Below are positions 1 to 32,000 of a DNA stretch of 32,000 bases, piece after piece. The stretch comes from Methylorubrum extorquens (lineage in GTDB: Bacteria; Pseudomonadota; Alphaproteobacteria; Rhizobiales; Beijerinckiaceae). The number at the start of each line of letters is the position of its first letter. Position 1 is the first letter of the stretch. The notes under the pieces are model-generated. The model searched no databases. It worked only from the letters and a program-made list of their open reading frames with translations, and was not told where the DNA came from. The DNA is taken from assembly GCA_900234795.1 (NCBI GenBank), contig LT962688.1:2730001-2762000 (forward strand), given 5' to 3'. Both the position numbers and the translations under genes were made by a program.

Positions 1-693
1 CCGCTCTATGACGGGCTGTCGGTCACGATTCCCGCCGGCCAGCGCGTCGGCCTCGTCGGGCGTTCCGGATCGGGCAAGACGACCTTCGTCAAGCTGATCC
101 AGCGGCTCTACGACGTGAGCGGCGGGCACGTGCTCATCGACGGGCAGGACGTGGCGGGCGCGACGCAGGCGAGCCTGCGGGCGCAGGTCGCCATCGTCCC
201 GCAGGAGCCGGTGCTGTTCCACCGCTCGCTCGCCGAGAACATCGCCTATGCCCGGCCCGGCGCCTCGCCCGAAGAGATCGAGCGGGCGGCGCGGCTCGCC
301 AACGCGCACGACTTCATCGCGCGGCTGCCGAAGGGCTACGCCACGCTGGTGGGCGAGCGCGGCGTCAAGCTCTCCGGCGGCGAGCGGCAGCGGGTGGCGC
401 TGGCCCGCGCCTTCCTCGCGGATGCGCCGATCCTGATCCTGGACGAGGCGACGTCTAGCCTCGATTCGGAATCGGAGGCGCTGGTGCAGGAGGCGATGGA
501 GCGGCTGATGCGCGGGCGCACCGCGCTCGTCATCGCGCACCGTCTCTCGACGGTGCGCGCCCTCGACCGCATCCTCGTGTTCGACCGGGGCCGCGTCGTC
601 GAGGACGGGGCGCATGCCGCGCTGATGCGACGCCCGAACGGGGCCTACCGCGCCCTGTTCGAGCGGCAATCGGAACTGGCGGAGAACGCGTGA
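1..693 (+). CDS. ABC exporter, C-terminal ATP-binding domain (5'-partial, MsbA-like)
   Basis: Frame 1 is open from base 1 (PLYDGLSVTIPAGQRVGLVGRSGSGKTTFVKLIQ...). Walker A GRSGSGKT, ABC signature LSGGERQR, Walker B ILILDEATS, H-loop IAHRLST. The start lies upstream of the window. Confidence 0.9.
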   Translation, partial: PLYDGLSVTIPAGQRVGLVGRSGSGKTTFVKLIQRLYDVSGGHVLIDGQDVAGATQASLRAQVAIVPQEPVLFHRSLAENIAYARPGASPEEIERAARLANAHDFIARLPKGYATLVGERGVKLSGGERQRVALARAFLADAPILILDEATSSLDSESEALVQEAMERLMRGRTALVIAHRLSTVRALDRILVFDRGRVVEDGAHAALMRRPNGAYRALFERQSELAENA

Positions 694-1028
694 GGATCCT
701 GTTCGTCTGCGGCCGGGCGCGCACCCGCAGCCCGACCGCCGAGCAGGTGTTTTCGCGATGGCCCGGCCTGGAGACGGCCTCGGCAGGTGTCTCGGACGAC
801 GCGGACGAGCCCGTGGAGGCCGATCACCTCGCCTGGGCCGAGATCATCGTGGTGATGGAGCGCGCGCATCGGCGCAAGTTGATGCGCCGCTTCGGGTCGG
901 CTCTCCGGCATGCCCGGATCGTCTGCCTCGATGTGCGCGATGACTACGCCTTCATGGAGCCGGCCCTGGTGCGCATGCTCGAAGCGCGGGCGGGGCGGCT
1001 CCTGCCGCCTGGAAGCAAGCCCGGTTGA
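690..1028 (+). CDS. Short LMW-phosphatase/ArsC-fold protein (predicted protein tyrosine phosphatase-like)
   Basis: GTG start overlaps the ABC stop (GTGA). 112 aa with N-terminal ILFVCGRARTRS, a C-X5-R P-loop. Size and layout resemble the short predicted-PTP family of alphaproteobacteria. Confidence 0.55.
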   Translation: MRILFVCGRARTRSPTAEQVFSRWPGLETASAGVSDDADEPVEADHLAWAEIIVVMERAHRRKLMRRFGSALRHARIVCLDVRDDYAFMEPALVRMLEARAGRLLPPGSKPG

Positions 1029-1194
1029 GTCTCGCTTACCGAATCCGCGCCGCGCTTTCGTCGCCGGAGCGCGAACATGAGGGGCGGAGGCCCAGGGCCT
1101 GGGTCGGTCTCGCGACAGCGTGGACGAGAGCCGATGTTAACAATTTGTTGAGCATAAAGTCTCTACCCTCCTGCCTTCTCAAGGAGCGTCGGGC

Positions 1195-3348
1195 ATGCGC
1201 GAACATCGCAAATCGCGGACGATCGAGCACGCTCACGCCGCGGACTCGGTTGAGCGTACCCTCGCCAAGGCCATCGCCCACCGCACCGCCGGACGTTATG
1301 ACAAAGCCCGCCGCAACCTTCAGCGCGCGCTGGACGCAGCGCCGCATCACGCGGGCGCGCACCACGAACTCGGCCTCCTCACCAGCAAAGCCGACGGACC
1401 CGGACCGGCGGTCCCGCATTTCGTCGCCGCCCTGAGGGCTGAGCCCGAGCAGCCGCGCTATTGGCTCGCTCTGGCTGTGACGCTCCTCGTGCTGAACCGG
1501 CTCGACGAGGCGCGTGCCCTGATGGTGCAATTCCGCAGTCGGGACATCGCCGACGACGCATCGCGCGCGATCCTCAAGGATTTCGCCGACCATGCCTTCG
1601 CGCGGGGACAGGAGCGCTACAGCGCGGGCGACCTCGCCGCCGCGGAGACCCTGGCCGACCTCGTCATCGGCCTGGACGAAACCCATGCCAACGCGACCCA
1701 TCTCGCGGGCGCCATCGCCGCGGGGAAGGGCCGAAACCAGCAGGCGTTCGACCTGTTCAGCATCGCGATCTATCGCGAGCCCGACAACGCGGGCTATTTC
1801 AGCAGCCTCGGTGCCGTCCTGATCGCGATGGGCGACTACACCGGCGCCGTCTCGGCTCTGGAGCGGGCGGTCGCCCTCAACCCCAACCTCGCGATCGCGC
1901 ATTCGAACCTGTCCGGTGTCTATCAGCGCGTCAGCCATCACAGCGCGGCCGTGACCCATGCGCGGCGTGCCGTTGCGCTCGATCCCGGCCTCTCCAACGC
2001 GCACAACAATCTCGGTTGCAGCCTGAAGAGTCTCGGCCACCTGCCCGAGGCGCTCGCGAGTTTCGACAGGGCGCTCGCGACCGATCCCACGCATATCACC
2101 GCCCATTCCAACCGGCTGTTCACCAAGCTCTATGCCGAGGGCGTTCCGCATACCGACTACGCGGCCGACGCGCGCAGCTTCGGCGCACGCTTCGCCGATC
2201 CGCTGCTGCGCCGGCGCCCCTTCGCCAACGATCGTGATTCCGACCGCCGCCTGCGCATCGGATTCGTTTCGGGCGACCTCTGCACCCACGCCGTCGCCCG
2301 CTTCATCGAGCCATTCCTGCGCCACCTGGATCGGACGCAGTTCGCGACGCGCGCCTACATGACCCAGGCAGCGGAAGACGCGGTTTCTGCCCGCCTGCGG
2401 ACTCTGTTCGATGGTTGGCACAACATCACCGGCCTCAACGACGACGAGGCCGCCGACCTGATTGAGGCGGACGCGATCGACATCCTTGTCGATCTCTCGG
2501 GCCACAGTGCCGGTCACCGCCTGCTCGTCTTCGCGCGGAAGCCCGCACCAGTGCAGGTCTCCTATCTCGGCCATCCGGCGACGACGGGTCTGCGCGCCAT
2601 GGATTACCGCCTGACCGACCATGGTCTCGATGTCCCTGGTCAGACGGAAAGTCTGCATACGGAGATGCTGTGGTGGCTGCCGGGTGTCTCAGCGACTTAC
2701 GAACCGCCGGAGGGAGTTCCTCCGGCGCGTGAGCGCGCGCCCTTCGAGGACAATGGCTTCATCACCTTTGGCGTGATGAATCGCTTCGAGAAAATCGGCG
2801 ATGAAGCATTGCAAGCTTGGGCCGAGATCCTGAGGCTGCTACCGGATGCCCAACTGTTCATGGTTGTGGGCGACGTCGAGACGCCGGAGATCCGAGCACA
2901 GGTCGAGAACCGCTTATCGAAGGCTGGGCTCCCGATAGATCGAGTGCGTCTGCATCCCCGCACCACAACCGGCTACTTTCAGCTCTATCACCAGTTCGAC
3001 ATCGCACTCGACTCCTTCCCCTATAATGGTGGAACGACGAGTTGCGACACGCTCGCCATGGGCGTGCCCTTTATTGCCCTGCGAGGCAGCCACGCGGTGG
3101 CGCGTGTCGGTTCATCGCTGCTGGCAACGGTCGGGCTTGAGGAACTCGCAGCCGAGACGCCGGAGGATTATGTGGCTCGCACCGTAGCACTTGCGCGCGA
3201 CCCGGAACGCCTCCGCGCCCTCCGCTCAGGCTTGCGTGAGCAAGTGTTCGACAGTCCGTTGATGGATCATGCCCGTTTCGCGCAAGAGATGGGGGAAGCC
3301 TTCCGCTCCATGTGGAAGTGCTGGATCGAGACGCATCACTCCGCGTAG
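1195..3348 (+). CDS. TPR-repeat protein fused to a GT41 (O-GlcNAc transferase/SPINDLY-like) glycosyltransferase domain
   Basis: 717 aa. The N-terminal about 330 aa show repeated TPR-like A-x-x-Y/A-L-x-x-x-P-N/D helices (ALNPNLAIAHSNL, ALDPGLSNAHNNLG, ATDPTHITAHSN). The C-terminal half has OGT/SPY hallmarks (RIGFVSGDL..H, DILVDLSGHS, VQVSYLGHPATTG, DYRLTD, FGVMNRFEKI, LDSFPYNGGTTSCDTLAMGVP). Confidence 0.8.
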   Translation: MREHRKSRTIEHAHAADSVERTLAKAIAHRTAGRYDKARRNLQRALDAAPHHAGAHHELGLLTSKADGPGPAVPHFVAALRAEPEQPRYWLALAVTLLVLNRLDEARALMVQFRSRDIADDASRAILKDFADHAFARGQERYSAGDLAAAETLADLVIGLDETHANATHLAGAIAAGKGRNQQAFDLFSIAIYREPDNAGYFSSLGAVLIAMGDYTGAVSALERAVALNPNLAIAHSNLSGVYQRVSHHSAAVTHARRAVALDPGLSNAHNNLGCSLKSLGHLPEALASFDRALATDPTHITAHSNRLFTKLYAEGVPHTDYAADARSFGARFADPLLRRRPFANDRDSDRRLRIGFVSGDLCTHAVARFIEPFLRHLDRTQFATRAYMTQAAEDAVSARLRTLFDGWHNITGLNDDEAADLIEADAIDILVDLSGHSAGHRLLVFARKPAPVQVSYLGHPATTGLRAMDYRLTDHGLDVPGQTESLHTEMLWWLPGVSATYEPPEGVPPARERAPFEDNGFITFGVMNRFEKIGDEALQAWAEILRLLPDAQLFMVVGDVETPEIRAQVENRLSKAGLPIDRVRLHPRTTTGYFQLYHQFDIALDSFPYNGGTTSCDTLAMGVPFIALRGSHAVARVGSSLLATVGLEELAAETPEDYVARTVALARDPERLRALRSGLREQVFDSPLMDHARFAQEMGEAFRSMWKCWIETHHSA

Positions 3349-3407
3349 AATCTTCAAACAAGTCCCTACCGAATTGCGACCGTTGCCAGGAGGAGAGGAT
3401 CATCGAT

Positions 3408-3439
3408 GGATCGGTCCGGCTACCGATCCGGGGCGCCCC
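3408..3439 (+). terminator. GC-rich hairpin plus palindrome downstream of the TPR-GT41 gene (possible terminator)
   Basis: GGATCGGT-ccggct-ACCGATCC (8-bp perfect stem, 3408-3429), followed directly by the palindrome GGGGCGCCCC (3430-3439). It lies 60 nt after the stop at 3348. There is no clean U-tract. Confidence 0.3.
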
Positions 3440-3783
3440 GTTCCCGTTTGAGTCCGCTCCGGGTTGGATACCTTACGGCGAGGCTTCCGGTCCGATCAGA
3501 CCGGCTTCGTCCGGCGCCCGGAAACGCATCGATGCACGGGCCGGCTCGTCTCAGGACTGCCGCGCTCGCAGGAGGCGATATACGCGCGGCACGGCATGCA
3601 GCCTTGTAGGACGAGATTCTGCACGTCACGAGTAAGTGGCTTCAACCACAGGCGGCAACCACCCTGCGCAGCGGGAAGCGCTTTGTCTTGAGCGCTTTAC
3701 TACATCCTAGAATGACGCGGGTCTCGAAAGAAAATCGATCCAATATTGTCGCTTTGCGAATTCAGGGGGGCCGGGGAAAGTTT

Positions 3784-5328
3784 ATGCAAGCAAATGCTCT
3801 TGAATTCTTCCTGACGGGCGCCTTGACAAATTGTCCAGATAAAATTGCTGTTATTGACGGAGACATGCGAATTTCGTTCGCGGAGCTCGACCAGCAATCG
3901 AGACGCCTGGCTGCCCACATTTTCCAAAAAGCAAAGTCTCTGAATGAGCCCGTCGCTGTCTATCTTCCAAAATCCGCAAATATTGTACTGGCAAATATTG
4001 CTGTGATGTACTCTGGATCCATATATGCAAATATCGACACAAAAATTCCACCGCTTCGTCTAAAAAATATTCTAGATAATATCAAGCCGAAACTTATCAT
4101 CACATCAAAAGAGCGAGCCGCCGACATTCTCGGCACAACGACGGAAGTAACACGCAATCAAATTATCATTATCGATGACATTTTTGGGCAGGCATACGAC
4201 GAGAACGAAGATGCGAGATCACGCAATTTCGATCAATTAATTGACACGGACCCCATCTGCATCATTAACACTTCCGGCTCAACCGGTACTCCAAAAGGCG
4301 TTGTACTCCATCATCGTGGCGTGATCGACTTCATGAACTGGGTGTTCGAGGAGTTCGATTTCGACGAGAGCACCAGCATCGGGAGTCTTTCGCCATTCTA
4401 TTTCGATATATATATACTCGAACTTTTTCTCTGCTTGGCAAAAGGGGCGACGATCGTCATTATTCCTGATAAACTGGCAATATTTCCGGCCAAGCTCATG
4501 GAATTTGTTGCAAGGGAGGGTGTCAATTTCCTGTTTTGGGTTCCATCGATCATGGTCAACATTGCGAATCTTGGTCTATTAGAGAAAATTCCGCTCCCAG
4601 ATCTGCGAACGATTTTCTTTGCTGGCGAGGTGTTTCCAACTCGACATCTCAATCAGTGGCGCCAAGCCCTCACAGACGTCGCGTTTGTCAATTTGTACGG
4701 TCCCATCGAAATCCATGTCGATTGTACTTTTTATGTCGTAGAGGGTGAGATTGCAGATGACCAGCCATTGCCGATCGGCAAGCCTTGCCGTAACACCGAT
4801 ATCATTATCCTCAATGAAGTTGATCAACGTTGTGCGGCCGGCGAGCAGGGTGAACTTTGCGTGCGCGGCAGTTCGCTCAGCAGCGGGTATTGGAATGACC
4901 CAGAAAAGACGAGCCGCGCGTTCGTACAAAACCCTCTCAACACCTGTTATCCCGAATTGATCTATCGCACGGGTGACCTTGCCGTGCGACGTGTCGATGG
5001 CTTGATCTACCTGGTCGGACGCAAGGATTATCAGATCAAGCACATGGGATATCGTATCGAGCTTCCGGAAATCGAACACCAAGTCTTGAGAATTCCCGGT
5101 ATCGCTAACGCCTGCGTCGTATATGATAACTCGAAAAAGGCGATTACGTTGTTCTATCAGCCATCCGGCAAGGATGTGTCGCAAGCAACGATACGTCGGG
5201 CGCTGTCGGAGATTTTTCCAAAGTATATGCTGCCGACGGCGTATCACTCGATGGAAGGGCTGCCAATGAACGCGAACGGAAAAATCGATCGCAATGGCTT
5301 GGTACTTTCGCTTGCGGAAGACGGTTGA
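3784..5328 (+). CDS. Stand-alone amino-acid adenylation enzyme (DltA-like carrier-protein ligase, AMP-binding superfamily)
   Basis: ATG at 3784 preceded by GGGGAAAG. Adenylation cores are present: NTSGSTGTPKGV (A3), YFDIY (A4, Asp retained), NLYGPIE (A5), YRTGDL and GRKDYQIKHMGYRIELPEIE (A7/A8), NANGKIDR (A10). About 514 aa with no C, T or TE domains. GC is markedly lower than in the flanks. Confidence 0.85.
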   Translation: MQANALEFFLTGALTNCPDKIAVIDGDMRISFAELDQQSRRLAAHIFQKAKSLNEPVAVYLPKSANIVLANIAVMYSGSIYANIDTKIPPLRLKNILDNIKPKLIITSKERAADILGTTTEVTRNQIIIIDDIFGQAYDENEDARSRNFDQLIDTDPICIINTSGSTGTPKGVVLHHRGVIDFMNWVFEEFDFDESTSIGSLSPFYFDIYILELFLCLAKGATIVIIPDKLAIFPAKLMEFVAREGVNFLFWVPSIMVNIANLGLLEKIPLPDLRTIFFAGEVFPTRHLNQWRQALTDVAFVNLYGPIEIHVDCTFYVVEGEIADDQPLPIGKPCRNTDIIILNEVDQRCAAGEQGELCVRGSSLSSGYWNDPEKTSRAFVQNPLNTCYPELIYRTGDLAVRRVDGLIYLVGRKDYQIKHMGYRIELPEIEHQVLRIPGIANACVVYDNSKKAITLFYQPSGKDVSQATIRRALSEIFPKYMLPTAYHSMEGLPMNANGKIDRNGLVLSLAEDG

Positions 5329-6141
5329 ATGGAACTTCTGCGCGATTGGGACGCTTGGCGGCGCCTGATTGGTGCGGTGCCACGGGACACGAAGACCTAC
5401 ACCACAAACCTGTACGCCACACGTGAGCAAATCGAAGGCTGGTGTGCCGACGGCCGATTATACGCACTGAGCACTGGCCAAGCTGTGCTTCTACTGCGCG
5501 CTGACCGCAGCTTTCACCACATCCATCATGTAGCGAGAGATCTAACCGCGCTCGCTGACGCGCTCGGTGCGTTGCACGCAGGGACCTACACGGCCGACAT
5601 TGTCGGACAGGGAGAACAGCTCGATGAGGTGTGCGCCACCTATGCCGCCAGCGGCTTTGCGGTTCATACCTTCTTACAGCGAATGATCCATGTCGGAAGA
5701 CTGGAGTCAGCACGCGAGGATGACGCGACAATTGCTGCAGCCGAAGAGGCGGCCGAAGTCGTGGCCTTGCTTGAGCGGCTGCTGGATCGCTTCGCGGAGC
5801 CGGTGCCGGAGGTGGTCGCACTACAGCAAGAGGCACGTGACGGACGTCTCCTCATCGTCCGTCGAGACGGTGTGATCGTCGGCATGCTCCTGTACGAGAT
5901 CAAAGGACGGATGGCGCATTTGCGCCTATGGCACGTGGATGATACCGCGCGTGGCCAGGGCATGGGACACCGCCTGATGAGAAGTTTTCTCGCGCGATGC
6001 GCGCAGGCGCAGGTGCAGCGCGTCGTGCTTTGGGTGATCGGCGACAACGTGCAATCCATCGCCATATACCGGCATTACGGCTTCGTGCCCGACGGGCTGC
6101 TCGATCGCATCATGATTCGACGCGAGGGACCACATCGATGA
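5329..6141 (+). CDS. GNAT-family acyltransferase with an uncharacterised N-terminal half
   Basis: ATG immediately follows the preceding TGA. The C-terminal about 110 aa carry the GNAT motif A region (RGQGMGHRLMRSFLARCAQAQVQRVVLWVIGDNVQSIAIYRHYGFV). I recognise no motif in the N-terminal about 150 aa. Confidence 0.7.
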   Translation: MELLRDWDAWRRLIGAVPRDTKTYTTNLYATREQIEGWCADGRLYALSTGQAVLLLRADRSFHHIHHVARDLTALADALGALHAGTYTADIVGQGEQLDEVCATYAASGFAVHTFLQRMIHVGRLESAREDDATIAAAEEAAEVVALLERLLDRFAEPVPEVVALQQEARDGRLLIVRRDGVIVGMLLYEIKGRMAHLRLWHVDDTARGQGMGHRLMRSFLARCAQAQVQRVVLWVIGDNVQSIAIYRHYGFVPDGLLDRIMIRREGPHR

Positions 6142-6368
6142 GCAGAGTGCTCGATATTCTCGCGCAGATCCGCCCCGAGGTTGATTTTGAACGATCGCAA
6201 GATTTCTTCGAGGATGGCCTGCTCGACTCGTTCGATCTGGTGACGCTCGTGTCGGAGCTGGACAAAACCTATGGCATCTCGATCGATGGCATGCATATCG
6301 TGCCGGAGAACTTCCACAATGTCGCTGCCATCGAGGCGCTTCTGACACGAAGCGGGGTAGTGCCGTGA
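6138..6368 (+). CDS. DltC-like (D-alanyl-type) carrier protein
   Basis: ATGA overlap with the GNAT stop. 76 aa. FFEDGLLDSFDLVTLVSELD closely resembles the DltC phosphopantetheine site (FEEGLLDSF...) and differs from the classic FAS ACP DSL motif. Confidence 0.8.
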   Translation: MSRVLDILAQIRPEVDFERSQDFFEDGLLDSFDLVTLVSELDKTYGISIDGMHIVPENFHNVAAIEALLTRSGVVP

Positions 6369-7441
6369 GACTATCCTACCGGGACAAGGCGATCTCGGGC
6401 CTTCTGACCGTGGTGCCGGCGAACGAGCGTAAGTTCGTCGACGAAATGGAAAACTTCAACTTTTCACGCGCACGGTCGCTCAAGCTCAAGGAGGTCATGG
6501 GCTACGATCGTCACCGCATCGTCGCCGGTCCCGTCTGCGCGTCTGACTTGGCGATAGCCGGCATCGAGCACGTGCTGACCCGCGGCCATCTCGCACGCGA
6601 AGACATCGGTGCCTTGATCGTCGTCACGCAGTCGCCGGATTACCTGATGCCGGCCACATCGCATGTCGTGCAGGGCCGACTGGGTCTTCATACCGACATG
6701 GTCTGTATGGACATCAACCAGGGGTGTGCCGGCTTCATCATTGGTTTGATGCAAGGCTTCATGCTGCTGGAGCAGCCGGCCGTCGCGAAGGTCGTGCTGG
6801 TGAACGTCGATGTCATGAGCCGCAAGGTGTCTCCTCGCGATCGAAACAGCTTTCCCCTGATCGGAGACGCGGCGTCGATCACGGTTCTGGAGCGCCGAGC
6901 CGACGCAGGCGTCATCGAGGCGGATCTGAAGATGGACGGCGCGCGCCACGAGGCGCTGATGATCCCGGCGGGTGGGTTCCGTCGTCCTTCCAACTCCGAA
7001 ACCGCGGAGATGATGCAGGACGTCGAAGGTAACGTGCGTTCGCTCGATCACCTCAAGATGGACGGTTCGGCAGTCTTCAATTTCGTGATGACCGAAGTCC
7101 CTGAATTGATCGGTGGCCTCCTCGCGCGCACCGGGACGACCGTAGCAGACGTGGATGTTTTCCTCTGTCATCAGCCAAACCGCTTCATGCTGCAGAAGCT
7201 CGCCGACAAGCTTTCCGTTCCGCACCAAAAGATGCCGAGCAACATCGTCGAGAATTTCGGGAATTCGAGTGGCGTGACGATTCCGCTCGCGGCGACCTTC
7301 AATTTGGCTGACGCGCTTCTGAACGATCGTAAGAAGGTCTGCCTTGCCGGATTTGGTGTCGGTCTGACCTGGGGCGCCATGCTGATGGAGCTTGGACCGC
7401 TCAGTTTCTGCGAGATGATCGAATATCGAGAGGACGTATGA
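6365..7441 (+). CDS. KASIII (FabH-like) 3-oxoacyl-ACP synthase III family enzyme
   Basis: GTGA overlap with the carrier-protein stop. 358 aa. The Cys-His-Asn triad contexts are present: DINQGCAGF, FLCHQPNRFM, ENFGNSSGVTIP. C-terminal GFGVGLTWGA. Confidence 0.85.
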   Translation: MRLSYRDKAISGLLTVVPANERKFVDEMENFNFSRARSLKLKEVMGYDRHRIVAGPVCASDLAIAGIEHVLTRGHLAREDIGALIVVTQSPDYLMPATSHVVQGRLGLHTDMVCMDINQGCAGFIIGLMQGFMLLEQPAVAKVVLVNVDVMSRKVSPRDRNSFPLIGDAASITVLERRADAGVIEADLKMDGARHEALMIPAGGFRRPSNSETAEMMQDVEGNVRSLDHLKMDGSAVFNFVMTEVPELIGGLLARTGTTVADVDVFLCHQPNRFMLQKLADKLSVPHQKMPSNIVENFGNSSGVTIPLAATFNLADALLNDRKKVCLAGFGVGLTWGAMLMELGPLSFCEMIEYREDV

Positions 7442-7442
7442 G

Positions 7443-7661
7443 ATGGACGAATTCCTGACGGAGATGTCCGAAATTCTCGAGGAAGATGTCACTATGTCGG
7501 ACGAACTGGGCCGTTTCGAGAGTTGGGACTCGCTCGCGAGCCTCTCGGTCATGGCAATGGCCGACAGCAAATTCGGTGTCAGGATCGGTCCGCAGGAGCT
7601 CAACCCCGCGATGACCCTCGATCAGCTCTACACCCTGATCCGCTCCAAAAAGGCGTCGTGA
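7443..7661 (+). CDS. Acyl carrier protein (second, distinct type)
   Basis: Starts 1 nt after the KASIII stop. 72 aa with FESWDSLASLSVM (DSL phosphopantetheine serine context). Confidence 0.75.
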   Translation: MDEFLTEMSEILEEDVTMSDELGRFESWDSLASLSVMAMADSKFGVRIGPQELNPAMTLDQLYTLIRSKKAS

Positions 7662-7665
7662 CACG

Positions 7666-8436
7666 GTGGCGGATCTCAACCCGCTGCGGCTGGACGGCCG
7701 TCACATCCTGGTGACCGGCGCGAGTTCGGGCATCGGGCGCAGGACGGCCCTGATGCTGCACGCGCTTGGCGCCAGCCTGTCGGTGGTGGACCGGGATGAG
7801 GCGGGACTCGCTTCCCTCGATGCGGAACTCTGTGCAGGCAAGGGGGTGGCCCGGCAAGTGGCAGACCTGTCCGACATTGCAGGCATTGAGGAGTTGGTCA
7901 GCCGTTGCGTCGCCGCTGGCGGAAAGCTGCACGGTGTCGTGCATTGCGCCGGCATCCAGGAGATCATGCCGGTAAGAACGCTGCAGATCGACGGCTGGCG
8001 GCGGATCTTCGCGGTCAACACTGAGGCAGCCTTGATGCTTGGCAAATGCCTGTCGAGCAAGAAGGTCTATGCCGGCAATCACGGCTCCATCGTGTTCATT
8101 TCGAGCGTGATGGGGATGGTCGGCTCGGCCGGGGCCGTCGCCTACTCGATGAGCAAGGCGGCCCTGGACGGAATGGCCCGGTCCCTGTCGCTCGAACTCG
8201 CGCCCCGCGGTATCCGCGTCAACTGTATCGCGCCCGGCTTCGTGCGGACCCCACTCTTCGAACAGACCGAGAGATTGTGGGACGAAGCGACAAGAAAGGC
8301 TGTCGAGGATCTGCATCCGCTCGGTTTTGGCGAAGCAGAAGACGTCGCTCATGCCGTGGCCTTTCTTGTCGCTGATACCGGTCGCTGGATTACCGGTTCG
8401 ACATTGGTCGTTGACGGTGGTTACTTGGCGCGCTGA
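7666..8436 (+). CDS. Short-chain dehydrogenase/reductase (FabG-like 3-oxoacyl reductase)
   Basis: GTG 4 nt after the ACP stop. TGASSGIGR cofactor motif, catalytic YSMSKAAL (Y-x3-K), IAPGFVRTP, C-terminal GSTLVVDGG. Confidence 0.85.
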   Translation: MADLNPLRLDGRHILVTGASSGIGRRTALMLHALGASLSVVDRDEAGLASLDAELCAGKGVARQVADLSDIAGIEELVSRCVAAGGKLHGVVHCAGIQEIMPVRTLQIDGWRRIFAVNTEAALMLGKCLSSKKVYAGNHGSIVFISSVMGMVGSAGAVAYSMSKAALDGMARSLSLELAPRGIRVNCIAPGFVRTPLFEQTERLWDEATRKAVEDLHPLGFGEAEDVAHAVAFLVADTGRWITGSTLVVDGGYLAR

Positions 8437-8454
8437 ACTCTTGGAAAAAGCCTG

Positions 8455-9216
8455 ATGTCTGAGCCGCCCGCACCTGCAACCTACGTCCTGATCACGGGTG
8501 CATCGTCCGGCATCGGCCGCGATATGGCGATTTCACTGTCCGGCGAGCACAGACTGATCCTCAACGGCCGTGATGCGGAGCGCCTCGAACAGACACGGCT
8601 GGCGTGCCAGGCGCCTGACCGGCACCGGTGCTGGCCGCACGACCTTGCGGATGTCACGACGCTCGCTTCAGCGCTGCCCGCCTTCCTGCGGCAGCACGAC
8701 GCCCTTGTCGTCGGCTTCGTGCACTGCGCGGCGCAACTGAAGGTGCTGCCGTTGCGCAGCATTACCATCGCGCATGCCCAGGACGTGATGAACACGAACG
8801 TGCTCGCAGCATTGGAGATCACGCGGCTTTTGCTGCGCAAGGACGTCAACAGCAAGATGTTGACGAACATCGTGTTCGTCTCGAGCATCGCCAGTCAGTT
8901 CGGCGCCAGGGGGTTCACCACCTATTGCGCCAGCAAGGCTGCGCTGGACGGCCTGATGAAGGCGTTGGCCGTGGAACTCGCGCCAGGGGTGCGGGTCAAC
9001 TCCGTATTGCCGGGCTCCATCCGAACGCCCATGACCGAAACCATTTTTGCTGATCCGGTGACAGCCGAGCGCTTGGTGAAGGATTATCCGCTCGGCATCG
9101 GCCTGCCTTCCGACATCACGCATGCGGTTATTTTCTTGATGTCTGATCAAGCGCGCTGGATCACCGGTCATCAGATGGTTGTCGATGGCGGTCGTTCGGC
9201 AAATATCTCCGCATGA
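8455..9216 (+). CDS. Short-chain dehydrogenase/reductase (second copy, divergent)
   Basis: ITGASSGIGR, YCASKAAL (Y-x3-K), VLPGSIRTPM, GHQMVVDGG. Its sequence clearly differs from the upstream SDR. Confidence 0.85.
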   Translation: MSEPPAPATYVLITGASSGIGRDMAISLSGEHRLILNGRDAERLEQTRLACQAPDRHRCWPHDLADVTTLASALPAFLRQHDALVVGFVHCAAQLKVLPLRSITIAHAQDVMNTNVLAALEITRLLLRKDVNSKMLTNIVFVSSIASQFGARGFTTYCASKAALDGLMKALAVELAPGVRVNSVLPGSIRTPMTETIFADPVTAERLVKDYPLGIGLPSDITHAVIFLMSDQARWITGHQMVVDGGRSANISA

Positions 9217-9842
9217 AACCTTTCGTCATCGTCGGCGCCGGCGGCCTCGGGCGCGAACTGTTGGGCTGGATCGCGAATTGTGGCCCCGATACTCGCAGGC
9301 GCTTTCAGGTGGCGTCCTTCATCTCGGAGTGGAAGGACGCTGGAAGCCTCTGTCACGGTGTTCCGGTCTGTCACCCCAACGATTGGAGGGGTCCTGCTCC
9401 CCGTTTTGTCATCGGCCTATCCGACCCAATCGAAAAAAAGCGCATCGCGCTATCCCTGCAGGCGCGCGGATGGGAGGCAGAGACGTTCATTCATGACAGC
9501 GTCGCATCCGGCTTGGCTCCGAAGATCGGTGCCGGAACGGTGATCTGCCCGCGTTGCTGCATCTCGACCGATTCTGAGATCGGCGAGCATGTATTGATCA
9601 ACTCTGCCTCCGGCGTCGGCCACGATGCCATCGTTGGCGATTACACTTCGCTGCTCGGTGCAGTGAGCATCAACGGCAATGTCACGGTCGGAGAAGGCGT
9701 TTTGTTCGGAGCCGGGAGCATGGTTCACCCCGGCAAGAAGATCGGCAGCTGGTCTACAATCGGTCTTGGGAGCGTTGTAATTCGGAATGTGCCCGACAAA
9801 GCAGTCATGTTCGGCAATCCGGCCCAGCGCATTGATGCCTAG
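9213..9842 (+). CDS. NeuD/PglD/VioB-type left-handed beta-helix (hexapeptide) acyltransferase
   Basis: ATGA overlap with the SDR stop. N-terminal Rossmann-like MKPFVIVGAGGLGRELLGWI (PglD_N type). C-terminal hexapeptide repeats (IGEHVLINSASGVGHDAIVGDYTSLLGAVSINGNVTVGEGVLFGAGSMVHPGKKIG). Confidence 0.8.
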   Translation: MKPFVIVGAGGLGRELLGWIANCGPDTRRRFQVASFISEWKDAGSLCHGVPVCHPNDWRGPAPRFVIGLSDPIEKKRIALSLQARGWEAETFIHDSVASGLAPKIGAGTVICPRCCISTDSEIGEHVLINSASGVGHDAIVGDYTSLLGAVSINGNVTVGEGVLFGAGSMVHPGKKIGSWSTIGLGSVVIRNVPDKAVMFGNPAQRIDA

Positions 9843-9926
9843 CACTACCTGGACGCTTTGGGTGAGGTTGCAAATTCCAATCTGATCCACCCCCATTGAA
9901 ATGGCCCGCCCTGAGGTATGGCTTTT

Positions 9927-10095
9927 TGAGCGAGTGGGGCTGACCCTTTTTCTGGTCCAAGTCCTATGCAAGCTTTCGGACTGTGACAGATTACTTAGCG
10001 AAAGCTCGGGGCGTCACGCCATCCAAAGCCGTATGGGGTCGATCTTTGTTGGCGTGGCACCTGCACTTCTCAATTCGCCCACGCGCATCCGCCAC
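9927..10095 (-). mobile_element. Truncated IS3-type (rve/DDE integrase-core) transposase 3' remnant, with possible terminal inverted repeat
   Basis: Hand translation of the minus strand 10092->9991 gives ADARGRIEKCRCHANKDRPHTALDGVTPRAFAK*. This matches the conserved C-terminal end of IS3-type OrfB (A-R-x-x-I-E-x-W-R-x-x-Y-N-x-x-RPH-x-x-L-x-x-x-TP-x-x-F), with W->C and Y->A degeneration. No upstream catalytic region is present. TGAGCGAGTGGGGCTGACCC at 9927 (TG... end, 64 nt past the stop) could be the IR, but this is speculative. Confidence 0.5.
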
Positions 10096-10115
10096 CGACC
10101 CTCTGTACGAGCCTG

Positions 10116-11180
10116 TTACGCCGCTTGCTCGAACCCGACGCCCGGTGAAAAGACCGACCCGAACAGATCCTTCGGGTCCTTCGGCTCGGGGATGAGGTCA
10201 AGGCCCGGTCCGGGGCCGGCGATGTCCCTTAGGCAGCGCAGGGCCGAAAAGTCCTCCAGCGCGAAGCCGACCGAGTCGAACAGGGTGATCTCGTCGTGGC
10301 CGACGCGGCCCGGCGCGTCGCCGCGCAGCACGCGCCACAATTCGGTGACGGGATAGTCCGCGGGCATCTGCTGGATCTCGCCCTCGAGGCGCGATTGCGG
10401 CTCGTATTCCACGATCGTGCGGGCACGTGCCACGATGTCGACGTGCAACTCGGTCTTGCCGGGGCAATCGCCGCCGATGGCGTTGAGATGCTGGCCCGGC
10501 TCGACGAGGCCGGGGGTGAGGATCGTGGCGCGGGTCTTATCGGCGGTCGCCGTGGTCACGATGTCGGCGCCCGCCACTGCCTCAGCGATGGAGTGGGCGC
10601 AGACGAGCCGCAACCCATGGCCCTCGAGGTTGGCCCGCGCCTTCGCCATCGCCGCCGGATCGAGGTCGAACAGCCGGATCTCGCTGATGCCGAGTGCGAG
10701 CTTGAAAGCGAGGGCCTGGAACTCGGCCTGCGCGCCGGTGCCGATCAGCGCCATGGAGCGGCTCTCGGGCCGTGCGAGACGGGAGGCCGCGAGTGCCGAG
10801 GTCGCCGCCGTGCGCAGGGCCGTCAGCAGGCTCATCTCGCAGATCAGCAGCGGATAACCGGTCGCCACGTCGGCGAGCATGCCGAAGGCGACGACCGTCT
10901 GCTTGCCGAGACGGGTATTGCCGGGATGACCGTTGACGAACTTGAAGCTGTAGAGCTGCGCGTCCGCGATCGGCATCAGCTCGATCACCCCGCCGGCCGA
11001 GTGGCTCGCGAGGCGCGGGGCGAGATCGAACTCGGGCCAGCGCAGGAAATCGGCGCGCAATTCATCGATGAGGCGACGCAGGATCGGCTCCGGTCCCTCT
11101 CGGCGTAGCAGAGCCGCCATTTCACCACTACCAATATAACGCGTCACGTCCGTCTCCCGAATCTTCCGTGGCGCAAGCAT
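10116..11180 (-). CDS. ocd: Ornithine cyclodeaminase / mu-crystallin family protein
   Basis: HSAGGVIELMPIAD, FKFVNGHPGN, LTALRTAATSALA, Rossmann GTGAQAEFQALAF, NAIGGDCPGKTE. Start set at internal M (MLAPRK...) so that the gene does not overlap the divergent lrp. The exact start is uncertain. Confidence 0.8.
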   Translation of the reverse strand: MLAPRKIRETDVTRYIGSGEMAALLRREGPEPILRRLIDELRADFLRWPEFDLAPRLASHSAGGVIELMPIADAQLYSFKFVNGHPGNTRLGKQTVVAFGMLADVATGYPLLICEMSLLTALRTAATSALAASRLARPESRSMALIGTGAQAEFQALAFKLALGISEIRLFDLDPAAMAKARANLEGHGLRLVCAHSIAEAVAGADIVTTATADKTRATILTPGLVEPGQHLNAIGGDCPGKTELHVDIVARARTIVEYEPQSRLEGEIQQMPADYPVTELWRVLRGDAPGRVGHDEITLFDSVGFALEDFSALRCLRDIAGPGPGLDLIPEPKDPKDLFGSVFSPGVGFEQAA

Positions 11181-11277
11181 GGCTGAGACGAGCGAACAAT
11201 CGACAGCCGGTGAAATGCGAGATCGGGACAGACAATCGACCGATCTGCTAAGCTCGGCTGCTCGAAGTGGAAAGGCC

Positions 11278-11703
11278 ATGCTCGACGCGACCGATCGTCA
11301 GCTCATCGCCCTGCTGCGCACCGAGGCGCGGATGCCGGTGGCCAAGCTCGCCGCGGCGCTCGGCGTCACGCGGGCGACGGTGCGGGCTCGGCTCGACCGT
11401 CTGGTGACGTCCGGAATCATCACCGGCTTCACCGTCACGGTGCGGGACGTAGAGCCCGGAGGCGTGCGGGCGGTGACGCTGATCGAGGTGGATGGGCGCC
11501 ATGCCGAGAGCGTGATCCGCCGCCTGTCCGGCCTGCCGGAGATTCGGGCGCTTCACACCACCAATGGCCGCTGGGATATCGTCGCCGAGATCGAGGTGCC
11601 GACGCTCGGCGATTTCGACGCGCTGCTGCGCACGATTCGTCAGTTCGAGGGGATCGCCAATTCCGAGACCAGCATCCTGCTCGCGGCCCGGAAGGGCGGA
11701 TGA
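11278..11703 (+). CDS. Lrp/AsnC-family transcriptional regulator
   Basis: ATG at 11278 preceded by GGAAAGG. MLDATDRQLIALLRTEARMPVAKLAAALGVTRATVRARLDRL (HTH) plus a C-terminal RAM/AsnC_trans_reg-like domain. Divergent from ocd. Confidence 0.85.
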   Translation: MLDATDRQLIALLRTEARMPVAKLAAALGVTRATVRARLDRLVTSGIITGFTVTVRDVEPGGVRAVTLIEVDGRHAESVIRRLSGLPEIRALHTTNGRWDIVAEIEVPTLGDFDALLRTIRQFEGIANSETSILLAARKGG

Positions 11704-11787
11704 GCCAGGGGCACCTCGTGTGACGCCCGGTCACGCATCGTTCTCGGTCCGGCCACGAAGGCGCGGCGGGAACGCTGCCGGTGCCGC

Positions 11788-12246
11788 TTAAGCCGGCACG
11801 CCGTAGATCGCGGTGGCGCGGCCCTCGAACGCATCGGTGAACTTGCGGAAGGCGCGGTCGAACATCGTGCCCATGAGAAGACCCAGGGTCCGGCTCTTGA
11901 ACTCGTAGGTGATGAAGAAATCGACCTCGCAGCCGCCGCCCTCCGCATCGCGGAAGGACCAGCGATTCTCCAGATGCCTGAACGGACCGTCGATATATTC
12001 GGCGACGATCTTGCGGTTCTCGCGGTCGAGGCTCACGCGGGTGGTGAAGCGCTCGCGGATCGCCTTGTAGCCAACACCCATCTCGGCGACCCGCACCGTC
12101 GTGCCGTTCGGCCCCTCCGCGTCGCGCAGCACCCGCAGCGATTCGCAGAGCGGCAGGAACTCGGGATAGCGCTCGACATCGGCGACGAGGTCATACATCT
12201 GCGTCGCTGAGTGACGCACTTTCCTCGTGATGCGGAAGGATGGCAT
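11788..12246 (-). CDS. SRPBCC-fold protein (RatA / COQ10-like START domain)
   Basis: 152 aa. MPSFRITRKVRHSATQMYDLVADVERYPEFLPLCESL is the typical N-terminus of this family. Sits directly downstream of lipA, as is common in alphaproteobacteria. Confidence 0.8.
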   Translation of the reverse strand: MPSFRITRKVRHSATQMYDLVADVERYPEFLPLCESLRVLRDAEGPNGTTVRVAEMGVGYKAIRERFTTRVSLDRENRKIVAEYIDGPFRHLENRWSFRDAEGGGCEVDFFITYEFKSRTLGLLMGTMFDRAFRKFTDAFEGRATAIYGVPA

Positions 12247-12252
12247 TCGGGC

Positions 12253-13272
12253 TCAGGCGTTGACGGCGCGGATGCTGGCAGCCACCGGCGCGGTTCCGAG
12301 CTTGGCCAGACGAGCCGCCTTCAGCCGGGCGAAATCCTCGCCGGCGTGATGCGACGAGCGCGTGAGCGGCGTCGCCGAGACCAGCAGGAAGCCCTTGGCA
12401 TAGGCCGTGGTCTCGTAGGCTTTGAACTCGTCCGGCGGCACGAAGCGCACGACCTCATGGTGCTTGCGGGTCGGTTGCAGATATTGGCCGATGGTGAGGA
12501 AGTCGACCTCCGCCGAACGCAGATCGTCCATGAGTTGCACGACCTCGTTCCGTTCCTCGCCGAGGCCGACCATGATTCCGGACTTGGTGAAGATCGTCGG
12601 ATCGAGCTCTTTCACGCGCTGCAGCAGGCGCACCGAGTGGAAGTAGCGGGCACCGGGCCGCACGGTCACGTACTTGCCGGGCACCGTTTCCATATTGTGG
12701 TTGAACACGTCGGGCTTGGCCGCGACCACGACTTCGAGGGCGCCGGGCTTGCGCAGGAAGTCGGGTGTCAGGATCTCGACGGTGGTGCCGGGGCTCGCCC
12801 TGCGGATCGCGGCGATGGTCCGCGAGAAATGCTCGGCGCCGCCATCCTTGAGGTCGTCGCGATCGACCGAGGTGACGACGACGTGGTGCAATCCGAGCTT
12901 GGCCACCGCCTCGGCGACCTTCTCCGGCTCGGCCTCATCGAGCGCCGCCGGCAGACCCGTGCGCACGTTGCAGAACGAGCAGGCGCGGGTGCAGGTGTCA
13001 CCCATGATCATGAAGGTGGCGTGCCGCTTTTCCCAGCACTCGCCGATATTGGGGCAGCCCGCTTCCTCGCAGACCGTGACGAGGTTGTTGGCGCGGACGA
13101 TGTCCTTGGTCTCGGCCCAGAGCTTCGAACCCGGTGCCTTCACCCGGATCCAGTCCGGCTTGCGCTGGATGGCGGTGTCCGGCCGGTGCGCCTTCTCGGG
13201 ATGGCGCGGACGCGCGGGCGCATCCAGCTTCGGCCGGGTGTCTTTGTTCAGGAGATCGAGGACAACGGCCAT
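12253..13272 (-). CDS. lipA: Lipoyl synthase
   Basis: [13 protein letters not shown] auxiliary cluster motif and radical-SAM [10 protein letters not shown]. 339 aa. Confidence 0.95.
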
Positions 13273-13405
13273 GGCGATGCGGGGTGAGCCTCACGGGAGC
13301 CGGACCGGGCAACCCGGCCGCATCCCTGACTTAAGGCCTTGCGGTGCCTGCGCATAGGGCGGGGGCGACAACCCGCCCCGGCCGTAACCCCGTCGATGAA
13401 CCGTT

Positions 13406-14143
13406 CTAATGCTTGTCGCGGGCAGGCGCCGAGGCGTAGCGGGCCGGGCCGGGGATGCGCAGCTCGGGGGCCGTCGGGGCGGTGTACTCGGCGGTCAGCG
13501 TCGGCTGGACGCGGCCGGTGAGCGGAAGGCCGATCATGCCGGAATTCGCGGCGGCGACCTGAAGCGGCATCAGGCGGCCGGTGGCCGTCTGCACCACGGC
13601 GCGGGGCTGGACCGCCGGGAGGTAACCTTCGCGGTCGCTCTTCTCGTAGAAGACGTTGCCGCCGGCCGCGACGACGTAGTGCATGTTGTTGTAGGGGAAC
13701 TTGTAGCCCGCGGTGTGGAAGTGCAGCGCCGGCCCCACCCCGTCGTGGCGCTTGCCGGAGAGCAATGCGTCGGCGACCCGCTCCAGCCGCGGCCGGTCCT
13801 GGTCACGGACGGGCTTCGTCAGCACGCCGTTGGCGAATTGCCGCTTCTGACCGACGACTTCGCAGATCCGGCCGGGATAAGCCGGCGCGTCGAGGCGGTT
13901 CATCACCACCGTGCCGACGGCGAGCAGCCCTTCCTCGTCGCTGCGGTTCGACTCGAAATACATTGCCCGGGCGAGGCATTCCTTGTCGGCAGGGGTCGGC
14001 GGCTGCACGACCTTGGCGTTCATCGCGATGGAGCCGGTGGTCAGCTCAGCCTGATGCGGAAGCAGACCGCATCCCCCAAGACCCGAACCGGTCAGCGCTA
14101 GCCCAGAAAGGCAGAGGAGACGGAGGGTCCGGTCGGCTCGCAT
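13406..14143 (-). CDS. SleB-type cell wall hydrolase, exported (possible lipoprotein)
   Basis: CLARAMYFESNRSDEEGLLAVGTVVMNRL...ICEVVGQKRQFA is the Hydrolase_2/SleB core. Start chosen at M (MRADRTLRLLCLSGLALTGSGLGGCG), preceded by AGGAG. LGGC is a possible lipobox. Confidence 0.8.
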   Translation of the reverse strand: MRADRTLRLLCLSGLALTGSGLGGCGLLPHQAELTTGSIAMNAKVVQPPTPADKECLARAMYFESNRSDEEGLLAVGTVVMNRLDAPAYPGRICEVVGQKRQFANGVLTKPVRDQDRPRLERVADALLSGKRHDGVGPALHFHTAGYKFPYNNMHYVVAAGGNVFYEKSDREGYLPAVQPRAVVQTATGRLMPLQVAAANSGMIGLPLTGRVQPTLTAEYTAPTAPELRIPGPARYASAPARDKH

Positions 14144-14353
14144 GCAGGCTCCTGAAGGCTGACGACGTTGGTAACCAAGCTGGACCATTCCGCCCACAGG
14201 TGCAAAGAAACTGTTAAGCCTGGGCATCGAAACCGGGGTGGTGTGTCGTTTGGCACACGCTCACCCTTCCGCGCTCACACGCGACCGGCATTGAACGGAA
14301 TCGCGACCTTGGGCGTTGACGGCGTTGGATCAGCGTCAGCGAAGGGCCGGGCC

Positions 14354-14569
14354 ATGACGGAAACACGTTCGGAAACGCCCGCCGCTTTCGAAGAGCGGAT
14401 GCGCGCAGAGGCGGCCGCGGCCGGACGCACCGCGCTTGAGGCCTCGCTCCAACGCTTCACCCAGGAACAGCGCGACGCCTTCTGGAACGCGATCGGGCTC
14501 TACTATGCGAGCCGCCGCCATCCGGGCGCCGACGCGGCGGCCGTGCCACTGGCTGCCACGGCCGCCTGA
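14354..14569 (+). CDS. Hypothetical small protein
   Basis: 71-aa ORF from an internal ATG (MTETRSETPAAFEERMRAEAAAAG...), Ala/Arg-rich. No recognisable motif. Only codon-position GC bias supports it. Confidence 0.3.
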   Translation: MTETRSETPAAFEERMRAEAAAAGRTALEASLQRFTQEQRDAFWNAIGLYYASRRHPGADAAAVPLAATAA

Positions 14570-14590
14570 TCGGTCCTCGCGGAGTTTTCG

Positions 14591-15937
14591 ATGCGCACCT
14601 CTGCCAAGGTTGGCCTTGCCGCGCTCGCTGTCGTGCTGCTCGGTGGGGCGGCCTTGCTGCGTTTCGTCGTCTATCCGGAATCCGCTGCGCTCGACGTGGC
14701 GGCGAGCAGCGGGTCAAGTCCGGCCCTGCCGGCGCCGAACCCGACGCTGATGCCGACCGTCAACATCGCCCGCGTGGCGCGCTGGGCGGAGGGCGCCAAG
14801 CCGAACGCCGCGGAGGGCCTGAGCGTCGCCGCCTTCGCGACCGGGCTCGACCATCCGCGCTGGCCCGTGGTGCTGCCCAATGGCGATGTGCTCGTTGCCG
14901 AGAGCCAGGCGCCGAAATCCGGCGATCACTCGACCAGCGTCACCGATTGGGTGGCCGACAAGGTGAAGAGCCTCGCCGGAGCCGGCGGCGCGAGTCCGGA
15001 CCGCATCGTGCTCCTGCGCGACCGGGACGGGGACGGCGTGGCCGAGGAGCGCCACGTCTTCCTCAAGGGGCTTACCTCGCCCTTCGGCATGGCGCTGGTC
15101 GGCTCCGATCTCTACGTGGCCAATGCCGACGCGCTGGTCCGCGTCCCCTACGCCGAGGGCCAGACCGAGATCACGGTGACCCCGGAAAAGGTCGTCGACC
15201 TGCCCGCCGGCATCAACCACCACTGGACCAAGAACGTGGTCGCGAGCCCGGACGGACAAAAGCTTTTCATCACCGTCGGCTCGAACAGCAATGTCGGCGA
15301 GAACGGCCTCGACATCGAGAAGGGCCGCGCCGCGATCTGGGAATACACGATCGCCACCAAGGCGATGCGCGAATACGCCACCGGCCTGCGCAACCCCAAC
15401 GGTCTCGCCTTCGAGCCGGTGACCGGCGCCCTGTGGACCGCGGTGAACGAGCGCGACGAGATCGGCAGCGATCTCGTGCCGGACTACATCACCCGCGTGA
15501 AGGAGGGCGCCTTTTATGGCTGGCCCTGGAGCTACTGGGGTCAGCACTTGGACGAACGGGTGCAGCCGCCGCAGCCGGAGAAGGTGAAGCAGGCGATCGC
15601 GCCCGACTACGCCGTGGGCACGCACACGGCCTCGCTGGGCATCGCTTTCGCGACCGGGTTGAGCCTGCCGGATGCCTGGAAGAGCGGTCTCTTCGTCGCT
15701 CAGCACGGTTCCTGGAACCGTCGGCCGAAGAGCGGCTACAAGGTGATCTACGTGCCCTTCAAGGATGGCCAGCCAGCCGGCGCCCCGGTCGATGTGTTGA
15801 CCGGCTTCCTCAACGCCGACGAGAAAGCCCAGGGGCGGCCCGTCGGCGTGGCGATCGACAAGGCCGACGCGCTTCTCGTGACGGACGATGTCGGCAATGC
15901 GGTGTGGCGGGTGACAGGCGCCGCAGCCTCGAACTGA
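14591..15937 (+). CDS. PQQ-dependent sugar (sorbosone/aldose) dehydrogenase family protein, exported
   Basis: N-terminal hydrophobic signal/anchor ([18 protein letters not shown]). Beta-propeller GSDH-like blocks ([75 protein letters not shown]). Confidence 0.8.
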
Positions 15938-16102
15938 TCGACGGCCGGCACCTTCCGGCCTGACCGACCCATGACGACGCGCTTCATCCGCTCGTCATCG
16001 CGAGACGTCGGTGGGGCAACACCGACAGGCCGAGATCGTCGATCTCACGCAACGGCGTGTGGCGGGATCATCCGGCCGTCGGCGGCTTAGATGCCCTGAC
16101 CC

Positions 16103-16747
16103 TCAATACAGATCGCCGTACCCGACGCCCGAACCATATCCCTCGTCGAACACATCCGGGTAGCGGCGCCGCACGGGCGCGTAGGCCTCATCCTCCCAGG
16201 TCCGGCCCCGGGAGCGCACGGCGACCACACCCTCGCCGCCGTCATAGCCGCGGCCGGCCGAACGCGCTCTGCCGGGGCGCTGAACGTCGGCGACCGGGGC
16301 GTCGCCGACGCTGCCCTCGATGACGACGCGGGTGTTGGCCATCTTCTGCTGCTTCACCAGCGTGAAGAGCGTCGCGGCATTGCGTTGCGAGAGGCGGACG
16401 CAGCCATGCGAGGCGGCGCGGCCAAGGCGGCGAGTGTGCGTGGTGCCGTGGATCGCGTGGCCGACCTGCGTGAAGAAGATCGCGTGCGGCATCGGCGCGT
16501 TGTCCCACTCGCGGGAGAAATGCGTCTTCTCCATGCGGAACGGGCGATGGCTGCCGTTCGGCGTATCGTGGCCTGCGACCCCGGTCGAGACCGGCCAATC
16601 GTAGCGCGGTGAACCATCGACCACCACGCTCATCCGCTGCGCATCCTTGTCGATGGCGATGAGAAGGTCGGCCCGCGCCGCCGGAGACGCGGCGACGCAG
16701 GCGAGGCCCGCGAGAATCGTGAGGAAAGACAGGCGCATATCGGTCAT
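16103..16747 (-). CDS. L,D-transpeptidase (YkuD domain), exported
   Basis: Signal peptide MTDMRLSFLTILAGLACVAASPAARA. Catalytic region HGTTHTRRLGRAASHGCVRLS (SHGC-V-R-L). The start could be either of two nearby ATGs (16747 or 16738). Confidence 0.85.
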   Translation of the reverse strand: MTDMRLSFLTILAGLACVAASPAARADLLIAIDKDAQRMSVVVDGSPRYDWPVSTGVAGHDTPNGSHRPFRMEKTHFSREWDNAPMPHAIFFTQVGHAIHGTTHTRRLGRAASHGCVRLSQRNAATLFTLVKQQKMANTRVVIEGSVGDAPVADVQRPGRARSAGRGYDGGEGVVAVRSRGRTWEDEAYAPVRRRYPDVFDEGYGSGVGYGDLY

Positions 16748-16825
16748 CCCAGACAACGTTCCTTCGAAGATGCGCCCCACCGCCCCCGCTTCAAGCGGTG
16801 CGTCTTACCGCCACGCCTTAAATCG

Positions 16826-17089
16826 CTACCCATGTGGCCGTCTGTTGCGGACAAAACCGCGCGAGATGAGGCGGCTGTTCTCACGGTCCTGCCGCGCGGC
16901 CTCCATCAGATCGGACAAGGCGTCGGTGATCGCGCAGCGCAACGCGATGCCCGCGTCACCGTCCGTGCTGCTGAGATAGGCCTGCGCAATCTCCTCCACG
17001 GGGCAGGAGGCAACTCGCTCCTGCCCGAGATCGGCTGCGGGTGTGAACGTGCCTCGGCTCCGCTCGGCAGTCTGGGGCTTGGGCATCAT
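16826..17089 (-). CDS. Hypothetical small protein
   Basis: ATGATG at 17089 preceded by GGAGAAAG. 87 aa (MMPKPQTAERSRGTFTPAADLGQERVASCPVEE...). No recognised motif. Confidence 0.4.
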   Translation of the reverse strand: MMPKPQTAERSRGTFTPAADLGQERVASCPVEEIAQAYLSSTDGDAGIALRCAITDALSDLMEAARQDRENSRLISRGFVRNRRPHG

Positions 17090-17203
17090 CTTTCTCCGAC
17101 TCGGCATGAGAACGAAGATAGAACATACCGAATTGGTTAACGAGACCTTACTGGGACCGGTGCGGACTGTGGACATCCCGGCGTGGTGCTCTCCTCCATG
17201 CCG

Positions 17204-17707
17204 TCAGCGCAGGCCGGAGCCGGAGAGCGGGTCGAAATAAGCATCGGTCGGTCTGCGGGAGAAGCCTCCGCCACCGGTGATGCCGGCACCCGCGGGTGCA
17301 CCCCCTTCCCCGCCCGATCCGGGATTGGCGGCCACGTCGTCGAGGGGGCGGCGTCCGAGGGCTCCCGCCCCGCCGCCGGTCGAACGCAATCCGGAACCAC
17401 CGACGGCGGTCGAGGCCGCGCCGCCGAAGCTCAAACCTCCCGCGTTGCCGCCGGACGGTGTGGATGTGCCGAGGCCCGACGCACGGGAGGCGCCGCCGAA
17501 ACTCAAGCCGCCGGGATTGGCAAGCGCCATGGTCGGACTCGGCGATGCGACCGTGGCGACCGACGAAGTCGGGCCGAAGGGAAGGCCGGGCGCGGTGAAG
17601 CCGGAAGGCAGTCCAGCGCCGCCGGATGTCTGAGCAAGAGCCGGCATGCCGCCGAGTCCGACGCCCGAGGCCACGAGGCCAGCCCAGACGGTGCGCATCA
17701 TGGTCAT
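17204..17707 (-). CDS. Secreted glycine/serine/proline-rich low-complexity protein
   Basis: Signal peptide MTMMRTVWAGLVASGVGLGGMPALAQ. Internal near-repeats PGGLSFGGASRASGLG and AGGLSFGGAASTAVGG. No enzymatic motif. Confidence 0.55.
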   Translation of the reverse strand: MTMMRTVWAGLVASGVGLGGMPALAQTSGGAGLPSGFTAPGLPFGPTSSVATVASPSPTMALANPGGLSFGGASRASGLGTSTPSGGNAGGLSFGGAASTAVGGSGLRSTGGGAGALGRRPLDDVAANPGSGGEGGAPAGAGITGGGGFSRRPTDAYFDPLSGSGLR

Positions 17708-17992
17708 GGTGGATTCCCGCTTTCGCGCCGGCCCTCGTCCGCCTGTGCAATCAACGCCGCCTGGGTGTCACGGTTGCCGCGCGTTGCGAGCCCTACGGAA
17801 CCACCACCGCCGGCCCACCGCACCACGGACGGCGAAGCGGAGGTCGTGCCAGGGACGCCAAGATGACGCCGACGCGATCCTTGGATGTAGGCCGAGGCAA
17901 CCTTCGCGGAACGGAGGTGTTGGCGTTCGAGCATCGGTGCCTCGCGCTGGTCCGCTCGTGTCACAGGCAATCTGAAAGAACCGGGGGAAACC

Positions 17993-18505
17993 ATGTCCGT
18001 ATCGCGACGCCGTGAGGAGCGGCTGCTGGATGCCGGTGAGACCGAGTTGGTAAAGCGCTCGCATCACCCCGAGTTGGATGCGGAATACGACAAGGCCCTG
18101 CCCGACTTGATCCGCCTGCTCCGCGAACGCCGCGACCGCGCCCGCGATGTGTCTCGCCGCCAGAGGCGCGAGTTGCGTGGCAAGGCCGCCCCGTCCGGAG
18201 CGAACCCGGCCTCCGACAATTCCGGCACCCACGAGAAGGCGGCTTTGCTCGCCGCGGCCGTGAAGCGTGTCAGCAAGAAGCACGAGCGCCGCCGCATCGC
18301 CGACGCCCGCGGTCGGACGGTCTCCGGGGCCCGCCGTGCCCTCGCTCTGAAACGCGCGGCCGGAAACCCGGCCGATGGCCGACCGTCCTCCCGCACGGCA
18401 AACGAGGGCATGAATCCGGTCCCGAACGAGCGGAACGCCCCCTCGGGCGCGGTAAACCAGGAAGGTCAGGAAATCGCCATGCGCCGCAGCGGCGGCCCGC
18501 GCTGA
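17993..18505 (+). CDS. Hypothetical highly basic (Arg/Lys-rich) protein
   Basis: ATG preceded by GGGGGAAACC. Strong third-position GC bias on this strand, unlike the 263-aa antisense ORF. Followed by a clean hairpin terminator. Confidence 0.55.
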   Translation: MSVSRRREERLLDAGETELVKRSHHPELDAEYDKALPDLIRLLRERRDRARDVSRRQRRELRGKAAPSGANPASDNSGTHEKAALLAAAVKRVSKKHERRRIADARGRTVSGARRALALKRAAGNPADGRPSSRTANEGMNPVPNERNAPSGAVNQEGQEIAMRRSGGPR

Positions 18506-18535
18506 GCGAACGACCCTGTCCAACCCACGCAATAA

Positions 18536-18567
18536 GGGCGTGACCTCTGAGGCGGTCACGCCCTTTT
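18536..18567 (+). terminator. Rho-independent terminator between convergent genes (possibly bidirectional)
   Basis: GGGCGTGACC-tctgaggc-GGTCACGCCC (10-bp perfect stem) followed by TTTT. The complementary strand reads the same stem followed by TTATT, downstream of the convergent ORF that ends at 18592. Confidence 0.65.
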
Positions 18568-18591
18568 CCTATGGGAGGGGCTCCGACGCGC

Positions 18592-18795
18592 CTATTCGTG
18601 CTCTTCCCGGAACACGAGGTAGCTCAACGGCCCTGCACTCAAAAACAGGAGCAGCAGAGTGACGTAGAGGTGGACGCGCAGCGTGGTCAGCGCAGCGTAG
18701 ATGGCTCCAAGTCCGAGGCCGAGCAGAAGAACTCGTAGAATCATGACGGGGGTGAGCTTCCGCATCCAGGGTGCAGGATCTCTGGTATACGGCAC
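18592..18795 (-). CDS. Hypothetical small membrane protein (two predicted TM helices)
   Basis: 67 aa. VMILRVLLLGLGLGAIYAALTTL and VTLLLLFLSAGPLSYLVF are hydrophobic segments. An alternative start exists at M11. Confidence 0.4.
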   Translation of the reverse strand: MPYTRDPAPWMRKLTPVMILRVLLLGLGLGAIYAALTTLRVHLYVTLLLLFLSAGPLSYLVFREEHE

Positions 18796-19004
18796 GCCTC
18801 TGCCTCAGAAGTTCAGCCGAACGAATTCCTCCGGCATCCTTACCGAATTCCACCGGGAAATTCTTTGCGCCCGCGCCGCACGCTGCTAGGCCGAACGCGC
18901 GTGGAGGCCCGTGGAAAACGAAGTGGGCGCGCAGGACCGGGGCATCGAGCCCGATCCTGCACGCCCATCGATGTTCTTAGCCTCGTGGGAGCGATCGCTC
19001 CGGG

Positions 19005-20447
19005 TCAGGTGTGGATCACCCGGCCATACGCATCGAGCACGCTCTCGTGCATCATCTCGGAGAGCGTCGGATGCGGGAACACCGTGTGCATCAGCTCTTC
19101 TTCGGTCGATTCCAGGGTCATCGCGACGACGTAACCCTGGATCAGTTCGGTGACTTCCGCTCCGATCATGTGGGCGCCAAGCAACTGGCCGGTCTTGGCA
19201 TCGAAGATCGTCTTGACGAGACCGTCCGGCTCGCCGAGCGCGATCGCCTTGCCGTTGCCTGCGAACGGGAAGCGGCCGACCTTGATCGAGAGACCAAGCT
19301 CCTTCGCCTTCCCCTCGGTGACGCCGACGCTGGCGATCTGCGGCTGGCAATAGGTGCAGCCCGGGATCTTGGCCTTGTCCATCGGGTGGGTGTGCAGGCC
19401 CTTGATGGTCTCGACGCAGAGGACGCCCTCGTGCTCGGCCTTGTGGGCCAGCATCGGCGGGCCGGCCACATCGCCGATGGCGTAGACGCCCGGCACGTTG
19501 GTGCGTCCGAGCCCGTCGGTCACGACGACGCCGCGCTCGATCTTCACCCCGACCTTCTCGAGACCCAGATTCTCGATATTGCCGACGACGCCGACGGCCG
19601 AGATCAGCTTCTCGGCGGTGAGCTGCTGCGTCTTGCCCTTGTCGTCCTCGACCGTGGCGGTGACCGAGTCGGCGCCCTTCTCGACCTTCGTCACCTTGGC
19701 GCTGGTGAGGATCTTGATGCCCTGCTTTTCGAAACGCTTGCGGGCGAGACCGGCGATCTCCGCATCCTCGACCGGCAGGATCTGCGGCAGCAGCTCGATG
19801 ACGGTCACGTCGGCGCCCATCGTGCGATAAAACGAGGCGAACTCGATGCCGATCGCGCCCGAGCCCATCACCAGCAGGCTCTTGGGCATCTTCTCCGGGA
19901 CCATCGCCTCGTAATAGGTCCAGATCTGCTTCTTGTCGGGCTCGATGCCGGGCAGCACGCGCGGGCGGGCGCCGGTCGCGACGATGATGTGCTTGGCCGC
20001 GTAGGTGCCCGCACCCTTGGCGCCCTTCGGCGGCTCGGCGCGCTTGGTCTCCTTGACCGTGACTTTGCCGGGCTCGTTGCCCTTGGCGCCGGACTCGATC
20101 GAGGCCTCGCCCCAGATCACATCGACCTTGTTCTTCTTCAGCAGCATGCCGACGCCGCCGTTGAGCCGGCCCGACACCCCGCGCGAGCGCTTGACGATCG
20201 CCGCCGCATCGAAGCTGACCTCCTTGGCGGAGAGACCGTAATCGGAGGCGTGCTGCATGTAGTGGTAGATCTCGGCCGAGCGCAGCAGGGCCTTGGTGGG
20301 AATGCAGCCCCAGTTCAGACAGATGCCGCCGAGATGCTCGCGGTCGACCACGGCGGTCTTGAAACCGAGCTGTGCCGAGCGGATCGCGGCCACGTAGCCG
20401 CCGGGCCCCGCGCCGATGATGAGGACGTCATAGGTTTCGGACATCAA
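19005..20447 (-). CDS. lpdA: Dihydrolipoyl dehydrogenase (E3 of the pyruvate dehydrogenase complex)
   Basis: FAD motif IIGAGPGGYVAAIR, redox-active GGICLNWGCIPTK, NAD motif VMGSGAIGIEFA, C-terminal HPTLSE. Confidence 0.95.
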   Translation of the reverse strand: MMSETYDVLIIGAGPGGYVAAIRSAQLGFKTAVVDREHLGGICLNWGCIPTKALLRSAEIYHYMQHASDYGLSAKEVSFDAAAIVKRSRGVSGRLNGGVGMLLKKNKVDVIWGEASIESGAKGNEPGKVTVKETKRAEPPKGAKGAGTYAAKHIIVATGARPRVLPGIEPDKKQIWTYYEAMVPEKMPKSLLVMGSGAIGIEFASFYRTMGADVTVIELLPQILPVEDAEIAGLARKRFEKQGIKILTSAKVTKVEKGADSVTATVEDDKGKTQQLTAEKLISAVGVVGNIENLGLEKVGVKIERGVVVTDGLGRTNVPGVYAIGDVAGPPMLAHKAEHEGVLCVETIKGLHTHPMDKAKIPGCTYCQPQIASVGVTEGKAKELGLSIKVGRFPFAGNGKAIALGEPDGLVKTIFDAKTGQLLGAHMIGAEVTELIQGYVVAMTLESTEEELMHTVFPHPTLSEMMHESVLDAYGRVIHT

Positions 20448-20457
20448 GACCTCCTGC

Positions 20458-20482
20458 TCCCCTCCCGCTTGTGGGGAGGGGG
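20458..20482. repeat. GC-rich REP-like hairpin in the pdhC-lpd spacer
   Basis: CCCCTCCC-gcttgtg-GGGAGGGG (8 bp plus a flanking G:U), followed by GGTGAGAGTGAGGGTCGGG. On the coding (minus) strand it sits just upstream of the lpd AGGAGG Shine-Dalgarno. Confidence 0.4.
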
Positions 20483-20606
20483 TGAGAGTGAGGGTCGGGC
20501 GGCTCGGCCGGCGGTGACGGACGGGATCACGAAAGCAATCGGCTCGCGCCGGTTCGCCATCCCGCTCGCCCCGCGCATCGTGAGAGACGGTTCGGGTCGA
20601 CGGCCC

Positions 20607-22019
20607 TTAGACGAGCATCCCCATCGGGTTCTCGATCAGTCCCTTGAAGGCGGCGATCAGCTCGGCGCCGAGCGCGCCGTCGAGGACGCGGTGATCGCAG
20701 GAGAGGGTCGCCGTCATCACCTGGGCAACAGTCGGCTGCCCGTCCTTCACCACGACGCGCTTCTCACCCGCGCCGACCGCGAGGATGCTCGATTGCGGCG
20801 GGTTGATCACCGCTGTGAAGTGCTTGATGCCGAACATGCCGAGGTTCGACACCGAGGTGACGCCGCCCTGGTACTCTTCCGGCTTCAGCTTCTTGGCGCG
20901 CGCCCGGCCTGCGAAATCCTTCATCTCGTTGGAGATGGTGGAGAGCGTCTTCTGGTCGGCCTTGCGGATCACCGGGGTGAACAGGCCGCCATCGATCGCC
21001 ACCGCGACACCGACCTCGGCGTGCTTGAAGCGCAGGATGCGGTCCTCCGCCCAGACGGCGTTGGCGGCGGGGACGCGGGTGAGCGCGAGGCCCATCGCCT
21101 TGATGACGAAGTCGTTGACCGAGAGCTTGAACAGCGGCTTGCCGTCCTTGTCCTTGCCGGCCGAGCCGTTGAGCGTCTCGCGCAGCTTCATCAGCGCATC
21201 GAGTTCGCAATCGACGGTGAGGTAGAAGTGCGGCGCGACCTGCATGGCCTCGGTGAGGCGCTTGGCGATGGTCTTGCGCATGCCGTCGAGCGGCACTTCC
21301 TCGAAGCCGTCCTTCTCGTAGAAGCCCTTGACCTGATCGAGGCTGAGCCCGGCCGGGGCGCCGCCCGCGGCGGCCGCCTTCGGCGCGGATTTCTCAGGCG
21401 CCGGAGCACTCTTGGCCTCCGACTTGGCCTCGGGCTTGGCCGCCGCACCGGCCTTCGCCGTGCCGTTCTCGATCGCCGCCTGCACGTCGCGCTGGATCAC
21501 GCGGCCATGCGGACCCGAGCCCTTCACCACGGAGAGATCGACGCCTTCCTGCTTCGCGATTCGGCGCGCGAGCGGCGAAGCGAAGACGCGATCGCCTGAG
21601 CCTGCCGGCTGCGCCGCGCCGTTCGGCTTGGCACCCTCGGGCACCTGATCGACGCGCGCGTAGGAGGCGTGAGAGCCATCGGGCGCGGCATTCTGGTCGG
21701 GCGTGCCCTTCGGCTCGACGGGGGCGGTCTTCGCCTCGGCACCACCCTTGGGCGCCTGGACGCTGCCCGGATCCTCGCCCTCTTCGGCGATCAGCGCGAT
21801 CAGCTCATTGACCGGAACGTCGGCGGTGCCTTCGGCCACCAGGATCTTGGCGAGCACGCCCTCATCGACCGCCTCGACCTCCATGGTGGCCTTGTCGGTC
21901 TCGATCTCGGCGATGACGTCGCCAGACTTGATGGCGTCGCCCTCCTTCTTGAGCCACTTGGCGAGGTTGCCCTTCTCCATGGTCGGGGAGAGCGCGGGCA
22001 TCAGGACGTTGATCGGCAT
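20607..22019 (-). CDS. pdhC: Pyruvate dehydrogenase E2, dihydrolipoamide acetyltransferase
   Basis: N-terminal lipoyl domain ([12 protein letters not shown]), Ala/Pro-rich linker, E3-binding ASPLARRIA, catalytic LSCDHRVLDGA. Confidence 0.95.
   Translation of the reverse strand: MPINVLMPALSPTMEKGNLAKWLKKEGDAIKSGDVIAEIETDKATMEVEAVDEGVLAKILVAEGTADVPVNELIALIAEEGEDPGSVQAPKGGAEAKTAPVEPKGTPDQNAAPDGSHASYARVDQVPEGAKPNGAAQPAGSGDRVFASPLARRIAKQEGVDLSVVKGSGPHGRVIQRDVQAAIENGTAKAGAAAKPEAKSEAKSAPAPEKSAPKAAAAGGAPAGLSLDQVKGFYEKDGFEEVPLDGMRKTIAKRLTEAMQVAPHFYLTVDCELDALMKLRETLNGSAGKDKDGKPLFKLSVNDFVIKAMGLALTRVPAANAVWAEDRILRFKHAEVGVAVAIDGGLFTPVIRKADQKTLSTISNEMKDFAGRARAKKLKPEEYQGGVTSVSNLGMFGIKHFTAVINPPQSSILAVGAGEKRVVVKDGQPTVAQVMTATLSCDHRVLDGALGAELIAAFKGLIENPMGMLV
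21780..22019 (-). repeat. Lipoyl-domain coding repeat, copy 1 (in pdhC)
   Basis: By eye, its DNA and protein are highly similar to 23551-23790 (for example CCATGGTCGGGGAGAGCGCGGGCATCAGGA vs CCATGGTCGGAGAAAGGGCGGGCATCAGGA). Confidence 0.8.
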
Positions 22020-22052
22020 CGTATCGTTCCCGAGCGGCCTTGAGAGGAAGGG

Positions 22053-22331
22053 TCAGTTGAGGGCGTTGTTGGGATCGAGGCTTTCCGCCTCCCACCCGGC
22101 ACGGATGCGCTCGAAGGCTTCCTCCTCCGAGATGTCCGTTTCCATCGCGTAGGCGCGGGCGGCTTGCCGCGCGAGGTCGATGAGCAGGCGGCCCCAGGTC
22201 GCCGGGTCGTCAAAGGCCCGCCGGAGCGCCACGCTCACGGCGCCGTCGACGATGGAGGCGCGCACGATCTCGATCCCGCCCTGTTCCAGGGCGTCGGGCG
22301 GGATCTCAAGTTCTTCGAATGTTTCCGACAT
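22053..22331 (-). CDS. Small acidic conserved hypothetical protein embedded in the pdh operon (possibly DUF5076-like)
   Basis: 92 aa (MSETFEELEIPPDALEQGGIEIVRASIVDGAVSVAL...). 10 nt downstream of the pdhB stop and 33 nt upstream of the pdhC start, same strand. The family assignment is from memory only. Confidence 0.6.
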   Translation of the reverse strand: MSETFEELEIPPDALEQGGIEIVRASIVDGAVSVALRRAFDDPATWGRLLIDLARQAARAYAMETDISEEEAFERIRAGWEAESLDPNNALN

Positions 22332-22341
22332 TTACCTGTAT

Positions 22342-23790
22342 TTATTTGTAGCAGACGCTTTTGACCGCTTCGATGACATCAGCCACGCTGGGCAGGGCGA
22401 GCTTCTCGAGATTGGCCGCGTAGGGCATCGGCACGTCCTTGCCGGTGACCCGCAGGACGGGCGCATCGAGATAGTCGAAGGCATCGACCATCAGGCGGGC
22501 GACGATCTCGGCGCCGACGCCCGATTGCGGGAAGCCTTCTTCCACGCAGACGCAGCGGCCGGTCTTCTTGACCGATTCGACAACCGTGGCGCTGTCCATC
22601 GGGCGGATCGTGCGGAGGTCGATCACCTCCGCCTCGATGCCCTCCTCGGCCAGCGCCTGGGCCGCCTTGAGGGCGTAGGTCATGCCGATCGAGAAGGAGA
22701 CGATGGTGACGTCCTTGCCCGGACGGTGGACGCGCGCCTTGCCGATCGGCAGGACGAAATCCTCGATCTCCGGTACCGGGAAGGACTGACCGTAGAGAAT
22801 CTCGTTCTCGAGGAAGATCACCGGGTTGGGGTCGCGGATCGCCGCCTTGAGCAGGCCCTTGGCGTCGGAAGCGGTGTAGGGCGCGATCACCTTGAGGCCC
22901 GGCACGTTCGAGTACCACGCGGCGTAGTCGTGGCTGTGCTGAGCGCCGACACGAGCCGCTGCGCCGTTGGGGCCACGGAACACGATCGGGCAACCGAGCT
23001 GGCCACCGGACATGTAGAGCGTCTTGGCCGCCGAGTTGATGATGTGATCGATCGCCTGCATGGCGAAGTTGAAGGTCATGAACTCGACGATGGGCTTGAG
23101 GCCCATGAAGGCCGCACCGACGCCGATACCGGCAAAGCCGTGCTCCGTGATCGGCGTATCGACGACGCGGCGCGCGCCGAACTCCTGAAGCAATCCTTGC
23201 GTGATCTTGTAGGCGCCCTGGTACTCGGCGACCTCCTCGCCCATCACGAGGACCTTGTCGTCCTTGCGCATCTCCTCGGCCATGGCGTCGCGCAGGGCTT
23301 CGCGCACGGTCGTGGTCTTCATCGGCGAGTCGGCCGGGAACTCCTCCATCACCGGGTCCGGCGCCTTGTTGGTGATGATGGCGGGTGAGGCCGGGGCCTT
23401 CTGCGCATCGTCGCCGGTCTTGGCGGTGGCGGCCGAGGTGTCGGCCATGCCTTCGGCCTGCATGTCGGGGGTCGGAGCCGGCGCGCCGCCAGCGGCGCCG
23501 TCCGGCTTGCCCTTGCCGCCGCTCGCGGCCGCCGCGGCTACGTCCTCGCCCTCTTCGGCAATGATCGCGATCGGCGTGTTCACGGCGACGTTCTCGGTGC
23601 CGTCGGCAACGAGGATCTTGGCGAGGACGCCCTCGTCGATCGCCTCGACCTCCATCGTCGCCTTATCGGTTTCGATCTCGGCCAGGATGTCGCCGGCCTT
23701 GACCGGATCGCCCTCCTTTTTCAGCCATTTGGCGAGCTTTCCCTCCTCCATGGTCGGAGAAAGGGCGGGCATCAGGATGTCGGTCGCCAT
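22342..23790 (-). CDS. pdhB: Pyruvate dehydrogenase E1 beta subunit with N-terminal lipoyl domain
   Basis: N-terminal lipoyl domain ([13 protein letters not shown]), linker, then the transketolase-like E1-beta core ([43 protein letters not shown]). Confidence 0.95.
23551..23790 (-). repeat. Lipoyl-domain coding repeat, copy 2 (in pdhB)
   Basis: Direct-orientation partner of 21780-22019. See that entry. Confidence 0.8.
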
Positions 23791-23896
23791 ATGCGCTGCT
23801 CTATCGATCCGGGTGCGTCGACGGTCGGGCGTGTTTTTGTCGAATGCGTCGCTGAGACCCCCCCGGGCCGAGACGGCGCGGGGGGCAGGGACACAT

Positions 23897-24946
23897 TCAG
23901 GCGCGGGCTTCGAGAAGGATGTCGGTCCAGAGTTCCGACGGATCGGGCTCGGGATCGTGGGTCGCGAAATCCGCCGACTCGTTGACGATCTCGCGGACCT
24001 TGGCGTCGATGCTCTTCAGCTCCGCCTCGGGCACGCCGTGCGCCTCGAGCAGGCGCTTGCGCACCATCTCGATCGGATCGTGCTCGTCGCGCATCTTCGA
24101 GACCTCGTCCTTGGTCCGGTACTTGGCCGGATCGGACATCGAGTGGCCGCGATAGCGGTAGGTCTGCATCTCGAGGATGTAGGGGCCCTCTCCCGAACGG
24201 GCGTGGTTGATGGCCCGCGCCGCGGCTTCGCGAACCGTGCGCACGTCCATGCCGTCCACCTGCTCGCCGGGGATGCCGAACGACAGGCCGCGCTTCGAGA
24301 AGTCCGTCTGCGCCGAGGCGCGGGCCACCGACGTGCCCATGGCGTAGCGGTTGTTCTCGATCACGTAGACCACCGGCAGCTTCCACAGAGCCGCCATGTT
24401 GAAGCTCTCGTAGACCTGGCCCTGGTTGGCCGCGCCGTCGCCCATATAGGTGAAGCTGACCTTGCCATTCTTGAGATAGGCGTCGGCGAAGGCGAGGCCG
24501 GTGCCGAGCGCGACCTGCGCGCCGACGATGCCGTGGCCGCCGAAGAACTGCTTCTCGCGGCTGAACATGTGCATCGAGCCGCCCTTGCCGCGGGAATAGC
24601 CTCCGCGGCGTCCGGTCAACTCGGCCATCACGCCCTTGGGGTCCATGCCGCAGGCGAGCATGTGGCCGTGGTCGCGATAGCCGGTGATGTTCTGGTCACC
24701 GTCCTCGCCAGCCATCTGCATGCCGACGACTACGGCTTCCTGACCGATATAGAGGTGACAGAAGCCGCCGATCAGACCCATGCCGTAGAGCTGACCCGCC
24801 TTCTCCTCGAAGCGACGGATACTCAGCATCTCGCGGTAGGCGTGAAGGTCTTCGTCCTTGGTGAACTGCGGAATATTCGGTGCCGGCCGATGTTGCGGCG
24901 CGTCTGTTTCCGCCGCAGGTTTCCCCGCCTCGCTGCCCGCACCCAT
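23897..24946 (-). CDS. pdhA: Pyruvate dehydrogenase E1 alpha subunit
   Basis: [10 protein letters not shown], ThDP-binding [42 protein letters not shown]. Confidence 0.95.
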
Positions 24947-25025
24947 CGGTGTCCTCCCGCAATCGCGTTGTTGCAGAGGGTTCTAGGGCAGCGAATTACG
25001 GAAATCGAGGGGCGGGCTGACAGCC

Positions 25026-25054
25026 ATCAAATGCTGTTACCGTCACGGTTGCAA
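25026..25054 (-). promoter_or_regulatory. Candidate sigma70-type promoter for pdhA
   Basis: The minus strand reads TTGCAA-17 nt-TTTGAT within the unusually AT-rich ftsB-pdhA spacer, about 80 nt upstream of the pdhA ATG. A match by eye only. Confidence 0.25.
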
Positions 25055-25121
25055 CGGAGGATAAATCGGAAGGACAGTGCAAATGAATATTTATCGCGTT
25101 TAGTCTTGCGGAAATAAAAAT

Positions 25122-25433
25122 TTATGGGCCGATGATAACGAGGTCATTGGCGTGGACGCGGCCGAGCACGACGCGGGCCCGCTCTTCCAGAAGGTCGCGG
25201 TCGATCTGTTCGCTCCGCAACAGCGAGACCCGGTGTTCCCAGGTCGCCCGCTCGGCCTTGGCGGCGTTCAATTCCTGGGTCAGCCCGTAGGCCTCGACCT
25301 TGAGGACGCGTTTGGCTTCGAGGCCGCGGCTGCCGCTCTCGGCTTGATGCACGAAGTAGCCCACGACGAGAGCCGAGACCGTCCAGAGGACGGCGGGGAC
25401 GACGATGGCGCGGACGCGGCGACGAATGACCAT
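25122..25433 (-). CDS. ftsB: Septum formation initiator (FtsB/DivIC-like)
   Basis: 103 aa from an internal ATG. One TM (AIVVPAVLWTVSALVVGYFV) followed by a coiled-coil region. Conserved position between eno and pdhA. Confidence 0.75.
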   Translation of the reverse strand: MVIRRRVRAIVVPAVLWTVSALVVGYFVHQAESGSRGLEAKRVLKVEAYGLTQELNAAKAERATWEHRVSLLRSEQIDRDLLEERARVVLGRVHANDLVIIGP

Positions 25434-25568
25434 GGCAACTCGGAGCTTCGCCCGAACAAGGTGAAGAAAGCGTTTCCGCGCGGCGCAATCGCACGCCCTC
25501 GGTCTCCACAAACGAAAAACGCGCGGCGGACCCTTCGGGCCTGCCGCGCGTCGATCTTTCAGAAGCGA

Positions 25569-26945
<1,377 letters not shown>

Positions 26946-27149
26946 TTATCCGCCAACCTCGGGATACGGGCAAGCACCCGGCCGGCTCCAGGGGTCAAAC
27001 ACATTTCACAAAGTCCGTCCGGCACCACAATTTTCTTGGACGGCACGGTTTCCGGGACCGGTCCTTGGTCCAGTTCGGTTGATCGGGGAGAATCCCTGGC
27101 ATTCTCCCGGCGCCATAGGCGCCAGGGGTGTTGCCGGGTATAGGCCCCC

Positions 27150-27611
27150 ATGGATTCGATCGAGACCCACGCCAAGCAACTCGGGCAGCAGACGCCGCTG
27201 CCGGCCTCGCCCGAGGCCGCACAGCTCGACCGCGTGCCCAACCCCCATGCCGACACCGATTACCTCGCCCGCTTCACCGCGCCGGAATTCACCTCGCTCT
27301 GCCCGGTGACAGGCCAGCCGGATTTCGCGACGCTCGTCATCGACTACGTGCCGGATCGCTGGCTCGTGGAGTCGAAATCGCTGAAGCTCTACCTCGGCGC
27401 CTTCCGCAACCACGGCGCCTTCCACGAGGATTGCACCGTCGGCATCGGGCGGCGGCTCGTCGCATTGCTCGAACCGCGCTGGCTGCGCATCGGCGGCTAC
27501 TGGTATCCGCGCGGCGGCATTCCGATCGACGTGTTCTGGCAGACGGGTGAGCCCTTGAAATCCGTCTGGCTTCCGGACCAGGGGGTCGCGCCCTATCGCG
27601 GCCGGGGCTGA
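27150..27611 (+). CDS. queF: NADPH-dependent 7-cyano-7-deazaguanine (preQ0) reductase, unimodular type
   Basis: 153 aa. [15 protein letters not shown] (catalytic Cys motif), [11 protein letters not shown] motif (FHEDC). Confidence 0.9.
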
Positions 27612-27620
27612 GCGACTGCG

Positions 27621-27657
27621 CGTCCGCCGTCAGTGCTGCTCGGCCAGCACGCGGACG
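27621..27657 (+). terminator. Compound GC-rich stem-loop downstream of queF (possible terminator)
   Basis: Outer stem CGTCCGC/GCGGACG enclosing inner stem GTGCTG-ctcggc-CAGCAC. It starts 10 nt after the queF stop. No U-tract. Confidence 0.3.
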
Positions 27658-27677
27658 GTGCGCGCGATGAAGGGCTC

Positions 27678-27878
27678 CTAGGCCTCGATCGGCCCGCCAT
27701 GAATGACGGCGACGGCTTCCAGCATCCGCTCCAGATCATCGCGCTCGGAGGCGTCGAGCTTGTCCCGCAGAAGCGGCGCGAGGTGATCGAGGGCCGTATT
27801 GCCGTCGGCGGGGGGGGTGCAATCCCGGCGTGTCTCACGATTCTCGTTCGCCGCGAATTCTCGCGCGATCTCAGGCAT
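27678..27878 (-). CDS. Hypothetical small acidic protein (doubtful)
   Basis: 66-aa ORF with reasonable GC3. However, its ATG lies only about 12 nt downstream of the terminator T-tract of the upstream gene, which leaves no promoter space. Confidence 0.25.
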   Translation of the reverse strand: MPEIAREFAANENRETRRDCTPPADGNTALDHLAPLLRDKLDASERDDLERMLEAVAVIHGGPIEA

Positions 27879-27889
27879 AACCGCGCACG

Positions 27890-27917
27890 AAAAAGGCGGC
27901 CGGTTGCCCGGCCGCCT
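27890..27917 (-). terminator. Rho-independent terminator of the Gly/Tyr-rich protein gene
   Basis: The minus strand reads GGCGGCCGG-gcaa-CCGGCCGCC followed by TTTTT, beginning about 25 nt after the stop at 27942. Confidence 0.65.
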
Positions 27918-27941
27918 CTTCGCATCGGATGAGGCTCGGCC

Positions 27942-28253
27942 TCAGTAGCCGTAGTCGTAATAGCCACCGCCGTAGGCCGGACGGCCGTAGTAGCTGTCGC
28001 GGGCATAGGCGTCGCGCGCCGCGCCAGCAGCGATCGCGCCGGCTGCGAGACCCGCAATGCCGAGGCCCACGGCCGCGCCGGTGCCGATGCCACGGCGGCG
28101 ACCGCCGTAATAGGCGCGCGGGCCGTAGCCGCCGCCATGATAATGACCGTAATGGTGGCCGTAGCCGCGGCCGTAGGGGCGCGCATCGGCGGATGTGGCG
28201 GTGAGAGTGCCGACGGAGATCAGGGCGGCGGTCACAAGGGCAAGCTTACGCAT
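27942..28253 (-). CDS. Secreted Gly/Tyr/His-rich small protein with central glycine-zipper segment
   Basis: Signal peptide MRKLALVTAALISVGTLTATSADA. Then YGRGYGHHYGHYHGGGYG, a hydrophobic GIGTGAAVGLGIAGLAAGAIAAGAA segment, and a C-terminal YYGRPAYGGGYYDYGY. Confidence 0.6.
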   Translation of the reverse strand: MRKLALVTAALISVGTLTATSADARPYGRGYGHHYGHYHGGGYGPRAYYGGRRRGIGTGAAVGLGIAGLAAGAIAAGAARDAYARDSYYGRPAYGGGYYDYGY

Positions 28254-28341
28254 AGCGTCCTTTCCAATCCAGAAGCATCTTTGCGGTCAAACACCCGAGC
28301 TTTGCCGGAAGTTCCCGCGGGCTCCGATCAGGATCGAAGCC

Positions 28342-29280
28342 TCACGCGGAGCCGCGTTGTTCTCGATTGCAGTCGAATATCGCCCAGGTTGCCTGAATGG
28401 AATCTGAAGCCGGTGCGTTCGCGCCGGCTTTACGCTTTTTGGCGAGACGGTCGAACGCCATGAGGGTCTCGATCAGAGCGGGCAGATCGGCCAAGGCCAC
28501 CATGTTCGGCCCGTCGGAGGGCGCGCGGTCAGGATCGGAATGGGTCTCGATGAACACGCCCGCCACGCCGACCGCCACCGCGGCGCGGGCGAGCACCGCC
28601 ACGAACTCCCTCTGCCCGCCGGAGGTGGCACCCTGCCCGCCCGGCTGCTGCACCGAGTGCGTCGCGTCGAACACCACCGGTGCGCCGCCGGTGACGCGGG
28701 CCATGATCGGCAGCGAGCGCATGTCGGAGACGAGCGTGTTGTAGCCGAAGGAGGCGCCGCGCTCGGTGACGATGACGTTGGGGTTGCCGGCCTCGGTCAC
28801 CTTGGCCGCGACATGGGCCATATCCCAGGGTGCGAGGAACTGCCCCTTCTTGACGTTGACCGCCCGCCCGGTGGCGGCGGCGGCGAGCAGGAGGTCGGTC
28901 TGGCGGCAGAGGAAGGCCGGGATCTGCAGGATGTCGACGGCTTGCGCCGCCCGCGCACAGTGCTCGGCCTCGTGCACGTCTGTGAGTACGGGAAGCCCGA
29001 GGCTCTCGCGGATTTCGGCGAAGACCGGAAGCGCCTCGTCGAGGCCGACGCCCCGGGCGGTGCGGCCGGAGGTTCGGTTGGCTTTGTCGAAGGACGACTT
29101 GAACACGAGGCCGATGCCGAGCTTGGCCGCCATCTCCTTGAGAGCGGCAGCGATTTCGAGGGCGTGATTTCGCCCTTCGAGCTGGCACGGGCCGGCGATC
29201 AGCGCCAGCGGCAGATGGTTGGCGAAGGCGACGCCGCCGGTCTGGACGACGGAACCGGAAGTCTGTGCGGTCTCGGGCAT
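28342..29280 (-). CDS. kdsA: 3-deoxy-8-phosphooctulonate (KDO-8-P) synthase
   Basis: Start at internal ATG (MPETAQTSG...). LIAGPCQLE, FKSSFDKANRTS, LTDVHE, ILQIPAFLCRQTDLL, NVKKGQF, TERGASFGYN, FDATHSVQ. Confidence 0.9.
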   Translation of the reverse strand: MPETAQTSGSVVQTGGVAFANHLPLALIAGPCQLEGRNHALEIAAALKEMAAKLGIGLVFKSSFDKANRTSGRTARGVGLDEALPVFAEIRESLGLPVLTDVHEAEHCARAAQAVDILQIPAFLCRQTDLLLAAAATGRAVNVKKGQFLAPWDMAHVAAKVTEAGNPNVIVTERGASFGYNTLVSDMRSLPIMARVTGGAPVVFDATHSVQQPGGQGATSGGQREFVAVLARAAVAVGVAGVFIETHSDPDRAPSDGPNMVALADLPALIETLMAFDRLAKKRKAGANAPASDSIQATWAIFDCNREQRGSA

Positions 29281-29290
29281 GGTGCCCGCT

Positions 29291-29779
29291 CTAGCCCGGC
29301 GACGCCGCGCGGGAAAGACCGCGGCGGGGCCGGTCCGCCGCCAGGCGGCACAGGCTGCCGACACCGAAGCCGTCCGGCCGGTCGCCGGGATCGCAGCGGA
29401 CCACCGCGCCGCCGACGCGGCCGAGCTGCGGCGCGCCGGTGAGCAGGCTGTCCTGGTGCAGGCGCTGGGCAAGCGTCTCGACGGAATCGGCCGATGCGCC
29501 GGACAGCACTCGCGCGGCGAGCCCGATCAGCACGAAGAACCCGCGCGGCGGCTCGCGAAAATTCGAGCGGAACGCGAGCCGCCGCGGCGTGTCGCAATCG
29601 AGACTCATCCGGTCGGCGTCGGCGGCGCGGAACACGACGGTGGCGCCGCTCCGTCCGGCCAGGGCGACGCCCGTTCCCCGGATCAACCGCACGGTCAGCC
29701 CATCGCAGGAATCCGCTTGCGCCGCCGTGCCGAGGGCGAAAACGAGGGCAAGGCCAGCGAAAAGGGCGCGCAGGGTCAT
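29291..29779 (-). CDS. Hypothetical exported protein
   Basis: Start at internal ATG giving signal peptide MTLRALFAGLALVFALGTAAQA. Four Cys in the mature part. No recognised motif. Ends 10 nt upstream of the kdsA start. Confidence 0.5.
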   Translation of the reverse strand: MTLRALFAGLALVFALGTAAQADSCDGLTVRLIRGTGVALAGRSGATVVFRAADADRMSLDCDTPRRLAFRSNFREPPRGFFVLIGLAARVLSGASADSVETLAQRLHQDSLLTGAPQLGRVGGAVVRCDPGDRPDGFGVGSLCRLAADRPRRGLSRAASPG

Positions 29780-29807
29780 GCCGCGATCCATAGCACGGGC
29801 GCGCCGC

Positions 29808-31751
29808 TCAAGCCGCTTCACCGAGCATGGCGCGTCGTTGCCGGTCCAACTCTTCGCTGTAGCGCTTCAGCGTGTGGCTCTCGGTCAGCAATCCGATCAC
29901 GCGGCGGCTCTGCCGATCGCTGAGCACGGCGAGTTCCTCACTCTCGGCCTCATCGAACGCTTCCGCCGCCTGCTTGACGGTCATGTCGGCGAGCAGAAAC
30001 GATCCTGGGTAACGCACGACGTCGGCGAGGTGCGGCGTCTCGCCCCCATTCTCGGCCGCACGCGCATGGGCCTCCGGCACGAGGACGATTCCGGCATAGC
30101 GATCGTGCTCGTCCACCACGACGACGCGCGACGGCGAGCCGAGGGGATGTGCGCGCAGGAACGTCGCCATCGGCGTGTCGAGGGGCACCGGACGGATGTC
30201 CTTGCGCATCATCCGCCCGACCGTCAGGGAGCGCATCCAGCCGACATCGTGGGCGCTGCGGATGCTCTCGCCGCGCAAGTGGAAGCGCCACGTGGCGAAG
30301 GAGTAGCCGAAGGTTTTCCGCACCGTGAGCGAGGAGGCGATCACGGAGGCGAGCACGAGCCCGGTCACGGGGAAGCTGCCCGTCATCTCCAGGGCGAGGA
30401 AGGTCATGGTGAGCGGACCGCCGACGATGGCGACGGCGAAGGCGCTCATGCCGATCACGGCATAGCCGACCGGCGCGAGGCCGAACCCCTCGAAGCCGGG
30501 CCAGACCATCGGCGCGAGCCCCGCGAACAGACGGCCGACCAGCGCGCCGAGAAACAGCGATGCGAAGAACAGGCCGCCGCGGAAGCCCGATCCGATCGAC
30601 ATCGCGGAGGCTGCGGCCTTGGCGACGATGAGGCCGGCGAGCGCACCGAGCCCCGCCGCCGCCTCGGGTGCGAGGGTGATATGGAGCGCGCCGTGCCCGG
30701 CCGAGAGCACCTGAGGGGTCGTCGCGAGCGCGAGGCCGCCGACGCATAGGCCACCGAGAACGGGCCGCAGGGGTGCAGGCAAGCGTGAGGCACGAAAGCC
30801 TTGCTCCACCAGCGTTACGCCCCGCATCAGCAGCACCGCGAGGCCGGCGCAGACGAGGCCAAGGACGAGACACGGCAGCGTGTCGCCCGCCCCCAAAGCC
30901 GTAATTTTGGCCAGCGCCAGAGCGCCGACATCGACCAAAGCCGGCTGGGGCGCGAGTGCCCGTGCCACGAGGCTGCCGCACAGCGCCGCGACGACGACGG
31001 GGGCGAGCGTCGCGATGGTGTAGGTGCCGATGATGAGTTCAAACGCGTAAAAGGCGCCGGTCAGCGGCGAGCCGAACGCGGCGGCAATGGCGGCTGCCGA
31101 GCCGCAGCCGACCAAAGTGCGCAGGTCCGAACGCCGCATCTCGAAGGCGATGCCGAGCCGCGAGGCGATCCCCGACGCGACCTGGGTGTAGCCGGCCTCA
31201 AGCCCTACCGAGGCGCCGCAGCCGTTCGAGACCACGTTCTGTGCCGCCACGTCGAGGGAGCCGCGCAGCGACATCCGCCCGCCGTGCAGGGCATTGGCCT
31301 CGATCGGATCGACCACGGCGCGCTTGGCCTTGCCGCGCCCCCTCGTCGCGATCACGAGCAGCAGGCCGAGAATCGCGCCGCCGAGCGCCGGAGCCAGGAA
31401 TGGGGCCCCCATCAGCCCCTCGGTCGGAAGATCCGTCAGGCTACTGAGGCGCTGGCCCGCGGGAAGCCGATAGAGGATTTCGCGCAGGAACTGGCTGGCG
31501 CCGCTCATGGCGACGACGACGAGCCCCCCGACGCATCCCGTGACGGCCGCGAGCCCCACCAGGGCAATCTCGTTCCCCCGCACCCAGGCCCGAAGCCGCA
31601 CCGGTGCCTGGACGAGCGGGGCGGTGGTGGGCGGAGACGGAGACGGGCTCATCGCACTCGCGGAGGCTGGGTCCGGATCGCAGGCCATAGCGGCCATGCG
31701 CCCGCCGTCTAGCATCGGTGGATCGATGGCGCGAACCGCGAAGAGGCGCAT
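29808..31751 (-). CDS. ClC-family voltage-gated chloride channel/antiporter with C-terminal CBS pair
   Basis: Multiple TM segments with ClC selectivity motifs (GSGFRGG..F resembling GSGIPE/GxFxP contexts, GLEAGY, GTYT). The C-terminal about 140 aa resemble a CBS pair (VGRMMRKDIRPV..., VVVDEHDRYAGIV, VLSDRQSRRVIGLLT). The start is uncertain, with several in-frame ATGs between 31652 and 31751. Confidence 0.85.
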   Translation of the reverse strand: MRLFAVRAIDPPMLDGGRMAAMACDPDPASASAMSPSPSPPTTAPLVQAPVRLRAWVRGNEIALVGLAAVTGCVGGLVVVAMSGASQFLREILYRLPAGQRLSSLTDLPTEGLMGAPFLAPALGGAILGLLLVIATRGRGKAKRAVVDPIEANALHGGRMSLRGSLDVAAQNVVSNGCGASVGLEAGYTQVASGIASRLGIAFEMRRSDLRTLVGCGSAAAIAAAFGSPLTGAFYAFELIIGTYTIATLAPVVVAALCGSLVARALAPQPALVDVGALALAKITALGAGDTLPCLVLGLVCAGLAVLLMRGVTLVEQGFRASRLPAPLRPVLGGLCVGGLALATTPQVLSAGHGALHITLAPEAAAGLGALAGLIVAKAAASAMSIGSGFRGGLFFASLFLGALVGRLFAGLAPMVWPGFEGFGLAPVGYAVIGMSAFAVAIVGGPLTMTFLALEMTGSFPVTGLVLASVIASSLTVRKTFGYSFATWRFHLRGESIRSAHDVGWMRSLTVGRMMRKDIRPVPLDTPMATFLRAHPLGSPSRVVVVDEHDRYAGIVLVPEAHARAAENGGETPHLADVVRYPGSFLLADMTVKQAAEAFDEAESEELAVLSDRQSRRVIGLLTESHTLKRYSEELDRQRRAMLGEAA

Positions 31752-31800
31752 TCAAGACGCTTGAAATGCCGCGAGCCTCGGGATAAGTCCCCCCTCACGT

Positions 31801-31877
31801 GCCGCCGTAGCTCAGTTGGTTAGAGCACTAGATTGTGGATCTAGGGGTCCCCCGTTCGAGCCGGGGCGGTGGTACCA
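31801..31877 (+). tRNA. tRNA-His (anticodon GTG)
   Basis: Hand-folded cloverleaf. Acceptor GCCGCCG/CGGTGGT (G1:U72, G4:U69), D-arm GCTC/GAGC, anticodon arm CTAGA-TTGTGGA-TCTAG (GTG at 31835-31837), 5-nt variable loop, T-arm CCCCG-TTCGAGC-CGGGG, A73, encoded CCA. Confidence 0.95.
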
Positions 31878-31896
31878 TCGAATTTCGTATGGTTGG

Positions 31897-31932
31897 GAAG
31901 GGGTTGGCGCTGAGCCAGCCCCTTCTTCGTTT
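31897..31932 (+). terminator. Hairpin terminator downstream of tRNA-His
   Basis: GAAGGGGTTGGC-gctga-GCCAGCCCCTTC (12-bp stem with one G:U), followed by the T-rich TTCGTTT. Confidence 0.55.
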
Positions 31933-32000
31933 GGGCCCGACGGATTGACCGGCGCTTGCGAGCCGGTCGGGTCCTCTTGCGAGACAAGCCGGGCTTCCCC

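Follow-up and report, generated by a model that had tools for sequence, protein, structure and literature searches.

Within the 32-kb stretch of Methylorubrum extorquens DNA analysed here (the window), eight closely packed genes may constitute a portable module that uses two carrier proteins to assemble a single N-acyl substituent for an amino sugar, a reading that we hold at a probability of about one half. The preliminary description of this DNA had singled out the same genes as the likeliest undescribed system, and the cassette as a whole indeed appears uncharacterised. N-(3-hydroxybutanoyl)-alanyl, N-acetyl-alanyl and N-acetylglycyl groups on sugars are well documented, and no report of a 4-amino- or 4-acetamido-3-hydroxyacyl sugar substituent was found in the literature searched.

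Gene arrangement and conservation of the cassette

A check of open reading frames in the window placed eight plus-strand genes at positions 3784-9842. These genes and the region immediately upstream are arranged as follows:

1195-3348, + strand, gene with Pfam Glyco_transf_41 and TPR matches (TPR-GT41)
3349-3783, no strand assigned, 435-bp spacer between the GT41 gene and the cassette, presumed promoter region
3784-5328, + strand, g1, adenylase, ATG start, abutted by g2 at its end
5329-6141, + strand, g2, tandem GNAT, directly abutting g1
6138-6368, + strand, g3, carrier protein CP1, ATGA overlap with g2
6365-7441, + strand, g4, KASIII, GTGA overlap with g3
7443-7661, + strand, g5, carrier protein ACP2, 1-nt gap after g4
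7666-8436, + strand, g6, SDR1, 4-nt gap after g5
8455-9216, + strand, g7, SDR2, 18-nt gap after g6
9213-9842, + strand, g8, NeuD/PglB/VioB-family transferase, ATGA overlap with g7

All of the junctions reported previously were found, to which the 18-nt gap between g6 and g7 is an addition. The start of g1 was assigned to the ATG at 3784 because homologues are 510-516 aa long and DNA homology to M. rhodesianum begins at 3783; a longer open reading frame starting with TTG at 3688 was rejected on the same two grounds. Every related locus examined has the same gene order and overlaps, in agreement with the earlier proposal that they form a single coupled unit for carrier-protein acylation with two distinct carriers, and the eight-gene arrangement is far beyond chance. 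All cassette genes are under purifying selection (dN/dS of 0.05-0.23 against M. rhodesianum), and their individual GC contents are 48-64%, versus about 67% in the flanks.

As previously described, the cassette includes no thioesterase, condensation domain, PKS module or PPTase. The spacer at 3349-3783 has no homology to the corresponding M. rhodesianum spacer and no Rfam match, and scans of it for consensus promoters and terminators did not rise above shuffled controls.

Predicted functions of the eight proteins

Profile searches upheld each of the earlier domain calls, from the adenylase, GNAT and carrier protein through KASIII, ACP and two SDRs to the NeuD/PglD-type transferase. The g1 protein has an AMP-binding domain and passes the cut-off for amino-acid adenylation (TIGR01733, 342.6 bits, cut-off 317.4), as expected from its description as an amino-acid adenylase; its best single PDB domain is the module-2 A domain of LgrA (204 bits). 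Its 10-residue code, DILFFALVDK, including Asp235 and Lys517, is invariant in six cassettes. We predict that g1 is a free-standing amino-acid A domain and the putative loader of CP1. The g3 product, a putative aminoacyl carrier protein, matches PP-binding (26.8 bits, cut-off 20.8) and carries an invariant LDSFDL serine motif. An assignment of g1 as DltA was rejected (equivalog score 275.9 bits, below the cut-off of 559.85), as was that of g3 as DltC, for which the models also fell below cut-off. The DltC-type label therefore stands as a resemblance but not as an identity, since equivalog cut-offs were missed and neither DltB nor DltD is present.

The GNAT call for g2 was correct as to fold. 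More exactly, g2 is a tandem GNAT: its N-terminal half is degenerate, and its C-terminal half, which carries an RGQGMG loop, is predicted to be active. The Pfam Acetyltransf_1 match is restricted to residues 162-252. An AF2 model (pLDDT 93.5) gave as top Foldseek matches the tandem GNATs MshD, MAB_4324 and VipF, and also WecD; the family comprises 330 representatives at E<=1e-30. The gene is also exchangeable: in M. zatmanii a Formyl_trans_N gene occupies its slot, and formyltransferase genes likewise replace it in islands of the GT41 type. This exchange suggests N-capping, and we propose g2 as a candidate N-capping (acetylating) enzyme.

The g4 protein contains ACP_syn_III and ACP_syn_III_C domains, falls below the cut-off of FabH subfamily models (198 versus 249) and has 4efi and 3gwa as its best PDB matches. 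Its Cys-His-Asn triad, already described as intact, lies in the motifs NQGCAGF, CHQPN and FGNSSG, which are invariant in 12 homologues, and decarboxylative condensation is therefore expected. The CoA contacts Trp32 and Arg36 of EcFabH are presumably lacking, a difference that is not diagnostic. For g5, the putative malonyl/extender carrier, the window copy has no Pfam match and a weak NCBIfam ACP match; its orthologues match PP-binding, and its WDSL serine motif is invariant.

Both reductases are adh_short proteins with S-Y-K motifs. The g7 protein (adh_short_C2, 131 bits; YCASK) is the SDR kept in every reductase-containing variant examined and is predicted to be the core ketoreductase. The g6 protein (adh_short_C2, 179 bits; S...YSMSK), deleted in M. 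zatmanii and missing from AAC3-type variants, is predicted to be an accessory FabG-like reductase. It lies outside the pathway steps proposed below, a point that counts against our main model. Finally, g8 exceeds the TIGR03570 cut-off for NeuD/PglB/VioB (165 bits, cut-off 160.8), with VioB as its best PDB match (7txp, 1.4e-22), followed by 4m9c, PerB and PglD. Its GAGG N-terminal and GHD catalytic motifs are conserved, and it is predicted to be a left-handed beta-helix (LbH) sugar N-acyltransferase.

Proposed pathway and competing explanations

Built on gene content, catalytic motifs, conserved order, partner genes and the exchange of GNAT for formyltransferase, the pathway that we infer would begin with g1 activating a small alpha-amino acid, possibly Gly, Ala or Ser, and loading it onto CP1. 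The free alpha-amino group would be acetylated by g2, or formylated in sister cassettes that encode a formyltransferase instead. The KASIII cysteine would accept the N-capped aminoacyl group from CP1, and the enzyme would condense this group with malonyl-ACP2, with housekeeping enzymes supplying malonyl loading and phosphopantetheinylation, to give a 4-(acylamino)-3-oxoacyl-ACP2. The 3-oxo group would be reduced by SDR2, and g8 would transfer the 4-acetamido-3-hydroxyacyl group to the amine of a nucleotide-activated 4-amino-4,6-dideoxyhexose. In Methylorubrum, the adjoining TPR-GT41 would then probably O-glycosylate a protein, most likely flagellin, with the decorated sugar, which in Sphingomonadales would go to a Wzx/Wzy polysaccharide. 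For Methylorubrum, the sugar acceptor and protein target are proposed by analogy. Genes for an aminotransferase, a dehydratase or a nucleotidyltransferase are missing from the window, as are flagellar genes; the first three had already been noted as lacking from the island.

The condensing arm resembles a known system. The viosamine island of P. syringae encodes vioS (KASIII), acp, vioR (reductase) and vioB, a set of the same kind as the KASIII, ACP, reductase and transferase genes of the cassette, and decorates flagellin with N-(3-hydroxy-1-oxobutyl)viosamine (PMC3927599), in line with the preliminary description. The latter's mention of a fabH gene in Campylobacter jejuni was also accurate: Cj1303 is FabH2 and adjoins Cj1305/6. 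A point against our main model is that acetyl-CoA could serve as the KASIII primer, as is presumed for VioS.

Such priming is part of the main competing explanation, in which an amide bond links two separate acyl pieces and which we consider somewhat unlikely. Starting from acetyl-CoA, KASIII, ACP2 and a reductase would produce 3-hydroxybutanoyl-ACP2 in the manner of the P. syringae island, while the adenylase and CP1 would provide an aminoacyl group; the GNAT would couple 3-hydroxybutanoyl to its alpha-amine, and the hexapeptide transferase would place the N-(3-hydroxybutanoyl)-aminoacyl product on the sugar amine. This substituent occurs in E. coli O123 and Salmonella O58. The KASIII/ACP/reductase/VioB set has a genetic link to 3-hydroxybutanoyl-viosamine, and the window cassette has both needed transferases (GNAT and LbH), as do AAC3-type variants. 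However, in the formyl variants, which lack the GNAT, no enzyme remains that could join the amino acid to 3-hydroxybutanoyl. KASIII, ACP2 and SDR2 are intact in these variants (such as L019, L032, L081 and L097), which would serve no purpose if the condensing arm did nothing but supply the amino-acid cap.

We examined the wider distribution of the cassette through its KASIII, which is encoded in at least 506 metagenome stretches. CP1 lies directly upstream of KASIII in 68/68 testable loci, and 34 of 36 have the adenylase upstream. Some variants have chains of KASIII and ACP genes (A-GNAT-CP1-KAS-ACP-KAS-ACP-KAS-SDR-SDR), and therefore KASIII enzymes of the g4 family appear to be primed from carrier proteins. 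Amide joining leaves both the strict CP1-KASIII adjacency and these multi-KASIII relays unexplained.

An improbable alternative is that the two arms make independent decorations, an aminoacyl group (from CP1, N-capped or not) and a 3-hydroxybutanoyl group (from ACP2), which the GNAT and the hexapeptide transferase would place on different amines or sugars. The GNAT fold resembles WecD and glucosamine N-acetyltransferases, and the closest solved relatives of the formyltransferase are ArnA and sugar N-formyltransferases; therefore, either enzyme could act directly on a sugar amine, and di-N-acylated diamino sugars and nonulosonic acids are common. However, the adenylase/CP1 and KASIII/ACP2 arms were not found apart in testable loci (34/36), the formyl variants encode two carriers but just one carrier-dependent terminal transferase, and a single DegT-type aminotransferase lies near the cassette in most loci.

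Genomic context and the GT41 partner

In Sphingomonadales and many metagenome contigs, the cassette lies inside Wzx/Wzy polysaccharide clusters; its neighbours there are a PglC-like transferase and a DegT aminotransferase, often accompanied by a Polysacc_synt_2 dehydratase. The acceptor had previously been left open; this no longer holds fully for its class, since most relatives are flanked by DegT, often together with a PglC-like transferase. The 32-kb window itself contains no DegT, phosphoglycosyltransferase or formyltransferase gene, nor any remnant of one.

The description of the cassette as an orphan was not borne out. The TPR-GT41 gene upstream (Glyco_transf_41, 141.9 bits, with many TPR matches), which falls beyond the coordinates given previously, has SPINDLY (7y4i, 4e-96), the bacterial TPR protein 5djs and human OGT as best PDB matches; we predict that it is an OGT/SPINDLY-type protein glycosyltransferase that partners the cassette. 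The cassette-adjoining copies of M. rhodesianum and M. zatmanii, with 84-86% identity to it, occupy other chromosomal sites in the opposite orientation, so that GT41 and cassette occur together at three different Methylorubrum sites.

A non-glycan role in Methylorubrum, in which the product would be a small diffusible or lipid-linked N-acyl amino-acid-type metabolite and the adjacency to GT41 a hitch-hiking accident, seems very improbable. It would fit the lack of any sugar-nucleotide gene in the window, and a Paenibacillus homologue, flanked by secA/prfB and arg genes, is accompanied by an MBL-fold hydrolase but by no sugar genes; there the block A-(GNAT)-CP1-KASIII persists, with ACP2 and SDR located elsewhere. 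However, g8 scores above the curated sugar-acyltransferase cut-off, at least four other lineages pair GT41 with the cassette in addition to the three independent sites in Methylorubrum, and elsewhere the context is nearly always a polysaccharide or flagellar glycosylation locus.

Four further loci have the cassette behind a TPR-GT41, and three of these are flagellar. Locus L019, with a GT41 34% identical to that of the window, has the order GT41-DegT-F-A-CP1-KAS-ACP2-SDR1-SDR2-LbH and adjoins fliD, fliS and two flagellin genes. Similar GT41-type series lie between flgL and flagellin/flaG/fliD in L081 and beside fliD in L032. Within Methylorubrum, M. zatmanii retains remnants of the GNAT and SDR1 genes, and its KASIII, ACP2 and SDR2 are intact.

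Gene content of the cassette

The preliminary description had assigned eight forward-strand genes, joined by overlapping or closely spaced stops and starts, to a single cassette. All eight open reading frames and all of the junctions it had listed were present, and HMM searches of each frame upheld every domain call. The genes, with their upstream partner, are:

1195-3348, forward, TPR-GT41 protein (upstream partner)
3784-5328, forward, adenylase (A)
5329-6141, forward, tandem GNAT
6138-6368, forward, first carrier protein (CP1)
6365-7441, forward, KASIII
7443-7661, forward, second carrier protein (ACP2)
7666-8436, forward, first SDR (SDR1)
8455-9216, forward, second SDR (SDR2)
9213-9842, forward, hexapeptide transferase (LbH)

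The first cassette protein scored 342.6 bits against the amino-acid adenylation model TIGR01733 (cut-off 317.4), and its best solved relatives are the A domains of LgrA. Its 10-residue specificity code, DILFFALVDK, was mapped by hand on PheA numbering, and the motifs were cross-checked against the LgrA alignment. The code retains Asp235 and Lys517, which argues that the substrate is an amino acid, and it is invariant across six cassettes of 64-77% identity. It has 5-6 positions in common with what we take to be the Gly and Ser codes and gives no substrate call.

The second protein is a GNAT by HMM search. Its AF2 model (pLDDT 93.5) has a tandem build of two GNAT folds, of which the C-terminal one carries a pyrophosphate-binding loop; G211 and G213 of the loop RGQGMG are invariant. 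The top Foldseek matches were MshD (2c27, 2.9e-13), MAB_4324, VipF and WecD. Both carrier proteins could be recognized: CP1 has a PP-binding domain, and ACP2 gave only weak ACP matches, but its WDSL serine motif is invariant and PP-binding was found in its orthologues. SDR1 and SDR2 are classical SDRs by HMM search.

The KASIII protein carries the motifs NQGCAGF, CHQPN and FGNSSG, and this Cys-His-Asn triad is invariant in 12 homologues, so that the enzyme is expected to carry out decarboxylative condensation and not just to move an acyl group. The protein scored below the cut-offs for housekeeping FabH (NF006829, 198 versus 249; TIGR00747, 163.6 versus 292.1; NF009519, 182.9 versus 436), and we therefore place it, judging by sequence, within the KASIII/FabH fold and family but outside the fatty-acid FabH group. 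A comparison with the CoA-contact residues of EcFabH, for which the reference numbering was off by one, did not discriminate between primer sources.

The terminal protein belongs to the NeuD/PglB/VioB family (TIGR03570, 165.0 bits against a cut-off of 160.8, over residues 4-205 of 209), and its best solved relative is VioB (7txp, 1.4e-22). A Rossmann-like GxGG motif (VGAGGLGRE) and a GVGHDA motif are kept in 11 orthologues; the histidine of the latter is presumably catalytic, as in PglD and PerB. From the DegT and PglC-like genes that adjoin the cassette in relatives, this enzyme is predicted to act on an NDP-amino sugar.

Several more familiar identities were considered and rejected. Housekeeping fatty-acid synthesis genes are a poor match, as the FabH, FabG and ACP equivalog cut-offs were not reached, the island is GC-poor and its sites differ in sister species. 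The Dlt D-alanylation system was rejected on the scores for DltA (TIGR01734, 275.9 versus 559.85) and DltC (TIGR01688, 28.6 versus 52.35), and a domain search found no DltB (MBOAT) or DltD partner among the cassette or flanking frames. Because these equivalog scores fall short, the label "Dlt-like" would denote resemblance rather than membership. Nor is the cassette a conventional NRPS: it has no condensation domain, and its A domain and carrier are separate proteins, not a modular A-PCP-C. The upstream ABC exporter gene and a 112-aa LMWPc-like frame were dropped as members, since neither adjoins the M. rhodesianum or M. zatmanii copies.

The adenylase gene has a GC content of 47.8%, the remaining seven genes 55-64% and the flanks about 67%. 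Compared with M. rhodesianum, synonymous sites in the adenylase gene (3784-5328) are saturated (dS 3.07), and those of the GT41 and other genes give values of 0.46-0.71. The adenylase allele in the window looks as if it had been swapped in from a lower-GC donor, with the specificity code nonetheless unchanged.

Conservation and abundance

Whether the gene order recurs had been left as a check. In a scan of one genome per species, the tandem-GNAT gene was found in only five genomes, namely M. rhodesianum, Sphingomonas sp. BK580, two Sphingomonadales MAGs and one MAG labelled Obscuribacterales; the eight-gene order is identical in all five, with similar start/stop overlaps, and relatives occur in metagenomes. 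Values of dN/dS against M. rhodesianum lie between 0.05 and 0.23 for all eight genes and the upstream GT41 gene, which shows purifying selection. The locus in the MAG labelled Candidatus Obscuribacterales (49% GC) has its eight genes in the order and spacing of one Sphingomonadales MAG, a likeness that reflects either horizontal transfer or a binning error.

A scan with the KASIII alignment identified at least 506 metagenome stretches that encode a relative, and gene maps were drawn for the best 80 of these loci. Among those mapped, CP1 lies directly upstream of KASIII in every testable locus (68/68), and an adenylase lies no more than 1.5 kb upstream in 34 of 36. Of 1.84 billion cluster representatives (50% identity), 330 matched the tandem-GNAT family at E<=1e-30. 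Taken together, the species scan and the metagenome counts indicate that the family is common in soils and peat and near-absent from cultured, named genomes.

A GT41 gene moves with the cassette

Just upstream of the cassette, 1195-3348 encodes a 717-aa protein in which a TPR array, matched by many TPR families, precedes a GT41 catalytic domain (PF13844, 141.9 bits against a cut-off of 25), the architecture expected of GT41 enzymes. It matches SPINDLY (7y4i, 3.8e-96, residues 181-710) and also OGT. At the DNA level, M. rhodesianum and M. zatmanii match the window only in this gene and the cassette, and the homology stops at the gene borders. The surroundings in the three genomes are as follows.

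Window: ABC/LMWPc, GT41 and cassette, ocd
M. rhodesianum: kdpDE-EIIA, GT41 and cassette, lysR
M. zatmanii: crp, cassette, inverted GT41, Cys/Met-metabolism PLP-enzyme gene

The GT41 gene thus moves with the cassette, the pair being found at three different sites in three Methylorubrum genomes. No direct or inverted repeats, tRNA, integrase or IS were found next to the island in the window, and promoter and terminator scans gave counts equal to the shuffled expectation. The 435-bp spacer between the GT41 gene and the cassette (3349-3783) is not shared with M. rhodesianum, matches no RNA family and holds only short, unsupported frames (3312-3635 and 3464-3691).

Genomic context of related loci

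The cassette of Sphingomonadales, like that of many metagenome contigs, lies inside Wzx/Wzy (and Wza/Wzc) polysaccharide clusters, usually right after a DegT aminotransferase gene and a gene for a PglC-like phosphoglycosyltransferase of about 200 aa. Nearby genes encode GT4 enzymes, flippases, Wzy/EpsG, a Polysacc_synt_2 dehydratase and UDP-GlcNAc 2-epimerase, and two of these contigs are plasmid-like in appearance. Neither DegT, PglC-like and other polysaccharide-cluster genes nor their remnants were found in the 32-kb window.

A second setting is flagellar. The series TPR-GT41, DegT, (PhyH), formyltransferase, A, CP1, KASIII, ACP2, SDR1, SDR2, hexapeptide transferase occurs in four metagenome lineages, represented by the following loci.

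L019: series after two flagellin genes, fliD and fliS, and before rpoN and fleQ
L081: series between flgIJKL and flagellin-flaG-fliD
L032: series with fliD upstream
L097: the same series, on a short contig with no flagellar genes visible

The flagellin glycosylation islands of P. syringae and P. aeruginosa occupy the flgL-to-fliD stretch of the flagellar cluster (PMC3927599), and the L081 series has a like position, in the interval between flgL and the flagellin gene. Given these flagellar loci, the GT41 gene and cassette are best read as a unit that would decorate flagellin, or at least protein, with glycan.

These surroundings bear on the preliminary description, which saw an orphan, coupled carrier-protein acylation unit with an open acceptor. 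The coupled and uncharacterised acylation unit stands. "Orphan" does not, since relatives recur and the GT41 gene travels with the cassette in Methylorubrum; and the acceptor is less open than it appeared, as its class and likely target can be inferred from the relatives.

Variants and a proposed assembly route

The variants are the most informative evidence on the chemistry of the cassette. In M. zatmanii (11570-15064 of its locus), a formyltransferase takes the place of the GNAT, what is left of the GNAT C-terminus (PDGLLDRILIRHEDPRQ) is fused to the front of CP1, and SDR1 is cut down to N- and C-terminal remnants within a 115-bp spacer; KASIII, ACP2, SDR2 and the hexapeptide transferase are intact at 81-87% identity. 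The GT41-type islands likewise have a homologous formyltransferase and no GNAT. PDB matches of the formyltransferase (E<=0.001) included no LgrA entry; it resembled ArnA and sugar formyltransferases. Some variants have an AAC(3)-like N-acetyltransferase in place of the SDR2-adjacent LbH and have dropped SDR1, and in Paenibacillus the A-GNAT-CP1-KASIII block is kept, with ACP2, SDR and an AAC(3)-like gene upstream of it. A, CP1, KASIII and ACP2 make up the core, to which SDR2 and a single terminal N-acyltransferase are added in most cases; SDR1 and the cap enzyme, whether GNAT or formyltransferase, are accessory parts.

We infer each chemical step of a five-step route that accounts for all of the variants, and to which we assign a probability of roughly one half. 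An amino acid would be loaded on CP1, and its amine would be capped with acetyl (by the GNAT) or formyl, a cap that would also block lactamisation of the gamma-amino-beta-keto thioester. CP1 would then prime KASIII for condensation with malonyl-ACP2, the keto group would be reduced by SDR2, and the hexapeptide transferase would move the resulting 4-(acylamino)-3-hydroxyacyl group onto the 4-amino group of an NDP-sugar.

The chief alternative is a documented type of substituent, the N-(3-hydroxybutanoyl)-aminoacyl group of E. coli O123 and Salmonella O58, in which the amino acid and the C4 hydroxy acid are joined by an amide. It fits the gene set of the window. It does not account for an intact condensing arm in cassettes where a formyltransferase has replaced the GNAT, nor for the strict CP1-KASIII adjacency and the KASIII relays; we regard it as less likely. 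Neither route assigns a role to SDR1. With an acetyl cap, the two routes would yield isomers (net C6H9NO3 for Gly, C7H11NO3 for Ala), so that only NMR, MS/MS or the formyl variants can separate them.

Several loci have the order A-GNAT-CP1-KAS-ACP-KAS-(methyltransferase)-ACP-KAS-SDR-SDR, followed by GNATs and FdtA, an order that points to amino-acid-primed chains that would be longer and methylated and destined for a 3-amino sugar. Tentatively, we propose that the cassette could be the founding example of widespread, undescribed free-standing NRPS-PKS hybrid relays, in which KASIII would take its primer not from acyl-CoA but from a carrier protein bearing an N-capped aminoacyl group. Some relatives would pass the chain on via additional KASIII/ACP pairs; amino sugars would end up with gamma-(acylamino)-beta-hydroxyacyl groups, and a TPR-GT41 (OGT/SPINDLY-like) enzyme would put these sugars on flagellin. 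The literature searched contained no report of a 4-amino- or 4-acetamido-3-hydroxyacyl sugar substituent.

Amino-sugar N-acyl groups decide how phages, plants and immune systems see flagella, O-antigens and capsules, and to our knowledge the genes for most of the exotic acyl groups on amino sugars have not been identified. The cassette ties a defined, portable gene set to such decoration and leads to a specific hypothesis, namely that an aminoacyl carrier protein primes the KASIII. Its interest lies in its abundance, in the link between GT41 and the flagellum and in an unusual priming mechanism that can be tested. As the predicted product is isomeric with known N-(3-hydroxybutanoyl)-aminoacyl groups, structures assigned from mass only could be mis-assigned.

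Further arrangements were observed among related loci. Three KASIII genes and extra ACPs are present in L062, L079, L088, L090 and L096 (7420-18717); in the last they are accompanied by a CMAS-like methyltransferase, two SDRs, three small GNATs and FdtA, and the locus adjoins a 2439-aa adhesin-like protein. Five loci (L054, L065, L073, L076 and L078) have A-GNAT-CP1-KASIII-ACP2 with the SDR and terminal transferase undetected and a DegT-like aminotransferase a few kb downstream. On a 2.7-Mb replicon of Paenibacillus cellulosilyticus (4286-10723 of locus L024), the order is ACP, SDR, AAC(3)-like, A, tandem GNAT, CP1, KASIII and an MBL-fold hydrolase, between secA/prfB and yitT/argCJBD and with sugar genes absent; here the same chemistry may serve a purpose other than glycan decoration. 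A plasmid of Azospirillum thermophilum (6469-16147 of locus L025) encodes a more distant KASIII (35% identity) with an SDR and a GNAT near a PhyH dioxygenase, an acylneuraminate cytidylyltransferase, a radical SAM enzyme and a methyltransferase, and is another FabH-containing, nonulosonic-acid-type glycan locus.

Comparison with characterised systems

Compared by gene content, the closest characterised system is the viosamine island of P. syringae with its P. aeruginosa PAK counterpart. The island of P. syringae pv. tabaci comprises vioA, vioM, vioT, vioS, vioB, vioR and acp and is homologous to the OrfA-D part of the PAK flagellin glycosylation island; its KASIII, ACP, reductase and VioB are responsible for the N-(3-hydroxy-1-oxobutyl)viosamine on flagellin (PMC3927599). 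The same module is found in one locus here, with KASIII, a dedicated ACP (ACP2), FabG-type reductases (SDR1/SDR2) and a VioB-type hexapeptide transferase. The Pseudomonas island decorates a 4-amino-4,6-dideoxyhexose used on flagellin, the role that we propose for the window cassette. The latter has in addition an adenylase, a second carrier, a cap enzyme (the GNAT) and a second reductase, and its glycosyltransferase would be the adjacent TPR-GT41 instead of VioT or Fgt. The aminotransferase lies inside the Pseudomonas island, whereas the window has no DegT, although most cassette relatives do. The C. jejuni parallel drawn in the preliminary description was borne out in part: Cj1303 is FabH2 and lies beside Cj1305/6.

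Structures referenced in PMC7685785 and PMC3210612 include N-(3-hydroxybutanoyl)-D-alanyl-Qui4N in E. coli O123/Salmonella O58, and N-acetyl-alanyl or N-acetylglycyl amino sugars in other O-antigens. These combine an amino acid with a C4 hydroxy acid or small cap, building blocks that the enzymes of the cassette imply as well, N-linked to a 4-amino-4,6-dideoxyhexose; their connectivity is amide-amide, whereas CP1 priming predicts a carbon-carbon link. The literature searched contained no gene-level description of the O123/O58 clusters and no gene-level account of amino-acid-containing N-acyl groups. At the DNA level, 3784-7441 had no blastn match in any complete E. coli genome.

A looser analogue, by description, is the O1 antigen of Vibrio cholerae, where perosamine is acylated with tetronate (wbeL; PMC3441752). 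There too a hydroxy acid is built and N-linked to a 4-amino-4,6-dideoxyhexose, by an activating enzyme that depends on ATP, together with a carrier protein, reductases and a terminal transferase, but without a KASIII or an amino-acid-type A domain, and in the context of a homopolymer O-antigen. The wbe/rfb K-O genes are presumed to have these roles in tetronate assembly.

The LgrA initiation module (F-A-PCP) of linear gramicidin synthetase resembles the cassette in that an amino acid is adenylated, carrier-tethered, N-formylated or capped in the tethered state and handed on; M. zatmanii has the discrete order A-F-CP (F, formyltransferase). Unlike LgrA and hybrid NRPS-PKS systems, the cassette consists of free-standing proteins with no condensation domain, has a KASIII downstream rather than a modular KS, and has a sugar amine as its predicted acceptor. 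A functional analogue is the AHBA side chain of butirosin, which is built on BtrI with an N-protecting group.

For the glycosyltransferase, the nearest comparison is Caulobacter FlmG, a flagellin O-glycosyltransferase with an N-terminal TPR and a C-terminal GT-B domain (PMC7591256). FlmG and the window GT41 are alike in their TPR and GT-B build, and GT41 homologues adjoin flagellin genes; FlmG transfers pseudaminic acid, whereas no nonulosonic-acid genes are present here. The linkage of GT41 (OGT/SPINDLY-type) to flagellar loci in several lineages would add a further type of bacterial flagellin glycosyltransferase to Maf, FlmG and Fgt.

Other features of the window

The 112-aa frame at 690-1028 overlaps the stop of the ABC exporter gene and is conserved in M. 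extorquens strains, unlinked to the cassette elsewhere; its match to the low-molecular-weight phosphatase family is confined to the first ~24 residues (22.6 bits, slightly under the cut-off). An Rfam search over the window returned only tRNA-His at 31801. Unrelated to the cassette, 22342-23790 encodes a pyruvate dehydrogenase E1 beta with an N-terminal lipoyl domain, a known alphaproteobacterial arrangement, in an E1alpha-E1beta-E2-E3 operon that adjoins lipA.

Follow-up and report, generated by a model that had tools for sequence, protein, structure and literature searches.

A predicted stand-alone NRPS/KASIII hybrid cassette in Methylorubrum extorquens with a likely role in N-acylation of surface-glycan amino sugars

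The 32,000-nucleotide stretch of the Methylorubrum extorquens genome analyzed here, hereafter the window, contains a low-GC operon of eight genes (positions 3784 to 9842; Table 1) that was acquired horizontally. All cassette genes are intact, and the GC content of the adenylase gene is only 0.475. The core of the cassette (6138 to 7661) consists of a carrier with a GLLDSF motif (CP1), a KASIII, and a second carrier with a DSL motif (ACP2). At the junctions, the CP1 ATG overlaps the GNAT stop codon as ATGA (6138 to 6141), the KASIII GTG start overlaps the CP1 stop as GTGA, the KASIII stop and ACP2 start lie 1 nt apart, and the SDR2 and LbH genes share a further ATGA overlap. The GTGA and 1-nt junctions, like the KASIII triad and the adenylase and carrier motifs described below, bear out all that an earlier note had stated about the sequences. 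Upstream, the cassette adjoins a gene for a GT41-family glycosyltransferase, which has a normal GC content, unlike the cassette. This adjacency is kept in M. rhodesianum (locus L007, 86% identity), and the link of the glycosyltransferase to the cassette is uncertain. No amino-sugar pathway genes were found in the window.

Table 1. Genes of the cassette and the adjoining glycosyltransferase gene
Feature	Positions	Strand	Length (aa)	Basis
TPR + GT41-family glycosyltransferase	1195..3348	+	717	TPR repeats + Glyco_transf_41
Stand-alone amino-acid adenylating enzyme, CP1 loader (predicted)	3784..5328	+	514	AMP-binding + AMP-binding_C (Pfam)
Tandem-GNAT amine N-acetyltransferase (predicted cap enzyme), in the slot between adenylase and CP1	5329..6141	+		GNAT domain, residues 160-255
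CP1, aminoacyl-type (DltC/type II PCP-like) carrier	6138..6368	+	76	PP-binding (Pfam E=6e-6)
KASIII (FabH-like) condensing enzyme	6365..7441	+	358	ACP_syn_III + ACP_syn_III_C (Pfam)
ACP2, FAS/PKS-type acyl carrier, presumed malonyl/extender carrier	7443..7661	+	72	Family profile
SDR1, FabG-like short-chain reductase	7666..8436	+	256	adh_short_C2, adh_short, KR
SDR2, ketoreductase typical of the family	8455..9216	+	253	adh_short_C2, KR
LbH N-acyltransferase, NeuD/PglB/VioB family	9213..9842	+	209	TIGR03570

The adenylase scores 342.6 bits against the amino-acid adenylation domain model TIGR01733 (cut-off, 317.4). Its YFDIY and NGKIDR motifs supply Asp208 and Lys500, the equivalents of PheA D235 and K517, and both residues are invariant in 55/55 adenylase homologues. 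The amino-acid-type A domain that had been proposed from the A4 Asp and A10 Lys is thereby upheld. Motif-anchored alignment yields DILSFALVDK as the 10-residue specificity code, which the earlier note had proposed to extract. In the A4-A5 pocket segment, PltF is the closest match (1.5e-20; 7 of 10 code positions identical), with DltA at 9e-11, and the Cys by which DltA selects D-Ala is replaced by Ala. At full length, the best PDB match is LgrA.

The two carriers are of different kinds. CP1, whose sequence includes FEDGLLDSFDLV, has Ser31 as its phosphopantetheine site, and the motif G-x-L-D-S-F-D is invariant across the CP1 family. The family profile matches Bmp1-CP best (1.3e-11), followed by aminoacyl carrier protein (1.2e-7), PigG, and PltL, with DltC at 2e-4; the top NCBIfam match of CP1 itself is DltC. 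Because CP1-like carriers (~40% identity) also occur in MBOAT (Dlt-type) operons, the carrier lineage is related to DltC. Window ACP2 alone has no Pfam match and matches NCBIfam ACP models weakly. A 20-sequence ACP2 family profile matches FAS/PKS ACPs (2lml best, 5.7e-7; S. coelicolor FAS ACP; AcpM), and D29, S30, and L31 of the ...WDSLASLS... segment are invariant in the family. ACP2 is thus the classical DSL ACP that it had been taken for, with a profile of FAS/PKS type, whereas CP1 is of the aminoacyl type. The label of a Dlt-like pair given earlier to the adenylase and CP1 proves too narrow, as the DltA and DltC equivalog models fall far below their cut-offs (276 versus 560, 296 versus 476, and 31 versus 68), the pocket is PltF-like, and the CP1 profile reaches prolyl and aminoacyl carriers before DltC. 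The reported absence of DltB and DltD holds, with no MBOAT or DltD family among the Pfam annotations of window genes.

KASIII residues Cys121, His269, and Asn300 align with C112, H244, and N274 of E. coli FabH. This full decarboxylative triad, already recognized in the window protein, is present in 78/78 members of the KASIII family, including 22 extra paralogues, and because it is invariant the condensation chemistry is likely to have been retained. The window KASIII does not reach the cut-offs of the FabH equivalog models, and its closest PDB matches are 4efi and 3gwa.

Loci with this core number 60+ and span at least six phyla. In Alpha-, Beta-, and Gammaproteobacteria, Myxococcota, Verrucomicrobiota, Bacteroidota, Melainabacteria, Acidobacteriota, Armatimonadota, and Bacillota, the genes follow the order adenylase-[cap]-CP1-KASIII-ACP2 and are joined by coupled junctions. 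Among 60 related loci, CP1 lies directly 5' of KASIII in 56/58 evaluable cases, ACP2 directly 3' of it in at least 47/52, and the adenylase within 1.5 kb 5' in 51/54, an arrangement far beyond chance. Some loci with multiple KASIII genes carry a methyltransferase and two ketoreductases; the extra KASIII paralogues of multi-KASIII loci must accept carrier-bound primers. Several Verrucomicrobia loci have two or three candidate transferases 3' of the cassette.

An AF2 model of the GNAT (pLDDT 94) has a tandem-GNAT fold with mycothiol synthase MshD as the top Foldseek match, and the protein carries an acetyl-CoA-type R-x-x-G-x-G motif with RimI/Ard1-like similarity. At other loci, its slot is occupied by two unrelated formyltransferase types (27% mutual identity), which match the LgrA F domain among their PDB neighbors, and the cap enzyme is swapped between otherwise near-identical cassettes (L024 and L027; adenylase 86% and KASIII 83% identity). 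GNAT::CP1 fusions also occur naturally in two divergent forms (P0233 and P0236), one of them found in two assemblies. Once adenylase identity is controlled for, loci that share a cap type show CP1 identity 7.6 points above that of loci with different caps, a difference reached in 0/2000 label permutations of loci that are not phylogenetically independent, and the same test gave no cap-type effect in the adenylase C terminus, the KASIII N terminus, or ACP2. The co-variation could also have arisen if the slot gene and CP1 were transferred as one. Because of the swaps, the fusions, and the co-variation, the GNAT probably acts with CP1, and these comparisons support its predicted role as an amine-capping enzyme, the N-capping function suggested before. 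They also revise the order of events, as capping most likely takes place on CP1 and precedes condensation instead of following ketoreduction. Structural neighbors of both the GNAT (Foldseek) and the slot formyltransferases (PDB) include amino-acid-amine and sugar-amine acyltransferases. Two loci, L049 and L064, have KASIII with no cap gene in the slot; beside CP1-like carriers outside the cassette (NulO locus L074; Dlt-like L076, L079), cap and KASIII are both missing.

SDR1, which accompanies SDR2 and LbH in the window-type cassette, falls below the cut-offs of the FabG and 3-hydroxybutyrate dehydrogenase-like models. Most related loci have SDR2-like genes 3' of KASIII and ACP, with two copies where a locus has two or three KASIII genes. 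The LbH protein scores 165 bits against TIGR03570 (cut-off, 160.8), and its best PDB matches are VioB (7txp, 1.4e-22), WeeI (4m9c), PerB, and PglD, placing the transferase that had been postulated in the VioB/PglD sugar N-acyltransferase family. Of 46 loci, 40 have a DegT sugar aminotransferase within 10 kb and 26 an FdtA-like isomerase. In Sphingomonas, Noviherbaspirillum, and Anaeromyxobacteraceae, the cassette sits among Wzx, Wzy, glycosyltransferase, PglC-like, and PglF-like genes. A glycan destination is indicated because of the LbH family, the DegT and FdtA-like neighbors, and the glycan genes around these other loci.

The KASIII/ACP/KR/PglD-like half of the cassette is already known from sugar N-acyl cassettes. 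In P. syringae, vioS, acp, vioR, and vioB lead to N-(3-hydroxybutanoyl)viosamine (PMC3927599), and for F. psychrophilum wfpC-G the proposed product is the 3,5-dihydroxyhexanoyl group carried by the O-antigen sugar Qui2NAc4N (PMC6519341); these precedents and the glycan context had both been missed in the earlier note. Like the window, the Vio island of P. syringae pv. tabaci (vioA, vioS, acp, vioR, vioB, vioM, vioT), to which a P. aeruginosa PAK flagellin glycosylation island is related (PMC3927599), has a dedicated KASIII, a small ACP, an SDR ketoreductase, and a VioB-family LbH N-acyltransferase, VioB being the best solved relative of the window LbH. Its product is a short hydroxyacyl on a 4-amino-4,6-dideoxy sugar. 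Unlike the window, it has one carrier, lacks an adenylase, a cap enzyme, and an aminoacyl-type carrier, has a primer presumed to be acetyl, and keeps both a sugar aminotransferase and a glycosyltransferase beside the acyl genes. The wfpC-wfpG set (two KAS, ACP, KR, and a PglD homologue) is likewise a type II FAS-like mini-line without dehydratase or enoyl reductase; it resembles our multi-KASIII variants, and its acyl-ACP is the proposed donor for a PglD-like transferase acting on a bacillosamine-type sugar. It too lacks an adenylase, a cap enzyme, and CP1, with a function proposed from glycan structure and gene content.

The loading half resembles DltA/DltC of teichoic acid D-alanylation and AlmE/AlmF of Vibrio cholerae lipid A glycylation (PMC11253843), in which a stand-alone carrier of ~80 aa with an LLDSF-type serine motif receives a small amino acid from a stand-alone A-domain ligase and a cell-envelope polymer is decorated. 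AlmE/AlmF also means that a Dlt-like pair in a Gram-negative bacterium, earlier called unusual, is not unprecedented. In these systems, the aminoacyl group goes straight to MBOAT/DltD or AlmG, whereas CP1 has a predicted N-capping enzyme and KASIII coupled to it; the window differs further from Dlt in scoring below the Dlt HMM cut-offs and in lacking the D-Ala-selecting Cys. Among solved proteins, the adenylase pocket segment and CP1 are closest to PltF/PltL, PigI/PigG, and Bmp4/Bmp1 of type II NRPS prolyl loading. Unlike these pigment and antibiotic systems, the cassette has no prolyl-carrier dehydrogenase, its condensing enzyme is a KASIII and not of the KS I/II type, its amine would be capped and not oxidized to pyrrole, and its predicted context is glycan biosynthesis. 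In the LgrA initiation module (F-A-PCP) of linear gramicidin synthetase, an N-formyltransferase similarly caps a carrier-bound amino acid; in LgrA, however, the domains belong to a fused megasynthetase and peptide bonds are formed next, whereas here discrete proteins, or GNAT::CP1 fusions, are followed by KASIII. Carrier-dependent N-acyl side-chain pathways for amino sugars include Vibrio cholerae O1 RfbK-O and butirosin BtrI/J/K/H/G. The Aeromonas flagellin-island ACP/AMP-ligase/LuxE/LuxC set (PMC7874193) is another, and all three share with the cassette a dedicated small carrier, an adenylate-forming loader, and transfer to an amino sugar, but they lack KASIII condensation and an N-capping enzyme and differ in tailoring chemistry.

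Amino-acid-primed Claisen condensation, the central proposal of the earlier note, stands as the most parsimonious model overall, with a C-C bond step that we infer. We tentatively favor a line in which malonyl-ACP2 undergoes Claisen condensation with N-capped aminoacyl-S-CP1 as primer, and the product is ketoreduced and passed to an amino sugar. The adenylase would activate a small alpha-amino acid and load holo-CP1, and the tandem-GNAT, on comparative evidence, would acetylate the free amine of the CP1-bound amino acid, which a formyltransferase would formylate instead in other lineages. Capping would prevent the gamma-amino-beta-keto thioester from cyclizing off the carrier. The capped aminoacyl group would then move from CP1 to KASIII Cys121 and be condensed decarboxylatively with malonyl-S-ACP2, presumably loaded by housekeeping FabD, to give 4-acylamido-3-oxoacyl-S-ACP2. 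SDR2, possibly along with SDR1, would reduce the 3-oxo group to 3-hydroxy, and LbH, judging from its family and from context in other genomes, would attach the chain to a nucleotide-linked amino sugar at the sugar's amine. In prodigiosin biosynthesis, a ketosynthase condenses a carrier-bound pyrrolyl group with malonyl-ACP, so a Claisen reaction between a carrier-bound amino-acid-derived starter and malonyl-ACP has precedent. Against the model, the characterized relatives take an acetyl primer and not an aminoacyl one. Canonical KASIII enzymes are primed by acyl-CoA and FabH Arg151 is conserved in the window KASIII, and sequence does not prove CP1 to be the primer donor. The window has one KASIII beside two SDRs, the second of which the model does not account for. 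Literature searches found no glycan with a 4-acylamido-3-hydroxyacyl group.

Two branches joined by an amide bond are a second reading, which we consider unlikely but worth weighing. From acetyl-CoA, KASIII, ACP2, and an SDR would build acetoacetyl- or 3-hydroxybutanoyl-S-ACP2, as in Vio; the GNAT, or KASIII as an N-acyltransferase, would acylate the amine of aminoacyl-S-CP1; and LbH would take the resulting N-(3-hydroxybutanoyl)-aminoacyl group off CP1 and place it on the sugar. N-(3-hydroxybutanoyl)-alanyl-type substituents do occur in O-antigens, and the KASIII/ACP/KR/VioB-like half is acetyl-primed in P. syringae, with a similar role proposed in F. psychrophilum. All main window genes are used, one SDR being left over as in the favored model, and the fusions and co-variation are compatible with a GNAT acting on CP1. 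The cap swap argues otherwise: C4 acyl transfer is impossible for the formyltransferase that replaces the GNAT in otherwise near-identical cassettes, where KASIII-ACP2 is still tightly linked to CP1. The GNAT motif, moreover, is of the acetyl-CoA type and RimI/Ard1-like, and N-acyl transfer by KASIII would have no need of the invariant His-Asn.

Two independent decorations, a capped aminoacyl group from CP1 and an acetyl-primed hydroxyacyl group from ACP2, going to separate sugar amines, seem improbable. N-acetyl-aminoacyl amides are known glycan substituents, a KASIII-less adenylase-CP module lies beside AAC(3)-like transferases at the nonulosonic-acid locus L074, and the several transferases of the Verrucomicrobia loci would fit. 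Tight gene linkage would then reflect co-regulation only, which does not lead one to expect CP1-KASIII adjacency across phyla or overlapping stop and start codons. Two acyl groups would also have to share LbH, the only sugar-type transferase of the window-type cassette, and the KASIII-less relatives sampled have no cap enzyme.

A KASIII that acts as a non-condensing shuttle, handing the (capped) aminoacyl group of CP1 over to ACP2, is the alternative offered earlier and is very unlikely. Some KASIII-like enzymes are indeed acyltransferases (CerJ- and DpsC-type), and two carriers flank the window KASIII, but the triad is complete in all 78 family members, the ketoreductases of most loci would be left without a substrate, and the multi-KASIII loci that include a methyltransferase and two ketoreductases resemble chain-extension lines. 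Finally, a decayed dltABCD operon, or a housekeeping FabH/ACP pair adjacent by chance, is effectively refuted by synteny and HMM results. In its favor are the DltC-like GLLDSF motif, the top NCBIfam match, and the CP1-like carriers of MBOAT operons; against it stand the Dlt models far below cut-off, the lack of MBOAT and DltD among the Pfam annotations, the Cys-to-Ala change, intact genes, gene order conserved in 60+ loci across phyla, FabH models below cut-off, and the low-GC insert.

Thus, the cassette is most likely a stand-alone NRPS/KASIII hybrid line, predicted from sequence comparison to supply an unusual acyl group for N-acylation of a surface-glycan amino sugar.

The adenylase, GNAT, CP1, KASIII and ACP2 genes are five closely packed plus-strand genes by ORF list and translation, and the domain assignments of the eight-gene cassette are borne out by Pfam and NCBIfam. 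An earlier note had drawn attention to the carrier CP1, the FabH-like KASIII and the second carrier ACP2 at 6138-7661; this observation is confirmed, and the junctions (ATGA for GNAT/CP1, GTGA for CP1/KASIII, a single base between KASIII and ACP2) are as seen in the sequence. Whereas the flanks have a GC content of about 0.67 to 0.70, the operon ranges from 0.475 to 0.625 per 1-kb window. The low-GC insert spans 3349-10115, reaches its minimum of 0.475 in the adenylase gene, and is bounded by a normal-GC glycosyltransferase gene on one side and ornithine cyclodeaminase on the other. Housekeeping genes surround the operon (ornithine cyclodeaminase, an AsnC regulator, lipA, the pyruvate dehydrogenase complex, enolase and tRNA-His), which together with the low GC marks it as an acquired accessory operon, and the insert points to a recent gain of the eight-gene cassette by horizontal transfer. 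Its borders carry no tRNA, repeat or integrase, and window scans for island borders and riboswitches (promoter, terminator, tRNA, Rfam) gave no signal over background except tRNA-His at 31801-31877. A DAHP_synth_1 family protein, also among these housekeeping neighbors, is read as KdsA-like.

Features of the cassette and its surroundings (window positions, or positions within the related locus named)
Feature	Location	Strand	Basis or remark
TPR-GT41 glycosyltransferase, 717 aa	1195-3348	+	N-terminal TPR repeats, C-terminal GT41 (OGT/HMW1C-like) domain
Adenylase	3784-5328	+	ORF list and translation; purine-rich stretch before ATG at 3784
GNAT protein, 270 aa	5329-6141	+	ORF list and translation
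CP1	6138-6368	+	ORF list; ATGA overlap with GNAT
KASIII	6365-7441	+	ORF list; GTGA overlap with CP1
ACP2	7443-7661	+	ORF list; 1 base after KASIII
SDR1	7666-8436	+	Downstream of ACP2
SDR2	8455-9216	+	Downstream of SDR1
LbH protein	9213-9842	+	Downstream of SDR2
Metallo-beta-lactamase-fold protein	L017 13345-14265		
Metallo-beta-lactamase-fold protein	L056 11074-11700		
Metallo-beta-lactamase-fold protein	L069 12835-13449		
Metallo-beta-lactamase-fold protein	L070 10106-10693		

Adjoining the cassette upstream is the TPR-GT41 gene, the sole glycan-related neighbor in the window, whose GC is normal, unlike that of the cassette. The same adjacency is found in M. rhodesianum (L007, 86% identity). 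In domain layout, the protein resembles the Caulobacter flagellin O-glycosyltransferase FlmG, which combines TPR repeats with a GT-B domain (PMC7591256), and it could be the user of the acylated sugar. Just upstream, a 112-aa low-molecular-weight phosphatase/ArsC-like ORF (690-1028, +) is coupled to the 3' end of an ABC exporter gene (115-693, +).

To place the cassette among its relatives, one genome per species was scanned, yielding 60 loci with a KASIII relative at 53 to 88% identity; three loci from metagenomes and one from a Paenibacillus chromid were added. The core order adenylase-[slot gene]-CP1-KASIII-ACP2, in which the slot is the position held by GNAT in the window, is conserved: CP1 lies directly 5' of KASIII in 56/58 loci, ACP2 lies 3' of it in at least 47/52, and the adenylase is no more than 1.5 kb upstream in 51/54. 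The full eight-gene type occurs in Methylorubrum, Sphingomonas, Noviherbaspirillum, Anaeromyxobacteraceae and some Verrucomicrobiota, and the cassette is common among bacteria of soil, freshwater and gut. When 1.84 billion cluster representatives (50% identity) were searched in full by HMMER with CP1, 161 proved to be relatives at E ≤ 1e-10, while close homologues of KASIII number in the hundreds. In one Melainabacteria locus (L048 7159-9779) there is no adenylase homologue, and CP1 is preceded by 617-aa and 253-aa proteins without a Pfam match, which may be an alternative loading system.

The downstream half of the cassette follows a known plan. The left-handed beta-helix protein, LbH, scores 165 against the cut-off of 160.8 for TIGR03570 (NeuD/PglB/VioB), with residues 4-205 of 209 covered, and its best solved relatives are VioB, WeeI, PerB and PglD. 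In a full-length alignment to VioB (7txp), its GHD-motif His stands opposite the SH of VioB. LbH thus has the sequence hallmarks of the NeuD/PglB/VioB sugar N-acyltransferases, namely an N-terminal nucleotide-sugar domain, the LbH fold and a catalytic His; in some loci its place is taken by AAC(3)-like or small GNAT transferases. A KASIII, a dedicated ACP, an SDR ketoreductase and a PglD/VioB-like transferase are joined in one operon (6365-9842), as in the Vio-island/wfp type, and this part has published precedents. In the P. syringae viosamine island, where vioS encodes a KASIII and acp an ACP, vioR and vioB mutants lose flagellin N-(3-hydroxybutanoyl)viosamine (PMC3927599). The wfpC-G genes of F. 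psychrophilum are the proposed makers of the 3,5-dihydroxyhexanoyl group on the O-antigen sugar Qui2NAc4N (PMC6519341), and Aeromonas flagellin islands also hold carrier-dependent acyl side-chain genes (PMC7874193).

Whereas sugar-pathway genes are linked in the Vio-island/wfp type, no amino-sugar pathway gene (aminotransferase, dehydratase or isomerase) is found within the 32-kb window; the related loci do have them. Of the 46 loci that span 12 kb or more, 40 have a DegT/DnrJ/EryC1 sugar aminotransferase no farther than 10 kb away, 26 an FdtA-like 3,4-ketoisomerase and 10 a small PglC-like phosphoglycosyltransferase. Pfam-annotated example loci show the cassette ringed by Wzx, Wzy, glycosyltransferases, PglF-like dehydratases and export genes. 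A metallo-beta-lactamase-fold protein, perhaps a thioesterase or cyclase for the product carried on ACP, directly follows the cassette in 6/46 loci. In several Verrucomicrobiota loci, genes for giant surface proteins of 1000 to 2500 aa with Ig-like, cadherin-like or YDG repeats flank it (L023 10-7350 and 13606-21030, L041 548-7270, L058 46-7347, L065 15-3170), and these proteins may be glycosylated targets. Plasmid p3 of Azospirillum brasilense Sp7 (L071 5961-9838) has a pseudaminic acid cluster (pseI, pseG, GNAT, nucleotidyltransferase) in which two SDRs and a KASIII with 34% identity to that of the window are embedded, with a 648-aa TPR protein and a glycosyltransferase close by; the cluster probably serves to make hydroxyacyl-pseudaminic acid for flagellin or LPS. 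The match of the TPR-GT41 protein to the TPR protein of the A. brasilense pse cluster is confined to the TPR part.

The upstream half is a predicted loading system. The adenylase scores 342.6 on TIGR01733 (amino-acid adenylation; cut-off 317.4), and its A4 Asp (D208, equivalent to D235) and A10 Lys (K500, equivalent to K517) are invariant in 55/55 homologues, so that by TIGR01733, D235 and K517 it would be classed as an NRPS-type amino-acid adenylation domain. An alignment anchored on the FD, PS, AGE and NxYGPxE motifs gives the 10-residue code DILSFALVDK, and three code classes are seen in the family: DIL[ST]FALVDK, DNLSLALVDK and DALT[FL]ILVAK. When the A4-A5 segment alone is compared to the PDB, the L-proline ligase PltF is closest (1.5e-20), with CmnG second (1e-13), followed by DltA (9e-11), AlmE (2e-10) and PheA (3e-6). 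The PltF code read from the same alignment, DLLSLALVCK, is identical to DILSFALVDK at 7/10 positions; the full-length adenylase is no closer to PltF than to other NRPS A domains. We considered naming the amino acid from the code and set this aside: the nearest code is that of an L-Pro enzyme, but formyltransferases and RimI/Ard1-like GNATs do the capping, which points to a substrate with a primary amine. A prolyl-carrier dehydrogenase of the acyl-CoA dehydrogenase family is absent from the window and from annotated related loci.

The slot holds the putative capping enzyme. In eight loci it is a formyltransferase nearest to GDP-perosamine N-formyltransferase, and in two Bacteroidota loci a second formyltransferase type, nearest to Fmt/ArnA. 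As the two types share only 27% identity, three unrelated amine-acylating enzymes, GNAT included, share one position. The swap occurs within otherwise near-identical cassettes: a formyltransferase locus (L024) and a GNAT locus (L027) share 86% identity in the adenylase, 83% in KASIII and 78% in ACP2, with the same genes downstream. The GNAT has an acetyl-CoA-type motif and RimI/Ard1-like character, and its predicted structure (pLDDT 94) is a tandem GNAT with MshD (mycothiol synthase) as the top Foldseek neighbor, along with VipF, WecD, GlcN N-acetyltransferase and GLYAT. Mycothiol synthase acetylates the amine on a cysteinyl residue. The fold does not discriminate between substrates, as sugar N-acetyltransferases and amino-acid-amine enzymes are both among these neighbors. 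PDB matches are likewise ambiguous between aminoacyl-carrier and sugar-amine substrates for the slot formyltransferases, both types of which also match the LgrA F domain.

The 161 CP1 relatives include two GNAT::CP1 fusion proteins that diverge from each other, P0233 and P0236 (345 and 350 aa). P0236 is encoded on a JGI contig and on a Logan contig (L072 8001-9053, L073 122-1174), in the setting DegT-adenylase-GNAT::CP1-KASIII-...-SDR-glycosyltransferases. The L072 cassette lies on an 82-kb metagenomic contig, with glycosyltransferases and a methyltransferase downstream and phage-like genes upstream (DUF5131, DnaA_C-like, Rv2179c-like exonuclease and many ORFs without a Pfam match); no close relative of the fusion-bearing cassette was found in GenBank phages or IMG/VR.

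Co-variation was assessed by regressing pairwise identity on adenylase identity (residues 1-400) plus a term for the same cap type. The same-cap effect for CP1 is +0.076, reached by 0/2000 label permutations (the permutation ignores phylogeny), compared to +0.014 for the adenylase C terminus, -0.031 for the first 100 residues of KASIII and -0.025 for ACP2. The CP1 effect could also reflect the slot gene and CP1 travelling together; under either reading, the two are one unit. Fixed differences in CP1 between GNAT-type and formyltransferase-type loci amount to four scattered positions, with no clear interface patch. We infer from these sequence relationships that the slot enzyme is an amine cap working with CP1.

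KASIII is flanked by two different kinds of carrier. A CP1 profile (19 sequences) best matches the Bmp1 carrier domain (1.3e-11), an aminoacyl carrier protein (1.2e-7), PigG and PltL, with DltC poorer at about 2e-4, whereas an ACP2 profile (20 sequences) best matches FAS/PKS acyl carrier proteins. KASIII itself contains the ACP_syn_III N- and C-terminal domains, and its Cys121/His269/Asn300 triad is invariant in 78/78 members and aligns with C112/H244/N274 of E. coli FabH. By domains and triad, it would be a condensing enzyme. It is distinct from housekeeping FabH, as it falls short of the FabH models (NF006829, 198 against 249; TIGR00747, 163.6 against 292.1), and its gene lies in the low-GC accessory operon. 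We also asked whether KASIII has lost the residues with which FabH binds CoA, which would hint at a primer brought by a carrier. The picture is mixed: relative to E. coli FabH, R151 is kept, F87 is replaced by Met, and the N-terminal region including W32 and R36 is unaligned.

The loading pair had been labeled Dlt-like in the earlier note, with decay of a dltABCD operon as the outcome that would count against its proposal. CP1 does carry the DltC-like motif GLLDSF, and DltC is its best NCBIfam match, at only 31 bits; it remains below the DltC cut-offs (NF003464, 31.1 against 68; TIGR01688, 28.6 against 52.35), as does the adenylase below those for DltA (TIGR01734, 275.9 against 559.85; NF003417, 296.2 against 476). 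A Cys in the DltA pocket selects D-Ala (PMC11253843), and at this position (C268/269) the adenylase has Ala280 (FFAGE compared to FFCGE in S. aureus DltA). MBOAT (DltB) and DltD proteins are absent from the window genes and cassette loci. A decayed dlt operon is thus effectively ruled out. Nor is a Dlt-like pair in a Gram-negative bacterium without precedent, which corrects the earlier note where it called such a use unusual: AlmE/AlmF is a known stand-alone ligase/carrier pair of this kind (PMC11253843).

More distant CP1-like carriers, at 39 to 43% identity (L074, L076, L079), have neither cap nor KASIII, and MBOAT is found only beside such carriers. In L074 (3667-6219), the carrier comes after an adenylase and an AAC(3)-like transferase, with NeuB and a CMP-nonulosonate synthetase adjoining; in L076 (4475-7839) and L079 (3847-8477), it lies beside MBOAT proteins, as in Dlt-type systems. 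The carrier lineage thus appears to connect Dlt systems, nonulosonic-acid aminoacylation and the KASIII cassette.

The reading we favor, at something approaching an even chance, is that an N-capped aminoacyl-S-CP1 would prime KASIII and be condensed with malonyl-ACP2. The aminoacyl-primed Claisen condensation of the earlier note is retained here with its order changed, capping now preceding condensation; amino-acid loading (TIGR01733), N-capping, retained condensation chemistry (the triad) and a transferase end step all stand, and the Dlt label does not. Such priming explains the aminoacyl-type carrier before KASIII and the ACP-type carrier after it, the invariant triad, and the co-occurrence of cap and KASIII, seen in that the CP1-like carriers at 39 to 43% identity have neither. 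On chemical grounds, a gamma-amino-beta-keto thioester left without a cap is expected to leave the carrier by cyclisation. A second possibility, that KASIII, ACP2 and an SDR make 3-hydroxybutanoyl from acetyl-CoA and that this acyl group is put on the amine of the amino acid, seems unlikely: it is hard to square with the replacement of GNAT by formyltransferases in otherwise unchanged cassettes, and neither the acetyl-CoA-type motif of the GNAT nor its RimI/Ard1-like character suits it well. It is more doubtful still that a capped aminoacyl branch and a KASIII/ACP2 branch decorate separate amines, which leaves unaccounted for both the near-universal, translationally coupled CP1-KASIII adjacency and the single sugar-type transferase of the window-type cassette. 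The second SDR is explained by none of the three.

Verrucomicrobial variants add one or two extra KASIII paralogues, a second ACP, a SAM-methyltransferase and two SDR2-like reductases. The multi-KASIII order CP1-KASIII-ACP-KASIII-(SAM methyltransferase)-ACP-KASIII, then two SDRs, is seen at L014 7013-13377 and at 10001-16400 in both L024 and L027. By their gene content, these variants imply a discrete, KASIII-only mini-PKS without dehydratase or enoyl reductase that would make longer, methylated polyhydroxy chains, and the extra paralogues would have to take carrier-bound primers. A broader picture is one that we hold tentatively, its chance somewhat short of even: a horizontally spread, discrete (type II) NRPS-KASIII hybrid line in at least six phyla would make N-acetyl- or N-formyl-capped gamma-amino-beta-hydroxyacyl (statine-like) chains, longer and methylated in the multi-KASIII variants, amide-linked to amino sugars in O-antigens, capsules or glycoproteins.

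The serospecificity of O-antigens, capsules and flagellins, like recognition by phages and the immune system, depends to a large extent on the N-acyl groups of amino sugars, and to our knowledge the genes behind most of the exotic substituents are unassigned. We found no description in the open-access literature of the cassette or of a glycan with a 4-acylamido-3-hydroxyacyl substituent; the cassette is widespread, yet without a studied member. The novelty lies in an NRPS-type loading pair, complete with N-capping on the carrier, that feeds a KASIII/ACP line or is at least rigidly coupled to it. If the broader picture is true, both this class of glycan decoration and the priming of a KASIII by an aminoacyl carrier would be undescribed so far. 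If amino-acid-primed condensation is real, N-capped aminoacyl-S-carriers would be a new class of KASIII starter, the cassette would be a compact eight-gene toolkit for statine-like acyl groups, and a new family of glycan substituents would be predicted for structural chemists to seek.
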